Shown: positions 1 through 64,000 of the stretch, piece by piece
Position numbering within the stretch: position 1 is the first letter of the stretch
Layout: each line of letters opens with the position of its first letter
DNA from: Candidatus Aceula meridiana
Lineage (GTDB): Bacteria > Omnitrophota > Gorgyraeia > Zapsychrales > Aceulaceae
Direction: 5' to 3'
NCBI GenBank assembly: GCA_030765185.1
Contig: JAVCDE010000026.1
Location: 108,007 to 172,006 of the forward strand
DNA length: 64,000 nucleotides
Position numbers and translations under genes: made by a program
Notes under the pieces: generated by a model
What the model was told of the DNA's origin: nothing
The model's input: only the letters and a program-made list of their open reading frames with translations
Databases searched by the model: none

Positions 1-23
1 ATACCTTAATCTAAATAACAAGG

Positions 24-767
24 ATGAGCATGCCATTTAACGACAAGGTCGTCATTGTTACAGGCGGATCTAGAGGTATCGGCAAAGCAATCGTCGAAGC
101 ATTTGTCCAAAGCAAGGCAAAAGTCTATTTTACTTATAATAAAAACGATGAAGCCGCAAAAGCCCTTAAGGATTCTACCGGAGCTATTCCGGTCAAATGT
201 TCGCAGACCGATAATGAGGGCATTGAAAAAACAGTCGATGCCATATGCCAAGACAACAAAAAAATCGACATATTGGTAAACAATGCCGGCATCACTTCAG
301 ATCAATTTTTAATGATGATGCCTTTTGAGCAATGGGAAAAGGTTATTAATGTTAATCTTAACGGTGCTTACCGCTGGGCAAAAGCTGTCAGCAGGACGAT
401 GATGACCGCGCAACAAGGAGCCATCATAAATGTTTCCTCTATCGCCGGGCTTGTTGGTACGCCGGGTCAAACAAATTATGCTGCCTCAAAAGGGGGCTTA
501 TTAGCTTTTACGCGTTCTCTAGCAGCGGAATTAGGGGCAAAAGGGATTCGTGTTAATGCTGTTGTGCCGGGCTTTATTGACACGGACATGACCGCTGTTA
601 TGCCCCGGCAGATCAAGCGGCAGAATCTTGAAAGAATTCTTTTGAAGCGTTTCGGCACACCTCAAGAAGTTGCTCAAATTGTTTTATTTTTATCCTCGGG
701 AAAAGCCTCCTATATCGTTGGACAGGCGATCGTCGTTGACGGCGGCCTGTCTTCTACCGCAATATAA
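24..767 (+). CDS. fabG: 3-oxoacyl-[ACP] reductase (SDR family)
   Basis: Starts VVIVTGGSRGIGKAIV (Rossmann TGxxxGIG). Carries the SDR catalytic YxxxK region NYAASKGG and the NAG motif. 247 aa, directly upstream of fabD. Confidence 0.9.
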   Translation: MSMPFNDKVVIVTGGSRGIGKAIVEAFVQSKAKVYFTYNKNDEAAKALKDSTGAIPVKCSQTDNEGIEKTVDAICQDNKKIDILVNNAGITSDQFLMMMPFEQWEKVINVNLNGAYRWAKAVSRTMMTAQQGAIINVSSIAGLVGTPGQTNYAASKGGLLAFTRSLAAELGAKGIRVNAVVPGFIDTDMTAVMPRQIKRQNLERILLKRFGTPQEVAQIVLFLSSGKASYIVGQAIVVDGGLSSTAI

Positions 768-769
768 TT

Positions 770-1714
770 ATGGGAAAAACTGTATTTTTATTTCCTGGTC
801 AGGGATCTCAGGAAGTCGGCATGGGCCATGACTTATTCCGGCAGGATGACTATTTTATATCCCTCGTTAACAAAGCGAGCGAGCATGTCGGAGAAGACCT
901 TAAAAAAATATGTTTAAAGGGACCTGAAAAAAAAATGGCAAAGGCCTGTTTTCTTCAGCCTTTAATCGTAGCCGTTTCCCTCGGATATTTGCGATATATT
1001 AATGAGAAAAGAATTAATGTTGATTATGTCTTAGGGCATTCTCTCGGCGAGATAACCGTACTGGCTGCTGCCGGCGTCATTGATAACAGCTTAGCAATAG
1101 CCATTGCTGCCAAACGAGGGCAGTTGATGGATGAAGCCGCGGCAAATTGTGATGGCGGGATGATGGCCGTTTTGTCAGTAACTCCTCAAGAAGTTCAAAG
1201 ACTCATTAGTTCGTTAGGTCTTCAAGATACAGTTGTTGTCGCTAATTTTAATACGCCTAACCAGACTGTCGTATCCGGAAATCGATCCTCATTTGATCAA
1301 CTATCCTTAGAAATTGTTAAATCACAGGGAACATGTAAAAAGCTTAACGTTGCAGGGCCATGGCACAGTCCGTATCTTAAAGACGCCTATGAGCAATTTA
1401 AGATTTGGGCAGAATCAATTGTTTTTAAAACTCCAAACATTCCTTTAATTCTTAATAGCACAGGGCAACCGGAATCCGATCCGTTAAAAATAAAAGAATG
1501 CATTTCTGCAAGCTTAATTAATCCTGTTCGTTTTACAGAATGCATGAAATATTGTGAGGCGCACCAAGTTGATACTTTTCTTGAAATAGGGCCGGGGCGA
1601 GTTTTATCCGGCCTAGTAAGGGCGAATGGTTTTATGGAGACGACCAGGATTTATAAGGTTAACAATTTACGGGGTGTTGAATTAGCCGCCTCTGAGTTGC
1701 TTGCTAAAAAGTAG
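770..1714 (+). CDS. fabD: malonyl-CoA:ACP transacylase
   Basis: Has FLFPGQGSQ and the GHSLGE active-site serine motif. 314 aa. Starts 2 nt after the fabG stop. Confidence 0.9.
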   Translation: MGKTVFLFPGQGSQEVGMGHDLFRQDDYFISLVNKASEHVGEDLKKICLKGPEKKMAKACFLQPLIVAVSLGYLRYINEKRINVDYVLGHSLGEITVLAAAGVIDNSLAIAIAAKRGQLMDEAAANCDGGMMAVLSVTPQEVQRLISSLGLQDTVVVANFNTPNQTVVSGNRSSFDQLSLEIVKSQGTCKKLNVAGPWHSPYLKDAYEQFKIWAESIVFKTPNIPLILNSTGQPESDPLKIKECISASLINPVRFTECMKYCEAHQVDTFLEIGPGRVLSGLVRANGFMETTRIYKVNNLRGVELAASELLAKK

Positions 1715-2800
1715 TTAATCACAGGGCAGGGAAAAGTATTTATCAAGACGTGCGAACAGGGATTTATCCCCTTCAATAATAATTTTTTTCTCAGAGAGCG
1801 CATTGCGCGCGTTTATCTCGCGCAAGAAGATTTGCGCCCATACCTCACTGCTGGTTGTGATTTTCAAATCCCAGTTATCAATTTTTGATTCTTCCAAAGA
1901 GCATTTTCCTTTATTGATCTTAATTGCAAGCTGGACGTCTTTATCAGTAAAGTCAAATTGAATTGATGCTTTGAGCCGATTCGTAGCTTGAGGATCAACA
2001 TGACGGACCATCTCGCTGATAAGAATTTTAGGATTTCTTACGATTATGCTGTTGACATAATTCGGATCCATGGCTTTTGATCCCAGGTTTTGCGCTTCCT
2101 GCCAATAAATATTGGAATCTTCCGTAAAATGCTCAATGTTTTCTGATAAGGGTGCACTAGCCCTTTTCATAGTCACGCTTGAAACCTTTCTTTGTGTTGC
2201 AAGTTCAAAACCGGCTCTTTTAAAAGAAGCATTAACATTTTTGATAGTCTTCGGTTTTAAATATGTGAATGGCAAGAGATATGATTCCGGACGAATCAGA
2301 CTTCCGCTTAAAGGAAGCTGTAGGCCTTCTGAAAAAAGTTCTAAGGTTTTTCGAGCACCCTCAAAAGTATTTAAACCCCGAAAAGCACCGACTAGGATGT
2401 AGGCCATTTTTTGAGGCCATTGTTTCGGATTGCGTATTGCGTTTCGAATATTCTCTGAACCTACGGGAAGGTGCTCATTTTTCATATAGGGTAATAGGCG
2501 GTCTAAAAAAACTTTAAGGTAGCCGCTAACGCTGTAGATATACAGAGGGGTCGAAAACACAACGATATCGCTAGCGGTAAACACTTTCATGATAGAAGCC
2601 ATGTCATCATCATGAACGCATTTACCTGGGGTGACAAGCCAGCAGTTGTAGCAGCCGTGGCATTGATTGATTTTTTTTGATTTTAGATCTATTTCGGTGA
2701 CTTCGGCTTTGCCTTGTTTAAGGCCTTCAATGAAGAGGTCGGTTAATTTTTGGGTATGGCCGTTTTTTCTTGGATTTGCCCGAATTATCGCTACTTTCAT
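1715..2800 (-). CDS. iron-sulfur flavoprotein-like (flavodoxin-fold NAD(P)H-FMN reductase) fused to a C-terminal SCP2 lipid-binding domain
   Basis: N-terminus MKVAIIRANPRKNGHT is flavodoxin/FMN-reductase-like. A compact Cys cluster CHGCYNCWLVTPGKC (CX2CX2CX7C) resembles Isf-family 4Fe-4S sites. The C-terminal ~100 aa end IIIEGDKSLFARLDKYF, which is SCP2-like. The start overlaps the fabZ stop by 4 nt (ATGA). Confidence 0.55.
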   Translation of the reverse strand: MKVAIIRANPRKNGHTQKLTDLFIEGLKQGKAEVTEIDLKSKKINQCHGCYNCWLVTPGKCVHDDDMASIMKVFTASDIVVFSTPLYIYSVSGYLKVFLDRLLPYMKNEHLPVGSENIRNAIRNPKQWPQKMAYILVGAFRGLNTFEGARKTLELFSEGLQLPLSGSLIRPESYLLPFTYLKPKTIKNVNASFKRAGFELATQRKVSSVTMKRASAPLSENIEHFTEDSNIYWQEAQNLGSKAMDPNYVNSIIVRNPKILISEMVRHVDPQATNRLKASIQFDFTDKDVQLAIKINKGKCSLEESKIDNWDLKITTSSEVWAQIFLREINARNALSEKKIIIEGDKSLFARLDKYFSLPCD

Positions 2801-3264
2801 ATTTCCCCTTCAATCGCTGCGAGCGTGAGTATGCCTTTGGCAACAATTTTTCGTCCTACAGTTGCTTCGACATTGTAAGAATATAGATTTTCAAATTTTT
2901 CTCTGCTCTCGGAGATTAATTCAAGAGTTTCTCCTGGAAAAGCAGGGGAAGTGAATTTTACATTAGACGAGGCAAGATAAAATAACTTCGGGGGTTCGTT
3001 TTCCTTGTCCGAAGTTGTTTTTTTAGTGAATCCAAGCAGAAGCCCACTTGTTTGGGCCAAGGCATCGAGCACCAAAGCACCCGGCATAATGGCTTTTTGA
3101 GGGAAGTGTCCTTCAAACCAGGGTTCGTCTGACCGTATTGTTCTTTCGGCTATTATTATTTTATTAGGTTTAAATTTGATGACTCTATCGACAAAAAGAA
3201 AAGGCGGGCGATGGGGGATGATATCAAGAATTTCGTTTAGTCCAAAGATTGTTTTTTTATCCAT
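2797..3264 (-). CDS. fabZ: 3-hydroxyacyl-[ACP] dehydratase
   Basis: Carries IIPHRPPFLFVDRV ... EPWFEGHFPQKAIMPGALVLDALAQ, the canonical FabZ hot-dog motifs. 155 aa. Confidence 0.88.
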   Translation of the reverse strand: MDKKTIFGLNEILDIIPHRPPFLFVDRVIKFKPNKIIIAERTIRSDEPWFEGHFPQKAIMPGALVLDALAQTSGLLLGFTKKTTSDKENEPPKLFYLASSNVKFTSPAFPGETLELISESREKFENLYSYNVEATVGRKIVAKGILTLAAIEGEI

Positions 3265-3267
3265 AGG

Positions 3268-4065
3268 TCAGTACTCTTTTTCAACAGTTGTTATGATGTG
3301 GGTAGATCCTCGCCCGGATTCTAGTCCTTCATATTTTACCCAAACATGAGGGCTTTCTTTTGTATACCAGAGCAGGGTCGGCGGAACAAACCTATCCAGA
3401 ATTAAATTGAATGCTCCCATGTCTGGCCGGATAGTTATTTTTATAGTTTCAATTTCTTCTGATCCAATTAACAATTTGTCTTCTTTAACAAAACGCGCTT
3501 TCAATTTATAAAGCCCGGGTTCACTGCTTAGGAAATTAAAGGAGATTGTTTTTCTCGCAATAAGGTCATTAATAAATGGCCTCAAAAAATAAATAAGAGT
3601 CGCGTAATCAGTGGTGCGAGTTTTTAAAGGTAATGTTGATTTTTCTGTTATTTTATTGTTTGCATTTTTTTCTGTAATCCGAATGACTTTTTTATTATAG
3701 TCATATTCTTTTTTGCAGGCATTGATATTCTTTCCGTTCTTATCGCTTATGGTGAACGCGGTATAAACAGGAGAAAGGACGTTTTGATTGAGTTCTGTCT
3801 CAGATTCAATAGTCCAGGCCACATCTCGAAATTTGCCGTAGCTTCCTTTTCCGGATTTAATGAGCAGGTAACGATTGTCAGAAATTTTTTTAAAATTGAC
3901 AGATAATCGGGATAGGAAAATCCCTGTTTTTTTCTCAATTGTTGTTTGTTGGTAGATTTCATGTTCAGGGAATGTATATTGGCCGAAGCTTTTAACAGGA
4001 AATACAAGAAGCGCTAAAATGATAGAAATAATTGATGATATCTTTTTCATGCCGAATTGTAACAT
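3268..4065 (-). CDS. secreted DUF3108-like protein
   Basis: Has an N-terminal signal peptide (KKISSIISIILALLVFPVKSFGQ). 265 aa. Sits co-directionally upstream of fabZ. The family assignment is from recall only. Confidence 0.4.
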   Translation of the reverse strand: MLQFGMKKISSIISIILALLVFPVKSFGQYTFPEHEIYQQTTIEKKTGIFLSRLSVNFKKISDNRYLLIKSGKGSYGKFRDVAWTIESETELNQNVLSPVYTAFTISDKNGKNINACKKEYDYNKKVIRITEKNANNKITEKSTLPLKTRTTDYATLIYFLRPFINDLIARKTISFNFLSSEPGLYKLKARFVKEDKLLIGSEEIETIKITIRPDMGAFNLILDRFVPPTLLWYTKESPHVWVKYEGLESGRGSTHIITTVEKEY

Positions 4066-4085
4066 ATTAGATGAATTTTTTAAAC

Positions 4086-4113
4086 TTGTAATTTAACTCG
4101 TGGTCGTTATAAT
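4086..4113 (+). promoter_or_regulatory. candidate sigma70 promoter TTGTAA-N16-TATAAT in a divergent intergenic region
   Basis: TTGTAA at 4086-4091 and TATAAT at 4108-4113, about 75 nt upstream of the 4188 start codon. Confidence 0.3.
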
Positions 4114-4187
4114 AATTTGCCCATTGCGAGTCCTTTAAAAGAAGCCGCATGGAATATCGATAACCTGATACGCCAAAAGAAGTTGAT

Positions 4188-4751
4188 ATGAAATTATATA
4201 GATTTCTATTTATTGTTATATTTTTATTTTTATGCTCATCTGAAACAGTTTTAGCCCAGGAAAGGGCTAAGACGCTAGTCGTGTATTATTCACGCACAGG
4301 CAATACGCGCAAGGTCGCTAAACGCATAGCTGAAAAATTTGATGCTGATGTTGAAGAGCTGATCGACCAGAAAAAAAGAACAGGGTTTATAGGTTTTTCC
4401 GCTGCGGGAAAAGACGCATTAGCGCACAATCTGACCACAATAGATGCATTGAAACTTAATCCGCAGGATTATGATGTTATCTTAATCGGGACCCCATCGT
4501 GGTTTAGTAATATGACCCCGGCTGTCCGAACTTTTATAAGTCAATACGACCTATCGGATAAAAGAGTCGGGGTGTTTGCTACAGCAAACAAAACCGGGGT
4601 AAAAAGTACTGTAGACAAAATTACCAAAATAATATCTAAGGATGATTTTAAAAATATACCTAAGCTACCTCTGGTTAAGAAGGACTTGGAAAAAAGCCTC
4701 CTAGAAGAAAGAATTAAAGAATTTTATGCTCAAGTAATTAGCCTTGAGTAG
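4188..4751 (+). CDS. flavodoxin-like protein with N-terminal signal peptide
   Basis: Signal peptide (LFIVIFLFLCSSETVLAQE) followed by LVVYYSRTGNTRKVA, the flavodoxin FMN phosphate-binding loop. Confidence 0.6.
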   Translation: MKLYRFLFIVIFLFLCSSETVLAQERAKTLVVYYSRTGNTRKVAKRIAEKFDADVEELIDQKKRTGFIGFSAAGKDALAHNLTTIDALKLNPQDYDVILIGTPSWFSNMTPAVRTFISQYDLSDKRVGVFATANKTGVKSTVDKITKIISKDDFKNIPKLPLVKKDLEKSLLEERIKEFYAQVISLE

Positions 4752-4763
4752 GCTTTTTTAATA
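4739..4763 (+). terminator. rho-independent terminator (AGCCT-tgagt-AGGCT + T6)
   Basis: Hairpin overlaps the stop codon and is followed by TTTTTT. Confidence 0.45.
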
Positions 4764-4806
4764 TTGAACTTTTCGATTTTTTAAGCAATTATTTAAAGGA
4801 GGCGAG

Positions 4807-5358
4807 GTGAAAACAATTTCATTCATTTTAAGTATGCTCGTTTTTTTCGGTTTATGCTCACCATCTGTTCAAGCTCAAGAGCCAATCAATGTCTATGGCT
4901 TTGACGTTGAAGATATCGATGGGAATCCAGTCTCGCTATCGAATTACAAGGGCAAGGTTCTTTTAATTGTTAATACAGCTTCGCGATGCGGTTTTACGCG
5001 TCAATATAAGCCCCTGGAAGAACTTTATCAGAAATACAAAGATCAAGGGCTCGTCGTCTTAGGTTTTCCGGCTAATAATTTTATGAATCAGGAGCCAGGA
5101 ACAAACGAAGAAATTAAAAACTTTTGTTTTCTCAATTACAAAACGACATTCCCGTTATTTTCCAAGATTAGCGTAAAAGGAAAAGACATCCATCCGCTTT
5201 ACGGTTATTTAACAACTCAGGGAGAGTTTCCTGGAGCTATTACCTGGAATTTTAATAAATTTTTAATTGGCAAGGATGGCCAAGTTATCGGGCGTTTTGG
5301 AGCCCGTGTAGACCCACTTGATCCTAAAATTGTTTCTGCGATTAAAGACCAACTTTAA
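4807..5358 (+). CDS. glutathione peroxidase with signal peptide
   Basis: Has FDVEDIDGNPVSLSNYKGKVLLIVNTASRCGFT (GPx catalytic Cys motif) and LGFPANNF. An N-terminal signal peptide is present. Confidence 0.85.
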   Translation: MKTISFILSMLVFFGLCSPSVQAQEPINVYGFDVEDIDGNPVSLSNYKGKVLLIVNTASRCGFTRQYKPLEELYQKYKDQGLVVLGFPANNFMNQEPGTNEEIKNFCFLNYKTTFPLFSKISVKGKDIHPLYGYLTTQGEFPGAITWNFNKFLIGKDGQVIGRFGARVDPLDPKIVSAIKDQL

Positions 5359-5362
5359 AGAA

Positions 5363-5390
5363 CGCTATACTGAAATAGCGGTATTTTAGG
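5363..5390 (+). terminator. candidate terminator hairpin CGCTAT-actgaa-ATAGCG followed by a T-rich run
   Basis: Inverted repeat just 3' of the gpx stop. Confidence 0.35.
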
Positions 5391-5407
5391 TGAGGTCTTC
5401 ACAAGAC

Positions 5408-5472
5408 AGGTTCTAACTCGTTTGACCCAGCGACCCCAGCTTTTAAGCCTGCTCTCCCGACGAGGTTAGGAT
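5408..5472. repeat. copy A of a conserved intergenic motif (AGGTTCTAAC ... CCCAGCGACCCCAGC)
   Basis: Shares AGGTTCTAAC and CAGCGACCCCAG with the copies at 7976 and 6990. It is flanked by an imperfect inverted repeat GGTTCTAACTCG / CGAGGTTAGGA. Confidence 0.5.
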
Positions 5473-5649
5473 TTCTTATTAACAAATTAACAACTTCTTC
5501 CCTTTGCATTAAGCTTATTGTTTTGGGAACATTTTGATTCCTTATGATTAAAGCCAGCTAGAATTCATTGACAATTTAGAGAGGGGTGTTAGATTGTTTC
5601 TAAATAAATTTACTTTCGATGTGACAATATTTTAAATGGAGTTACCACA

Positions 5650-6933
5650 ATGAAATTTTTATTTGTCTCTATTGACGCCCTGATCAATGACATCGCGTGG
5701 CAGGTAGCGAAAGAAGGGCACGACGTACGTTACTACATCAAAAATAAAAACGTACGTGACATCGCAGATGGATTTGTCCCAAAAACAGAAGACTGGCGCC
5801 GCGATGTTGATTGGGCGGATGTTATTGTGTTTGATGATGTTTTAGGTCAAGGCAAGGACGCTGCGCGATTAAGGGCTAAGGGTAAAAAGGTTATCGGCGG
5901 CACCCCCTACACTGACAAGCTTGAGGATGACCGCTCTTTTGGACAGGAGGAGCTTAAGAAATATGGGGTTAATATTCTTCCCTATCAGGAATTCAATTCG
6001 TTCGATGAAGCCATTGATTTTGTTAAGGCCAATCCGTCGCGCTATGTGATTAAGCCGAGCGGCGAGGCGCAAAATATCAAGCGGCTACTTTTCATTGGGG
6101 AGTCGGACAACGGTGAGGATGTAATCCAGGTTCTGGAAAGCTATAAGCGCGCCTGGGCGAAGCATATCAAGGTCTTCCAATTGCAGAAGCGCGTGACCGG
6201 GGTGGAAATTGCTGTTGGCGCCTTTTTTAATGGAAATGAGTTTATGCTTCCCATCAATATTAACTTTGAACATAAAAAGCTTTTTCCCGGAAACATCGGG
6301 CCATCTACCGGCGAGATGGGGACATCGATGTATTGGAGCAGCGAAAATAAAATTTTTAATGCCACCTTAAAAAAACTTGAGCCCAAGCTGAAGAAAGAGG
6401 GGTATATCGGCTACATCGACATTAACTGCATTGTGAATGCCTCGGGCATCTACCCTCTTGAATTTACATCACGCTTCGGATATCCGACCATCAACATACA
6501 GCAGGAGGGGATATCAATGCCGATCAGCGAATTCTTTTACGGCATGGCATCAGGAACACTTAAGAATTTTAAGACTAAAAATGGATTTCAGGTTGGAGTG
6601 CGTATCGTGATGCCGCCCTACCCTTTTAAGGATGAAAAGACCTTCAGAGATTGCTCCAAAGACGCCGTTATATTCTTTAAGAAGCCAAACGTAGAGGGGG
6701 TTCATATAGTCGATACCAAATTGGTTAACGGTCAGTGGTTGGTGGCCGGTGATACGGGTGTCGTTCTGGTTGTCTGCGGAACCGGCTCAACGCTCAAACA
6801 GGCCAGGGCTCAGGCTTATGCACGCGTTAGTAACATTATGATTCCCAGTATGTATTACCGCACGGATATCGGTGAGCGCTGGTATGAAGATAGCGACAAA
6901 CTGCATTCCTGGGGCTATCTTAGAGAAATGTGA
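5650..6933 (+). CDS. purD: phosphoribosylamine--glycine ligase (divergent N-domain)
   Basis: ATP-grasp protein. GPSTGEMGT matches the PurD GPNTGGMG loop, and the C-terminus ARAQAYARVSNIMIPSMYYRTDIG matches the PurD C-domain. The N-domain lacks the usual GGREHA motif. Confidence 0.65.
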   Translation: MKFLFVSIDALINDIAWQVAKEGHDVRYYIKNKNVRDIADGFVPKTEDWRRDVDWADVIVFDDVLGQGKDAARLRAKGKKVIGGTPYTDKLEDDRSFGQEELKKYGVNILPYQEFNSFDEAIDFVKANPSRYVIKPSGEAQNIKRLLFIGESDNGEDVIQVLESYKRAWAKHIKVFQLQKRVTGVEIAVGAFFNGNEFMLPININFEHKKLFPGNIGPSTGEMGTSMYWSSENKIFNATLKKLEPKLKKEGYIGYIDINCIVNASGIYPLEFTSRFGYPTINIQQEGISMPISEFFYGMASGTLKNFKTKNGFQVGVRIVMPPYPFKDEKTFRDCSKDAVIFFKKPNVEGVHIVDTKLVNGQWLVAGDTGVVLVVCGTGSTLKQARAQAYARVSNIMIPSMYYRTDIGERWYEDSDKLHSWGYLREM

Positions 6934-6980
6934 TCTTGGCTTATTTGATTCGTTTCGACTCATAGGCTATTTCGAAATTC

Positions 6981-7000
6981 GCTGATGAAGCGACCCCAGC
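6981..7000. repeat. copy B of the motif (GCTGATGAAGCGACCCCAGC)
   Basis: Shares GCGACCCCAGC with copies A and C. Followed by the hairpin at 7006-7044. Confidence 0.4.
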
Positions 7001-7005
7001 TATAA

Positions 7006-7044
7006 AACCTCCTTGCAGCTTATTCAGCCGAAAGGAGGTTTTAC
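7006..7044 (+). terminator. hairpin AACCTCCTT-N16-AAGGAGGTT followed by TTTT
   Basis: 9-bp perfect stem. Confidence 0.45.
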
Positions 7045-7140
7045 TGTATCTTCTATGTAAGGGCGGAATCTTTTTTTTGTTTAAAAGAGTGTATGAGAGC
7101 ATCCTGATACAATAAATTATTAAAAAAAGGAGATTACGGT

Positions 7141-7935
7141 ATGAATTCATCTCAAATAAGAAAGATGCTGAACAAGGTTCCAGAAGTCACCATTTATTTC
7201 TGGATAATCAAAGTTTTGTGTACAACGGTAGGAGAGACTGCCGCAGACTATCTAAATGAGGCGCTGAATTTTGGATTGACTGGAACGTCGCTTGTTATGA
7301 GTGTTTTGCTAATTTTCATAATGTTTTTTCAATTTAAAACTAAAAAATATATTCCATCAATTTACTGGCTTGCTGTTGTTTTAATTAGTATCGTTGGTGC
7401 TTTGATAACTGATAATCTGTCGGATAACTTTAATATTCCGCTTGAAGCGACAATCATCGTATTTTCGATTCTTCTCATTCTAACTTTTAGTGTGTGGTAT
7501 AGGGCTGAGAAGACGTTGTCTATATGCGCAATTGATACTCCTCGATGAGAAGCCTTTTATTGGTTAGCTGTCCTATCTACTTTTGCCTTGGGGACGGCCG
7601 CTGGTGACCTTATAGCTGAGAAATTTGGCATTGGGTATTTAAATTCAATATTTATATTTGGAAGCATTGCCATTGTCGCAATCGTTTACTATGGAGCGAA
7701 AGGAACTGCGGAGCATAAGCTTGAATCCATGTACGCAATTTTAGCTTTTTGGGTTGCTTATATTTTTACACGACCATTTGGCGCATCGATAGGTGATTAT
7801 TTGTCCCAGGTTCATGCTGACGGCGGTCTCGGGTTTGGAGCAATGACAACAAGCGCACTTTTCCTTATTTCGATTTTAGGTCTTGTGATGTATCTAACTT
7901 TTACGAGAAAGGATGAGATTTCTGCAAAAGATTGA
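7141..7935 (+). pseudogene. two-repeat membrane protein (COG4705-like) interrupted by an in-frame TGA at 7546-7548
   Basis: ORFs 7141-7548 and 7588-7935 are in the same frame. Read-through gives ...TPR*EAFYWLAVLSTFALGTAAGDLIAEKF. The second half (GTAAGDLIAEKFGIGYLNSIFIF) is an internal repeat of the first (VGETAADYLNEALNFGLTGTSLVM). Confidence 0.5.
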
Positions 7936-7975
7936 AAATATTTTGCAGAAAGTTAGGGCGCGAACTGTATTAAAT

Positions 7976-8006
7976 AGGTTCTAACCTGGCCCAGCCAGCG
8001 ACCCCA
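7976..8006. repeat. copy C of the motif (AAATAGGTTCTAACC ... CAGCGACCCCAG)
   Basis: Direct sequence similarity to copies A and D. Confidence 0.5.
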
Positions 8007-8014
8007 GATAATAA

Positions 8015-8050
8015 CCCTCTGTGAGTCAATGACTTGCAGTGGGTTTTTTG
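8015..8050 (+). terminator. rho-independent terminator CCCTCTG-loop-CAGTGGG + T6
   Basis: Stem with one mismatch followed by TTTTTT. Confidence 0.5.
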
Positions 8051-8193
8051 TAACTCTTTGGCGCGAGGTAGAGCTTTTTAAGATGAGATATAATTAAATT
8101 TTTGCCTTTCACAAATCAATCTTTTTCTTTAATTATTTTTTATTATTTGTTATAATTCTTTCGAATGTGAAATGAAAAAGAAGGGATATCAGA

Positions 8194-9960
8194 ATGGATT
8201 TTGGAGAATTTGAGTTTTATAAAAGAAAAATAATCATTAGGATTAAAAATAGAATCTGCGAAAATTCTGATGAACTAATTTCTAGCAAATTGTTTTTATG
8301 TATTTTGAAAAAGTGTATACAGGACCTACAGGTACGTGATTCCGATCTACTTGCAATATTTAAAACAAAGAAAATAGATGACGCAGACATTAAGAAATTG
8401 GTTCAAACATTCTTGTATTTGACAAAAATGAAGAGGGACTTGGTCCCTAATGTTGTAAAAGGGGCAGAAACATTCTTAAAGGATAGAATGTTGTTTAATG
8501 ATTTTGTTGAATATCTATATAATTATTGGCGAAGTTTTGACCGCTTCATTATTTGTTCCTCAGAAGAAGCAGATGTTGAGCCACGTCCTTATCGTATTTT
8601 TAATGAAACAATCGAGCAATTAACCCATTTGGTGAGGGCGACTTATCGTGATATTGAAGAAAATATCACAGGAGCTCACCCTAACATTTATCGTCAGGTT
8701 CGCGCTGGAGCTGAAGTGGCTTCTATTGCAACTGCTCAAGAAATTAATTTCCCTTCAGAGGTTTATAATAAGTTAAACGTCATTCCAATGATTCGTCAAG
8801 TTCTTTTGTATCCACCGCTTATTTTAAATCCTTCGATGAATAAAAGAACGGGGGTTTTTGAAAGAGTTTACAAGAATCCTTTGGATGGGTTAAATATTAA
8901 GAAAAAAGAGTGGGTTTGTTATCCTGCCAAGGTTGGGGAACTTCTGATTTTAATTTATTTTCATAACATCTTTGTTGAGCTGGGATATTCTTTAGCAAAT
9001 CTTTTTCAATTGGCAGATGAGGCCGATTTGCAAAGAAAACCAGATGCTGTTTATTGTTTTGGTGTTCCTGAAAGCACTGTAAAAGGTTTAGGAAAATACC
9101 AAACAGTTTTCTTCGACGATGAAGAAAATGGGATGCTTTCTGCGGTTGTTCCTAGAGGCGAGGAGTTTGGTTATTTTGGGTATTTGAAAAAAATGGTATT
9201 AACTCTTCATAATATTGTGATGATGAAGAAAGGGCAAATGCCTTTTCACGGGGCATTGGTCGATGTTACATTAAAGACAAAGAGACGGGCAACAGTTTTA
9301 TTGATTGGAGATAGCGGGGCGGGAAAATCTGAAACATTGGAGGCATTTCGAGAAATTGGAGATGAGGTCATCAAAGATATTAATATTATCGCAGATGATA
9401 TGGGCTCTATTAGAATGAATAAGAAAAAAGAGGCTGTGGGGATAGGAACTGAAATTGGGGCTTTTTTAAGGTTAGATGATTTAAAACCTGGATATGCGTT
9501 TGGACAAATAGACAGGGCTATCATTATGAGTGCCAATAAGGTGAATGCACGGATTATTATGCCTATTACAGCATATGAACGTGTAATTAAAGAACATAAG
9601 ATCGATTTCATATTGTATGCGAATAATTATGAACAAACTGATAGTGACCATCCTTTAATTGAACGAATTACAGATGCTCAAAAGGCTTTAGATGTTTTTA
9701 AAGAAGGAACTGTTATGAGCAAGGGCACGACAACAGCAACGGGTTTGGTTCATTCCTATTTTGCTAATATCTTTGGTCCTCCTCAATATAGAGAATTACA
9801 TGATAAAATTGCGAGAAAATTTTTTAAGATATTCTTTGATAAAAGAATTTTTGTAGGGCAAATGCGGACGCGTCTTGGAATTCTAGGATATGAGCAGAAA
9901 GGTCCGGAAGATGCAGCCAGAGCATTATTGGAAATCATAAATTCAGGGACGGCGTGTTAG
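8194..9960 (+). CDS. 588-aa protein with C-terminal HPr-kinase/PEPCK-like P-loop domain
   Basis: VLLIGDSGAGKSETLEAF ... IADDMGSIR resembles the HprK C-domain Walker A (GDSGxGKSE) and the downstream ADD motif. The N-terminal ~330 aa are unrecognised. Confidence 0.55.
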   Translation: MDFGEFEFYKRKIIIRIKNRICENSDELISSKLFLCILKKCIQDLQVRDSDLLAIFKTKKIDDADIKKLVQTFLYLTKMKRDLVPNVVKGAETFLKDRMLFNDFVEYLYNYWRSFDRFIICSSEEADVEPRPYRIFNETIEQLTHLVRATYRDIEENITGAHPNIYRQVRAGAEVASIATAQEINFPSEVYNKLNVIPMIRQVLLYPPLILNPSMNKRTGVFERVYKNPLDGLNIKKKEWVCYPAKVGELLILIYFHNIFVELGYSLANLFQLADEADLQRKPDAVYCFGVPESTVKGLGKYQTVFFDDEENGMLSAVVPRGEEFGYFGYLKKMVLTLHNIVMMKKGQMPFHGALVDVTLKTKRRATVLLIGDSGAGKSETLEAFREIGDEVIKDINIIADDMGSIRMNKKKEAVGIGTEIGAFLRLDDLKPGYAFGQIDRAIIMSANKVNARIIMPITAYERVIKEHKIDFILYANNYEQTDSDHPLIERITDAQKALDVFKEGTVMSKGTTTATGLVHSYFANIFGPPQYRELHDKIARKFFKIFFDKRIFVGQMRTRLGILGYEQKGPEDAARALLEIINSGTAC

Positions 9961-10063
9961 GCAGTGTGAGTATTTACAAAGCTTTGTTTGGGAAAAGCAG
10001 ATTAGAAAGGTTTTAATCTGTTCCATTTAGTCACCTCAGTACTTTTTATAGGATTAATGAGAA

Positions 10064-10462
10064 ATGACATCTTTAGATAAAAATAATAATTTTGATACTC
10101 GAGCAACATGCTTAAATTGTATGGATGGGCGAGTTCAGCTACCAGTTTTATATTGGATTAGAGAGAAATATCATATTGATTTTGTAGATGTTATTACAGA
10201 AGCGGGCATAGACAAAATAATAGCCTTACAGGAAAACATTGATGAAATTATTCGCAGTATTGAAATTTCAGTTAATACTAATAAATCTTCTCGAATCTTT
10301 GTTGTAGGTCATTATGATTGTAAGGGAAATTCTGTTGATAAAAAGACTCACCATGAACATATTTTAAAGTCCGTCAAGAGATTAAAGACGCTTTGGTCAG
10401 AATTTGAAATTATTGGACTTTGGGTTAATAGTCATTGGCAAGTAGAGGTTTGTTGTAAATAG
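10064..10462 (+). CDS. small beta-carbonic-anhydrase-like zinc-site protein
   Basis: CMDGR (CxDxR) and HYDCKG (HxxCG) lie about 63 aa apart, matching beta-CA zinc ligands. At 132 aa it is shorter than canonical beta-CA. Confidence 0.35.
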   Translation: MTSLDKNNNFDTRATCLNCMDGRVQLPVLYWIREKYHIDFVDVITEAGIDKIIALQENIDEIIRSIEISVNTNKSSRIFVVGHYDCKGNSVDKKTHHEHILKSVKRLKTLWSEFEIIGLWVNSHWQVEVCCK

Positions 10463-10498
10463 GTTTTAATTTTGCTCCACCCATCGACCGACCTCAAC
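10460..10498. repeat. copy D of the motif (AAATAGGTTTTAAT ... CCCATCGACCGACC), overlapping the stop codon
   Basis: Shares AAATAGGTTyTAA and CCCAnCGACC with copy C. Confidence 0.4.
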
Positions 10499-10532
10499 TT
10501 TATTAGTTGCTAAAGCTAGTTAATAAATAATA

Positions 10533-10568
10533 AAATCCTTAAAGGTAATTGCTTTTAAGGATTTTTTG
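10533..10568 (+). terminator. rho-independent terminator AAATCCTTAAA-loop-TTTAAGGATTT + T-run
   Basis: 10-11 bp perfect stem followed by TTTTTT. Confidence 0.55.
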
Positions 10569-10639
10569 CGATTTTTGTATTTTCTTTTGTATTCTTTTTA
10601 ACATGTTATAATGCGTTCATCTATATATCGATAGTAAAG

Positions 10640-10673
10640 TAGAGAGTTTTTATGGAAGATAATAATTTAGAAT
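10640..10673 (+). repeat. 34-bp direct repeat, copy 1 (duplicate of the rsmB-like RBS and first 7 codons)
   Basis: TAGAGAGTTTTTATGGAAGATAATAATTTAGAAT matches 11543-11576 with 2 mismatches. It encodes MEDNNLE followed by a stop. Confidence 0.7.
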
Positions 10674-10675
10674 AA

Positions 10676-10945
10676 GGAATATTTATTGGATCTATCGCTG
10701 GCGCACTTTCTTCGAGAGGCCCTTACGTGAGCATGCCGATTGCCGCCGGGCTTATCCGTTCGGGTGCCAGCGTTGGGACAATGGTTGCTTTTTTAACCGG
10801 CTGGTCGCTTTGAGCATTAAGCCGGTTGCCTATTGAGCTAGGAATATTAGGCTGGCGCTTGATGTTGATTCGCCTTGTCAGTATTTCTATTTTTCCTTCC
10901 TTAGCAGGCTTCATTGCGTTGGGTGTGGCGAAGTTAATAAAATAA
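10676..10945 (+). pseudogene. C-terminal remnant of a polytopic permease gene with an internal TGA
   Basis: Single frame reading ...SMPIAAGLIRSGASVGTMVAFLTGWSL*ALSRLPIELGILGW... The remnant is locally GC-rich compared with its surroundings. Similarity to PF03773/DUF318 permeases is from recall. There is no N-terminal portion or start codon. Confidence 0.4.
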
Positions 10946-11029
10946 AGGTCCGCGTAAAGGACGTGCGGACAGGTAAAGTTGTTAAATGTTATTAAACAAA
11001 TGTATTTTGTACAGACAAAAGGAGAAGAC

Positions 11030-11497
11030 ATGGAACAAAATGAAAGTTTTTTTAAAAAAATTTTTTCATGGACAAACATTGGGCTTGCTTTTCTTACAGT
11101 CGTTGCGGTTTTTTCTATCTCTCAATTAGTTGAGTCTTGGAAGCCAGAGGAACCTTTGGCTCCTCTGGTAAGCAGTGAGGAAGAAGATTTCTTTGCAGAA
11201 GAGGCAGTTCCGGAGATTGTTCAGGAGCCGGAGGCAGAGACAGCGCTTTTGCAACCCTTGGTTGAAAAGAAGTTTGTTATCCAGGTTGCTGCGTTTCGAG
11301 GCCAAAAAGGAGCGGACGCTGTTGTGGAAGAATTAAAAAAGAAAGGCTATGAGCCTATCATTAAGACAGAAGATTCAGGAAGCGAAGGAGCTTTGCATCG
11401 TGTTTATGCAGGTGCCTTTGAGACCAAAGATCAGGCTCAGAGTATCCTGGATGAAGTAAAAAAAGATTATCCAGGGTCTTTTATTAAACAGTTGTAG
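11030..11497 (+). CDS. SPOR-domain protein with N-terminal TM anchor
   Basis: Strong SD (AAAGGAG) before the ATG at 11030. C-terminus FVIQVAAFRGQKGADAVVEELKKKGYEP ... HRVYAGAFETKDQAQSILDEV is SPOR-like. Confidence 0.55.
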   Translation: MEQNESFFKKIFSWTNIGLAFLTVVAVFSISQLVESWKPEEPLAPLVSSEEEDFFAEEAVPEIVQEPEAETALLQPLVEKKFVIQVAAFRGQKGADAVVEELKKKGYEPIIKTEDSGSEGALHRVYAGAFETKDQAQSILDEVKKDYPGSFIKQL

Positions 11498-11542
11498 CAC
11501 GAAAAAGTTAGCGTTTCGCCTTCATTTAGAGAATCAAAGAAA

Positions 11543-11576
11543 TAGAGAATTTTTATGGAAGATAATAACTTAGAAT
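11543..11576 (+). repeat. 34-bp direct repeat, copy 2 (native 5' end of the rsmB-like gene)
   Basis: See copy 1. Confidence 0.7.
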
Positions 11577-12856
11577 GTGGTTATGCCCAGGCATTAAGCT
11601 ATTCAAATGCGATTGCGGAGATTTTTTATACGGTTATGCGCGAAAAGCGCCCATTAGACCGGGAAATAAAGAATTATTTTAGAGGGCACCCTGCATGCGG
11701 ATCTAAAGATCGTTTTTTAATTACGGAATCACTTTTTAGCCTATTCCGCTGGTATGGGTGGGTGAAAGGGAAGTTGCCAAAAGGGTGCCCTGAAAATTCT
11801 TTAGAATCTAAAAAATTTTGTACAGGGCTATCCGCTGCTTTATGGCTCGAGAATCAGCCATTTGATCAATTTATGAAGGTTCTTTGCAAATCTGCGGGAG
11901 TTGACGTTACATGGCTTAAAAGTTCACCGGATTTAATTAAAGAGAAGATAAAGGGATTAAGCCATCTTTTTAAAATTAGAAAATGCGATATTTTTGATTT
12001 AGTGCCACAATGGTTTAGAAAAGAAGTCTTAGCCGACGAGATTGCAACAATTATTGAACCATTTCAAAGGCGCCCACCGGTGTGGATACGGACTCAGAAT
12101 GACGCACAAGAAACTGTTCTGGAAGAATTTGGAGAATTAGGGATTGATTTTTCCAGACATGAAATTGTTTCAAATGCCGTTAAGATATCGACTGGTAAAT
12201 TTAATGCACGGGATATCGAATCATACAAAAAAGGTTTATTTGAGATTCAGGATTTGGCAAGTCAATGTTTAGGGCTTGTTTGCGGGGCGAGTGAGAATCA
12301 AATTTGGTGGGATGTTTGCGCCGGTGCAGGAGGAAAAAGCCTTCTGATCGCAAATCAAATGAAGGGACAGGGCAACGTTGTTGCAACGGACAAGCGTGCA
12401 GATATTTTAAAAGAATTGCAAAAGCGAGCAGAGAGAGCTAACTTTAAGAATATTCAAATAGAAGATTTAGATAAAGTTGTTTTAAGTCAGGATAATTTTG
12501 ATGGTGTGTTTGTGGATGCGCCGTGTTCTTGCACAGGAGTTTGGCGTCGAAATCCTGATTTGCGTTGGACCGCGCGTGAAGATATTTGTGAAAAGTCAGC
12601 ATGCACTCAAAAAGAAATTTTGGAGCTTGCTTGTAAAAAAGTAAGGCCTAAAGGCGTTTTGGTTTATGCGACATGTAGCTTAAGCGTTCAGGAGAACGAG
12701 GACATTGTTAATCATTTTTTAAAATCGTTTCCTGAATTTGAGTTAGAAGATTTTGTTCATCCGCTTACAGGAGAAAAAACCGGAGGTACGATGAAGGTTA
12801 AATTTCATCCTGATGATTGTGACGCAACATTTGCGGCACGCTTTCGCAAGAAATAA
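11555..12856 (+). CDS. rRNA cytosine-C5 methyltransferase, NOL1/NOP2/Sun (RsmB/RsmF) family
   Basis: DVCAGAGGKS (SAM motif I) and VDAPCSCTGVWRRNPDLRW, the family catalytic Cys region. Confidence 0.8.
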   Translation: MEDNNLECGYAQALSYSNAIAEIFYTVMREKRPLDREIKNYFRGHPACGSKDRFLITESLFSLFRWYGWVKGKLPKGCPENSLESKKFCTGLSAALWLENQPFDQFMKVLCKSAGVDVTWLKSSPDLIKEKIKGLSHLFKIRKCDIFDLVPQWFRKEVLADEIATIIEPFQRRPPVWIRTQNDAQETVLEEFGELGIDFSRHEIVSNAVKISTGKFNARDIESYKKGLFEIQDLASQCLGLVCGASENQIWWDVCAGAGGKSLLIANQMKGQGNVVATDKRADILKELQKRAERANFKNIQIEDLDKVVLSQDNFDGVFVDAPCSCTGVWRRNPDLRWTAREDICEKSACTQKEILELACKKVRPKGVLVYATCSLSVQENEDIVNHFLKSFPEFELEDFVHPLTGEKTGGTMKVKFHPDDCDATFAARFRKK

Positions 12857-12871
12857 TAAGGGGGACAAAAA

Positions 12872-13642
12872 ATGAATCCGAAAGAAATTATAAGCCAGGG
12901 TAACACAAAGATTAAGTGGTTAAAGAAATTAGCCCAAAAGAAGCACAGGCGGCAAAGCAATCAGTTTATCGTCGAGAATTTAACGATTATTCATGATGCT
13001 CTAAAAAGTGGTTATGATTTGAAAGAGTTGTTTGTGACGCAAGGCTTTATTGATAGATACAAAGAGAAATTTGAATATTTGCAAAAAGAGTCAAAGGTAA
13101 ACGAGTATTCTTTGATTGACGAAGATTTAAATAGATATTATTCGCAACTGGACACCCCTTCAGGAATTACAGCTGTTTATGATGTTAGTCCGTCTTCTTT
13201 GGATCAGGATAAATCGATTGTTTATTTAAACGGCATTAAAGATCCCGGCAATATGGGAACTATTATGCGCAGCGCATTAGCTTTTGATGTCGTTAATATT
13301 GTATTGGATGCGACATGCGTTGATATTTATAATTTTAAGGTTATCAACGCGGCAAAAGATTCGATTTTTAAATTGAATATTATTGAAGATCCGGAAGGCA
13401 CATGGCTTAAAGAGAATAAGGGAAGTCTGCCTATTTATGTGGCCAATTCTAATGAGGGAGTTAGTTTATCTGAGGTAAAGGGCGACCAGAGATTTTGTTT
13501 AGTTTTAGGATCTGAAAGCCACGGTGTCAGCGATGAAATAATAAAGCTGGCAGATAAAAATATTCGCATCAAGATTTCAAATAAAATTGAATCTTTAAAT
13601 GTATCCGCGGCAGCTGCTATTTTACTTTATGGATTAAAATGA
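12872..13642 (+). CDS. TrmH/SpoU-family RNA 2'-O-methyltransferase
   Basis: LNGIKDPGNMGTIMRSALAF and LVLGSESHGVS are SpoU motifs. Confidence 0.75.
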   Translation: MNPKEIISQGNTKIKWLKKLAQKKHRRQSNQFIVENLTIIHDALKSGYDLKELFVTQGFIDRYKEKFEYLQKESKVNEYSLIDEDLNRYYSQLDTPSGITAVYDVSPSSLDQDKSIVYLNGIKDPGNMGTIMRSALAFDVVNIVLDATCVDIYNFKVINAAKDSIFKLNIIEDPEGTWLKENKGSLPIYVANSNEGVSLSEVKGDQRFCLVLGSESHGVSDEIIKLADKNIRIKISNKIESLNVSAAAAILLYGLK

Positions 13643-15276
13643 AAAAGAAGTCAGAAAATAATTTTATTAGAATTGATGAGATTCTGTTAACTCTTGACGA
13701 AAAGGAGAGTGTTTTATCGTCTAAGATCGCGAAGATCTTAGGGGTTTATGAAAAGGATATTCTTCGTTTTCATATTGCCAAACGCGCCATTGATTCGCGT
13801 AAAAAAGAGAACATTTTTTTTGTTTATTCTGTTAATGTTGAGCTAAAAAATCCGCAAAATTATTTGTCCCGCCAAAGACGATTATCATCAACATTGAAAA
13901 AGAAAGCTCTTCGCCATAAGGTTCGATGGCTAGCGCCGTATGTCTATGAAGGTAAAAAACCTAAATCAGATTGTTTGCATCGTCCGATTGTGGTGGGTGC
14001 TGGGCCTAGCGGATTATTTTGTGCCTTAGTTCTTGCCCGGGCAGGGTTAAAACCATTAGTTGTTGATCGTGGCCCGGATGTGGATATACGTGCTAAAGAT
14101 GTGAATGAATTCTTTTCTACGGCAAAGCTTAATGTGAATTCTAATGTGCAGTTTGGCGAAGGAGGCGCTGGTACTTTCTCAGATGGTAAATTGTATACAA
14201 ACATTAAGGACCCAAGGACAAAATATATTTTTGACGAGATGGTTATTGCTGGTGCTCCAAAAGAGATCATGACGGACGCTCATCCGCACATTGGAACCGA
14301 TAGGTTGCGCACAGTTGTAAAGAATTTGCGCAAAAGTATTGTTGCTCTCGGAGGCGACGTAAGATTTAATACATGCTTAACGGACATTGAGACAAGCGCA
14401 AAAAAGGTTGTTTCGGCTACTTTTAACGGAAGAGAGAAAGCTTTGGTAGATGATCTCGTTGTCGCGATTGGTCATTCCGCACGCGATACATATCAGATTC
14501 TTTACGAGAAGAAGTTAGAAATGAAACCTAAGATGTTTTCTGTTGGATTGAGGATCGAGCACCCTGCTGAATTAATTAATAAATCTCAATATGGAGAATA
14601 TTGTAACCACCCTAAGTTGCCAACGGCAAAATACAAGCTCGTAGCCCACCTTAAAGATAAACGTTCGGTGTATACTTTTTGTATGTGTCCTGGAGGTTTT
14701 GTTGTCGCGGCTTCTTCAGAAGAAGGGATGGTTGCCGTTAACGGGATGAGCATGTATGCGCAAAACGGCAAGAATTCTAATAGCGCGCTCATGGTTAACG
14801 TAACGCCGGATGATTTTGAGTCGGATCATCCCTTGGCAGGAGTTGAGTTTCAGCGTACCTGGGAGAGGATGGCATTTTTAGCCGGAGGAAAAGATTATCG
14901 CGCACCAGCCCAGCTTGTTGGAGATTTTTTAAAAGATTTGCCATCGAAAAAATTCGGGAGCGTCGAGCCTACTTATAAGCCTGGGGTCACGATGACGTCT
15001 TTGGCAGGATGCTTGCCGGATTACGTCATTGAAAGTATTAAATCAGCATTGCCAGTTTTAGATAGAAAAATTAAAGGGTTTGCTAAAGAAGATGCTCTGC
15101 TTATCGGCGTTGAAACGCGCAGTTCAGCTCCGGTAAAATTTGTGCGTGATGAAAATCTACAGTCTAATATTATAGGAATTTATCCAGTAGGAGAAGGCTC
15201 TGGATATGCCGGTGGCATTGTGTCTGCTGCCATTGATGGAATGAAGGCAGCTGAGAGCATTATTAGTAAGTTTTAA
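13639..15276 (+). CDS. FAD-dependent protein (COG2509-like)
   Basis: IVVGAGPSGLFCALVLARAG is a dinucleotide-binding motif. 545 aa. The start overlaps the previous stop (ATGA). Confidence 0.65.
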   Translation: MKKKSENNFIRIDEILLTLDEKESVLSSKIAKILGVYEKDILRFHIAKRAIDSRKKENIFFVYSVNVELKNPQNYLSRQRRLSSTLKKKALRHKVRWLAPYVYEGKKPKSDCLHRPIVVGAGPSGLFCALVLARAGLKPLVVDRGPDVDIRAKDVNEFFSTAKLNVNSNVQFGEGGAGTFSDGKLYTNIKDPRTKYIFDEMVIAGAPKEIMTDAHPHIGTDRLRTVVKNLRKSIVALGGDVRFNTCLTDIETSAKKVVSATFNGREKALVDDLVVAIGHSARDTYQILYEKKLEMKPKMFSVGLRIEHPAELINKSQYGEYCNHPKLPTAKYKLVAHLKDKRSVYTFCMCPGGFVVAASSEEGMVAVNGMSMYAQNGKNSNSALMVNVTPDDFESDHPLAGVEFQRTWERMAFLAGGKDYRAPAQLVGDFLKDLPSKKFGSVEPTYKPGVTMTSLAGCLPDYVIESIKSALPVLDRKIKGFAKEDALLIGVETRSSAPVKFVRDENLQSNIIGIYPVGEGSGYAGGIVSAAIDGMKAAESIISKF

Positions 15277-15420
15277 TTTTATGGATACTTATTTAAGGAA
15301 AAATTCGCAAATTCTTAAAATCTTGCTTTATCAAGTATTTATGGTAATTTAGATGAAGTCGCTGGGAAGATAGGTTGAGCGATTTTGATTTTAAGATTTA
15401 TTTTAAAGAAAAGAGGAAAG

Positions 15421-15840
15421 ATGGACGAACAGATTGAAAATAATGATGTTTTAGCGCCTAAACAAGTTGAGGGTGATATTCTTTTTTTGATCAAAAGAAT
15501 GAATGAGAAGTTAGATTTTTTAGAAAGAAAAATAGATATCTTAGTCAAGCAAGTTCAAGAAAAACCTTCCAGAGAAAGATATTCTCCGAGGCCTCCACGA
15601 TCTTTTGACCGCCCAGCACGCCCAGGCTATTCTCGGGATAAGAGAGGTTCAAGAGAAGATTCTAGAGAAAAAGGTTCTTATTCAGGATATAATTCTGAAC
15701 GGGGCTCAAGAGATGAAAGAAAAGGCTTTGGTGGCCCTAAGAAGAGCTATGGCGATAGTCGAGAGGGACAGAAATATGGTGGTCCAAAAAAAGCGGTTAG
15801 TCCTAAAAAGAAACTTTTTACTAAGACGAAGAAAAGATAG
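15421..15840 (+). CDS. hypothetical protein with coiled-coil N-terminus and Arg/Ser/Lys-rich disordered C-terminus
   Basis: SD AGAGGAAAG precedes the ATG at 15421. C-terminus: SRERYSPRPPRSFDRPARPGYSRDKRGSREDSREKGSY...KKKLFTKTKKR. Confidence 0.35.
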   Translation: MDEQIENNDVLAPKQVEGDILFLIKRMNEKLDFLERKIDILVKQVQEKPSRERYSPRPPRSFDRPARPGYSRDKRGSREDSREKGSYSGYNSERGSRDERKGFGGPKKSYGDSREGQKYGGPKKAVSPKKKLFTKTKKR

Positions 15841-15935
15841 TAAGCGCTAAAAGCGCTGTTAATTAAGACAAAGGTAAATTATTGTAAAATATGTTAATCG
15901 TAGTTAAAAAAAATTTAGGAGTTTTATTTTAAGAA

Positions 15936-15966
15936 AAGGCAACCTTTGAAGGGTTGCCTTTTCTTG
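15936..15966 (+). terminator. rho-independent terminator AAGGCAACC-tttgaag-GGTTGCCTT + TTCTT
   Basis: 9-bp perfect stem followed by a T-rich tract. Confidence 0.55.
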
Positions 15967-16017
15967 TATTTCAATATGCTTAATAATTAGGCAAGTGAAA
16001 CTGAAAGGGAAGGTATA

Positions 16018-17538
16018 ATGGCTAAAAAACAAGGATTTGACAACGAAAAATACCTGCAGCAGCAAACCGAGGCAATTTTAGAGAGGGTCGGAAAGTTTGA
16101 TAAGAAACTTTATCTAGAATTCGGCGGAAAGCTTCTTTTTGATTATCATGCCGCTCGTGTTTTACCGGGGTTTGATCCTAATGTTAAAATGAGGCTTTTG
16201 CAAAAGCTAAAAGATCAGGCAGACATTGTTTTGTGTATTTATGCCGGAGATATTGAGCGAAGAAAAATGCGCGCGGATTTTGGCATTACTTATGACGTTG
16301 ATGCATTAAAATTTATCGATGACTTAGAAGATTGGGGACTCAAAGTCAAAGCTGTTGTTATTACGCGTTTTGATGACCAGCCTTCAGCAAAGATTTTCAA
16401 GAATAAGCTCGAGCGTCAGAAAATCAAAGTTTATACGCATCAGTTTACAAAGGGATACCCTACTGATATCGACTTAATCGTTAGCAAAGAAGGCTACGGA
16501 GCTAATCCGCACATTAAAACAGATAAAAAACTTGTTATCGTTACTGGTCCTGGTCCTGGCAGTGGAAAGTTGGCTACGTGTCTTTCGCAACTTTACCATG
16601 ATTATACTAAGGGCATGAAATCTGGCTATGCCAAGTTTGAAACATTTCCTATTTGGAATATTCCCTTAAAACATCCTGTTAATGTGGCTTATGAGTCCGC
16701 TACAGCGGATATTCGTGACTTTAATATGATTGATTCATTTCACCTAGAAGCTTACGGCGAGACCACGGTTAATTATAATAGGGATGTTGAAGTTTTTCCT
16801 GTTTTAAAAAGAATATTAGAAAAAATTACTGGCAAAGAAGCAATGTATAAATCGCCGACAGACATGGGTGTTAATTGTGCGGGATTTGGCATTATTGATG
16901 ATGATATTGTTAAAGAGGCTTCTCGTCAAGAGTCTATTCGCAGATATTTCCGCTATGATTGTGAGTATACGATGGGGCTAACAGACAAAGAAACTGTTGA
17001 GCGCGCAGAGCTTATTATGGAAGAGCTTGGCGTTAAAATTGAAGATAGAAAAGTGGTAATGCCTGCCCGTGAAGCCGCGGAGGAAGGAAAGACTAAGGGG
17101 AAGGGGCATAAAGGATTTTTTTGTGGGGCTGCGATGGAATTACCTGATGGAACTATTATTGCAGGAAAAAATTCTGAGCTTATGCATGCGGTTTCAAGCC
17201 TAGTTTTAAACGCAGCAAAATATTTAGCTGGAATTCCTGACAAGTTGCATTTGTTATCGCCTAATATTATTGAATCGGTAACAAAGCTTAAGAAGAATAT
17301 TCTTAATGCAAAATCTGCCAATCTTGATTTGGATGAGGCATTGATTGCCTTGACGATTAGTGCCACAACTAATTCTACCGCTCAAATGGCTTTGGAAAGA
17401 CTTAGCGAATTAAAAGAATGTGAAGTTCACACAACGCATATTCCGACGCCTGGTGACGAGGCGGGTTTAAAGCGCTTAGGAATTAATTTAACAGCAGATC
17501 CAAATTTTTCTTCCAGGGGTTTTTACGACCAAAAATAA
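16018..17538 (+). CDS. UPF0371/DUF1846-like protein
   Basis: N-terminus [32 protein letters not shown] resembles UPF0371 proteins (recall). 506 aa. Confidence 0.5.
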
Positions 17539-17563
17539 TAATACAAAAAAATAAGGAGACTTT

Positions 17564-20500
17564 ATGCCAAGGCGCACAGACATCAGAAAAGTTCTTATCA
17601 TCGGTTCCGGTCCAATCATTATTGGTCAAGCTTGTGAATTTGATTATTCAGGGACGCAGGCCTGTAAGGCTCTTAAAGAGGAAGGATTTGAAGTTGTTTT
17701 AGTCAATTCAAATCCGGCGACGATTATGACAGACCCGGGCATGGCAGATAAAACATATATTGAACCTTTAACCGTCGAAAGCATTACAGCAATTATCGAA
17801 AAGGAGCGTCCTGATGCTTTGCTTCCAAACCTTGGCGGCCAAACAGGACTCAATCTTTCTTCAGCGCTGCATAAGGCTGGCATTTTAAAGAAACATGGCG
17901 TTCAAATTATTGGTGTCAAAATTGATGCGATTGAACGGGGTGAAGACCGTATTGCTTTTAAAAATACAATGAATAAGCTCGGCGTTGAAATGCCGAAATC
18001 AGAGCCGTGTCATTCTGTTGAAGAAGCCGAGGTCATTGCTGAAAATTTAGGATATCCTGTGGTTCTAAGGCCTGCTTATACAATGGGAGGCACAGGTGGA
18101 GGAATTGCTTATAACGTCGAAGAGCTTCGCACCATTGTTGCCCGAGGACTCGCCGTAAGCATTGTTCATCAGGTTTTGGTTGAAGAATCTGTTTTTGGCT
18201 GGGAAGAGCTAGAGTTGGAAGTTGTTCGTGACGAAAAGAATCAAAAAATTACAGTTTGTTTTATTGAAAATATTGATGCCATGGGCGTTCATACCGGAGA
18301 TAGTTTTTGTACAGCGCCGATGTATACAGTCCCTAAAGAGCTTCAAGAAAGGCTCCAGAAGATCTCTTATGATATTGTCGAGGCCATCGGAGTTGTGGGC
18401 GGAACAAATGTTCAGTTTGCTCATAATTTAAAGGATGACAGACTTGTTGTTATTGAAATTAATCCTCGAACATCACGCTCATCAGCACTGGCTTCTAAAG
18501 CAACCGGATTTCCAATTGCCCTTATTTCAACAAAGCTAGCTGCCGGGCTCACCATGGATGAAATTCCTTACTGGAGAGACGGAACGCTTGAAAAATATAC
18601 GCCGTGGGGAGATTATGTTGTTATTAAGTTTGCCCGTTGGGCTTTTGAGAAATTTCCACAAGCCAAAGATGTTTTAGGAACTCAGATGAAGGCCGTCGGT
18701 GAGGCTATGAGCATCGCAAAAACATTTAAAGAGGCTTTTCAGAAATCAATTCGTTCTTTAGAAATTAAACGCTTTGGTTTAGGTGGCGCTAAGAATTTTA
18801 AAGACCTTCCATTAGAAGATTTAAAACAACGCTTAAGCTCTCCATCAAGTGAACGCGTATTTTTGATGTACGAAGCTTTGCGCAAGGGAATGAGCGTCGA
18901 AGATTTATATCAGCTGACGTTTATCGGAAGAAAATTTATCGAAGAGACGAAAGAGCTCGTTGACTTTGAAGAAGAGATTATTAAATTACCGTTTGATAAA
19001 CTTCCCGATGAGAAGCTAGCAGAGGCTAAAGAGATGGGCTTTGCAGATCGTTATTTAGCAGATCTTTTTAAAATTCCAGAGAAAAAAGTTCGGGAAAAAA
19101 GAATTGCCAAGGGAATTACTGCACGCTACGAAGCAGTTCCGGTTAGCGGAGTCGAAAACGCGGCTTATTATTATTCAACATATAAAGACATTAAGGACCA
19201 GGTGCCGGTTTCCCCTAATAGAAAAATTATGATTTTAGGCGGCGGGCCTAACCGTATTGGGCAGGGGATTGAATTTGATTATACTTGTGTCCATGCAGCA
19301 TTTGCTCTTCGAGACGAAGGACTCGAATCAGTTATGGTTAATTGTAATCCAGAGACTGTGTCGACGGATTATGATACATCGAACAAACTTTATTTTGAAC
19401 CCCTCACCGTTGAAGATGTTTTAAACATTTATCATAAAGAAAAACCTGAGGGCGTGATTGTGCAATTTGGCGGGCAGACACCGCTTAATATCGCTCAAGA
19501 GTTAAAAGACAATGGCGTTCCTATTTTAGGAACAAGTCCTGAAAGTATTCATTTCGCCGAAGACCGAGAACGTTTTCGTCAGAAAATGATTGATCTTAAA
19601 ATTCCTCAGCCTGAAAGCGGAACAGCAAAATCTTTAGACCAAGCGCTCAAGATTGCGCAGCGGATTGGGTATCCTCTGATGGTTCGGCCTTCTTATGTTT
19701 TAGGAGGTAGGGGCATGGAAATTATTTATGATGAGGAATCTTTAAGAAGATATGCTATCGAGGCTATTAAGGTGAGCCCGGAACATCCTATGTTGATTGA
19801 CCGGTTCCTCGAGAAAGCTATTGAAACAGAGGTCGACGCTGTATCTGATGGGGAAGAAGTTTTCGTGGCTTCTGTTATGGAACACATTGAACTCGCTGGT
19901 GTTCACTCTGGTGATTCAGCTTGTTCGATTCCAAGCCGGACAATAAAAAAAGAACACATGCAAACGATTGAAGAATACACTAAAGCCATTGCCAAGGAGC
20001 TTAAGGTTATTGGCTTGATGAATATTCAGTTTGCGATTTGCGATGACAAAGTTTATATCTTAGAAGCAAATCCTCGAGCCTCAAGAACGGTTCCGATTGT
20101 TTCTAAGGTCGCAGGAATTTCTTTAGCACGTATTGCCACACAGATTATGCTGGGCAAAAAGGTAAAGGACTTCCCAGAACTAAAGGCAAAGAAGATTCCT
20201 TATGTTGGCGTCAAAGAGGCTGTATTTCCTTTTAATATGTTCCCAGAAGTTGACCCTATTCTAGGCCCAGAGATGAGAGCCACCGGTGAGGTTATGGGAC
20301 TTGCGGATACTTTTGGATTAGCTTTTTATAAAGCACAAGAATCTGCCGGATACAAGTTGCCGCTTGAAGGCAACGTCTTGTTGACCGTCGCTCAAAAAGA
20401 CAGAGAAAATCTTCTTCCTATTGCAAAGAATATTAAGTCATTAGGATTTAATATTATTGCGACAGAGGGGACAAGTAAATTTTTAAATGAAAATAATATC

Positions 20501-20803
20501 AACAATACTTTAATTAAGAAATTGTACGAGGGGAGGCCAAACATCGCTGATGCAATTAAAAACAGCGAGCTAGATCTTATTATTAATACGCCGATTGGCA
20601 AAGACAGCAAATATGATGACAGTTATATTCGTATGATGGCGATTCAGAGAAAAGTTCCTTATGTTACATCTGTGGCTGCTGCTCAGGTAACTATCGATGG
20701 GATCGACGCGATGGTCAAAAGTAAAGTTATCCCAAAATCATTACAAGAGTATCACGAGATTCTTCATAAGCAACAATCTGTTCTTGATGAAGCTGTTAAG
20801 TGA
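17564..20803 (+). CDS. carB: carbamoyl-phosphate synthase large subunit
   Basis: 1079 aa with duplicated ATP-grasp halves (VLIIGSGPIIIGQACEFDYSGTQA and IMILGGGPNRIGQGIEFDY) and a C-terminal MGS-like domain. Confidence 0.95.
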   Translation: MPRRTDIRKVLIIGSGPIIIGQACEFDYSGTQACKALKEEGFEVVLVNSNPATIMTDPGMADKTYIEPLTVESITAIIEKERPDALLPNLGGQTGLNLSSALHKAGILKKHGVQIIGVKIDAIERGEDRIAFKNTMNKLGVEMPKSEPCHSVEEAEVIAENLGYPVVLRPAYTMGGTGGGIAYNVEELRTIVARGLAVSIVHQVLVEESVFGWEELELEVVRDEKNQKITVCFIENIDAMGVHTGDSFCTAPMYTVPKELQERLQKISYDIVEAIGVVGGTNVQFAHNLKDDRLVVIEINPRTSRSSALASKATGFPIALISTKLAAGLTMDEIPYWRDGTLEKYTPWGDYVVIKFARWAFEKFPQAKDVLGTQMKAVGEAMSIAKTFKEAFQKSIRSLEIKRFGLGGAKNFKDLPLEDLKQRLSSPSSERVFLMYEALRKGMSVEDLYQLTFIGRKFIEETKELVDFEEEIIKLPFDKLPDEKLAEAKEMGFADRYLADLFKIPEKKVREKRIAKGITARYEAVPVSGVENAAYYYSTYKDIKDQVPVSPNRKIMILGGGPNRIGQGIEFDYTCVHAAFALRDEGLESVMVNCNPETVSTDYDTSNKLYFEPLTVEDVLNIYHKEKPEGVIVQFGGQTPLNIAQELKDNGVPILGTSPESIHFAEDRERFRQKMIDLKIPQPESGTAKSLDQALKIAQRIGYPLMVRPSYVLGGRGMEIIYDEESLRRYAIEAIKVSPEHPMLIDRFLEKAIETEVDAVSDGEEVFVASVMEHIELAGVHSGDSACSIPSRTIKKEHMQTIEEYTKAIAKELKVIGLMNIQFAICDDKVYILEANPRASRTVPIVSKVAGISLARIATQIMLGKKVKDFPELKAKKIPYVGVKEAVFPFNMFPEVDPILGPEMRATGEVMGLADTFGLAFYKAQESAGYKLPLEGNVLLTVAQKDRENLLPIAKNIKSLGFNIIATEGTSKFLNENNINNTLIKKLYEGRPNIADAIKNSELDLIINTPIGKDSKYDDSYIRMMAIQRKVPYVTSVAAAQVTIDGIDAMVKSKVIPKSLQEYHEILHKQQSVLDEAVK

Positions 20804-20928
20804 AGCTCTTCGGCCTAAAGGCCGAGGCTTCCTCCCGATAAGAAAATAAGATTTATTTATTTTTTAGGCCAAAGCCCGGGATTTTTGCAAGGGATTAAAG
20901 TTATTATAAGCAGAAAGAGGAGAGTAAC

Positions 20929-22410
20929 ATGAGTGGAATTTGTGGAGCAGTTTCTAGGCAAAATTGCGCGAAAACATTATTTTATGGCATTGATTATCAT
21001 TCGCATTTAGGAACAGAATACGGTGGTATGGCTATCTGGGGGAAAGAGCTTTTTCGTCGGATTCATCATATTAGCCAAACTCAATTTAAATCTAAGTTCT
21101 TTGATGACTATCGGGATATGAATGGCAATTTAGGCATTGGCGTGATCAGCGACTTGGATGAACAGCCGATCTATTTAAATTCAAAGTTTGGGCCATTTTG
21201 CATCGTGACCGCTGGCCTTGTTGAAAACAAAGAAGATCTTGAAAAATTTCTTTTTGAAAAAGGAATTTCGTTTTCTGAAGTTAGCCCGGCTGGTCTTAAT
21301 ACCACCGAACTTATTGCTAAGTTGATTAGCCTTGGGGACAATTTGATCGATGGCATTGAGAAAATGTTTGATAAAATTGAAGGATCCTGTTCGCTCTTGC
21401 TTTTAACCAAGGATGGAGTTTATGCAGCGCGTGACAGACTCGGATATACTCCACTTGTGATTGGAAAAAAGGAAGGGGAATGGATTGTTGCCTCAGAAAG
21501 CAATGCATTGCCAAATCTCGGCTTTAAGATTGAAAAGTTTTTAGAGCCTGGCGAAATTGCACTTTTAAATAAAGACGGCCTAACCGTTGCTAAACCGGGA
21601 TTAGATAAAAGTCAGATATGTTCATTTTTATGGATATACACTGGATTTCCGGCCTCGATATACGATGGCATTAACGTCGAGACTGTCCGCGAGCGTTGCG
21701 GAAGAGCCATGGCGAAAAAAGATAAGGATATCAACGCAGATGTTGTCTCTGGAGTTCCTGACTCAGGGATAGCTCATGCGATTGGCTATGCCATGGAATC
21801 TGGCGTGCCTTATCGTCGCCCTCTTGTAAAATATACCCCTGGCTATGGCCGAAGCTATACGCCTCCGAGTCAAGAAACAAGAGACCTTGTCGCGACCATG
21901 AAACTTATTCCTGTTAAAGATATTATTAATGGAAACAGCATTGTTGTTTGCGAAGATTCTATTGTCCGCGGAACGCAGCTTAAGAATTTTACGGTTAATA
22001 AACTTTGGGACGCTGGGGCAAAAGAAATTCATGTCAGACCTGCCTGCCCTCCTCTAATGTTTCCTTGCAAATTTTGCCTTTCAACAAAAAGCATCAATGA
22101 GTTGGCAGCTCGTAAAGCTATCAAAGGCTTAGAGGGTAAAGACATCGAAAATATTTCTGAATATCTAGATACAAGCACTGAAAAGTATAAAAAAATGGTT
22201 GAGTGGATTCGAAAAGATTTGGAAGTAACCACTCTTCGTTATCAGGATCTTGAGGATATGGTTGAGGCTATTGGTTTGCCGCGTGAAAAATTGTGTCTTT
22301 ATTGTTGGAATGGTGAGTGCCCTCCAAAAGATCAGGACAAAACTAAAAAAATAAAAAGAGCAACAGGCTTGCTTAGCAAAATAGTAAGTTTATTTAAAAA
22401 AGAGGCTTAA
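20929..22410 (+). CDS. purF: amidophosphoribosyltransferase with short propeptide and C-terminal Cys cluster
   Basis: MSGIC|G exposes an N-terminal Cys (Ntn amidotransferase). The PRTase region SGVPDSGIAHAIGYAMESGVPYR ... CEDSIVRGTQ is present, and LCLYCWNGEC is a 4Fe-4S-type tail. Confidence 0.8.
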   Translation: MSGICGAVSRQNCAKTLFYGIDYHSHLGTEYGGMAIWGKELFRRIHHISQTQFKSKFFDDYRDMNGNLGIGVISDLDEQPIYLNSKFGPFCIVTAGLVENKEDLEKFLFEKGISFSEVSPAGLNTTELIAKLISLGDNLIDGIEKMFDKIEGSCSLLLLTKDGVYAARDRLGYTPLVIGKKEGEWIVASESNALPNLGFKIEKFLEPGEIALLNKDGLTVAKPGLDKSQICSFLWIYTGFPASIYDGINVETVRERCGRAMAKKDKDINADVVSGVPDSGIAHAIGYAMESGVPYRRPLVKYTPGYGRSYTPPSQETRDLVATMKLIPVKDIINGNSIVVCEDSIVRGTQLKNFTVNKLWDAGAKEIHVRPACPPLMFPCKFCLSTKSINELAARKAIKGLEGKDIENISEYLDTSTEKYKKMVEWIRKDLEVTTLRYQDLEDMVEAIGLPREKLCLYCWNGECPPKDQDKTKKIKRATGLLSKIVSLFKKEA

Positions 22411-22610
22411 ACAGATAAGCCTGCAAGTTGTGTTTCTATGGGTGAGAAGTGCGGCGGTTTTTGATATTAATCTTTTTCTCCTATCAGCATAGCTATTTAG
22501 CAAATTCTGAGATCCTTTTCTATTTTGCTTGATTATATTTATGTTTATTTATATAATGTATTCAAGTTATCATAACTCCTTTTACAGCAGAGACTTTACA
22601 TCGTAATTAA

Positions 22611-23018
22611 ATGAAATTTTCCAAAGAGCTTCCTACGAAATTAGAAATTATTCCGCAAGTGATAGATGAGCTTCTTGGTCAGATTGACGAGTCTTTTTTT
22701 GGAAAAAATGATGCTTTTCATATTAAGCTATGTCTAGAGGAAGCTTTAGTTAACGCCATGAAGCATGGCAACAAGCTTAACCCCGACTTTACCGTTAATT
22801 TAGCTGCTGAAGCAGATTCTGAGGCCCTTTTAATAACAATCGTTAATCAGGGAGATGGATTTGAGCACGAGAGCATCGACGATCCTACCAAAGAGCATAA
22901 CCTTAGAAAGCCTTCCGGCCGAGGAGTCTTTATTATTAAAACTGAGATGGACGAAGTTGAGTTTTTTGACCAAGGCCGAGGACTTAAAATGACAAAATTT
23001 TTTAACAAGGAGAAATAA
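22611..23018 (+). CDS. anti-sigma-factor-like serine kinase (RsbW/SpoIIAB family, HATPase_c)
   Basis: 135 aa. EEALVNAMKHGN (N-box) and GRGVFIIKTEMDEVEF (G-box). Confidence 0.7.
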   Translation: MKFSKELPTKLEIIPQVIDELLGQIDESFFGKNDAFHIKLCLEEALVNAMKHGNKLNPDFTVNLAAEADSEALLITIVNQGDGFEHESIDDPTKEHNLRKPSGRGVFIIKTEMDEVEFFDQGRGLKMTKFFNKEK

Positions 23019-23023
23019 GCGAA

Positions 23024-23356
23024 GTGAATATCAAACAAGAGCAAATTAATGATGTCGTTGTTTGTGTTATGGATGGGGAAATCAATATCAGCAATTCACC
23101 TGAGTTGCGTAAATTCTTTGATGATGTGCTAAAGACGAATACAAAAAAGGTTATTTTTGATTTCTCCTTTGTTCCTTATATTGACAGCTCTGGCTTAGCA
23201 ACTTTAATCGAGATGTTCCAGCGTCTAAAGAAGGTGGGGGGTGCTTTGCGTCTCTGCAGTATGAGCGAAAAGATCAAGAATATTTTTGAGCTTACTAAGC
23301 TTACTAAGCTTTTTGATATATCAGAAACTCGCGAAAATGCTTTAAAGGATTTCTAA
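23024..23356 (+). CDS. STAS-domain protein (anti-sigma-factor antagonist / MlaB-like)
   Basis: 110 aa. DFSFVPYIDSSGLATL carries the conserved phosphorylatable Ser in the DSSG context. Confidence 0.75.
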   Translation: MNIKQEQINDVVVCVMDGEINISNSPELRKFFDDVLKTNTKKVIFDFSFVPYIDSSGLATLIEMFQRLKKVGGALRLCSMSEKIKNIFELTKLTKLFDISETRENALKDF

Positions 23357-24139
23357 ATGATTACGTATATTGGAAAATTTATTATTGAATATGCCGGATG
23401 GGCCAAGGGTCTCTTAAAATTATTTGGTGAAATTCTTTATTGGATTTTTATTGGACCTTTTAAAGGAAAAACAGCGCAAAGGCTCAATGTTTTTCAGCAG
23501 ATGATGTTTGTTGGTTTGGCCTCGGTTGTTATTGTGGTTTTTGTAGATTTCTTTACGGGCGTTGTCTTGGCTATGCAAAGTGCGTATGTTTTAGAGAAGA
23601 TGGGTGCAGAGCTTTATGTGGCCTCTTTGGTTTCTGTCTCGCTTTGTAGGGAGCTTGGTCCTGTTTTAACAGGACTTGTCATTGCCGGCCGTGTTGGATC
23701 AGCGATTGCCGCTGAGCTTGGGACTATGAAGGTAACCGAGCAAATTGAAGCGCTTGAAACTATGGCGATTAATCCGGTACGTTTTTTGGCGACACCGCGG
23801 TTTTTAGCACTTTTGGTAATGTTGCCTGCACTGACCATTTTAGGAGATTTGGCTGGTATTTTCGGAGGCTTCTTAATAGGAACAAAAAGTCTTGGCATTA
23901 ATCCTGATCTTTATATTCAAATTTCTTTTAAATATTTGGAACTTAAAGATATCTTTACTGGTCTTTTAAAGGCTGGTGTATTTGGAATTATTATTGCCTT
24001 AGTAGCGTGTTATGAAGGTCTAAATACTCGAGGTGGTGCTGAGGGTGTTGGACGCGCGACAACACGAAGTGTCGTTTTAAGCTTTATTTTAATTATTGCA
24101 GCTGATTGTGTTGTTACAGCGTTCTTTTTCTTTTTTTAG
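23357..24139 (+). CDS. mlaE: MlaE-family ABC permease
   Basis: 260-aa polytopic protein with LGPVLTGLVIAGRVGSAIAAELGTMKVTEQIEALE, the MlaE signature region. Confidence 0.8.
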   Translation: MITYIGKFIIEYAGWAKGLLKLFGEILYWIFIGPFKGKTAQRLNVFQQMMFVGLASVVIVVFVDFFTGVVLAMQSAYVLEKMGAELYVASLVSVSLCRELGPVLTGLVIAGRVGSAIAAELGTMKVTEQIEALETMAINPVRFLATPRFLALLVMLPALTILGDLAGIFGGFLIGTKSLGINPDLYIQISFKYLELKDIFTGLLKAGVFGIIIALVACYEGLNTRGGAEGVGRATTRSVVLSFILIIAADCVVTAFFFFF

Positions 24140-24203
24140 TGAGCTAAAGACGAGCTTACCCTGCGCCTAAATGACGCAGGATTAAATTTTTGCAAGGAGT
24201 TTT

Positions 24204-24992
24204 ATGAGCGTTAAAGAATGTAACGGTGAAGTGATAATATCACTAAGAAATGTTACAAAAAGTTTTCAAGGACGCAGGGTTATTAATGATGCATCTTTAG
24301 ATGTTAAATGCGGAGAAACTTTTATCATTATGGGTTGCTCGGGTTCTGGGAAAAGTACGCTTTTACGTCATATGACAGGTGCTATCCGCCCGGAAAAGGG
24401 GAGCATTTTTATTAAGGGCAAGGACATCGCCAACATTCCACTTAAAGATTTAGATGAAGTTAAAAAAACTTTTGGTATGTCTTTTCAATATTCTGCACTT
24501 TTAGATTCTCTGACCGTTGAAGAAAATGTTGCTCTTCCTCTTCGTGAGCACACTAAGCTTGCCGATGAAATTATTGATATCATTATTAAGATGAAGCTAT
24601 CTTTGGTGGGTTTACGTGGCTTCGAAGAGTATTATCCATCACAGATTTCCGGCGGGATGCGAAAACGTGTTGGCCTAGCCCGCGCGATTGCATTAGACCC
24701 GGATATTGTTTTTTATGACGAGCCCACATCAGGGCTAGATCCGGTTGTCGGTGGTATTACGGATAAACTTATTAAAGATTTAAGTTCAAAATTGATGATC
24801 ACTTCGGTTGTTGTCTCGCATGATATGCATAGTGTTTTTAAGATTGCTGACAGGATTGCCATGATTCACAAAGGGGCTATTGTTGAAATTGGTACGCCGG
24901 ATGAGATTAAGAATTCACAAAATCTTTTAGTTCAACAGTTTATTAATGGGAACCCCGAAGGACCAATAGATCTTTTTAAAGAACCGGAATAA
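24204..24992 (+). CDS. mlaF: MlaF-family ABC ATPase
   Basis: Walker A GCSGSGKST, signature ISGGMRKRV, Walker B IVFYDEPTSGLD. Confidence 0.85.
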   Translation: MSVKECNGEVIISLRNVTKSFQGRRVINDASLDVKCGETFIIMGCSGSGKSTLLRHMTGAIRPEKGSIFIKGKDIANIPLKDLDEVKKTFGMSFQYSALLDSLTVEENVALPLREHTKLADEIIDIIIKMKLSLVGLRGFEEYYPSQISGGMRKRVGLARAIALDPDIVFYDEPTSGLDPVVGGITDKLIKDLSSKLMITSVVVSHDMHSVFKIADRIAMIHKGAIVEIGTPDEIKNSQNLLVQQFINGNPEGPIDLFKEPE

Positions 24993-25032
24993 AAATTTTA
25001 CAAGAAGATAAAAAATAAGAGAGGATGTTTCT

Positions 25033-25695
25033 ATGAAGAGAAAGAATATAGCCAATGAATTTAAGGTGGGCTTGTTTGTCGTAATATGCCTTTTAGCGTT
25101 ATTTTATATGGCCTATCGTACAGGCAAGCTGGACTTGCGTGCAAAAGGCTATTACGTTTATGTCATTTTTGATGAGGCGGCTGGCCTTGGAAACAAGGCA
25201 CCGGTTATGCTTAATGGACTTGAAATTGGGAAGGTTGTCGAGATCAAGCCGACATATGAAGGGGGCCTAACTAAAATAAAACTTAAAGTTTGGCTTGAAG
25301 ATGAGGCTAGAATTCGCGAAGGCTCTACCCTTTCTATTAAAATGATGGGTATGATGGGAGAAAAATATATCCAGATTTCTTCTTCAGATAATAAAAATTT
25401 TGTTGTTCCCGAGACTGTGGTCAAGGGAGATACTTATGTTGATTTAGACGTCCTTTTGCGTAATATCAATTCTTTAGTTGAAGAAAATAAGAATAGTGTT
25501 TTTGAAGCCCTTAATAGCTTAAATATGCTTTTGGGTAATTTGAATGAAACAGTCGGCGAGAACAGGGAAAGTTTAACGCGCATTATTCAGAATTTCGAGA
25601 CGACATCACAAAATTTCGAAGAATATAGCGATGACCTAAAACGAAATCCTTGGAAACTTTTATTTAAAACAAAAGAAAACCCCTGTGTAAAATAA
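25033..25695 (+). CDS. mlaD: MCE-domain protein (MlaD-like)
   Basis: N-terminal TM followed by an MCE-like beta-rich domain. Operon context with mlaEF. Confidence 0.65.
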   Translation: MKRKNIANEFKVGLFVVICLLALFYMAYRTGKLDLRAKGYYVYVIFDEAAGLGNKAPVMLNGLEIGKVVEIKPTYEGGLTKIKLKVWLEDEARIREGSTLSIKMMGMMGEKYIQISSSDNKNFVVPETVVKGDTYVDLDVLLRNINSLVEENKNSVFEALNSLNMLLGNLNETVGENRESLTRIIQNFETTSQNFEEYSDDLKRNPWKLLFKTKENPCVK

Positions 25696-25708
25696 AAAGG
25701 AGAGCCAG

Positions 25709-26467
25709 ATGAAAAAAATTATTTTCTTCTTAAGTTTGTGTTGTTTTGTTTTGTGCGCATCTTTGAGCTTCGCGCAAACAGCAAAGATTATTGATATTTC
25801 GGGAAGAGTTTTTGTTAAAGAGAGCTTAGATGGCGAATGGACAGAAGCTAGTATCGGTGTTTTTTTAAGCAAAGATGCAGCTCTTAAAACCAAGAGAAGC
25901 TCGAGCTGTACATTGGCTTTTGACAAGGAAATGAAAAACATTTTTACGATTGGGGAAAATTCTCAAATCGTTATCGAAGATGTTAATGGTGGTGTTTTTC
26001 TAAAACGCGGACGTGTTTTTTCTTTAGTTGATAACGCTTCTGCTGGACAAAAGTTCGAAGTTCGCACTCCCGTTGCCATTGCCGGTGCCAGAGGAACAGG
26101 ATGGGTTACTTATCATAAGGGCATGAAGACTAAGGTTCTTGTTTTTGAAAGGACAGTTTCTGTTGAAGGTGAAGATGGTAAAAAGAAAGATATCAAGATG
26201 GGTTTCGGAATTATTATTAATCCAGACGGGTCTTTAGGAGAAGAATTTCCTCTAGATGAAAAAGACTGGGCTGATTGGAAAGAATTTAAAAGCGGAGAAC
26301 AAGATCCCCGCAGCGGTTTTGGGCCTTGGGATGGCAGCAGCGGTGGATTTGAAGGCGACAGCAAAGAAGACTTCCGTGATTTTATTCGTCAGAAGGAAAG
26401 GGAAAGTCAAGAGAGTAGCACTCCAGACAGCCCTCCAGACCCAAATATTTACGAAAGCTTAGAGTAA
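25709..26467 (+). CDS. exported FecR-domain-like protein
   Basis: Signal peptide. The beta-rich region resembles the FecR domain. Assigned from recall. Confidence 0.4.
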   Translation: MKKIIFFLSLCCFVLCASLSFAQTAKIIDISGRVFVKESLDGEWTEASIGVFLSKDAALKTKRSSSCTLAFDKEMKNIFTIGENSQIVIEDVNGGVFLKRGRVFSLVDNASAGQKFEVRTPVAIAGARGTGWVTYHKGMKTKVLVFERTVSVEGEDGKKKDIKMGFGIIINPDGSLGEEFPLDEKDWADWKEFKSGEQDPRSGFGPWDGSSGGFEGDSKEDFRDFIRQKERESQESSTPDSPPDPNIYESLE

Positions 26468-26506
26468 TAGAAATTTATTAATAAAATTTTAAAAAAGGAT
26501 AAAACG

Positions 26507-27523
26507 ATGAAAAAGAATCTTTTAGCGATCGTCACCATTTCCTTTCTTATTGTAGGGTTGATGATTACAGGTGTTTTAGCTCAGATAAGCGATGATAAAC
26601 AAGATGAGGTTTCCCAGATTGAAGGGTTAATGGAAGAAGACTTTTGGGCAGATCCTTCTTACGACATTAAGCACTCTGCAGCTTTTTCTGTCGGATATGA
26701 TGATAATGTTAATTTGACGAAGAAAAAGAAATCCGATGTTTTTGAGAATTTCATTTATTCGCTGGATTATACTTTTGCAATAAACGATAAGCTAGATTTT
26801 ACACTTGATTATGATTTGGATTATATGAATTATGGGCAGTTTACGGATAATAATAATTTGATGAATCATATAAATATTGGCCTTGTAAAAGAAATTTCTC
26901 GCGTTGACTTAGGAGCTTCTTACGATTTTAGTTATTATCATTATCCCCATAACAAAGATGGGGATTTTTATTTTCACAAGGGGAAATTTTATATTCGGGA
27001 TTATTTTGCCGAGGGCCTCTATCATCAGCTTTCGATTATCCCGGGCTTAAAACGTCACGTTAACCGAAAGGCCTTAGCCAACAGTATTACAACTTTTCAA
27101 GATACCGAGAGAAGCGATGATCGTCAAACTTACGAGTACACGATTGGGGCGGTTGTTAATCCAAAGATTTTCTTAAAATTTACCGGAAGCCTTATCGTAA
27201 ACGAATCGAATGCTGAGTATGAAAATTTTTATGATTATAAGGCCTATCAATTGGCGCCAAGCATTTACTATAAGCTTTCCAAAAGACTTCAGCTTTTCTT
27301 TAATTATATGTATCGTTACAAGATGTTTAGAAATCGTACTGTAACCTATGATAATTACAAGCAAAGAGATAGGCTTTATGCGGCGAGTTTTGGGCTTAAT
27401 TTTCATTTAACGAAAAATAGCTCTTTATCCGCTTCTTATGCTTTTCGCAATAATTCCTCCAATGATGATGAAGAGTCTTACAATGGAAATGTTATCAACG
27501 TTGGATACCGGGTTCGGTTTTAG
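26507..27523 (+). CDS. outer-membrane beta-barrel protein (unknown family)
   Basis: Signal peptide, alternating aromatic/polar strands, and a C-terminal ...VGYRVRF aromatic terminus typical of OMPs. Confidence 0.4.
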   Translation: MKKNLLAIVTISFLIVGLMITGVLAQISDDKQDEVSQIEGLMEEDFWADPSYDIKHSAAFSVGYDDNVNLTKKKKSDVFENFIYSLDYTFAINDKLDFTLDYDLDYMNYGQFTDNNNLMNHINIGLVKEISRVDLGASYDFSYYHYPHNKDGDFYFHKGKFYIRDYFAEGLYHQLSIIPGLKRHVNRKALANSITTFQDTERSDDRQTYEYTIGAVVNPKIFLKFTGSLIVNESNAEYENFYDYKAYQLAPSIYYKLSKRLQLFFNYMYRYKMFRNRTVTYDNYKQRDRLYAASFGLNFHLTKNSSLSASYAFRNNSSNDDEESYNGNVINVGYRVRF

Positions 27524-27527
27524 TTAA

Positions 27528-29459
27528 TTGATATTAATGAAATTTTTAAAGAATATCCCCATGCGCTTCTGGGTTCTTTGTTTTGCCTGTTGCGCTATTC
27601 TTGCTATTCTCTTCCTAGGTTTATTAAAAAGCTATGAACATATCTTTTATGATTTGCGTTTTAGCCTACGCCCACCTTTAGCAGTTAGCGAACAGGCTGT
27701 TATCATTGAAATTTCTGACGACACTCTAAAGAATCTAAACAGTTGGCCGATTCCTCGAGATTTTCATGCAAGCTTAGTTGATGTCCTTAAAGAGAAGGGC
27801 GTAAAAAAGGTTGTCTTTGATATTATTTTTGAAGAGTCAACTTTTGAAGATGATATTTTTGCGCAGGCAATCGCTGACGCGGGGAATGTGTACCTGCCAT
27901 TAGTTTTTACCTTAGATGAAAAGAGCATAAAAGGCGTGTTAACATCAAGCCCGTCGATTTTGGCCAGCATAAATAGGAAATTCTCAGAAGTTGTTCAGGG
28001 TGCAGGACACATCAACGCTTTTGTTGATGAAGACGGAAAAGTAAGACGAGCACCTCTTTTTATTAAATATCAGAATAATTTTTATCCTCAAATCAGCCTC
28101 TTAGCTGCCTGCGATACCTTAGGCCTCGACATTAGAAATGTTCAATTTTTACCAGGCAAAGTTATTATTGATAATAAGCTTGTTTTGCCAGCATGCTGTA
28201 GTGGAGGCTTGGCAATTAATTACCCAGGTAAGTGGGGAGAAGCTTTTAAGCATTTTTCATATTTTGAAATTTTAAAGTCATATGCTCAGGAGCAAAGAGG
28301 CGAGAAACCTTTGCTTGATTTATCGGCTCTTCAAGATAAAGTTTGTTTCGTTGGGCTTACTGCTGCCGGGACATCCGATTTTAGTCCGACGCCAGTTAGC
28401 AAGATTTATCCGATGTTAGGGTCGCAGGCTAGTATTTTTAGCAGTATTATAACCAACCAGATGATTGTTGATGTTGGGCTTGTAGGTAATGCGTTAATAG
28501 GACTAATGGTTTTCTTTTTAAGTCTTTGGATATCTTTAAGGCTTTCAGCTCTACGCGCCCTTTTAGGAATTTTAGGATTAGCGGCAGCAGTTTTTTTAAT
28601 CTCAACAGCGCTTTTTATCTTTTTTGGAATTTGGACAGGATTGTTTTTGCCACTTTTGATTATCGTTGTGACATATGTCGCGTGTGTTTCTTATCGGTTT
28701 TTTAGCGAGATTCGCAAGCGTGAACTTTTAGAAAAAGAACTTGAGATTGCCCGCACTATTCAGCAAAACTTTTTGCCTGACGAGATGCCCACGCTTGACA
28801 ATTGGGAGGTGGCCGCGTTTATGCAAGCGGCAAAGTTTGTTGCAGGCGATCTTTATGATGTTCTCCCTTTAGATGAAAAACATTTAGGCGTTTTAATCGG
28901 CGATGTTTCAGGCAAGGGGGCTCCAGCCGCTTTGATTATGGCAAAGACTATATCGCTGTTTCGTTTGTTCGCCAGGGAGGGGGCAAGCTGCGCGCAAGTG
29001 CTAGAGAAGCTTACGGCAGAGCTTTGCGGAAAATTTTCAGGGCGGTTTGTCACAAGCATTTATTTAAGAATTAATAAAGAGGGAAACGATGTCATTGCTG
29101 CCTCAGCCGGACACGAACCCCTTTTAGTTTATCGTCTGCAAAATGAAGGGAAGAAGATCGAAGAGATTGATTTACGCTCCGGCCTTCCTTTAGGTGTTCT
29201 CGAAGAGGGTAATTATGAAGAAGTCTCAGCTACGCTTAATAAAGGTGATAAGCTAATTTTTTTCTCAGATGGCTTATCAGAGGCGCGGAATAAAAAGGGT
29301 CAAGATATTGATTTTAAAGAAATCGAGAATGCTATTTTAGAAACATCCGAGCAAAGTGCCAAGCAAACCCTTGAAGCCTTAAAGAAAGCTGTTTTTCGAT
29401 TTTCTAAGGGTGCTGTTCAGCACGACGACATTACAATTATTGTTATTGCCAAAAAATAG
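27528..29459 (+). CDS. CHASE2 sensor - PP2C (SpoIIE/RsbU-type) serine phosphatase
   Basis: TM, ~270-aa extracytoplasmic domain, then 3 TM helices (CHASE2 architecture). The C-terminus FVAGDLYDV ... LIGDVSGKGAPAALIMA ... FSDGLSE is PP2C/SpoIIE-like. Confidence 0.75.
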   Translation: MILMKFLKNIPMRFWVLCFACCAILAILFLGLLKSYEHIFYDLRFSLRPPLAVSEQAVIIEISDDTLKNLNSWPIPRDFHASLVDVLKEKGVKKVVFDIIFEESTFEDDIFAQAIADAGNVYLPLVFTLDEKSIKGVLTSSPSILASINRKFSEVVQGAGHINAFVDEDGKVRRAPLFIKYQNNFYPQISLLAACDTLGLDIRNVQFLPGKVIIDNKLVLPACCSGGLAINYPGKWGEAFKHFSYFEILKSYAQEQRGEKPLLDLSALQDKVCFVGLTAAGTSDFSPTPVSKIYPMLGSQASIFSSIITNQMIVDVGLVGNALIGLMVFFLSLWISLRLSALRALLGILGLAAAVFLISTALFIFFGIWTGLFLPLLIIVVTYVACVSYRFFSEIRKRELLEKELEIARTIQQNFLPDEMPTLDNWEVAAFMQAAKFVAGDLYDVLPLDEKHLGVLIGDVSGKGAPAALIMAKTISLFRLFAREGASCAQVLEKLTAELCGKFSGRFVTSIYLRINKEGNDVIAASAGHEPLLVYRLQNEGKKIEEIDLRSGLPLGVLEEGNYEEVSATLNKGDKLIFFSDGLSEARNKKGQDIDFKEIENAILETSEQSAKQTLEALKKAVFRFSKGAVQHDDITIIVIAKK

Positions 29460-29472
29460 GGAGTAATTTCTT

Positions 29473-30246
29473 ATGGAAGAGATCAAAACACTCGAACAAC
29501 AAGCTTATGAATTTCTTGCCCAAAAAGATTATGATAATAGCTATAAGGCTTTTCGTCAGGCAGCAGAAGGATATGAACAGGAAAAGCAATTAAGTCAGGC
29601 AGCTTTGTGTTTTGCATCGGCAGCCAGCAGCTGGACGTTGAAGTTCGGCGAAGAGAATTTTCATCGTGCGGCTGTTTGTTATGAGAAGGCAGCTTTTGCG
29701 GCAAGAAAATCCGGCGATTTTAAATACGCTGCGCTTCTTTATAAGCATGCAGCGGTTGTGTATGAGAGGGATTTAGAGTTCTTAGATTTTTCTGAGTGTT
29801 TTTTTAAATCTAAAGAATGTTATCGGAAATTCTTAATTTTTAGTTTTTTAAAGCCAGAGCGGGCTTACAGCTTGACTTCCGGAGAAGGAAACAAGGGCGC
29901 GAGCGGGTTTTTCAAAAGACTTGTATCCTTGGTGGGCTTAAGTTTTTCTTCTCTTGTTTGGGGCCATGGCGAGAGGCCGGCACGGACATTTTTTTCAGGA
30001 TTCTTTTTCGTTGTTTTAGCTGCTATCTTTTATACCCAAGGGGAACTTATTAAAGCCGGGCTTGTTTTCAAGCCAGATTTCTTTGAGGCTTTTTATTTTA
30101 GTGTGATTACTTTTACAACTGTAGGTTATGGTGATATTACACCTATCGGGATCAACAAACTTATTGTGCTTATCGAAGCCTTCTCAGGGCTTTTTATCGT
30201 TCCTCTTTTTATTGTAGGCTTGTCGAGGAAGTATCTGCGCTTTTAA
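29473..30246 (+). CDS. K+-channel-like 2TM pore protein with N-terminal soluble helical domain
   Basis: TVGYGDITP selectivity-filter signature between two TM helices. Confidence 0.55.
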   Translation: MEEIKTLEQQAYEFLAQKDYDNSYKAFRQAAEGYEQEKQLSQAALCFASAASSWTLKFGEENFHRAAVCYEKAAFAARKSGDFKYAALLYKHAAVVYERDLEFLDFSECFFKSKECYRKFLIFSFLKPERAYSLTSGEGNKGASGFFKRLVSLVGLSFSSLVWGHGERPARTFFSGFFFVVLAAIFYTQGELIKAGLVFKPDFFEAFYFSVITFTTVGYGDITPIGINKLIVLIEAFSGLFIVPLFIVGLSRKYLRF

Positions 30247-30548
30247 ATGAGGACATGCTTTACGGAATAAATGACGTAAAGCATAAATCCGAATTTACCC
30301 TCTCTGATTTGGCCAAGGGTGAGCTTGCTTTAATACATATTCTGCTATAAATACTCTTCTTATTTATTCTTACTAATCTAAGTATAAAAGGTAACGCTTT
30401 CTTTTTAGCCCTTTAAACTCCTTATATTTCTTATTATATATATTATACTTATACGGTCAGGGTGAATTTTTAGCCTTTAGGTTAAGAAAATTTCTCACAA
30501 GCAGAAGCTTAAAAGTTTCTATTTGGGGTAGATAAATGGTAGGGAATT

Positions 30549-33500
30549 ATGATGAACAAATTTATAAACCAAAAAAATTTCCTTTATAAGGTAATCTGCA
30601 CGGGTATGATTTTTGTCTTCTTCATGGCGAGTTTGCCCGGGGAAGCTTTGGCCCAAGCGTCAAGTATTTTAGGCTTGCCTCAAGTCGGAAGTATAGTCCC
30701 CTTAAGCCCGGGATTCACTCCTCCCATTATTCGCGGAATGCGAGTCTATCCTAACAATCCACTCAAATTCGACTTCATCGTTTATTCGGGTGATTCTGGG
30801 CTTCAAGGGGATTTATTAAAACAGGAGTCTGAAAAACTTATTCGCTACTTTTTGGCCTCTTTAACCATCCCTGAGGATGACCTTTGGGTCAATCTCTCTC
30901 CTTATGAAAAAGACCGCATTGTACCTGATGCTTTGGGCCAGACCGAAATGGGCCGTGATATGTTGGCTCAGGACTATCTCTTAAAACAAGTTACAGCTTC
31001 GCTAATTTATCCAGAAGACGACTTAGGAAAACAATTCTGGCAGAAAATTTATAAGACAGCTTATGAAAAATATGGAACAACTAACATTCCTGTAGATACT
31101 TTTAACAAGGTTTGGATTGTGCCGCAAAAGGCTGTGGTTTATGCGCGTGGAGATAGAGCGTTTATTACAGAAAGTAAATTGAAGGTAATGTTGGAAGAGG
31201 ACTATTTAGCACTAGCGAATAACGGACAGGTTGCAGCGGATAGTAATCGTAAGAATATTGCTTCTCAAATTATTCGTGAGATTGTTATCCCTGAACTTGA
31301 AAAAGAAATAAATGAGGGTCAAAATTTTGCGCAGCTACGACAGATTTATCATTCTCTAATTTTAGCCTATTGGTTTAAGAATAATTTAAAAGATGCCATT
31401 TTAAACAAACTGTATTCAAGTCAAGAAAAAATAAAAGGTGTTGATGTTAAAGACAAAGACATTTCAAAGAAAATTTATAATCAGTATATTGCGTCTTTTA
31501 AAAAAGGCGTTTGTAACATGATAAAAATTGAGTATGACGCTTATGCCAGAAAGAATATTCCTCGTAAATATTTTTCTGGGGGCCTTGGACTTTTTGGCAA
31601 GAACTTGAAGGAAGCAATTAGCTTCGAAAGCTCTCCATCGGCAGAATTGGCAGAATTTGTTGAAGAGCAAAGCGTCGGGGCAGGATCTAATATCATTGCT
31701 GAGACAATGATATCTAATTTTAAAGAATCTTCAAAGCCAACCTTAGCAGAAGGAACTATCTCCTCAAGCGCAAGCCCCACAAGCTCGAACGCTGCCTTTC
31801 CAGAAACACGCACCTCACCTTTAAAAATGAAGGCGAAAGAGGGCATGCCTATTCTCCTTGACCATATTAAGAAGTTACAAGCTAAGAAGAATCAAGATTT
31901 TAAGGGCCGAAAAGAGGTTTTTAAATCAGAACAAGAAAAGACAGATGAAGGCTCTTCTTCTGCTATTCTCGTCGACGGATGGGTTTCGATTAAAGGGGAG
32001 AATTATTTTGTAGAGAAAGTAATTAGCCGAGAAAAACAGGAAGCCTTGGCCGGAGAATGGGATGAGCTTCAGCGTGATAAGATTAATTTAATTTTTAAAG
32101 GAAATAATTGGGTTAAAGCCTTTGAAGATTATCCGAATGGCGACCTGATCATCATTCGTTCTCAAGAAGGAAAACTTTTGGGGATGGTTTATTCTCATGA
32201 TGAGGATGTTAAAATTTTTAAGAAATTAAACCTAAAAAGAAGCACGATGGAGGGGCGAATTACTCTTATTGATTTGATTGAGGTTTCTGAAGGCTATCGT
32301 GCTCAGGCAAAGATGGAAGAGTTGGAAGTTAAAGGGGGCGGCTTGGGGCGTGCGCTGCTTGCAAGAGTGATTGAAGAAAGTTATCAGAATAAATCGATAG
32401 ACGAGAGTCTAAAGGGCCTTATTGCGCTTGTCCCTAACTATGGTGATACTTCAACAGGATTTTATAAAAAAATTATAGGGTTTGGGGATGCTTTTATTAA
32501 AACCAAGGCAGGAGTTAATGCGTGTTTCCTTCTTGGTAAACAAAAAGCTCAAGAAGTGCTTTTAAAAGCCAAAGAACAAATTGGAAAAATAGATTCACCG
32601 TTTGATTCTTTTCAGACAAAAAAAGACATTGTAACTGAAAGACAATATTTTCCTAAAGAAGGGTTAGCCATAGCTGAGCGTGAAGTGCAGTATGATTCCG
32701 GCACGCAATGGGTTATTGTTTATTTAAACAATCGCCCGGAGGGCATCCAACCTAATCGAGAGCTGCGCATCGGCCCGAATCATTTTTTAAAATATGTAAA
32801 GACTAATGAAGAAGCTTATTTAGAAGTATTCGAAGGCCCGATTGGCTCTGAAAAAAGCACAGCAAAGTATTATATTCAAGGAGAAGGCGATGAGCTAGAA
32901 GACGTCATCAGTTCTTCAGGGATTTTAAACGACATTAAGAAGTCTTTAAGCAACTTAAAAACTCCTTTAAGCACAATTATTCCTCGCCTTGCTAAAGAAG
33001 GATATGTTACTTTTGATGAATTATTCGAGAATGAAAATTTTAAGAAGGATTTTAATTATTTAAAAATAGCATTAGAAAATCAGCCCCGTATAGTTTTAAA
33101 AGATGTTTATGCTCAGCAGGTTTTTGCCGATGATTGGAACTCTGTTAGAGGCGATATTATGGCGATATTATTTGAGTCCATTATCGAAAAATCCTGGAAA
33201 GACGGTAAAGATGAAATTTGCCCTCTGCCTGCAGGTGAATTTCTCGAAGCATTGAAGCAGGTTGAAAAAGAAACGCAAAAAGTCTTTACGCGAAAAGATT
33301 CTACGGTTTTTGTCATTAGAAATGATGAGAAGATTGTTGGATTTATTCGAGGGCAACCGCTGACTTTAAGCCAGCGGTTTAAAATATTTTTCTTAAAAAT
33401 TTTACAACAAAAAAGCTTAAAAGATATCAGCTTTCAATGGAACAAATATTTTTATCTTGGGGAGAGTTTTATCCTCGATAATTATCAAAGAGGGTTAGGT

Positions 33501-33998
33501 ATAAAGCTCTTTCAAGAGATCAGAAAAGTAGCGCGACGCCAAGGCTACAAATATTTTATTACAAACACAGCTAATCCAAAGCTAGTAGATCTTTATCAAA
33601 AAATTGGCACTGAAATTTTAAAAGACCAGGAGCAAGGAGAGCATTATTTTGCTATTGCCATAGGCGATGAGCTTCTTTCAAAGGCTGCCCTTGGCGATGC
33701 ACGCAAAGGAAAATCTTCCTCGGCGGCTAGCTCCTTCCCCGGCAGTGTTGATCTTAAAGATAATTCCGTCATTTCCAGTCCTGGTGGTATCGATCTTAAA
33801 GGTGCGGATAGTTTTATTGAAACCCGTGGTGAGGGGATTGAATTTGATGTACCTCAAGAACTCTTAAATATGGACCCAGCCCAAATTACAGGTTTTATGC
33901 CGGTTATTATTAATATTATTCCGGTTACAAATTTCTCAGCCTTGCTGGGCCTTTCAGAAGCAGAAGAATTTCAGCTAAGTCAGCTAAGAGAGACCTGA
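30549..33998 (+). CDS. 1149-aa secreted protein containing two GNAT-like acyltransferase domains
   Basis: Cleavable signal peptide (ASLPGEALAQA). Two GNAT motif-A-like segments, KGGGLGRALLARVIEE and QRGLGIKLFQEIRKVARRQGY. The N-terminal ~450 aa are unrecognised. Confidence 0.5.
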   Translation: MMNKFINQKNFLYKVICTGMIFVFFMASLPGEALAQASSILGLPQVGSIVPLSPGFTPPIIRGMRVYPNNPLKFDFIVYSGDSGLQGDLLKQESEKLIRYFLASLTIPEDDLWVNLSPYEKDRIVPDALGQTEMGRDMLAQDYLLKQVTASLIYPEDDLGKQFWQKIYKTAYEKYGTTNIPVDTFNKVWIVPQKAVVYARGDRAFITESKLKVMLEEDYLALANNGQVAADSNRKNIASQIIREIVIPELEKEINEGQNFAQLRQIYHSLILAYWFKNNLKDAILNKLYSSQEKIKGVDVKDKDISKKIYNQYIASFKKGVCNMIKIEYDAYARKNIPRKYFSGGLGLFGKNLKEAISFESSPSAELAEFVEEQSVGAGSNIIAETMISNFKESSKPTLAEGTISSSASPTSSNAAFPETRTSPLKMKAKEGMPILLDHIKKLQAKKNQDFKGRKEVFKSEQEKTDEGSSSAILVDGWVSIKGENYFVEKVISREKQEALAGEWDELQRDKINLIFKGNNWVKAFEDYPNGDLIIIRSQEGKLLGMVYSHDEDVKIFKKLNLKRSTMEGRITLIDLIEVSEGYRAQAKMEELEVKGGGLGRALLARVIEESYQNKSIDESLKGLIALVPNYGDTSTGFYKKIIGFGDAFIKTKAGVNACFLLGKQKAQEVLLKAKEQIGKIDSPFDSFQTKKDIVTERQYFPKEGLAIAEREVQYDSGTQWVIVYLNNRPEGIQPNRELRIGPNHFLKYVKTNEEAYLEVFEGPIGSEKSTAKYYIQGEGDELEDVISSSGILNDIKKSLSNLKTPLSTIIPRLAKEGYVTFDELFENENFKKDFNYLKIALENQPRIVLKDVYAQQVFADDWNSVRGDIMAILFESIIEKSWKDGKDEICPLPAGEFLEALKQVEKETQKVFTRKDSTVFVIRNDEKIVGFIRGQPLTLSQRFKIFFLKILQQKSLKDISFQWNKYFYLGESFILDNYQRGLGIKLFQEIRKVARRQGYKYFITNTANPKLVDLYQKIGTEILKDQEQGEHYFAIAIGDELLSKAALGDARKGKSSSAASSFPGSVDLKDNSVISSPGGIDLKGADSFIETRGEGIEFDVPQELLNMDPAQITGFMPVIINIIPVTNFSALLGLSEAEEFQLSQLRET

Positions 33999-34113
33999 GC
34001 CTTCCAGATGATTCAAGTTTTAGCACAATAATATTAATATAAATATATATATTTAATAAGAAAATAATGCTGATATAATATTTTTATCATATAAAAAATT
34101 TTAATAATTCCTG

Positions 34114-36069
34114 ATGAAAAAATCTTCGTTTTATAAAAGCTTCTTCCCACTTTGGGCCTGTGTTTTATTTTTTTGTTTTTGGTCTAGTGTCCTATCATAC
34201 AAATATCATTGCCTGGGATATACAGACTGGGACCTCGCCTTGCATTCTCAGACAATGTGGCAACTGACTCAAGGGAGTTGCTTTAATTCTCTTCTGGGGT
34301 GTAATTTCTTAGCCAACCATCTTAATTTTATCGCTTTTCTTTTTGTGCCCATTTACAAAGTTTTTCCAAGCCCATTGACACTACTTTTTCTCAAAGTTTT
34401 ATCGTATACCATAGGAGCAGCTGTTCTTTATAAAATTTCTGAGAAACACAACGGTCCTAATGTTGCAAAGTTTTTAATGTTGCTGTATGCGATTTTTCCT
34501 ATAACAATTTTTTCATTGAGCTTTGAGTTTCATTTTGAAAGTTTAGCTGTAGGATTTTTATTTTTAATGTTTTATTTCTTTGAGGAAGAGAACATCGCTG
34601 CTTTTTTTATTATGGCCTTTTTAACAGCTTCCTTAAAAGAAAATATGCCTTTGATATTAATAACTTTTGGTATCTATGGGTTTTTTGCGAAAAAAAGAAA
34701 AATGGTTTGGGGTTTGGCTTTGATTCTCTTAGGAATTTCTTTCTTTTATCTTGGAGTATTTGTTGTTGCTCCTTTTGCGCGTAAAGAGCTCCTTGTTCCA
34801 TATGTGTATTCTGCTCAATATCAACAAATCGGAGTTTCATCAGGTGGAAATTTTAATTTTTTAAATTTTGATATTTTTAAAATAGCGAAAATTTTGTTTA
34901 CAAAAAGTAATCTTAGTTTTTTTCTTAAAATGTTTGGCCCGTTGTTTATTGCTTTGTTTAGGCTGGACATTCTTTTTCTGGGAAGTCCGATTATATTGCA
35001 AAATATGTTGTCTTCTTCTTTTCAGCAGCAGACTATCTATTATCATTACACAGCGACCGTGCTTCCGTTTATTTTTATTGCAACAATTTTTGCGCTGAAG
35101 AAGTTTTCAAAAGTTTTAAAACGAAGGACATATGTGATTCTTTTTTTGTGTATTTTGCTGCTGAGTGCTGGGCGATTTTTGTTGTATGGCGTGAGCGTTT
35201 GGTTTCCGCGTATAAAGTATTGGAAAAACACCGATCAGCTTTTGAAGATAGTGATCTCGAATCCTCCTATTCAGTCTAATTTTCAATTTAATTATTTGGA
35301 CTATAAGAAGAAATTGATGAAAAGAGTTCCCAAAAAGGTTCCTGTTTTAGCAACGTTTGAATTTTTACCAGAATTCTCAAAGAGGCCATTTGTATATTCT
35401 TTTCATAACGTATTTGAAGGAAGAAATTATCTCACGGGTGATAGCTCATTTCAATTGTCAAACAATGTTCGGTATGCATTGATAAACTTCTATGATAGGT
35501 GGATGTCGATTATCGTAGATCGTCGGGGATATGAAAGAGCTTATCGATTTCTTGAAGACAACGACTGGTTTGTTTCGGAGGCTTTTGGGGACATTGTTCT
35601 GTTCCAAAAGGATGACCCCGAAAAGGTAAGACTAATCGAGAGGTCTCTTAAGAGCTTTCTTCCTAAAGAAGAGAATTCTGGTTTTTTTATCAGTGAAGAC
35701 TTTGAGTTGCTTAAATGCAAAACCATCCAGGTTCCGGATAACAATAAATTAGCGCTGACATTTTTTTGGAAGTCGAGAAGTCCAGTAAAAGACATATATT
35801 CGATGATATTTTTTATTGAAGGTAGCGATCCGACTATCGTTTATCCGCCGAGAGATATTGGTTATTCGGTGCATCCGACTTTAATGTGGGAAGAAGGGGA
35901 ATATATTAAAGAAAAGTATTGGTTGCCGCTTCCTGATTTAAAGCCAGGAAGTTATCGCCTTAAAGCGATTATTTTTAATATTAAAAATAGTATAATTTCA
36001 GATATCAAGAATTTAAAAACAAATAATGTTTCAAAAGAAATTATCGTAGCATCTTTTGAGATAGAATAG
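34114..36069 (+). CDS. polytopic membrane protein with C-terminal soluble domain, GT-C-like (DUF2079-like)
   Basis: More than 10 TM helices. A DWD acidic pair (YTDWDLALH) sits in the first extracytoplasmic loop. The C-terminal ~250 aa are soluble. Located in a glycan locus. Confidence 0.4.
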   Translation: MKKSSFYKSFFPLWACVLFFCFWSSVLSYKYHCLGYTDWDLALHSQTMWQLTQGSCFNSLLGCNFLANHLNFIAFLFVPIYKVFPSPLTLLFLKVLSYTIGAAVLYKISEKHNGPNVAKFLMLLYAIFPITIFSLSFEFHFESLAVGFLFLMFYFFEEENIAAFFIMAFLTASLKENMPLILITFGIYGFFAKKRKMVWGLALILLGISFFYLGVFVVAPFARKELLVPYVYSAQYQQIGVSSGGNFNFLNFDIFKIAKILFTKSNLSFFLKMFGPLFIALFRLDILFLGSPIILQNMLSSSFQQQTIYYHYTATVLPFIFIATIFALKKFSKVLKRRTYVILFLCILLLSAGRFLLYGVSVWFPRIKYWKNTDQLLKIVISNPPIQSNFQFNYLDYKKKLMKRVPKKVPVLATFEFLPEFSKRPFVYSFHNVFEGRNYLTGDSSFQLSNNVRYALINFYDRWMSIIVDRRGYERAYRFLEDNDWFVSEAFGDIVLFQKDDPEKVRLIERSLKSFLPKEENSGFFISEDFELLKCKTIQVPDNNKLALTFFWKSRSPVKDIYSMIFFIEGSDPTIVYPPRDIGYSVHPTLMWEEGEYIKEKYWLPLPDLKPGSYRLKAIIFNIKNSIISDIKNLKTNNVSKEIIVASFEIE

Positions 36070-36088
36070 AAAAGTAGAGGACGCCTGC

Positions 36089-36946
36089 ATGATAAGGTCT
36101 TTGCGTATTTATCAATGGATAAAGAATTTATTTATTTTTTCTCCTCTTATCTTTGGCCAAAACTTTTTTAATTTTGAAAAATTTCAAGCAACTTCATGGG
36201 TTTTTCTTGGGTTTTGTGCGCTTTCCAGCTGTATTTATATTATCAATGATTTTATTGATAAGGAGCGGGACGCTCAATCGCCTTATAAAAATAATATTTT
36301 TGTCCAACGCGGCGTTGTCAAAGCACGACCAGTGCTTTTTTTAAGCGGTTTTTTATTTTTGTTAGGATGTATATTGTGTGCGAAAGTGAATCAATCGGCA
36401 TTTTGGATAGGGATTGGTTATATAATTCTTAATGTTATTTATTCGCTATATGCAAAACAGTTTATTATTATCGATGTTTTTTTCATTTCTTTGGGTTTTC
36501 AAGCGAGGTTGTGGGCTGGAGGAGTTGCCTCTGGGATTTTTCCGTCTTTTTGGCTTCAGGCATGCATCTTTTGCCTCTCGTTATTTCTTGGGTTTGCAAA
36601 AAGGCGTAGAGAAATATATTTGCTAAAAGGGTTAGCTATTCACTATCGGGAAAACCTTTTAAATTATTCTGTTCGATTGTTAGATATTCTTCTTTTTGGC
36701 TGCGCAGGGCTGACCGCTTTATTTTATACAGCGTATGTCTTTTTATCTTTCTCCGCGAGGAAGATCAGCCCTTTTTGCATAAGGCTTTCTGTTGTTCTTG
36801 TGGTTGTTGGAATCATAAGGTATCTTTGTCTTGTTTATTCCGACAAGAAAAGAAGCGATCCAAGCGAATTGATTTTATCTGATATTTTTGTATTAAGTGT
36901 AATTATTATATGGGTGGCTTATATTTTTATTTTATTGTACAGATAA
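36089..36946 (+). CDS. UbiA-family polyprenyl-phosphate phosphoribosyltransferase-like (DPPR-synthase type)
   Basis: LRIYQWIKNLFIFSPLIFG ... YIINDFIDKERDAQSPYKNN matches the RxxQWxKN / NDxxDxExD signature of decaprenyl-phosphate phosphoribosyltransferases. Confidence 0.65.
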   Translation: MIRSLRIYQWIKNLFIFSPLIFGQNFFNFEKFQATSWVFLGFCALSSCIYIINDFIDKERDAQSPYKNNIFVQRGVVKARPVLFLSGFLFLLGCILCAKVNQSAFWIGIGYIILNVIYSLYAKQFIIIDVFFISLGFQARLWAGGVASGIFPSFWLQACIFCLSLFLGFAKRRREIYLLKGLAIHYRENLLNYSVRLLDILLFGCAGLTALFYTAYVFLSFSARKISPFCIRLSVVLVVVGIIRYLCLVYSDKKRSDPSELILSDIFVLSVIIIWVAYIFILLYR

Positions 36947-36966
36947 AGACTGTTAAATCATAAAGC

Positions 36967-37680
36967 GTGGTAGCCGTGAGAAGAAAATTTTTATATGCGT
37001 TAATTTTATTTTTTTTAGCAGTTTTTTTATTTTATTCCTGGATGGATGATCACAGTCGAGGATTAGATATTTATTTTGTGCGCCATGCTGAAACAGTTGC
37101 CAATGCTACAGGTGATTATAATGCAGAAAACCAAAAAGAATTTACAAAAAAAGGATATAGGCAAATACAGAATTTGACAAGAATTTTAGACAAGATGTCT
37201 TTTGACCATGTTTTGGTTAGCCCTAAATATCGGACGAAAAATACAATTCTGCCGTATTTAAAGAAAAATAATTTAGTTGGACAAATTTGGCCTGAAGTGG
37301 CGGAATGTTGTTGGCAAGGGGATGAACATATGCCTGCCTCAGTGGGTATCCCTTTTGGGAAAATTATTAACATAAAGAAAGAAAACTTTCGTTTTTTTAA
37401 ACTTAGAAGTTCATCCGCGGATAGATTTTATAATCCTCAAACATATAGCGATGGAATAGAGCAAATAAAGAGGGCTTGTGAATTAATTGAAAGAAAGTAT
37501 TCGGGGACCGGGAAATCTTTACTAATTGTTAGCCATTGGCTCGCAACAAGCCGCATGCTAGAAATGTTCTTAGGGATAGAAATAAAAGGCCGTTTTAATA
37601 TTAAAAATGCAAAACTAATCCATTTGCGGAAAGAAGCAGGTGGAAAATATCGGCTAATGACAACAGTAGATGCTTTTTAG
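36967..37680 (+). CDS. histidine phosphatase (PGM-like) family protein
   Basis: IYFVRHAETVANATGDY is the RHG-type catalytic motif. N-terminal TM anchor. Confidence 0.7.
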   Translation: MVAVRRKFLYALILFFLAVFLFYSWMDDHSRGLDIYFVRHAETVANATGDYNAENQKEFTKKGYRQIQNLTRILDKMSFDHVLVSPKYRTKNTILPYLKKNNLVGQIWPEVAECCWQGDEHMPASVGIPFGKIINIKKENFRFFKLRSSSADRFYNPQTYSDGIEQIKRACELIERKYSGTGKSLLIVSHWLATSRMLEMFLGIEIKGRFNIKNAKLIHLRKEAGGKYRLMTTVDAF

Positions 37681-37690
37681 ATGATAAAAA

Positions 37691-38827
37691 ATGAATCAAC
37701 CTAAAATAGGCATTAAGACAATTGTTTTTTCACAGGCATCAGGAAGAGTCAAAGTTCTTAAGTTAATTGACTATTTTTTGGGAACGTTTGTAGCAACTAT
37801 TCTTCCGTCACAAGCAGTCTTTTTTAAGAAGCAATTTAAAGCATCAAGAATTTTGATTATTAGACCAGGAGGAATAGGGGACGCAATCTTTTTGATTCCC
37901 GCTATCAAAGAGATCAAGAAGCAACTATCAGGAATAGAGATTGATGTTCTTTGCGAAAAACGAAACAGACAAGTATTTTATCTTGAGAAAGATTTGGTAA
38001 GAAATATCTATTGCCGAGAAAAAATAAGGGATATGTGCGTCGTTTTTAATAACACATATGACGTTATTTTTGATTCTGAACAATGGCATTATCTTAGCGC
38101 GGTCTTCGCCTCTTTTTTAAAATCAAAAATAAGGGTTGGGTTTGCGACGCGCCCTTTAAGAAAAAAGTTGTTTAACTGTCGAATAGATTATGATGTTAAC
38201 GCCTATGAGTTGGATAATTTTAAGAATTTATTTGGATGCATTCTTAAAAAAAACGCAGGTCAGAAAGATATAAATAATTGCATCTCAATTGCTCAGCAAG
38301 AAGTCGTGCCAGCATCATGCCAAATATCAAGTGATTATGCAGTATTTGCCATTGGCGCAAGTATACCTGCGAGAAAGTTGAGAAGTGAGCAGATAAAGAA
38401 AGTAGTTAATATACTCATAGAGAGAAATCTAAATGTTGTTTTGCTTGGAGGGAAAGAGGCTGTCTCTTTAGGGCAATGCATAGATGAGTCTTTAAATGAT
38501 GAAAGGGTACATAACTATACGGGAAAGACTAGTTTAGCAAAAAGCGCTGATTTGATAAGAAATAGTAAGCTATTTATTGGCTCTGATTCAGGGATAATGC
38601 ATTTAGCGTGTGCTGTCGGGACTCCAGTCCAAGCAATTTTTGGTCCAGGCAATAAAAATAAATGGGGTCCACAAGGAGAAAAACATTTAATAGTCTCAAA
38701 GGGTCTAGAGTGCTCTCCTTGCACGGTATTCGGATATACAAACCCAACATGTAAGAGAAAATATTTATGTATGCAGGATATTGATATGAAGCAATTCTTT
38801 GATTCTATCAAAAGAATATTATGTTGA
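37691..38827 (+). CDS. glycosyltransferase family 9 (heptosyltransferase-like)
   Basis: ILIIRPGGIGDAIFLIPAIKEIKKQ N-terminal motif and a C-terminal GSDSGIMHLACAVGTP region. Confidence 0.75.
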   Translation: MNQPKIGIKTIVFSQASGRVKVLKLIDYFLGTFVATILPSQAVFFKKQFKASRILIIRPGGIGDAIFLIPAIKEIKKQLSGIEIDVLCEKRNRQVFYLEKDLVRNIYCREKIRDMCVVFNNTYDVIFDSEQWHYLSAVFASFLKSKIRVGFATRPLRKKLFNCRIDYDVNAYELDNFKNLFGCILKKNAGQKDINNCISIAQQEVVPASCQISSDYAVFAIGASIPARKLRSEQIKKVVNILIERNLNVVLLGGKEAVSLGQCIDESLNDERVHNYTGKTSLAKSADLIRNSKLFIGSDSGIMHLACAVGTPVQAIFGPGNKNKWGPQGEKHLIVSKGLECSPCTVFGYTNPTCKRKYLCMQDIDMKQFFDSIKRILC

Positions 38828-39735
38828 AATCTATAAGGACATATCGTCTGGCGAAGGATGTTTGTTGTGCTATTTGCAGGAGTCAAGAAGCAAAAGAGAT
38901 ATATGAATATTCTTATGAAAATAAAGAATATTTAATAGTGCAATGTTTGTCCTGTGGCCATTTATTTATCGCTTCTAATCTTTTAGTAAGTTTATCATCG
39001 CGCAGCATGGAAACAATTGAAGATGCTGAAATGCATGGTAGTCGCGCAATGAAGAATTTACATAAGCAATTTATTATAAAAAAAGAAATCAAGAAGACAA
39101 GACAGATTATAAGCAAGCCGCATCCCCGACTTTTAGACATTGGATGCGGAACGGGCTGGATCACAAATATATGGAAAGAAAGTGGTTTTGATGTTGTTGG
39201 GCTGGAGCCTTCACAGCAAAGGGCAAGAATCGCTGAAAGCAAATACAGCTTTCCTGTTTGCAAATCATATATTGAGGATTATTTTCCAGAAGAGAAGTTT
39301 GATGTGATTATCCTGCGTCATGTTTTAGAGCATATTGAAAATCCGACGGAGATATTAAATAAAATAAGAAGTTGGCTGGGCGCAGGAGGGATGTTAATTA
39401 TTACAGTACCCAATATAAATTCGATTGGAAGATATTTGTTTAGGAAGAATTGGGAATGGGTTTTGCCGTGGCATCTACATTTTTTTAAGCCAGACACCCT
39501 AATGGCCCTTACTCAAAAAACAGGTTTCCAAAAAGTGCATTTTTACCAAACACCGTCTCCTTTGTGGTATCCAGCAAGTTTTGGGAGAATCTTTAGAAAA
39601 GGGAGTAAGCTGAGGCAATATTTTTGTCAGGCACCTAGCGTGATTAAGCTGTTACCTTTTTTTCCTTTGATCTTAATTGGGTACATCTTTAATTTAAATG
39701 ATAATATGACACTATTTTTGAAGAAAGATGCATAA
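38821..39735 (+). CDS. class I SAM-dependent methyltransferase with N-terminal Cys4 ribbon
   Basis: LLDIGCGTGWIT (motif I). CAICRS ... CLSCGH. The start overlaps the GT9 stop. Confidence 0.75.
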   Translation: MLKSIRTYRLAKDVCCAICRSQEAKEIYEYSYENKEYLIVQCLSCGHLFIASNLLVSLSSRSMETIEDAEMHGSRAMKNLHKQFIIKKEIKKTRQIISKPHPRLLDIGCGTGWITNIWKESGFDVVGLEPSQQRARIAESKYSFPVCKSYIEDYFPEEKFDVIILRHVLEHIENPTEILNKIRSWLGAGGMLIITVPNINSIGRYLFRKNWEWVLPWHLHFFKPDTLMALTQKTGFQKVHFYQTPSPLWYPASFGRIFRKGSKLRQYFCQAPSVIKLLPFFPLILIGYIFNLNDNMTLFLKKDA

Positions 39736-39858
39736 GAGTGATTTTATTGGATGACTATCAGGAAAGATCAGCTAAGCCATTTTTTTAATTTTTTTAGAAA
39801 TCAAAAGTTTGTGGAGATATTTTTATCAAAGTCATTCAACAGCGAATGAGCCGATGAT

Positions 39859-42177
39859 ATGGACAAGAAGAAACTAAAAATTGTTTTTTATCGACATAGC
39901 CTATTGAGCCGAGGTGGTGACAAGATGATTATTTCCTATGCTAATTTTTTGTCAAAGCAAGGGCATGATGTTTGTTTGTATGCGAATATTTTTAAGACAA
40001 AATTTTTTGTTGATGAAAAAGTATCCGTTAAGCGAATTCCCTTAAGAACAAAATTTGGAACGATTTTGTGGGCCCTCCTAAAGGACATTGATGCTGACGT
40101 TGTTATCGCAGATATTATTGCAATGTCAGTATTTTTGTTTGCCCGAAATACAAAGCGTGTTTTGTATTTTGCACAAGATTATGATATTTTTTATTACAAA
40201 AGTATTGTGCTGCGCGTTTTAGTCTGGTTTTTTTATGTTGTTGGTTTAAAAGTTTTCAGGATTCCCTGCCTTGCAGTATCTGAAGGACTAAAAAAAGAAC
40301 TGAGTAGATTTAATAATGATATTAGTGTTGTCCAAAACGGGATTGATCTTAAGATTTTTTCACAGCAAGGAGACAGAATTCCAGGAGAGCATAAAAAATC
40401 AATTTTAATTTTTGCGCGGAAAGACTCAAGAAAAGGTTTGGATGTTTCAATAAAAGCATTAAAGGATTTTAATCTTCCTGATGCAGAAATTTGGGTAATA
40501 GGAGAGGAGCTTAGGGGCGAAGATTTTTCTATGCTTGTTCGGAATTTTGGCTATGTTTCCCCTGAAAGGGTTGCGATGATTTTACGAAGCGCAGCTGTTC
40601 TTTTGTATCCGAGCTACCATGAAGGCTTTGGGCTATTGGTTCTAGAGTCTATGGCCTGCGGCTGCCCCGTGGTAGCGACAGATACGGTTGGATTTATTAG
40701 GCATCAAGAAACAGGCTGGTTATCCTCTCTCGGTGATCCAGGCAGTTTTAAGGCGGGAATTGTTGCCCTGTTTGAGGACTACTCTTTTAGAGAAAAAATT
40801 GTTCAAAATGGTCTCCATCTGACAAAGCAATATGATATAAAAAAAAGCTGTTGGGATTTTGAAAAAGAGATATCGCAAAAGGTTGGTCAGATTAAAGAAA
40901 GAAAAAATGCAAAGGAACATAATTTGAAAGAAAGTTATAAAGACTATAAGTTCTATAATTTTCCTAAAAAATTATCTGTTGAGGATTATTACCAAGCAGA
41001 AAAAGAATTACTTTTATTTCTTTCAACAATCCCATGGATTAAGTCTGTCTATTATTATGGGTCTTATCCCGAATCTTTTATTCCGGGTTTATCCGACATT
41101 GACTTTATTTGCGTTATAGATCCTGCAATGAAGCACGATTTTTACCAAGTTTACCGATGGCTTAAGAAACATAAGTTTTTTCAAAATTTTGTTTATGATC
41201 AGGCTCCTTATTTTGTATCTGAGGATGTTTTTAGAAAGAGCCCTTATTATTTAACGAATTCCAGCTGGAGTTATAAATACAAATCCGGTGAGAGAATTAT
41301 TTTTCAAGATATTGATAAGACTCAAAAGTATTTTGTTTTATTGGTTCAGAATATAAGTTACGTCATTTTTGCTTTATCCCAACTAAATTTTTATTTAAGA
41401 ATAAGAGGTGTAAATGTTAGGAGATCACTCAATTTGTTAAAAGGGATAAGATCCAGAATTGAAGAGCTAAGAGGTTTGGATTTCTTAAATCCGAGGTGTG
41501 AAGAATTTCTAGAAGAGCTTCAAAATATTCGTAAAAATTGGTTCTTACTATCAACTCAAAAACAAAAATTAGAGATTTTACAAATGCTTGTAACAGGGAA
41601 ATGCCTTCTTGAGGAAATCGTCATATTTTTAAATAAGCATGCAGATGGCTTTCTTTTTACAAGAGCAAAAAATAAGAGAGAGGACCCTATTTTATTAAAA
41701 ACAGAAAGAAATATTTTGGCTATTTTTTCAGATAAGAGGTGGGAGCAAAGAGGATCTTCTTTTAGTCATAAAAGAATTTTCTTGGGTAACAAAATGCCAG
41801 TTTTCTTTTATCGATTAATGGATTTTTCTTGTTGGAATATTGTTGTCTTGCCGGAGAGTTTAGCTAATTACTTCTTTGCTATTTTAAGTTGTAAAAATAG
41901 TTTTAGCGGAAAAATAAAATCTTCTCTTATGTCGTCTCGTAATTTCTTTTTAACAAAATTAAATTGCCCCTTTTTAAATATTATACAAACGCAGGCCGAG
42001 TTTTATGATCGCTATTGGCAATTTTTGAACGCAACTCGATACGGGGCAAGCTTTTGTCCGTTTGTGCAACTTTTTATCAACGAAAGCATCGAGCTGTTTA
42101 GCCGTAATAATATTTTGCGTAAAATGATAAGATATTTATCGCGTTATAATTTTTGTTCCATTTTGAAAAAAATGTAG
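39859..42177 (+). CDS. GT4 glycosyltransferase fused to a C-terminal nucleotidyltransferase-fold domain (paralog 1)
   Basis: The N-terminal ~370 aa carry the GT4 motif EGFGLLVLESMACGCPVVATD. The C-terminal ~400 aa start YNFPKKLSVEDY ... YYYGSYPESFIPGLSDIDFICVID, fitting the Pol-beta NTase motif [GS]x9-13DxD. Confidence 0.6.
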   Translation: MDKKKLKIVFYRHSLLSRGGDKMIISYANFLSKQGHDVCLYANIFKTKFFVDEKVSVKRIPLRTKFGTILWALLKDIDADVVIADIIAMSVFLFARNTKRVLYFAQDYDIFYYKSIVLRVLVWFFYVVGLKVFRIPCLAVSEGLKKELSRFNNDISVVQNGIDLKIFSQQGDRIPGEHKKSILIFARKDSRKGLDVSIKALKDFNLPDAEIWVIGEELRGEDFSMLVRNFGYVSPERVAMILRSAAVLLYPSYHEGFGLLVLESMACGCPVVATDTVGFIRHQETGWLSSLGDPGSFKAGIVALFEDYSFREKIVQNGLHLTKQYDIKKSCWDFEKEISQKVGQIKERKNAKEHNLKESYKDYKFYNFPKKLSVEDYYQAEKELLLFLSTIPWIKSVYYYGSYPESFIPGLSDIDFICVIDPAMKHDFYQVYRWLKKHKFFQNFVYDQAPYFVSEDVFRKSPYYLTNSSWSYKYKSGERIIFQDIDKTQKYFVLLVQNISYVIFALSQLNFYLRIRGVNVRRSLNLLKGIRSRIEELRGLDFLNPRCEEFLEELQNIRKNWFLLSTQKQKLEILQMLVTGKCLLEEIVIFLNKHADGFLFTRAKNKREDPILLKTERNILAIFSDKRWEQRGSSFSHKRIFLGNKMPVFFYRLMDFSCWNIVVLPESLANYFFAILSCKNSFSGKIKSSLMSSRNFFLTKLNCPFLNIIQTQAEFYDRYWQFLNATRYGASFCPFVQLFINESIELFSRNNILRKMIRYLSRYNFCSILKKM

Positions 42178-42187
42178 GAGTGCCAGA

Positions 42188-43471
42188 GTGACTGGAGAAC
42201 AGGTTATAAGTAAAAATATTAAAGATTATAATTTTTTTAATTTTCCTAAGAAATTAAGCTTGGCGGATTATAAGGAAACTAAATCAAAAGTTATTTCCTA
42301 TCTTTCCAAGCAAAAAGGCGTTGTCTCTGTGTATACATTTGGAACATCTCGTGACATTTCCTGCCCTGGGATTTCTGATTTGGATATCGCCTTCATTCTT
42401 GATGAGGGAGCCAGGATTGACGGGGGGTGTTTTCATCAACTTCCTAGAGCTGGTAATAAAGATAAATATATTCTTCAGCATGGTTTGGGTTTTGGAGTTG
42501 ATAAATTCATTTTTAAGAATATTAAAAAAGTTTTATTCTTTCCAAATTCTGATTTGTTTCTAGAGTGGGGCCAGGGCATTCAGCTCGATTCGCCGTCTTT
42601 TAATGAGAAAAAGTTTTGTTATTTATCGAAGATTTATAAGACTGCGCTTAATTTGTCGACGGTATTTAATTTATTAGAGCTTAGGTCAATCAACATCCTA
42701 CATGCATTGAAATGTTTGAACGGAAATTGTCATGATATTAGGTCTGCGCAAGAGATAGGAATTAATCGAGATAATTGGGATGATTATGTCGATGAGGTTC
42801 TTTTGTTAAGAAGAGAATGGTTTATGTTTAAACAAAAAGAAGCTGTGGCACTTCTTTTTAGTCTATTGCACAAGTCGCTTGAGATTTTTAGAAGTCTTAT
42901 CGAAGCGTTTGAATCCTTTTCCGTATCTGAGGGAATTCCATCGCTAGAAACAAATGAGGTTAAGATTTTTGATACAAATTTTAACTGGATTATTCTTTTT
43001 TCGGATATGCATTGGAGGGATCTAGGATTTTCGGAGGCAGACTTTTGTCGTTCAAAGGCTTTAAATTATTTTCCATTGTTTCTAAAAGAAATTAAAAGAA
43101 AGACAAAGACCAAGATTTCCATTTTACCAGAGAGGGCGTTTATTCTGATTTATTTTTATGCACTTTTTGGAAGTTCTCTTAACCAGAATTTTAAGAGTAA
43201 GCTTCTTTTTAAAGAAATGCCTGATTTTACGTTAGGTAAGCTGCCTTATTATGGTGAATTCTATAATCGCGCTAACCTTTTTAGTCATTATTGGAGTTTT
43301 TTAAAAGAAAACAAATTGACTCGGATTTGGTTTCCCTGTGTTTCTTTTGTTGCCCAACCGGATTATTTATCACAAAATATAAAGTTTCAAGCTTGGAGGG
43401 TATTTTCCAATTATGATAAAAGAAGGACTTTGAGCAAAATATTAAACAGTAAAGAATTTTTGAATGGATAA
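42188..43471 (+). CDS. nucleotidyltransferase-fold protein, paralog 2
   Basis: FNFPKKLSLADY ... VYTFGTSRDISCPGISDLDIAFILD aligns with the C-terminal half of the previous gene and with the gene at 46031. Confidence 0.5.
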   Translation: MTGEQVISKNIKDYNFFNFPKKLSLADYKETKSKVISYLSKQKGVVSVYTFGTSRDISCPGISDLDIAFILDEGARIDGGCFHQLPRAGNKDKYILQHGLGFGVDKFIFKNIKKVLFFPNSDLFLEWGQGIQLDSPSFNEKKFCYLSKIYKTALNLSTVFNLLELRSINILHALKCLNGNCHDIRSAQEIGINRDNWDDYVDEVLLLRREWFMFKQKEAVALLFSLLHKSLEIFRSLIEAFESFSVSEGIPSLETNEVKIFDTNFNWIILFSDMHWRDLGFSEADFCRSKALNYFPLFLKEIKRKTKTKISILPERAFILIYFYALFGSSLNQNFKSKLLFKEMPDFTLGKLPYYGEFYNRANLFSHYWSFLKENKLTRIWFPCVSFVAQPDYLSQNIKFQAWRVFSNYDKRRTLSKILNSKEFLNG

Positions 43472-43480
43472 AAAAGAGTC

Positions 43481-44977
43481 ATGGCAAAGAAACAGCTAAT
43501 ATTTCTTACAATTATTTTACTTATTGCGATGTATTTTCAAATACATGATCTTGATCAGGAGAGTTTTCGATCTGACGAGGGATTCTCGGTCATGACAAGT
43601 CACCTTAGCTTATCCAAGATTATCCAAAAAACTTCTCTTGATGTTCATCCACCTCTTTATTATTTTATTTTACATTATTGGATGGAGTGGCTTGGAGATT
43701 CAGAATATTCAACGCGCCTGCTTTCTGTTGTTTTTGGTTTTTTGTTAATTTTCATGGTTTATCGATTAGGGTGTCTTATTTTCGATAAAGATGTAGGGCT
43801 TTTAGGGGCTTTTTTTGTTGCGCTTTCTAAGTTTCATATCAAGTATTCGCAAGACGCAAGAGGCTATAGTCTTTTAGCTTTTTTGGCGGTAGCATCGATG
43901 CACAGCTTTATAAAACTTTTTAAAAAAGAAAATAGGAATATTGACTATCTTGGATATATTTTCTTCAGCACTCTTTTAATATACACGCATATCTACGGTT
44001 TATTTATTATTATAGCGCAAAATATTTATTTTATAGTGTTGTGCTATTTTTCAAAATGGAAACGTAATTTTTGTTTTAAGAAATGGATTTTTTTGCAGAC
44101 GACACTTTTTATTTTGTTTCTTCCATGGGTTAGGGTTTTTATCGGGCAGGTATTTAGAATACAGGGGCACTATTGGATACGTGATCCTAGCATCCTGACG
44201 ACTTTTAGATTTTTAATTATTATTCTTGGTTCTAGGTCGTTGCTTTTTTTATTTTCAGTGTTGATACTCTTCGCCCTGGTAAGGCTTAGAAATAAGGATG
44301 AACTCTTTTTCAAAAAAAGCTTTTCAGAATCTTCTAATCCTTGTCACTCTAATAACAAATTGACGTTTTTTGAAAAGAATTTTTTTCTTCTTATGTGGAT
44401 TTTGACTCCCATGGTCCTGCCGTTTATCATTTCTAAGATTTCCACCCCCATTTACCATCACCGATATCTCATGGCGGCTTCGCCGGCTTTTTTCTTATTA
44501 GCGGCCAGAGGAATGGTGAATATAAGGAAATATAGCAAATATGTTGGTCTTTCTCTGCTCTTTATTATCATTTCTTTTTCTTTATTAGAAATCAATGAGT
44601 ATTATGACAAGGTGAAAAAGCATCAGTGGCGAGAAGCAGCTTATTATATTGAATCAAAAGCAAAAACTCAGGATTTATTATTGTTTAACGCAGGATTCTG
44701 TAGGGAAACTGCTTTTGCCTATTATTCTCGGAGAGCGGACATCACCAGGAGATCTTTTCCTCCAAAAGCTATTTTTGCTAATGAAGGCAACATAAGGAAT
44801 CTTGATCCGATCATTGAGCCCTATGATCGGGTTTGGTTTATATTGGCGCATAATCACGACCCTAAAAAGCTGATACTTAAAAAACTCAGCAAAGAGTATT
44901 GCTTGGTTGACTATAAAGAATACTTCTTAATAAAAATATTTTTATTTGAGAAAATCAACCCTAAGGCTCGGGAGTGA
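43481..44977 (+). CDS. PMT/ArnT-family GT-C glycosyltransferase (COG1807-like)
   Basis: Polytopic protein with DVHPPLYYFILHYWMEW in the first periplasmic loop, the conserved D-x-HPPL motif of ArnT/PMT-type GT-C enzymes. Confidence 0.65.
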   Translation: MAKKQLIFLTIILLIAMYFQIHDLDQESFRSDEGFSVMTSHLSLSKIIQKTSLDVHPPLYYFILHYWMEWLGDSEYSTRLLSVVFGFLLIFMVYRLGCLIFDKDVGLLGAFFVALSKFHIKYSQDARGYSLLAFLAVASMHSFIKLFKKENRNIDYLGYIFFSTLLIYTHIYGLFIIIAQNIYFIVLCYFSKWKRNFCFKKWIFLQTTLFILFLPWVRVFIGQVFRIQGHYWIRDPSILTTFRFLIIILGSRSLLFLFSVLILFALVRLRNKDELFFKKSFSESSNPCHSNNKLTFFEKNFFLLMWILTPMVLPFIISKISTPIYHHRYLMAASPAFFLLAARGMVNIRKYSKYVGLSLLFIIISFSLLEINEYYDKVKKHQWREAAYYIESKAKTQDLLLFNAGFCRETAFAYYSRRADITRRSFPPKAIFANEGNIRNLDPIIEPYDRVWFILAHNHDPKKLILKKLSKEYCLVDYKEYFLIKIFLFEKINPKARE

Positions 44978-45047
44978 ATTAATAGTTATAAAAATTTTTA
45001 GGATTTAAGAATTAATTTATAAAGTCTGTTTTTTCAGTGTTTACTTA

Positions 45048-46034
45048 TTGGATAATTTTGAAAGGATGGCTCTTGTGAGGATAGGAAAAGAATGGAAAGT
45101 TTTAAGAATTTCTAGAAAAAAGGTATTTTTGATAATGCTGCTACTTGTAGTTACTTTTTTCTTCTCGAGGAAGCCAGCTGATGTCCCTGAGCCAGTAGAT
45201 ATCCTTAATAATGCTCCGTTTGGGCATCCTTTTATAATTTATGAAAATAATGATTTTTATGCTATCTATAAGCCCCCTGGCTACATTGTTAGCGTTTCGT
45301 CAACTAATAAGCATGGAAATTTAGAGAATTTAGATCCAAATGGGCTTTTTCTTCAGAAGTGGTTGTCAGATAATTTTACGTACCCTATATCTAAGAATCC
45401 AAAGTATCGATACGGCCTGTTGCATCGATTAGATAAAAATACTTCTGGGGTTGTCCTTGCGGCTAAGAATGCTGCTTTTTGGGATTATGGATGGAGAGAA
45501 TTTTTTTATAAAAGAAAAATAAAAAAGAAGTATTTTGCCTTGGTTCATGGGAGGGTAGATCAATGCGGAGGAGATATTGCTAGAAGCATTGCGTGTTCAC
45601 ACACAAGAAACTTTAGATCTTTTACATGCAGGACCGTTCATCCAAAAAAAGGAAAATGTGCATTCTCTCGATATAAAGTTCTAGATTATTTTCAGAATAA
45701 AACAACAAAAGAATATTATTCTTTATTAGAGGTTCAAATCATAACAGGGAGAACTCATCAGATTAGAGTACACGTGTCTTCTATAGGGCATCCAATAGTT
45801 AGTGATGATAGATATATAGATGATAAAAATATGTTAGATGCGGACAGGGATTTCTGTCCAAGGATTTTTTTGCATGCAAAAGAAGTTTTTTTTCCTTATC
45901 ACGGTAAGATGATAAGAATTATTTCAGAGTTGCCAGAGGATTTAAAAAAAGCTTTGAGCCGGATAGATTTTTACGGGAAATGCTATAAGGAAGAAGAAAC
46001 TTATGGCAAAGCAGAGAGCAAAGGAGAACAATGA
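45048..46034 (+). CDS. RluA-family pseudouridine synthase with N-terminal TM helix
   Basis: HRLDKNTSGVVL is the catalytic Asp motif, and GRTHQIRVH is present. An N-terminal hydrophobic segment (VFLIMLLLVVTFFF) is present. No S4 domain. Confidence 0.7.
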   Translation: MDNFERMALVRIGKEWKVLRISRKKVFLIMLLLVVTFFFSRKPADVPEPVDILNNAPFGHPFIIYENNDFYAIYKPPGYIVSVSSTNKHGNLENLDPNGLFLQKWLSDNFTYPISKNPKYRYGLLHRLDKNTSGVVLAAKNAAFWDYGWREFFYKRKIKKKYFALVHGRVDQCGGDIARSIACSHTRNFRSFTCRTVHPKKGKCAFSRYKVLDYFQNKTTKEYYSLLEVQIITGRTHQIRVHVSSIGHPIVSDDRYIDDKNMLDADRDFCPRIFLHAKEVFFPYHGKMIRIISELPEDLKKALSRIDFYGKCYKEEETYGKAESKGEQ

Positions 46035-47305
46035 AAAGCACACCTTTTTTTTGTAATTTTCCGAAGAAATTAACTTTAAGAGATTATCAGGACGCAAAAA
46101 AAGATATTATTTGCAGCTTAGAAAAAGATTCTAGAGTTTCTTCTATTTATTCTTTTGGAAGCCGCGTAGAGGAAGGGTTAGATCCTGGTATTTCTGATAT
46201 GGATTTTCTTGTTTTAATAAAGAAAAAAGTGCGTGCGGAACTGGAAAATAAAAATCGATTTGAAGATAAGGCCTACGGAAGCGAGATCATTCGGTATATT
46301 TTAATGAACCAGCCAGCATGTTATCCGATAAGCGAGGGTTATTTAAGGCATTTTTCGTATTTTTTATGTAACGCTACAACACGTTTACAATGCGAGAAAG
46401 GGTATCAAGTTGACTACGGAGAGTTTTGTGAGACAAAAGGTGTAGAAGATAAAGTGGTTGTTTTGGGTGTCATTGCCCAAATTATAGAAATGTCGATAGC
46501 TAAAATTTGTATTTTACATGGAAGCCTCAACTCTGGAAGAATGGATGCGCGATTAATTTTAAAAATTTTACGCGGGATAAAAAACAATATTAAAAGGATG
46601 AAGGTTCTAGGATTTACCGATACTCGGTGGGATAATTTTATTGATTACATATCGGTTTTTAGGAAGGATTGGCATTCTTTTGAAAAGAAGGATCAAGAAA
46701 CTTTTTTAAAAGAGCAAAGGCTTCTTGGGTTAGAAATTTGTATCGAAATTTTATCAGAGCTTGATCAATTTCTTAGAAATAATATCTTCACTTCTTTGCA
46801 TGGAAGCAAGACTGCTCGAAATCTTTTGATGAAAGTTCATGATAATCGATTTATTTTATTTTCGGATTTTTTATGGAATAAAAAGCAGAATCTTTTCTTA
46901 GCTTTAAATAAAATAAGAAAAATAAATTTAAAACCTTGGGATATCGTTGTTCTGCCAGAATCGGTCTTTTTTTATTTTAGTTGTCATGCACAAATAGACA
47001 GCTTGTTAGGGCGATCCATAAGATCGATGATGGCATTCCCTGGGGTGGACATATCGGTGGAGAAGGTCGATGATTCTTACAGAGACGCTTTTTTTAAGCA
47101 AGCAGAGATCTATAGTCAATATTGGAATTTTTTATTAGAAAATGGTTTTAGTTATGGAATCGGGGGGCTAACCAGATTATTTTATAGGGAGCATCCCTTA
47201 AGAAATTTAAAGTCTAGAATAAAGAGGGTCATTTCTTTTTTTTATAAGCGAAATGCCTTGAGAAAGATTCAAAAGTTGTTTGGATGTGATACGCACGGAT
47301 TATAA
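46031..47305 (+). CDS. nucleotidyltransferase-fold protein, paralog 3
   Basis: CNFPKKLTLRDY ... IYSFGSRVEEGLDPGISDMDFLVLI. Overlaps the RluA stop by 4 nt. Confidence 0.5.
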   Translation: MKSTPFFCNFPKKLTLRDYQDAKKDIICSLEKDSRVSSIYSFGSRVEEGLDPGISDMDFLVLIKKKVRAELENKNRFEDKAYGSEIIRYILMNQPACYPISEGYLRHFSYFLCNATTRLQCEKGYQVDYGEFCETKGVEDKVVVLGVIAQIIEMSIAKICILHGSLNSGRMDARLILKILRGIKNNIKRMKVLGFTDTRWDNFIDYISVFRKDWHSFEKKDQETFLKEQRLLGLEICIEILSELDQFLRNNIFTSLHGSKTARNLLMKVHDNRFILFSDFLWNKKQNLFLALNKIRKINLKPWDIVVLPESVFFYFSCHAQIDSLLGRSIRSMMAFPGVDISVEKVDDSYRDAFFKQAEIYSQYWNFLLENGFSYGIGGLTRLFYREHPLRNLKSRIKRVISFFYKRNALRKIQKLFGCDTHGL

Positions 47306-47415
47306 GAATAAACTTTAAGACGTAAGGTTCTTAGAGTTCAGATGGTACCAAAGTTAATTTTTTTGTGTATAAAGTTTTTTTTGAGGTGAGTGTGCTTTGA
47401 ACAGCAGCCTATGCG

Positions 47416-48144
47416 TCAAAGAATTTCTTCCTGATGGGATATTTCTGATTTGTTTAGAAATATGATTCGATCTGCCAGTTGCTGCATGAGAGAGAGATCG
47501 TGAGTTACCAGCAGAAGAGTTTTTCCTTTAGTTTTTAGTTCATTCATTTTGGCAAGGCATTTTCTTTTAAAATCTTCATCGCCCACTGCAATAATCTCAT
47601 CGATTAAATAAATATCTGCCTGGCTATGAATCGCGATAGAAAATGCCAGTCGTAAATACATACCCGAAGAATATTTTTTTACGGGCATATCAATAAATTC
47701 TTGGATTTCAGAGAAATCAATAATAAGGTCTAACAGATTCTTTATCTCAGGAATTTTCATCCCCAAGATTGCACCGTTAATAAAAATGTTTTCCCTTCCT
47801 GTCAAGTCTTTATGAAATCCTGCGCCAATTTCAAGAAGAGGCGCTATTCTTCCTTCTGCCTTGATTGTTCCTTTTGTCGGATAAGTTACTCCTGCGATTA
47901 GTTTTAGGATAGTACTTTTCCCAGCACCATTTGGTCCATAAAAGCCTAAAGTTTCTCCTTGAGCTATTGTCAGGTTGATTTTTTTTAGTGCCCAGAATTC
48001 GTCAGAACTGAGGTCTTTATTTTTTTTAAATTGAAATATATTAGCAATATCTTCACGCAATGATTTATGAAAGATTCTACTGCGTGAATATTTTTTCCAG
48101 ATATTTTTAAATTCGATTATTGGAGCATTAGATGACATCGGCAA
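47416..48144 (-). CDS. ABC transporter ATPase, Wzt/TagH-like (polysaccharide export)
   Basis: Walker A GPNGAGKST, signature YSSGMYLRL, Walker B IYLIDEIIAVGD. 242 aa, no C-terminal carbohydrate-binding domain. Confidence 0.8.
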   Translation of the reverse strand: MPMSSNAPIIEFKNIWKKYSRSRIFHKSLREDIANIFQFKKNKDLSSDEFWALKKINLTIAQGETLGFYGPNGAGKSTILKLIAGVTYPTKGTIKAEGRIAPLLEIGAGFHKDLTGRENIFINGAILGMKIPEIKNLLDLIIDFSEIQEFIDMPVKKYSSGMYLRLAFSIAIHSQADIYLIDEIIAVGDEDFKRKCLAKMNELKTKGKTLLLVTHDLSLMQQLADRIIFLNKSEISHQEEIL

Positions 48145-48913
48145 ATTTTCTTTCAGCTATTTTGAAGAAAGCAAAAGACATAATTAAAAAGATTGTTCCA
48201 GCAATAAGCATAGAAAGATATTCAGTGACGTTTATTGGTTTTCCTAAGAATAGACAGATTCTAAGATTCTTGATGATATATGCTAGAGGATTTAGAAAAG
48301 TAATTATTTTAAATCTTTCAGGAAGATTGTCGAGAGAATAAAGGATGGGGGTCGCAAAAAACCATAATCTTAATAAGGTAGCAATGGCTAAGCCGACGTC
48401 TCTATAATAAACATTAATGGAGCAAAGCAGCAGAGAGAAGGAAACGGTGAATAAGATTAAAAGTATGGTTAACGGGACACAGAATAGGGCTGTTAAGGGT
48501 ATTGGAATTTTATAAAAGAATAAGATACCCGCAAATATAATTCCAGCAATTAAGAAATCAACGAAGGCGACAGCAATGCCCGACAGGGGAAGAAAAATTC
48601 TTGGAAATTTTATTTTTTTAATTAAATTATGGTGGTTTGTTAAGCTTGGAACTGAATAATTTAAAGAAGAAAGAAAGAAAGTCCACGGTAGAAGGCCTGA
48701 GTAAAAGAAGACCGGTCTTGGTAAGTTAGAAACATGAGTAGGGATGACATAAGTAAAAATAAATGTAAAAACCAACATAAAACTAAGAGGCTGAATGATC
48801 GCCCAGGCTATGCCGAAAACCGCCTGGTTATACCGAACCGAAAACTCTTTCCAGATAAAGATTAACAGTAAATCTTTACACCGTATAATGTCTTTTAGTT
48901 CGGCTAGAAGCAT
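48128..48913 (-). CDS. ABC-2 type permease, Wzm/TagG-like
   Basis: 261 aa, 6 predicted TM helices. Overlaps the ATPase gene start. Confidence 0.7.
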   Translation of the reverse strand: MLLAELKDIIRCKDLLLIFIWKEFSVRYNQAVFGIAWAIIQPLSFMLVFTFIFTYVIPTHVSNLPRPVFFYSGLLPWTFFLSSLNYSVPSLTNHHNLIKKIKFPRIFLPLSGIAVAFVDFLIAGIIFAGILFFYKIPIPLTALFCVPLTILLILFTVSFSLLLCSINVYYRDVGLAIATLLRLWFFATPILYSLDNLPERFKIITFLNPLAYIIKNLRICLFLGKPINVTEYLSMLIAGTIFLIMSFAFFKIAERKFADVI

Positions 48914-49102
48914 AATATAAAGGATGGGATCGGCATATTTTTAAGCACAAATATTTTTAATGTTAGTTTTTTAAGCCCAAATATTATTATATAATGAATA
49001 ATACCATAAAAGATTTTTTTAATAAAAATTAATTTCAGCTTCTTAGTTCTATGGTCTGTATTGCCTGAGCCCTAGAGAACAACCTTCGAGAAATAAATAA
49101 CA

Positions 49103-50572
49103 ATGAGAAATAAGCTTATTTTGCTAACAGCTATTTTACTCCTTGGCCTTTGTCTTCGGCTTCATGATTTAGGCCAAGAAAGCTTATGGAATGACGAAGG
49201 ATATTCGGTTAGGGTAAGTCACCTTAGCTTGTCTAAAATTGTCCAGAAAACTTCCCTTGATGTTCACCCGCCTTTATATTACTTTATTCTGCATTACTGG
49301 ATGGAATGGCTTGGAGACTCAGAATGCTCGATGCGCTTGCTTTCCGTTATTTTTGGATTTTTATCTATATTTATGATTTATCAGATAGGGAGTTTCCTTT
49401 TTGATAGAGACGTAGGGCTTTTAGGGGCTTTGTTCGTTGCGCTTTCTAAATTTCATATCAACTATTCGCAAGAGACAAGAAGTTACAGCCTGTTAAGTTT
49501 TTTAACCTTAGCGTCAATGTATAGCTTTATAAAGCTTTTTAAGAAAGAAAGCAGGGGCATCACTTCTCTTGCTTATATTTTTTTCAGCACTTTTTTAATA
49601 TACACGCATGTGTATGGACTATTTATCATTATTGCGCAGAATATTTATTTTATGATTCTGTATTCATTTCTTAAAGAAAGAGATAGTTTAAATTTTAAGA
49701 AATGGTTTTTTCTGCAGCTAACACTTTTTTTCTTTTTTATTCCATGGGTTAAGGTTTTTATCGGACAAGCGCTTAAGATACAGGAGCATTATTGGATACC
49801 TGAACCTACCATTGCGAAGGTTTTTGAGTTTCTAGCTGTTATCCCCGGTTCGAATCTCTTGCTTCTTTTATTCTCGGTATTGATATTTTTTGCCATAGTA
49901 AAATTTAAGAATCAGGGGAGCTGCTTTAACTTTGGGAATTTCTTACGGTCTGCCAGAATTCCCGGCTGGAAGGTGGACCCGGAAACTTTTAAAAAGAATT
50001 TTTTTCTTCTTATATGGCTTCTAATGCCGATAATTCTGCCGTTTATTATTTCGAAGGTTTCAACTCCTATTTTTTATCATCGGTATTTTATTGTGTGTTC
50101 ATCAGTTTTTTTCTTATTAGCAGCCAAAGGAGCAATCAATATAAAGCAATATAGCAAATATGTTAGTTTTGTATTTATTATTGTTGTTGCATTTCTTTCT
50201 TTGTTAGAAGTTAACAGATATTACGATGGGGTTACAAAAAGTCAATGGAGAGAAGCAGCGCATTATATTGGATCAAAAGCAAAAACTCAGGATTTATTAT
50301 TATTTAACTCAAGGTGGCAATTTGCTTTTTTTTATTATTCGCAAAGAGGCGATGTTGGTGGGAAATTTTTCCCTGGGAAGACTCATAATGTTAATGCAAA
50401 TAACACAAAGAATTTTGAGTCCATGATCAAGATTTATGATAGAATTTGGTTTTTGCATAGGGAACATCATCATCCTAAAGAGTTGATTTTTAGAGAACTC
50501 GACAAGGATCACCGCTTAATTAATTATAAGGAATATAATGGCGTAAAGATATTTCTATTTCAAAAGAATTAA
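49103..50572 (+). CDS. PMT/ArnT-family GT-C glycosyltransferase, paralog of 43481-44977
   Basis: The N-terminal 150 aa are nearly colinear with the 43481 gene (LSLSKIVQKTSLDVHPPLYYFILHYWMEWLGDSE is near-identical). Confidence 0.65.
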   Translation: MRNKLILLTAILLLGLCLRLHDLGQESLWNDEGYSVRVSHLSLSKIVQKTSLDVHPPLYYFILHYWMEWLGDSECSMRLLSVIFGFLSIFMIYQIGSFLFDRDVGLLGALFVALSKFHINYSQETRSYSLLSFLTLASMYSFIKLFKKESRGITSLAYIFFSTFLIYTHVYGLFIIIAQNIYFMILYSFLKERDSLNFKKWFFLQLTLFFFFIPWVKVFIGQALKIQEHYWIPEPTIAKVFEFLAVIPGSNLLLLLFSVLIFFAIVKFKNQGSCFNFGNFLRSARIPGWKVDPETFKKNFFLLIWLLMPIILPFIISKVSTPIFYHRYFIVCSSVFFLLAAKGAINIKQYSKYVSFVFIIVVAFLSLLEVNRYYDGVTKSQWREAAHYIGSKAKTQDLLLFNSRWQFAFFYYSQRGDVGGKFFPGKTHNVNANNTKNFESMIKIYDRIWFLHREHHHPKELIFRELDKDHRLINYKEYNGVKIFLFQKN

Positions 50573-51113
50573 TTTTTTAAGCTACCGGATTAGCTTTCGA
50601 AAGATAATTTTAAAATAGTATTGATACCTTCAAATTAAATTTTCAGAAATTAAAATTAACCGTAGGAGTTGTTTGGGCTTTTTAATGTTTTTTGATTTTG
50701 GTTTTGCATTTTTAGCCCTTTTCAGGGGGAAATTTATTAGATGATTTTTTGAATGAAAATCAGTCTGTTTGTTCGGTTGTTCAGTCCTGTGTTTGTCAGG
50801 CTACGGTTACTAATGGTGATTGGAAGTTTATTTTTGATATTGGAGATTGGGAATATTTTTTTTATAATTTAAAAAATGATTCCGGGGGAGAGGATAAGTT
50901 AAAGAAATTCTCAGCCTCGAATATTTAAGGACTTGTCATTTTAGTTAAAATTTTGGAGATTAGAACAGGTTGACTATTACAGAAATTCGCAGAGATACCT
51001 AAATTTTTATCTCCTATTCTTTTGAAATTAACATACCTGAATATAAATATTGCAAAAAGACTTTGAAAGAGTACGATAGGGGTTTAAAATATTCATATTA
51101 AGGAGTTTGTGTT

Positions 51114-52499
51114 TTGCGTAAGAAATTTTTCTGGCTTATTATTCTTTCTCTCGCCGCCGGTGCGTTAGGCATCCCGATTGGCCTTTCGATGCAGCAGTCT
51201 TTCATTGTGGCTGTTTTTGCTATGAGTATTATTGGGACACTTTTCTTTTGGGATTTTCGTCTTAGCTTTGTGTTTATCGGAAGCGGTGTGCTGCTTTTGA
51301 TGAATGCGGTTAGTCTCGAAGATTTTATTAGCTTTGCCTCTCTTGACGTTATCTTGTTTTTGATTTCCATGATGATTATAGTCGGCATGATGAAAGAAGC
51401 TGGATTCTTTATGTGGCTTGTGACGCTGGTTTTGCGCATCAAGAATTTAAATGGCGCTAAGCTTTATATTATCACCATGCTTACTTCGGCCCTTTTATCA
51501 GGTTTGATGGGGGAGGTGGCTTCCATAATTGTTATGGCAACTGTCATTTTGGATATTTGCGACTTTTTAGAGGTTGATCCTGTTCCTTTAGTTATTTCCT
51601 CTATTATTGCGACTAATATTGGTTCGGCGGCAACAGTTTTAGGAAATCCTGTTGGTGTTTTGATTGCGGCTCGGGGTGGGTTGTCTTTTGAAGATTTTCT
51701 CGCGCATGCTATGCCGATTTCAGGGGTGGTTCTTGTTGTTGCGATTAGTTTGATTTTGCTTCTTTATAAGAAGAACATTAATGATGTTTGCGGTAAGCTT
51801 AAAGATTATCAAGAAGATAAAAGCTTTTTGTATCTAATTTCTATTCCTCCGAACAGAAGAACAAAAATTAGCATTGGGATTTTTTTAACAACAATTATAT
51901 TCATTGCCCTTCATAAGCGCTTGGAGATACTTTTCGGGCTTGTGGATAATACACTTCTTATTGTCACTCCTGTTATTTCTGCGGGTATTGTTATGGTTTA
52001 TCGTCACGATAAGGCTCGCCACTATATCGAGCATGAAGTTGAGTGGCCGTCGATTTTGTTTTTTTTGTTTTTATTCGCTGAAGCTGGCGTTATTCAATCT
52101 ACGGGCATTGCTTCTTTGGTTGCTCAAAGAATGGTTGATACTATTGGCCCGTATCCACAAGTGTTGTCGGGCTTAATTTTAATGACAAGTGGTTTTCTTT
52201 CTTCGGGTGTAGATAATGTTGTGGCTGTTGCTTCTTATGTTCCGATTGTCCAGAGCCTAAGTGTTCTTCATGTTAATACAAAGGCGATTTGGTGGGCGCT
52301 TTTATTTGGCGCTTGCTATGGTGGGAACATTACTCTTATTGGATCGACCGCAAATATTGTGGCTTTGGGGCTTTTAGAGAAAGAAAGAAGCCTCAAAGTT
52401 AGTTTTTGGCAATGGTTTAAAATTGGTTTTGTCGTTGGAGTGATAACCATGTTTGTTGCCATGCTTGCTGTTGTGTTCATGCCTTATTTTTCTATTTAA
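51114..52499 (+). CDS. ArsB/NhaD-superfamily permease
   Basis: TTG start following AAGGAG. 461 aa with two internally repeated hydrophobic halves. Confidence 0.55.
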   Translation: MRKKFFWLIILSLAAGALGIPIGLSMQQSFIVAVFAMSIIGTLFFWDFRLSFVFIGSGVLLLMNAVSLEDFISFASLDVILFLISMMIIVGMMKEAGFFMWLVTLVLRIKNLNGAKLYIITMLTSALLSGLMGEVASIIVMATVILDICDFLEVDPVPLVISSIIATNIGSAATVLGNPVGVLIAARGGLSFEDFLAHAMPISGVVLVVAISLILLLYKKNINDVCGKLKDYQEDKSFLYLISIPPNRRTKISIGIFLTTIIFIALHKRLEILFGLVDNTLLIVTPVISAGIVMVYRHDKARHYIEHEVEWPSILFFLFLFAEAGVIQSTGIASLVAQRMVDTIGPYPQVLSGLILMTSGFLSSGVDNVVAVASYVPIVQSLSVLHVNTKAIWWALLFGACYGGNITLIGSTANIVALGLLEKERSLKVSFWQWFKIGFVVGVITMFVAMLAVVFMPYFSI

Positions 52500-52547
52500 T
52501 GGTTCGACTAGGCTCACCACTATCTTAATTTACAAAGATTTGTTTTT

Positions 52548-53050
52548 ATGGAAAAGTTTTTAGCCCTTCAGGCTGATATTACCCAATTAGATGTTGATGC
52601 GATTGTTAATGCGGCTAACTGTTCGCTTCTAGGAGGCGGAGGGGTCGACGGAGCGATTCATAAGGCCGCAGGTCCGAAGCTTTTAGACGAATGCAAAACA
52701 TTAGACGGCTGTAACACCGGTGATGCCAAAATAACTAAAGGGTATAGGCTGCCGGCTAAATATGTGATTCATGCGGTTGGGCCGGTTTGGGCTGGAGGGA
52801 AAAGGCAAGAGAAAGAACTTTTAGCCGCATGCTATACAGCAGGGCTCTAGAAATTGCAGCCGAAAAGGGTTTAAAATCTATTGCTTTTCCGTGCATTAGT
52901 GCAGGTGTTTATCAATTTCCGAAACAGCAGGCCGCTGAAATTGCTGTTTCAACCGTAAAAAAAAGCCTTGAACGATTCATAAAAATTGAGAAGGTTGTTT
53001 TTACATGCTTTTCCCAAAATGACCTTGAAATTTATCAATTTTTTCTATAG
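52548..53050 (+). pseudogene. macro-domain (YmdB-like O-acetyl-ADP-ribose deacetylase) gene with a frameshift near 52833-52838
   Basis: ORF1 ...[10 protein letters not shown]...[14 protein letters not shown]...LLAACY breaks, and it continues in another frame as [28 protein letters not shown]. Removing the dinucleotide 52833-52834 restores ...[11 protein letters not shown]... Confidence 0.6.
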
Positions 53051-53150
53051 GGGGCAGGGCCTATCTTTTAAATAATTCTTATTGCTTTTTTAAGCTTCTT
53101 AAATTATTATAAGTCATCTTCAAGATTAGTCTTTTTAAAGGAGGAATAGA

Positions 53151-53426
53151 ATGAAAATTACACAGGTTAGAGAGCTTTTAAAAGATAAACGCGTTATCGA
53201 AGAAATCCATAAGCATCTTTGGATTGAGAGCCAAAAAGCTGGTGACAGCATTGGCCTTGAGCGCGCAACAGATGAGTGGCTTAAGCTTTATTCTGAGGGT
53301 TGGTTGAAATATCATATGCCGGATAAATATGCGAAAGTTAAAGGCAAGGCAGCTGATAAATCTAAAAAGCCTAAAGATAAAGTTGTATCTAAAAGAAAAC
53401 GTACAGCCAAAGTCGCAAAAAAATAA
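53151..53426 (+). CDS. small protein with Lys-rich C-terminal tail
   Basis: SD GGAGGAATAG precedes the ATG. 91 aa, ending KVKGKAADKSKKPKDKVVSKRKRTAKVAKK. Confidence 0.4.
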   Translation: MKITQVRELLKDKRVIEEIHKHLWIESQKAGDSIGLERATDEWLKLYSEGWLKYHMPDKYAKVKGKAADKSKKPKDKVVSKRKRTAKVAKK

Positions 53427-53540
53427 ATTTGGCGGTTTAAAGTAAGAAAAAACAGTCCTTATGTTTTTAAACATAAAGACTGTTTTTTTATTTCAAGCTT
53501 TAAAGGAAGAAGAGTTCGGCAGACATGTGATTGTCATGCA

Positions 53541-53575
53541 AAAACCCCCAAGGGTTTCCTTGGGGGTTTTTGTTA
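53541..53575. terminator. bidirectional rho-independent terminator AAAACCCCCAAGG-gttt-CCTTGGGGGTTTT
   Basis: 13-bp perfect stem flanked by A and T runs, between convergent genes. Confidence 0.6.
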
Positions 53576-53586
53576 AATCTTGTTCT

Positions 53587-53700
53587 CAGCTTTAATTACT
53601 TTTTTTTCTTTTTTGCAACTTTTTTCTTTGCAACTTTTTTCTTTGCAACTTTTTTTGCAACTTTCTTTTTCTTTACAACCTTCTTTTTTGCTTTTTTCTT
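53587..53700 (-). CDS. 37-aa poly-Lys/Ala/Val mini-protein (MAVKKKAKKKVVKKKKVAKKVAKKKVAKKKVAKKKKK)
   Basis: Strong SD (AAAGGAGGA) sits 5 nt upstream of the minus-strand ATG at 53700. A terminator lies immediately 3'. Coding comes from 15-bp tandem repeats. Confidence 0.4.
53606..53670. repeat. tandem ~15-bp repeat (GCAACTTTTTTCTTT)n inside the mini-protein gene
   Basis: About four consecutive units visible. Confidence 0.7.
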
Positions 53701-53913
53701 TACTGCCATGGAAATCCTCCTTTCCGATTTTCTATATTTTTATATTATCATTTTTTTAACGATACAAAAATATTTTTTTACTTTTTTTTTAAAAAAAATA
53801 TTTTTTTAAAAAAGACTTCTATTGAGTTTTTTAAAATGCTCAAGTACAATAGAAATAAGAAGTTAAAATAAGAGTCAAGATTTCCGTCGAGAAGAGAGAG
53901 AAATAGAAGAATA

Positions 53914-55041
53914 ATGGAAAAAATAAAAACAAAAAGTAGTCTTGGCCTTTATGTCCACATTCCGTTTTGTTTGCGTAAATGTTTTTTTTGTTCGTTTGTT
54001 GTTTATATTGGGAAAAACAATCACAAAAAGAAATATTTAACGTGTTTGGAACAAGAATTAAAAGAATATTCTCAAAAAAGAATTAAAACAATTTATTTTG
54101 GCGGAGGAACGCCAACTTTTTTAAACGGTGACGAGCTGACACGACTTATCAAATCGGTTAAAGCAAATTTTTTAATTGAAGAAAATTGTGAATTTACTAT
54201 TGAGGCTAATCCAGACACGATTGATTTTCCTAAAGCGAGACTTTTAAAAGAATTAGGCGTAAACCGTGTTAGCATCGGTGCCCAAACTTTTTCTAATCGC
54301 TATTTAAAATTTTTAGGGCGAACACATCAAGCCAAGGATGTTGAAAAATGCTTTGCGGCTTTACGAAAGGCAGGGTTTGACAACATTACCTTAGATTTAA
54401 TGTATGGGTTTCCAGGCCAGACATTAGGTGAGCTTAAAGACGACATTAAAAAGATTATAAAGTTCAACAGTGAGCATCTATCTCTTTATACTTTAACTGT
54501 TGAGCCACGGAGTAAATTTAATATTCAAAATCTTAAGATGCCAAGCACCCAAAGGCTAGGAGCATTTTACACGCATATTACCCGAGCACTTGAAAAAAAA
54601 GGTTTTGCTCAATATGAAATTAGCAACTTTGCTAAACCTGGTAAACAGTCAGAGCATAATTGTATTTATTGGAAGTGCCAAGATTATATTGGGCTAGGAG
54701 CCGGAGCGCATTCTCATTTTGAGGGTACGCGTTTTTGGAACACTTCAAGCGTGCCTACTTATTTGCGACTGGCAGAGAAAGGGAAGCCAACTGTCGACGG
54801 AAAGGAAAAATTAAATAAAGATCGAAGGCTTTTAGAGGCACTATTATTTGGCCTTCGTATGAATGAGGGAGTTAGTCTTTGTATTCTCGAGAAGCAATTT
54901 AACGCAAAGTTTTCGAAACAGACAAAAGAGAAAATTTCACAGTTTTGTAAGGATGAATTTCTTATTCTTAAGAACTCTCACCTTAAAACCACACTTCAAG
55001 GAAGGCTTGTTTTAGACGAGCTTTCTGTCCGCTTGATATAA
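53914..55041 (+). CDS. hemW: radical-SAM HemW/HemN-like (oxygen-independent coproporphyrinogen-III oxidase-like) protein
   Basis: LYVHIPFCLRKCFFCSF is the CxxxCxxC radical-SAM motif of the HemN/HemW family. 375 aa. Confidence 0.8.
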   Translation: MEKIKTKSSLGLYVHIPFCLRKCFFCSFVVYIGKNNHKKKYLTCLEQELKEYSQKRIKTIYFGGGTPTFLNGDELTRLIKSVKANFLIEENCEFTIEANPDTIDFPKARLLKELGVNRVSIGAQTFSNRYLKFLGRTHQAKDVEKCFAALRKAGFDNITLDLMYGFPGQTLGELKDDIKKIIKFNSEHLSLYTLTVEPRSKFNIQNLKMPSTQRLGAFYTHITRALEKKGFAQYEISNFAKPGKQSEHNCIYWKCQDYIGLGAGAHSHFEGTRFWNTSSVPTYLRLAEKGKPTVDGKEKLNKDRRLLEALLFGLRMNEGVSLCILEKQFNAKFSKQTKEKISQFCKDEFLILKNSHLKTTLQGRLVLDELSVRLI

Positions 55042-55044
55042 ATA

Positions 55045-55566
55045 TTATTTTTTGGGAGGAGTTTTTTCTTTTGCTTTCTTCTCTTCGGGTTCTAGTGTAA
55101 AGACTGCTTCGCAATCATAGCAATAACGTTTTTTGATCCAGACATTTTTGCTTTTACGGTATTTTGCATAATTTTTGCGCATTTGGTCGATAATGAGAAG
55201 GAAAGTAGAATAAAACGGGTAAGCAATGGCAGCGATGATAATCAACGTGATGATAAAATAATTGCGGCCGCCAATTTTACTTAAGAACATGGCTCCGACA
55301 ACAAGCCATGACAAAAAGAAAGCCATTAAAGCAACAGTCAACGATGGAATAGAGAGCTTAGATTCTACCGGAGGTTTAAAAGCCTTTAAAAACTTTTCTT
55401 TTTTTTCGGGGGAGAATTCTCGCTTTTTTTGAAGGGCCGTTTCCGCCTCACCTACAAAAAGCCTATGACCTGCGTTTTCAGACTCTATACAGCGATAGAC
55501 ATAGGAAATTAATTCTGTATGGCTGCTATCACATTTGGGGCAATAGATCTTTTTATCAGGCTTCAT
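55045..55566 (-). CDS. membrane protein with N- and C-terminal zinc-ribbon-like Cys pairs
   Basis: CPKCDS ... two TM helices ... CYDCEA. Confidence 0.35.
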   Translation of the reverse strand: MKPDKKIYCPKCDSSHTELISYVYRCIESENAGHRLFVGEAETALQKKREFSPEKKEKFLKAFKPPVESKLSIPSLTVALMAFFLSWLVVGAMFLSKIGGRNYFIITLIIIAAIAYPFYSTFLLIIDQMRKNYAKYRKSKNVWIKKRYCYDCEAVFTLEPEEKKAKEKTPPKK

Positions 55567-56728
55567 TATAGTTTTTAAAGAAAATATGGTAAGAGTCAGC
55601 GATTTGCTTGCTCTGTTTGAACAAAATAGAAAGTGCTGACCAAATTTGTTTCTTAAATGCAGGCTTTAGGCTTAAGCCGTTTAAGATATTTTGTGATTCT
55701 TTAAGAATTTTTTGTATTTTGATAAGACTGTAGGCAAGGGAGCCGCTTTTTATAAATATTTTTTGTACATTAATGAGATCGGTATGTGTTTTCTTTGATT
55801 TTTTAAGAATTTTGACAAATGCCTGCTTTTTGCTTTTTGTTAATATTTTGTAAGCATGGCAAACAAGAATTGTTTTTTTGTCTTCGTCTAAGTCGCTAAG
55901 AATTGATTTTCCGATTTTCTTTTCTTTAGAGAATATTCCAATGATATCATCTTGAATTTGAAAGGCTTGACCCATGAGGGCACCTAGGCGTGAAAGTTTT
56001 TTGATATCCTTTTGAGGTGCATTGGCTAAAATGGCGCCAATGGTAAGAGGGCATTCAAAGGTGTAGCGTGCAGTTTTTAAGGCATAATTCAAAAAAACAT
56101 CTTTTTCCTTAATTTTGCGGATATCTTCAAAACCGTGGATAATATCGATAAATTCTCCCATAGCGGTAAAGCCGGCTGTCTGAATAAGATAGCGTAAGGC
56201 CTTTTCTTTACGATTGGGGTCTTCATCAATGGCAAGAAAAGCGTCAATGGATAAGGCATAGACGATGTCTCCGGCTACAATGGCAAGGTCCGTTCCGAGT
56301 TTTTCGTGTTGTTTTGTTTTGACAGTTTTAGCTAAGATTTTATGCAAAGTGGGCTTGCCACGGCGTAGATCAGAATTATCAATAATATCATCATGAATAA
56401 GCATAAAATTATGCAAAAGTTCCAGGCAGCCGCAAGAGGTATATAGTTTCGTATTTGATATTTTTTTACGTTTTGTATAGCCTTTGTAACTTAGAGCCAT
56501 CAAAAGCGGACGGATACGCTTTCCTTTGCGGGAGCAAAAATCCTTGATGCTTTTAAAAAGAATCGGATGGACCGAACGAAAGGGGTAAGTTTTTTTTCGT
56601 TTCTCTAAGAAAAGAATAAGGTGGCGATCAATTTGATTTTTGATTTGGTCAGTCATAAAGTTTAGGTTTCGTATTTTGTTTTTCAGGTTTTGAGAATATA
56701 TGGTATCATACACCTGAAATTGCTTCAA
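55556..56728 (-). CDS. polyprenyl diphosphate synthase (trans-IPPS) with N-terminal extension
   Basis: LIHDDIIDNSDLRRGKPT (first DDxxD) and a second Asp-rich motif further on (QIQDDIIG). Confidence 0.8.
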   Translation of the reverse strand: MKQFQVYDTIYSQNLKNKIRNLNFMTDQIKNQIDRHLILFLEKRKKTYPFRSVHPILFKSIKDFCSRKGKRIRPLLMALSYKGYTKRKKISNTKLYTSCGCLELLHNFMLIHDDIIDNSDLRRGKPTLHKILAKTVKTKQHEKLGTDLAIVAGDIVYALSIDAFLAIDEDPNRKEKALRYLIQTAGFTAMGEFIDIIHGFEDIRKIKEKDVFLNYALKTARYTFECPLTIGAILANAPQKDIKKLSRLGALMGQAFQIQDDIIGIFSKEKKIGKSILSDLDEDKKTILVCHAYKILTKSKKQAFVKILKKSKKTHTDLINVQKIFIKSGSLAYSLIKIQKILKESQNILNGLSLKPAFKKQIWSALSILFKQSKQIADSYHIFFKNYNEA

Positions 56729-56807
56729 CGTTAGATTTTGTTAGTGCGGAATTTAAAGATGAAAAGAAATTCTTTTAAAAGAAGATAAATAAATTGAGGA
56801 GGTTTTC

Positions 56808-57452
56808 ATGAGGACATTCTTTATATTTTTACTTTTATTAAACGTCCTTAATTCTTTGGCGTTTGCGGAAAAAATTCTTTTAAATAATGGACAAGTTGTC
56901 GATGGAAAAATTCTCGAGGAAAATGATAGGCAAATTAAAGTTGATGTCGACGGGATTCCGCTAACGTATTATCTTGATGAGGTTCAGGTTATCCGCGACA
57001 AGTCTGATATGCCAAGCAGCCTGTTGTCAGAAAATCAAGATGCTTCTGTTTTTTCTGACAGAGTTCAGGATAGGTCAGCTGAAGTGACAGGCGAAGACTT
57101 TTTATCAAAAGCACAAAAAAACCTAAGCCTTGCGGCTATGGATAAGCATCAGCTTTTGTTGCGTTATATGGAAGTTACAGGTGTAAGCGGAAGCATGCGC
57201 AAGGCCTTTGCAGAGGTTGTTCAGAACGCGCCGCAGGAAAAGAAGAAGAATCTGAGGAAAGTCCTTAAGGTTGAAGATGTTCTTAATGAATTGGTTCCGG
57301 TCTATGGGCAATATTTTAATGAGAAAGATTTAAAAGAGTTGATTATTTTTTATGAGAGCCCTTTAGGGCAAAAAATTCTTAAAACTTCTCCGCTTATTCT
57401 TAAGGAAACCACAGAAAAAAGCATGGAATATTTTAAGGGTAAAATTGATTAA
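56808..57452 (+). CDS. secreted DUF2059-like protein
   Basis: Signal peptide. The C-terminal FYESPLGQKILK motif is recalled for DUF2059. Confidence 0.45.
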   Translation: MRTFFIFLLLLNVLNSLAFAEKILLNNGQVVDGKILEENDRQIKVDVDGIPLTYYLDEVQVIRDKSDMPSSLLSENQDASVFSDRVQDRSAEVTGEDFLSKAQKNLSLAAMDKHQLLLRYMEVTGVSGSMRKAFAEVVQNAPQEKKKNLRKVLKVEDVLNELVPVYGQYFNEKDLKELIIFYESPLGQKILKTSPLILKETTEKSMEYFKGKID

Positions 57453-57801
57453 GAAAACTAATAAAACGCAAGAATTTCTTCAGAGCCTAAACCCTTTTTC
57501 TAATAATAAGTTGTGGAGATTCAAAGAATAAGGATAGTGTTTGTGATATCAAGTATTTTCGATTTCCTCCGAGAGACATTAAGCCTGAGTGACATCCCGC
57601 CCAGTTTGCTATATTTTTGGGCGGACTGTTAACGGGATAAAACTTTTCTTTCTAAAACAATACGGAAAACTACTTATTTCTGTTGAAAAAACTTCTTTTT
57701 AAGTCATCGAGATAATCATTAGAAAGTGTTATATCTTATTGTAAAATATATACTTATGAATATTAATCTATAAAAATGAAGATATTTATTATTCTTTTTA
57801 T

Positions 57802-57830
57802 TTGACCTTAGATATCTTTTTTGATATATT
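57802..57830 (+). promoter_or_regulatory. candidate sigma70 promoter TTGACC-N17-TATATT upstream of purB
   Basis: Consensus-like -35 and -10 elements about 65 nt upstream of the 57896 ATG. Confidence 0.35.
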
Positions 57831-57895
57831 GGGTGGGTTCAATTTCCCCTTACTCAAGTTGGGGGCGGGTCATCTCAAGAAGGAGAAAAAGCTCT

Positions 57896-59188
57896 ATGAT
57901 AGAACGTTATACCTTATCCAAAATGGGCAATGTCTGGTCAGAAAAACGAAAATTAGACATCATGCTTAAAATCGAAATTTTAGCTTGTGAGGCGATGTGC
58001 AAGCTAAAACTTATTCCAAAAAAATCCCTTGAAAATATTAAGAAAAAAGCTAAATACGACTTGGACGAAGTCAAGCGTATCGAAGAAAAAACCAAGCATG
58101 ATGTGGTGGCTTTTATTGTTAATGTTGGACAGGCGATCGGCCCTGATGCACGGTATTTGCACATGGGACTAACGTCTTCTGACCTTCTAGACACTTCGCT
58201 TTCTGTTCAGTGCGTTGAAGCTTGCGACCTTCTTTTAGCGGATGTTGAGAGATTTCTAAAAGTGTTAAAAAAGCAAGCAAAGAAGTATAAGGATACAGTC
58301 TGCGTTGCTCGTTCTCACGGTGTCCATGCCGAGCCAACTACTTTTGGATTAAAGCTAGCTGTTTGGTATGACGAGATGAGGCGCCATCAGGAGAGATTGG
58401 CCCAGGCACGCGAAATGATGCGTGTTGGAAAGCTTTCTGGAGCAGTTGGAACATATGCCAATGTCGACCCGTCTGTCGAAGAGCACGTTTGCGAAAAGCT
58501 AGGGCTAAAGCCAGCTAACGTTGCGACACAGATTATCCAAAGAGATATCCACTCGCAATTTATTAATTGCCTAGCTTCGATAGGTTCTTCTTTAGATAAA
58601 TTTGCGACAGAAATTCGTCATTTACAAAAAACTGAAATTCTAGAAGTTGAAGAACCTTTTTTTAAGGGCCAAATCGGATCATCCGCTATGCCACATAAGC
58701 GTAACCCGGTTACCTGCGAACGTGTTTCAGGCTTAGCGCGCCTTATCCGAGGCAATGCTTTTGCAGCTTTTGAGAATATTAACCTTTGGCACGAACGTGA
58801 TATTAGCCATTCATCAGTTGAACGTGTCATTTTGCCGGATAGTACTCTTGCGCTTCATTACATGTTTCATAAGTTTATTCCGGTTGTCGAGGGACTTTTA
58901 GTTTATCCAAAGAATATGATTCTTAATCTGACCAAAACCCGCGGCCTTATTTATTCACAGCGCATTTTACTTGAGCTGATGAAAAAAGGTCTGACACGCG
59001 ACGACGCTTATTCAATTATTCAGCGTTGTGCGATGCAGGTTTGGCAAGAGACGACAGATTTTAAAGATGTCTTAAAGCGTGACCGAAAGCTGCGCAAGCA
59101 TATGGGCCCAAGCGCAATTGATGCATGCTTTGATATTAAGTATTATATCCGCCATCGCGATAAGATTTTTAAGCGCGTCGGACTTTAA
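57896..59188 (+). CDS. purB: adenylosuccinate lyase
   Basis: MIERYTLSKMGNVWS is the typical PurB N-terminus. SSAMPHKRNP signature. SD AAGGAG upstream. Confidence 0.9.
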   Translation: MIERYTLSKMGNVWSEKRKLDIMLKIEILACEAMCKLKLIPKKSLENIKKKAKYDLDEVKRIEEKTKHDVVAFIVNVGQAIGPDARYLHMGLTSSDLLDTSLSVQCVEACDLLLADVERFLKVLKKQAKKYKDTVCVARSHGVHAEPTTFGLKLAVWYDEMRRHQERLAQAREMMRVGKLSGAVGTYANVDPSVEEHVCEKLGLKPANVATQIIQRDIHSQFINCLASIGSSLDKFATEIRHLQKTEILEVEEPFFKGQIGSSAMPHKRNPVTCERVSGLARLIRGNAFAAFENINLWHERDISHSSVERVILPDSTLALHYMFHKFIPVVEGLLVYPKNMILNLTKTRGLIYSQRILLELMKKGLTRDDAYSIIQRCAMQVWQETTDFKDVLKRDRKLRKHMGPSAIDACFDIKYYIRHRDKIFKRVGL

Positions 59189-59217
59189 TTAATAAAATTA
59201 TTTAGGAGGCGCATTTC

Positions 59218-59922
59218 ATGGAAAAAGGTAAACAGATTTATGAAGGCAAAGCTAAGATACTTTATGAAACTGACTCTCCGGATTATTTAATCCAATATTT
59301 CAAAGATGATGCAACAGCATTTAATGCTAAAAAACGAGGGACTATTCAAGATAAAGGTATTTTTAATAATAAAATCTCAACAAAGATTTTTGAATATCTC
59401 GAAGCAGAAGGTATTCCAACACATTATGAGAAGACTTTAAATGATCGAGAAATGCTAGTTAAAAGAGTTGAGATTGTCCCCATCGAGGTTATTATCCGAA
59501 ATGTTGCTGCTGGTTCTTTGTGCAGACTTTTAAAGCTTGAAGAGGGATTAAAGCTCAGTGAGCCGATTTTAGATTTTTGCTATAAGAAAGACGAGCTTGA
59601 TGATCCTTTAGTTAGCGAGTATCATGTCCGTGCTTTAGGCTGGGCCACAGATGAAGAAATTCAAGAGATTAAAAAATATACGTTTAAAGTTAACGAATTG
59701 ATGACAAAATTCTTTTTGGCGGTCAATCTTGATTTGATTGATTTTAAACTTGAGTTTGGCCGTTTTAAAGGAAAAATCATTTTGGCTGATGAAATGTCTC
59801 CTGATACTTGCCGCCTTTGGGAAGTGGGAACAGGCAAAAAAATGGACAAGGATCGTTTCCGTCGTGATATGGGGAACGTTGAAGAAGCCTACCAGGAAGT
59901 TTTAAGCCGCGTAAGCAAATAA
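59218..59922 (+). CDS. purC: SAICAR synthetase
   Basis: IYEGKAKILY ... the typical PurC N-terminus. 234 aa. Confidence 0.9.
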   Translation: MEKGKQIYEGKAKILYETDSPDYLIQYFKDDATAFNAKKRGTIQDKGIFNNKISTKIFEYLEAEGIPTHYEKTLNDREMLVKRVEIVPIEVIIRNVAAGSLCRLLKLEEGLKLSEPILDFCYKKDELDDPLVSEYHVRALGWATDEEIQEIKKYTFKVNELMTKFFLAVNLDLIDFKLEFGRFKGKIILADEMSPDTCRLWEVGTGKKMDKDRFRRDMGNVEEAYQEVLSRVSK

Positions 59923-59971
59923 GTTTTTTGAGTCTTAGAAGCACTTTTTACAACAAAAAACACCACATACT

Positions 59972-62872
59972 ATGATCTGGCGTGTTGAGATAAAAGATAA
60001 AGAAAGTGTTTTTGACGCTGCCGGGGAGTCTATCTTAAAAGATATTGAAGATTTAGGCATCCGGTCAGTGGAGAATGTTAATGTCGAGCAGATTTTTCTT
60101 ATCAACAGCCAGGCTAGCGCAGCACAAATTCAAAAAATTTGCAAACAGCTTTTAGTCGATCCGATTGTTCAGGATTATACTTGTTCTCAAAAAGCTGCTC
60201 CTACTCGCGTAAAATCCAAAAACATTAAAGTCATTGAAATCGCTTACAATCCGGGCGTCATGGACCCTGTTGAAGAATCAACGCTAAAGGGCATCCGTGA
60301 TTTAGGGATAGCTAATGTCACCTCTGTGCGCACTGCCAAGAAATATCTTTTACATGGCAAGCCAACGCCTAAAGAACTTAATATCATTGTTAGCCGTGTT
60401 CTCTCCAACAAACTTATACAGCATGTTGTTCAACCAGATGCTAAGAAAGCAAAAAAAGTTTCTTCATCTAAGAAAAAGGAAAAAGTACAAGTGCATCTTG
60501 TCGAGCTCTTAAGCGCAAGCGATAGAGAGTTGATTCGGTTAAGCGGAGAAGGACAGCTTTTTTTAAACTTTAACGAGATGAAGGCTATCCAAAAGCATTT
60601 TACGAAACTTGGACGAAATCCTACGGATTGCGAACTTGAAACTATTGCTCAGACTTGGAGCGAGCATTGCAACCATAAAACTTTTCGCGGTAATATTGAA
60701 TATGTGACAGAGGAAAAAGGGAAGACAAAAACTCAACATATTAAGAACCTTTTAAAAACAACGATTGTGAAAGCAACCGAAGAGATTAATGCCCCGTGGT
60801 GCGTTTCGGTTTTTCATGATAATTCAGGTGTTATCAAATTTGATAACGAAGATAATATTTGTTTTAAAGTTGAAACTCATAATCATCCGTCGGCATTAGA
60901 ACCGTTTGGTGGTGCTAATACCGGTATCGGCGGTGTTATTCGTGATGCTTTAGGAACAGGCCTAGGGGCTAAGCCTATTGCCAACACAGATGTTTTTTGT
61001 TTTGCTCCTCCGCATTTATCATTTAAAGATTTACCGGAAGGGACACTGCACCCTAAGCGTGTCATGAAAGGTGTTGTCAACGGCGTGCGGGATTATGGGA
61101 ACAAGATGGGAATCCCAACTGTTAATGGAGCCATTATCTTTGATAAAGGTTTTGTGGGCAACCCACTTGTTTATTGCGGAACCGTAGGCATCATGCCAAA
61201 AGACAAGGTAAAGAAAAAAGCGAATAAAGGCGACTTGATTGTAGCTTTAGGCGGACGTACAGGTAGAGACGGAATTCATGGCGCAACATTTTCTTCGGGA
61301 GAACTTACTGAAGAATCTGAAACGGTTTCTTCGGGAGCGGTACAGATTGGGAATCCTATTCAGGAGAAAAAAGTTTTGGATGTTATCTTGCAGGCGCGTG
61401 ATGCAGGTCTTTATACTTCGATTACTGATTGCGGTGCAGGTGGATTTTCATCGGCGGCAGGCGAGATGGGTGCTGAAATTGGATGCCGTGTTTATTTAGA
61501 AAAAACTCCTGTTAAGTACGATGGCCTAAGCTACGAAGAAATTTGGATTTCTGAATCACAAGAACGCATGGTCGTCTCGGTGCCGAAGAAGAATCTTAAA
61601 AAGCTTTTAGCGATTTTTGAAAATGAGAATGTTGAGGCCACTGTTATCGGCGAGTTTACTTCGACCAAGCGGTTAGAATTGTTTTATAAGGATGTTCAAG
61701 TTTGTGATTTAGAAATGGCATTCTTACACGACGGTGTTCCTAAGATTACGAAAAAAGCGCATTGGAGTGTTGCAAAAGAAAAACCATTAACGCTCGCATG
61801 TCCAAAGAGTCTTACAGATAGATTGAAGAGCACGCTATCTCACTATAATGTTTGCTCTAAAGAAAATGTTATCCGTCGCTATGATCATGAAGTGCAGGGA
61901 TCAAGCGTTGTGAAGCCTTTAGTTGGTCCAAGCTGTGATGGGCCGTCTGATGCAAGCGTTATTAAGCCGAAATTTAATTCAAAAAAGGGCGTGGCAATTT
62001 CTAATGGCATTAATATTCGCTTTGGAATGATTGATCCTTATTGGATGGCGGCTTCTTGCATTGACGAGGCTATTCGCCAGATTATTTCTGTTGGCGGGAA
62101 ATTAAATCATATCGCAATTTTAGATAATTTTTGTTGGGGCAATCCGGATAAGCCAGACCGCTTAGGAAGCCTGGTAAGATGTGCTCAAGGCTGCTATGAC
62201 ACGGCCGTTGGTTTTAAGACTCCGTTTATTTCAGGAAAAGATAGTTTTTATAATGAATATGCAGAGAAGGGACGAACACATTCTATTCCCGGAACGATAT
62301 TGATTTCAGCGTTTGGTGTAGTCGATGATATTAAAAAATGTGTCACTATGGATTTTAAGCAGGAAGGTAATTTGATTTATGTTATTGGTGAAACTTTTGA
62401 TGAGCTGGGTGGTTCGGTTTATCTTGATGTTCTAGGAAAGCTTGGAAGCCAAGTTCCTAAAGTTGATATTAAAAAAGCTATGAAGAAATTTTCTGCCCTC
62501 GAGGGTGCAATTGCGAAAAAAATTGTAAAATCTTCCCATGATTGCTCTGAGGGCGGGTTGGCTGTGGCTGTTGCCGAGATGGCTTTTGGCGGAGGCCTAG
62601 GTGCAGCTGTCTCTCTTAAGAAGGTTCCATTCATTGGAAAAAAGCGAAATGATAAGATTCTTTTTTCAGAATCGAATTCACGTTTTATCGTCGAAGTTGA
62701 ACCAGCCAACCAGAAAAAGTTTGAGCAGGCTTTAAAGGGAGTTTGCTTTAGTGTTATTGGCCGCGTAAAACCAGAAAAGGAATTAACGGTTTATGGCCTT
62801 GATGAGAAGCTATGCATTAAAGAGAGTATTCAATCTTTAAAAGAAAGCTGGAAACAAACATTAAGGTGGTAA
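59972..62872 (+). CDS. purL: FGAM synthase subunit PurL with two N-terminal PurS-like domains (PurS-PurS-PurL fusion)
   Basis: Two ~80-aa PurS-like repeats at aa 1-160, then PurL AIRS-type domains (GGANTGIGGVIRD, duplicated ATP-binding halves). 966 aa. Confidence 0.85.
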   Translation: MIWRVEIKDKESVFDAAGESILKDIEDLGIRSVENVNVEQIFLINSQASAAQIQKICKQLLVDPIVQDYTCSQKAAPTRVKSKNIKVIEIAYNPGVMDPVEESTLKGIRDLGIANVTSVRTAKKYLLHGKPTPKELNIIVSRVLSNKLIQHVVQPDAKKAKKVSSSKKKEKVQVHLVELLSASDRELIRLSGEGQLFLNFNEMKAIQKHFTKLGRNPTDCELETIAQTWSEHCNHKTFRGNIEYVTEEKGKTKTQHIKNLLKTTIVKATEEINAPWCVSVFHDNSGVIKFDNEDNICFKVETHNHPSALEPFGGANTGIGGVIRDALGTGLGAKPIANTDVFCFAPPHLSFKDLPEGTLHPKRVMKGVVNGVRDYGNKMGIPTVNGAIIFDKGFVGNPLVYCGTVGIMPKDKVKKKANKGDLIVALGGRTGRDGIHGATFSSGELTEESETVSSGAVQIGNPIQEKKVLDVILQARDAGLYTSITDCGAGGFSSAAGEMGAEIGCRVYLEKTPVKYDGLSYEEIWISESQERMVVSVPKKNLKKLLAIFENENVEATVIGEFTSTKRLELFYKDVQVCDLEMAFLHDGVPKITKKAHWSVAKEKPLTLACPKSLTDRLKSTLSHYNVCSKENVIRRYDHEVQGSSVVKPLVGPSCDGPSDASVIKPKFNSKKGVAISNGINIRFGMIDPYWMAASCIDEAIRQIISVGGKLNHIAILDNFCWGNPDKPDRLGSLVRCAQGCYDTAVGFKTPFISGKDSFYNEYAEKGRTHSIPGTILISAFGVVDDIKKCVTMDFKQEGNLIYVIGETFDELGGSVYLDVLGKLGSQVPKVDIKKAMKKFSALEGAIAKKIVKSSHDCSEGGLAVAVAEMAFGGGLGAAVSLKKVPFIGKKRNDKILFSESNSRFIVEVEPANQKKFEQALKGVCFSVIGRVKPEKELTVYGLDEKLCIKESIQSLKESWKQTLRW

Positions 62873-62875
62873 GAA

Positions 62876-63559
62876 ATGAAAAATAGAAGAAGCGTAAAAA
62901 CAGATTTAACTACTATGGAAGACCCGTGGCGCGTATTTCGTATCATGTCGGAATTTGTTGATGGGTTCGACATGCTTTCTCGCGTCGGGGATGCGGTAAC
63001 TATTTTCGGGTCAGCTCGCTTACCTAAGACAAGTAAGGCATATAAGCTGGCTGAAAAAACTGCACGTCTTTTAGGTAAAGAAGGCTACACCGTTATTACA
63101 GGTGGCGGTCCGGGAATTATGGAAGCTGCTAACAAAGGGGCAAAAGAGTCCGGCACAGAATCTGTTGGCCTTAATATTGAGCTTCCGTTTGAGCAAGTTC
63201 CTAATCGCTTCATTACACTTTTAATTGATTTTCATTATTTTTTCTGCCGCAAGTTTATGTTTTTAAAATATGCTAAGGCCTTTGTTATTTTTCCAGGAGG
63301 GTTTGGAACTCTGGATGAATTTTTTGAAAGTGTTACTCTTATCCAAACGAAACGTATGCCTGGATTTCCAGTTATTTTAGTTGGGAGCGAGTTTTGGTCC
63401 GGCATGATGGATTGGCTCAAAAAAACAATGCTTAAGCAAAAATGTATTAGCCAAAGTGACTTTGATATTTTTTGCATTGTTGATAAGCCTGAAGATGTTT
63501 TAAAAGCAATCCAAAAGTTTTACGGAAAAAAGAAGAAAGAAAATGGCAAAAAACGTTAA
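62876..63559 (+). CDS. LOG-family (PpnN-like) nucleotide 5'-monophosphate nucleosidase
   Basis: TIFGSARL ... ITGGGPGIMEAANKGA ... VIFPGGFGTLDE are LOG/TIGR00730 motifs. Confidence 0.75.
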   Translation: MKNRRSVKTDLTTMEDPWRVFRIMSEFVDGFDMLSRVGDAVTIFGSARLPKTSKAYKLAEKTARLLGKEGYTVITGGGPGIMEAANKGAKESGTESVGLNIELPFEQVPNRFITLLIDFHYFFCRKFMFLKYAKAFVIFPGGFGTLDEFFESVTLIQTKRMPGFPVILVGSEFWSGMMDWLKKTMLKQKCISQSDFDIFCIVDKPEDVLKAIQKFYGKKKKENGKKR

Positions 63560-64000
63560 GGCAATTGTCTTAAGAACAGCAGGAACTAACTGCGACCAGG
63601 AAACAGCCTTTGCCCTTAAAGATTCTGGGGCGCAAGTTGACGTGGTTCACATAGGCCAAGTTTTCTCGAGAGAGAAAAAGTTAAAAGATTACCATATTTT
63701 GGCGATTCCAGGCGGGTTTTCCTACGGTGATGATATTGCCGCAGGGCGCATCTTGGCTAATGAGCTTCGTTTGAAACTTGGAAAAGATCTTAAAAAGTTT
63801 ATTGATGATGGAAAATTAATTATCGGTATTTGCAATGGGTTTCAAATTTTGGTTAAAGCTGGGCTTTTGCCTGGTGTTAACGGGAAAACAAAGAGTTCTT
63901 CTGTTCAGCAAGCAACGCTGATGACTAATGATTCTGCTAAATTTGAAGATAGGTGGACTCATTTAAAAGTAAGCGGAGATTGTATTTGGACTAAAGATAT
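63543..64000 (+). CDS. purQ: FGAM synthase glutaminase subunit (partial, runs off window end)
   Basis: MAKNVKAIVLRTAGTNCDQE ... IPGGFSYGDDI ... ICNGFQIL form the class-I glutaminase catalytic Cys context. Overlaps the LOG gene by 17 nt. Confidence 0.8.
   Translation, partial: MAKNVKAIVLRTAGTNCDQETAFALKDSGAQVDVVHIGQVFSREKKLKDYHILAIPGGFSYGDDIAAGRILANELRLKLGKDLKKFIDDGKLIIGICNGFQILVKAGLLPGVNGKTKSSSVQQATLMTNDSAKFEDRWTHLKVSGDCIWTKD

What the first reader, a model, noticed from the sequence alone, without database searches (positions are those of the whole stretch)
39859..47305. Three paralogous nucleotidyltransferase-fold proteins in an envelope-glycan locus, one fused to a GT4
The C-terminal ~400 aa of the GT4 protein (39859-42177), the 427-aa ORF at 42188 and the 424-aa ORF at 46031 all begin with the same conserved segment. 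They read [YFC]NFPKKL[ST][LV]xDY ... G[ST]xxxxxxxPG[LI]SD[ILM]DF[ILV]. This fits the minimal Pol-beta nucleotidyltransferase signature and is followed by a long helical domain. I do not recognise them as any characterised family. LicD and fukutin/FKRP use the same fold to add phospho-alcohols (P-choline, ribitol-P, glycerol-P) from CDP-donors onto glycans. Triplication next to GTs, a Wzm/Wzt exporter and GT-C enzymes suggests a set of glycan-decorating phosphotransferases or nucleotidyltransferases with different specificities. This is the strongest candidate for an undescribed system in the window.
Basis: partly seen in the sequence, partly recalled or inferred. Interest (0 to 1): 0.72.

Follow-up and report, generated by a model that had tools for sequence, protein, structure and literature searches.

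The report
Uncharacterised antibiotic-nucleotidyltransferase-like enzymes in glycan locus
Three related genes in a cell-surface sugar-polymer operon of an uncultured Omnitrophota bacterium belong to a widespread but unstudied enzyme family that resembles antibiotic-inactivating nucleotidyltransferases, is repeatedly fused to sugar-adding and methyl-adding enzymes, and so probably decorates surface glycans in a way not yet described.

Summary

The family ("X") has 860 representatives at E<=1e-3, all from uncultured bacteria and archaea. Every locus examined is a polysaccharide-assembly locus. X is fused to GT4 (here), GT2, SAM methyltransferases, and, in giant proteins, to GT9 plus methyltransferase. 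In about 22 of about 29 loci it pairs with a second undescribed NTase-like family ("X'").

The window's clade shows a GT4-GT2-GT2-X(1 or 3 copies)-Wzt/Wzm block. The neighbouring UbiA/phosphatase/GT-C genes fit the known lipid-linked pentofuranose pathway.

Best reading: cytoplasmic enzymes that add a nucleotide-derived group to a glycan hydroxyl before ABC export. The chemistry is inferred, not shown. Verdict: a real, undescribed family and a new variant of a known kind. Interest 0.62.

The parts
39859..40878 (+). GT4/GT1-type glycosyltransferase domain (aa 1 to about 340) of the 772-aa fusion protein
   Evidence: Pfam Glycos_transf_1 E 1.9e-22, Glyco_trans_1_4 E 1.4e-20, Glyco_transf_4 E 2e-6. 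It is 44% identical over 342 aa to a stand-alone GT4 in L038 that sits upstream of three separate X genes.
40939..42177 (+). X_A: family-X domain (aa about 361-772) fused to the GT4. The NTase core G401...S412-D413-x-D415 lies at nt 41059-41103.
   Evidence: Family HMM aligns aa 361-773, E 1e-72. BLASTP to X_C gives E 5e-33. Its best outside match is the GT2-fused copy in L002.
42188..43471 (+). X_B: stand-alone family-X protein, 427 aa. The NTase core G52...S63-D64-x-D66 lies at nt 42341-42385.
   Evidence: Family HMM E 1.5e-83. BLASTP to X_C gives E 5e-31. Positions 153 and 174 are K and L where the family has D/E and R.
46031..47305 (+). X_C: stand-alone family-X protein, 424 aa. The NTase core G43...S55-D56-x-D58 lies at nt 46157-46204.
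37691..38827 (+). GT9-family glycosyltransferase, same operon
   Evidence: Pfam Glyco_transf_9 E 1.4e-29. GT9 lies within about 2-4 genes of X in 10-11 loci and is fused to X'-X in L044 and L047.
38821..39735 (+). SAM-dependent methyltransferase (Methyltransf_23), same operon, just upstream of GT4-X_A
   Evidence: Pfam E 8e-28. Methyltransferases are adjacent or fused to X in L002, L006, L009, L010, L011, L012, L044 and L045.
47416..48144 (-). Wzt-like ABC ATPase, 242 aa, no C-terminal carbohydrate-binding domain, convergent with X_C
   Evidence: Pfam ABC_tran E 5.4e-19. It is 41-52% identical to Wzt proteins beside X in 11 other loci. The same X-then-convergent Wzt/Wzm layout occurs in L049 and the P0004 contig.
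48128..48913 (-). Wzm-like ABC-2 permease
   Evidence: Pfam ABC2_membrane E 3.9e-16; homologues beside X in 9 other loci.
34114..37680 (+). Context only, not part of X: DUF2079 membrane protein (34114-36069), UbiA-family polyprenyl-phosphate phosphoribosyltransferase (36089-36946), histidine-phosphatase-family protein (36967-37680)
   Evidence: NF008977 decaprenyl-phosphate phosphoribosyltransferase 189.5 bits, below its 234-bit cut-off. DUF2079 and UbiA are conserved next to each other upstream of the X triplet in L038 (33% and 37% identity). The pathway logic follows PMC11127046.
43481..44977 (+). Context only: PMT_2 GT-C-type membrane glycosyltransferase between X_B and RluA. A second copy lies at 49103-50572.
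   Evidence: Pfam PMT_2 E 2.4e-10 and 3.6e-12; 8 TM-like segments each.

Best explanation
The three genes encode paralogues of an uncharacterised family (X) of the Pol-beta nucleotidyltransferase superfamily. The first ~250 aa have the two-domain build of antibiotic O-nucleotidyltransferases (ANT(3'')(9)/AadA, ANT(4'), LinB): a catalytic NTase domain with two metal-binding Asp, then a HEPN-like helical bundle. An extra ~170-aa alpha/beta C-terminal domain is peculiar to the family.

I propose that they are soluble or peripheral cytoplasmic enzymes. Each would bind a common NTP with Mg2+ and transfer a nucleotide-derived group (most simply an NMP, giving a sugar-O-phospho-nucleoside) onto a hydroxyl of the polyprenol-linked glycan built by the GT4 and GT9 enzymes of the same operon. 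The Wzm/Wzt transporter would then export the polymer. The adjacent SAM methyltransferase would act in the same decoration step. The three copies would differ in acceptor position or donor.

Shown: paralogy, fold, conservation of the catalytic core, family size, gene context and domain fusions. Inferred: catalysis, the donor, the acceptor and the order of steps.
For: 1. Fold and active site.
- AF2 model pLDDT 89, pTM 0.90.
- hhalign pairs G43-S44 with KNTase G38-S39, and S55-D56-x-D58 with S49-D50-x-E52.
- Across 128 relatives, S55 is 100% conserved, D56, D58 and G53 are 99%, and G43 is 98%. In the helical domain K/R211 is 97%, R174 84% and D/E153 83%. All three window copies keep the core.

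2. Glycan context in about 35 loci from more than 14 phyla. Within +-2 genes of X: GT1/4 12, GT9 10, GT2 8, Wzx 7, ABC_tran 6, ABC2_membrane 5, Wzt_C 4, methyltransferases about 6-9.

3. Fusions.
- GT4-X (window), GT2-X (P0008/L002), X-methyltransferase (P0019).
- X'-X-TPR-GT9-methyltransferase (L044), X'-X-TPR-GT9-GT1-like-GT2 (L047), X'-X-methyltransferase (L045).
- The window's GT4 half is a separate gene (44% identity) in L038.

4. Window clade. The block GT4-GT2-GT2-X(1 or 3)-Wzt/Wzm recurs in L038, L037/L002, L049 and the P0004 contig.

5. Donor. No dedicated donor-synthesis genes are in the window, which fits use of a common NTP.

6. Localisation. No convincing TM segments in the X proteins.
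Against: - No biochemical datum exists for any member, and I know of no nucleotidylated bacterial polysaccharide.
- Sequence similarity to any NTase is confined to about 55-85 residues.
- Secondary positions conserved in the wider family are not kept in all three window copies: position 93 is N/H/Q where the family has H, and position 153 is E/K/S where it has D/E. One or two copies could have altered or reduced activity. Alternatively the alignment may be unreliable there.
- I could not read model coordinates, so the proximity of R174, R211 and D/E153 to the Asp pair is unchecked.
- Context alone cannot separate glycan modification from donor synthesis.
Confidence: 0.45

Rival explanations
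1. Chain terminator or capping module. X (with X' where present) plus the methyltransferase would form the non-reducing-end cap that stops polymerisation in ABC-transporter-dependent pathways. This would be an NTase-fold counterpart of the kinase-methyltransferase terminators WbdD and K. pneumoniae O7 ORF6. It is a more specific version of the best explanation.
For: - Characterised terminators pair a methyltransferase with an aminoglycoside-kinase-like domain, sometimes fused to the polymerising GTs (PMC11231755; PMC3482155).
- X'-X is fused to methyltransferase and/or GT9/GT1-like/GT2 modules with a TPR spacer (L044, L045, L047).
- In L020, L025, L027 and L045 the order is Wzm, Wzt, then X'-X. 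Wzt in 9 of the 10 other X loci measured is 412-452 aa, and Wzt_C was detected in 4. From memory, Wzt_C is the module that reads terminal caps.
Against: - The window's own Wzt is 242 aa with no CBM, as in L049 (228 aa) and the P0004 contig (239 aa).
- At least 9 X loci use Wzx, and some also have Wzy (L009 and L012 by Pfam; Wzx cluster). Terminal capping does not apply there.
- No coiled-coil ruler was seen in X. The model is a compact bundle.
- One cap would not need three copies.
Confidence: 0.2
2. LicD/fukutin-like phosphotransferase. X would transfer a phospho-alcohol (P-choline, glycerol-P, ribitol-P) from a CDP-alcohol onto the glycan and release CMP.
For: X shares the superfamily with LicD. 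LicD-family enzymes act in capsule and teichoic acid assembly with CDP conjugates (PMC11666461). CTP_transf_3 cytidylyltransferases occur near X in 3 of 123 neighbours.
Against: - No hit to Pfam LicD (PF04991) for the three proteins at E<=0.1 or for 66 relatives at E<=0.01.
- No CDP-alcohol synthesis genes in the window and none among the 25 commonest neighbour families.
- From memory, the CTP_transf_3 family makes CMP-Kdo and CMP-sialic-acid type donors, not CDP-alcohols.
Confidence: 0.1
3. Donor synthesis. X (with X') would make an unusual nucleotide-activated sugar, for example an NDP-heptose for the associated GT9, by nucleotidyl transfer to a sugar-1-phosphate.
For: GT9 is the most distinctive recurrent neighbour (10-11 loci) and is fused to X'-X. 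L006 reads transketolase, transaldolase, GmhA-like, GmhB-like, GT9, methyltransferase, X', X, Wzx, with no recognisable heptose kinase or nucleotidyltransferase.
Against: - Most X loci have no GT9 nearby. L038, L049 and L002/L037 from the window's own clade show none in the sequence available.
- Fusion of donor-synthesis enzymes to GT2, GT4 and methyltransferases is unusual.
- I know of no Pol-beta-fold sugar-1-phosphate nucleotidyltransferase.
- The missing heptose genes in L006 could lie elsewhere in that genome, since the contig is only 7.8 kb.
Confidence: 0.12
4. Not a glycan enzyme. X would be a protein-AMPylating regulator, a non-catalytic scaffold, or an MNT-HEPN-type toxin-antitoxin or defence module that sits in glycan loci by chance.
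Against: - Near-invariant catalytic residues argue against a scaffold.
- Context is glycan assembly in essentially every locus examined, and the fusions are to GTs and methyltransferases.
- The PADLOC hits cover only the generic NTase core, and X_A and X_B have none.
- The GT4 half scores far better against the general GT1/GT4 models (80 bits).
Confidence: 0.06

Closest known systems
Aminoglycoside/lincosamide O-nucleotidyltransferases: ANT(3'')(9)/AadA, AAD(9), ANT(4')/KNTase, LinB
   Different: - X is about 170 aa longer, with an extra C-terminal alpha/beta domain and a conserved N-terminal F-x-N-x-P...DY strand-helix.
- Sequence similarity is limited to about 55 residues (hhalign E 0.019).
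- NCBIfam ANT(9) scores 19 bits against a 340-bit cut-off.
- The genomic context is glycan assembly, not resistance.
- X occurs fused to GTs and methyltransferases.
LicD / fukutin / FKRP phosphotransferases (Pfam PF04991)
   Same: Same superfamily. They are the only established NTase-fold enzymes that decorate glycans (PMC11666461).
   Different: No sequence or structural match was detected. The C-terminal architecture differs. No CDP-alcohol donor genes lie nearby.
WbdD and K. pneumoniae O7 ORF6-N kinase-methyltransferase chain terminators
   Same: An antibiotic-modifying-enzyme-like catalytic domain is paired or fused with a SAM methyltransferase, and sometimes with polymerising GTs, in Wzm/Wzt loci (PMC3482155; PMC11231755).
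Family X'
   Same: Homologous NTase core with a shared downstream His motif (hhalign probability 89.8%, E 1.8e-6, 84 columns). It lies directly upstream of X or fused to it in about 22 of about 29 loci.
   Different: It has a distinct ~180-aa N-terminal extension and C-terminal region, with its own motifs (HGSxATxD...GxSDxDT, DPFQHHG, YKxxSF). It is absent from the window and from the window's clade, where extra X copies occur.

Membership tests
Pol-beta nucleotidyltransferase superfamily (Pfam NTP_transf_2 / Polbeta) | hG[GS] ... [DE]h[DE]h motif on the alpha-beta-alpha-beta-alpha-beta core | tested here: met
   The motif is present in all three and in 149 of 151 relatives. X_C passes NTP_transf_2 (27.2 against 21 bits). 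X_A and X_B score below threshold. The model has the expected helix-strand-strand core and structural matches to NTases.
Pol-beta nucleotidyltransferase superfamily | A third conserved carboxylate or catalytic base near the Asp pair | tested here: inconclusive
   Candidates are H93 (74%), E102 (45%) and D/E153 (83%) family-wide, but they vary among the three window copies. Model coordinates could not be read to measure distances.
ANT-type antibiotic nucleotidyltransferases (ANT(3'')(9)/AadA, ANT(4'), Lnu) | Sequence membership in curated models (NCBIfam ANT_9, PRK13746) | tested here: not met
   19.2 bits against a 340-bit cut-off and 12.9 against 193, for X_C only. The PDB profile search gives E 0.04 over the N-terminal 70 aa.
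ANT-type antibiotic nucleotidyltransferases | Two-domain fold: NTase domain plus C-terminal helical bundle | tested here: met
ANT-type antibiotic nucleotidyltransferases | Nucleotidylation of an antibiotic hydroxyl; resistance context | not testable with these tools
   The context is glycan assembly in all loci. Activity needs an assay.
LicD / fukutin / FKRP (PF04991) | Match to the LicD profile | tested here: not met
   No hit at E<=0.1 for the three proteins, and none at E<=0.01 in 66 relatives.
LicD / fukutin / FKRP (PF04991) | Structural similarity to FKRP or LicD catalytic domains | tested here: not met
LicD / fukutin / FKRP (PF04991) | Co-occurrence with CDP-alcohol donor synthesis (LicC, TarI, IspD-type cytidylyltransferases) | tested here: not met
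   None in the 64-kb window. Not among the 25 commonest neighbour families.
WbdD-type chain terminators | Kinase (ePK/APH-like) fold | tested here: not met
WbdD-type chain terminators | Pairing with a methyltransferase in a Wzm/Wzt locus | tested here: met
   In the window the methyltransferase is at 38821-39735 and Wzt/Wzm at 47416-48913. Fusions occur in P0019, L044 and L045.
WbdD-type chain terminators | Coiled-coil ruler and a Wzt with a cap-binding CBM | tested here: not met
   The model is a compact bundle. The window's Wzt is 242 aa with no Wzt_C. Long Wzt proteins do occur in the X'-X loci.

The most novel reading that the evidence does not exclude
X, with its partner X' in most lineages, is a new class of glycan-modifying enzyme. 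It would be a Pol-beta-fold glycan O-nucleotidyltransferase that places a nucleotide-derived or (methyl)phospho-type group on nascent polyprenol-linked polysaccharides. In ABC-transporter loci it would serve as the chain-terminating cap maker. That would make it the nucleotidyltransferase counterpart of the kinase-type terminators, in the same way that ANT enzymes parallel APH enzymes in aminoglycoside resistance. The family is spread across many uncultured bacterial and archaeal phyla.
Probability: 0.3. Interest if true: 0.78.

Novelty: new variant of a known kind. Interest (0 to 1): 0.62.

Why it matters
If X enzymes decorate or cap glycans, they add a new catalytic fold and possibly a new type of substituent to bacterial and archaeal surface-polysaccharide biosynthesis.

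- **Reach.** The family has hundreds of 50%-identity clusters, and every record retrieved comes from uncultured lineages (Omnitrophota, Chloroflexi, Nitrospirae, WOR-3, Saccharibacteria, Methanosarcinales, Woesearchaeota and others), whose envelopes are essentially unknown.
- **Testability.** The domain fusions (GT4-X, GT2-X, X'-X-TPR-GT9-methyltransferase) give ready-made constructs for in-vitro tests.
- **Evolution.** The link to antibiotic nucleotidyltransferases bears on where resistance enzymes came from. A housekeeping glycan-hydroxyl nucleotidyltransferase would be a plausible ancestor type for ANT enzymes.
- **Annotation.** X and X' currently carry only "nucleotidyltransferase domain-containing" or "hypothetical" labels. 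Both could be defined as families.

Tried and rejected
- **First AF2 run.** With a 4-sequence alignment it gave pLDDT 49.5 and was discarded. It was rerun with 128 sequences.
- **Word-indexed homologue searches.** The single-sequence search found only one non-self hit. The search with the 66-sequence alignment was swamped by fusion-partner words and added little. The exhaustive profile search was what revealed the family.
- **The search for related loci.** It worked with tighter sub-alignments, but these sample only one or two exact peptide patterns, so locus counts are small and biased.
- The afdb50 fold library was unavailable.
- **Sequence-profile searches of the PDB.** They gave only marginal N-terminal hits and spurious helical hits such as FAS death domain and designed proteins.
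- **Promoter and terminator scan.** At chance level (51 against 59.9 expected; 15 against 10.7), so it is uninformative for operon boundaries.
- **One paralogue as the X' equivalent.** Rejected: the X' HMM finds nothing in the window at E<=1e-3.
- **Obligate heterotrimer.** Made unlikely by single-copy loci in the same clade (L049 and the P0004 contig).
- **Link to sulfate activation or alkaline-phosphatase-superfamily genes.** Seen in L008, L009, L010 and L012. This is too sporadic to build on, and such genes are absent from the window.
- **K. pneumoniae O7 'unannotated kinase' as an X homologue.** Rejected: the paper reports an AmiN/APH-like fold.


Full report
**1. Observation**

The window comes from a MAG of Candidatus Aceula meridiana, phylum Omnitrophota. 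The three ORFs are at the stated coordinates. There are two small departures: B ends DLDIA, and C has one extra residue between G[ST] and PG.

The similarity is not confined to the N-terminus. Each pair aligns over about 400 aa at 25-27% identity, with E-values from 3e-23 to 5e-33. Motifs are also shared far downstream. A family HMM finds exactly these three members in the 64 kb. The first 340 aa of the 772-aa protein are a GT4/GT1-type glycosyltransferase.

**2. The operon**

Genes from 34114 to 47305 lie on the + strand with gaps of at most 123 bp.

| Coordinates | Gene |
|---|---|
| 34114-36069 | DUF2079 membrane protein |
| 36089-36946 | UbiA-family polyprenyl-phosphate phosphoribosyltransferase |
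| 36967-37680 | histidine-phosphatase-family protein |
| 37691-38827 | GT9 |
| 38821-39735 | SAM methyltransferase |
| 39859-42177 | GT4-X_A |
| 42188-43471 | X_B |
| 43481-44977 | PMT_2 GT-C |
| 45048-46034 | RluA-type pseudouridine synthase |
| 46031-47305 | X_C |

A convergent Wzt/Wzm pair and a second PMT_2 GT-C follow.

The UbiA, phosphatase and GT-C components match the published logic for extracytoplasmic pentofuranose addition: a polyprenyl-phosphoribose synthase, a 5'-phosphatase, and a GT-C transferase (PMC11127046). That part of the locus is therefore a known kind of system. It does not need X to be explained.

**3. Fold**

Profile libraries give only weak N-terminal hits. X_C passes Pfam NTP_transf_2 (27.2 against 21 bits). 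X_A and X_B are below threshold for Polbeta. No NCBIfam model is reached and nothing covers the C-terminal 330 aa.

An AlphaFold model built on four sequences was poor. With 128 relatives it reached pLDDT 89 and pTM 0.90.

I verified a recalled kanamycin nucleotidyltransferase sequence against PDB 6un8. Profile alignment to it pairs G43-S44 with G38-S39, and S55-D56-x-D58 with S49-D50-x-E52. From memory, D50 and E52 are the KNTase metal ligands.

So the fold claim is right, and the nearest known relatives are the antibiotic O-nucleotidyltransferases. X is about 170 aa longer than those enzymes. It has an extra C-terminal alpha/beta domain and a conserved N-terminal F-x-N-x-P...DY element.

**4. 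The family**

An exhaustive profile search of 1.84 billion cluster representatives found 860 proteins at E<=1e-3 and 296 at E<=1e-10. Most are 350-430 aa. Those looked up are unnamed metagenome singletons. The window protein is labelled only 'nucleotidyltransferase domain-containing'.

The motif [SA][IV]Y.[FY]G...PG[ILV]SD[LI]D is present in 149 of 151 retrieved proteins. Conservation across 128 members:

| Position (X_C numbering) | Conservation |
|---|---|
| S55 | 100% |
| Y19, G53, D56, D58 | 99% |
| G43 | 98% |
| K/R211 | 97% |
| W214 | 94% |
| R174 | 84% |
| D/E153 | 83% |
| H93 | 74% |

All three window copies keep the core. They differ at positions 93, 153 and 174.

A reference-genome scan with a single peptide pattern returned 23 loci. 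They come from Desulfobacterales, Nitrospirae, Anaerolineae, Nitrospinota, Chloroflexia, Spirochaetales, WOR-3, Syntrophus, Saccharibacteria, Planctomycetia, Bacteroidetes, Thermodesulfobacteriota, Methanosarcinales and Woesearchaeota. All are MAGs.

**5. Context and fusions**

Every locus examined is a polysaccharide-assembly locus. Among 123 proteins within two genes of X in about 29 loci, the commonest Pfam families were:

| Class | Members |
|---|---|
| GT1/GT4 | 12 |
| GT9 | 10 |
| GT2 | 8 |
| Wzx flippases | 7 |
| ABC_tran / ABC2_membrane / Wzt_C | 6 / 5 / 4 |
| SAM methyltransferases | about 6-9 |
| B12-radical SAM | 4 |

BLAST clustering gave the same picture.

Fusions:
- GT4-X in the window.
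- GT2-X in P0008/L002.
- X-methyltransferase in P0019.
- X'-X-TPR-GT9-methyltransferase in L044 (1945 aa).
- X'-X-TPR-GT9-GT1-like-GT2 in L047 (2337 aa).
- X'-X-methyltransferase in L045 (1027 aa).

**6. A partner family, X'**

The unannotated gene directly upstream of X in many loci defines a second family, X'. It is 340-465 aa with the motifs HGSxATxD...GxSDxDT, DPFQHHG and YKxxSF. It is adjacent or fused to X in about 22 of about 29 loci.

X' shares the NTase core with X (hhalign probability 89.8%, E 1.8e-6). It is absent from the window and from the window's own clade.

**7. The window's clade**

L038 carries DUF2079 (33% identity to the window's), the UbiA enzyme (37%), and a stand-alone GT4 that is 44% identical to the GT4 half of the window fusion. 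Two GT2 genes and three tandem X genes follow.

L037/L002 carry a GT4 fragment (44%), a GT2, a GT2-X fusion, two more X genes and a TylF-type O-methyltransferase. X_C has clear orthologues there at 43-45% identity.

L049 and the P0004 contig have a single X directly before convergent short Wzt/Wzm genes, as in the window.

The conserved block is therefore GT4-GT2-GT2-X (one or three copies)-Wzt/Wzm. In two lineages the first X is fused to the preceding GT, and that GT belongs to a different family in each. Variable copy number argues against an obligate heterotrimer. It favours paralogues with distinct specificities.

**8. Mechanism**

I commit to the following. X proteins have no convincing TM segments. 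They probably act at the cytoplasmic face on the polyprenol-linked glycan made by the co-encoded and fused GTs. Like their ANT relatives, they would use an NTP and Mg2+ held by D56 and D58 to transfer a nucleotide-derived group to a sugar hydroxyl. The associated methyltransferase would take part in the same decoration. Wzm/Wzt would then export the product.

The fold, conservation, context and fusions are shown. Catalysis, donor, acceptor and order of steps are inferred.

A sharper version treats X'-X plus the methyltransferase as a chain terminator. It would be analogous to the kinase-methyltransferase terminators of E. coli O9a and K. pneumoniae O7, which use aminoglycoside-kinase-like domains (PMC3482155; PMC11231755). 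This fits the giant fusions. It also fits the long Wzt proteins next to X'-X, some with a detected Wzt_C domain. It fits the window less well, because the window's Wzt has no such domain. It cannot apply to the Wzx loci.

**9. Rivals**

- *LicD-like phospho-alcohol transfer.* Not supported by sequence, structure or neighbouring donor genes.
- *Nucleotide-sugar synthesis for GT9.* Suggested by L006, where heptose-pathway genes lack a recognisable kinase or nucleotidyltransferase. It is weakened by the many X loci without GT9 and by the fusion partners.
- *Regulatory, scaffold or defence roles.* Unlikely given the context and the invariant catalytic residues. The PADLOC hits are weak and cover only the NTase core.

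**10. Novelty**

No Pfam model covers the protein, and no NCBIfam model is reached by the three window proteins. A literature search found no description of ANT-like enzymes in glycan loci. The superfamily and the general idea of NTase-fold glycan decoration (LicD, fukutin) are known. I therefore rate this a new variant of a known kind. It is a real finding of above-average interest, but its chemistry is unproven.

Noticed in passing
window 34114-37680, 43481-44977, 49103-50572: A pentofuranose-type periplasmic glycosylation set: a UbiA-family polyprenyl-phosphate phosphoribosyltransferase (NF008977 189.5 bits, below its 234-bit cut-off), then a histidine-phosphatase-family protein where known systems use a HAD or Rv3807c-type phosphatase, plus three GT-C-like membrane proteins (DUF2079 and two PMT_2). 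No MATE or SMR flippase and no DprE-type epimerase were seen in the window. The DUF2079-UbiA pair is conserved in L038.
   Followed up: partly
window 45048-46034: An RluA-family pseudouridine synthase (TIGR00005 141.7 bits, below its 192.7-bit cut-off) is embedded in the glycan operon. Its stop overlaps the X_C start by 4 bp. No RluA homologue was found beside X in other loci. It is probably a housekeeping passenger, but the tight coupling is odd.
   Followed up: partly
L003, L006, L010, L011, L013-L018, L020-L034 (e.g. L018:1618-2916; fused in L020:6741-9182): A second undescribed NTase-like family, X' (340-465 aa; motifs HGSxATxD...GxSDxDT, DPFQHHG, YKxxSF), lies directly upstream of X or is fused to it in about 22 of about 29 loci. 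It has no Pfam family beyond weak NTP_transf_2 hits. It may form a heterodimer with X.
   Followed up: partly
L044:525-6359, L047:8690-15700, L045:8606-11686: Giant multidomain proteins: X'-X-TPR-GT9-methyltransferase (1945 aa), X'-X-TPR-GT9-GT1-like-GT2 (2337 aa) and X'-X-methyltransferase (1027 aa). From memory, they resemble the terminator/polymerase megaproteins of ABC-transporter-dependent O-antigen pathways.
   Followed up: partly
L006:2-7802: Transketolase, transaldolase, GmhA-like SIS, GmhB-like HAD, GT9, methyltransferase, X', X, Wzx. This is a heptose-type pathway with no recognisable anomeric kinase or nucleotidyltransferase on the contig.
   Followed up: no
L011, L013, L016, L017, L018, L040 (e.g. 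L040:8192-9757 and 11125-12510): B12-binding radical SAM enzymes sit immediately next to X in at least six loci. L040 has one on each side of X. This hints at C-methylation or other radical chemistry coupled to X.
   Followed up: no
L009:3931-9980, L012:1218-1778 and 6001-7689, L008:1-1446, L010:7409-8689: Sulfate-activation genes (CysD/CysN-like in L009, APS kinase in L012) and alkaline-phosphatase-superfamily proteins (Phosphodiest, Sulfatase) cluster with X in a subset of loci. None are present in the window.
   Followed up: no
window 30549-33998: A 1149-aa ORF directly upstream of the glycan operon has only a C-terminal GNAT acetyltransferase domain (aa about 907-1028). The first ~900 aa have no Pfam match.
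   Followed up: no
window 8194-9960, 3268-4065, 55045-55566: ORFs of 588, 265 and 173 aa with no Pfam match at the thresholds used. The 173-aa ORF is adjacent to a polyprenyl synthetase gene (55556-56728).
   Followed up: no
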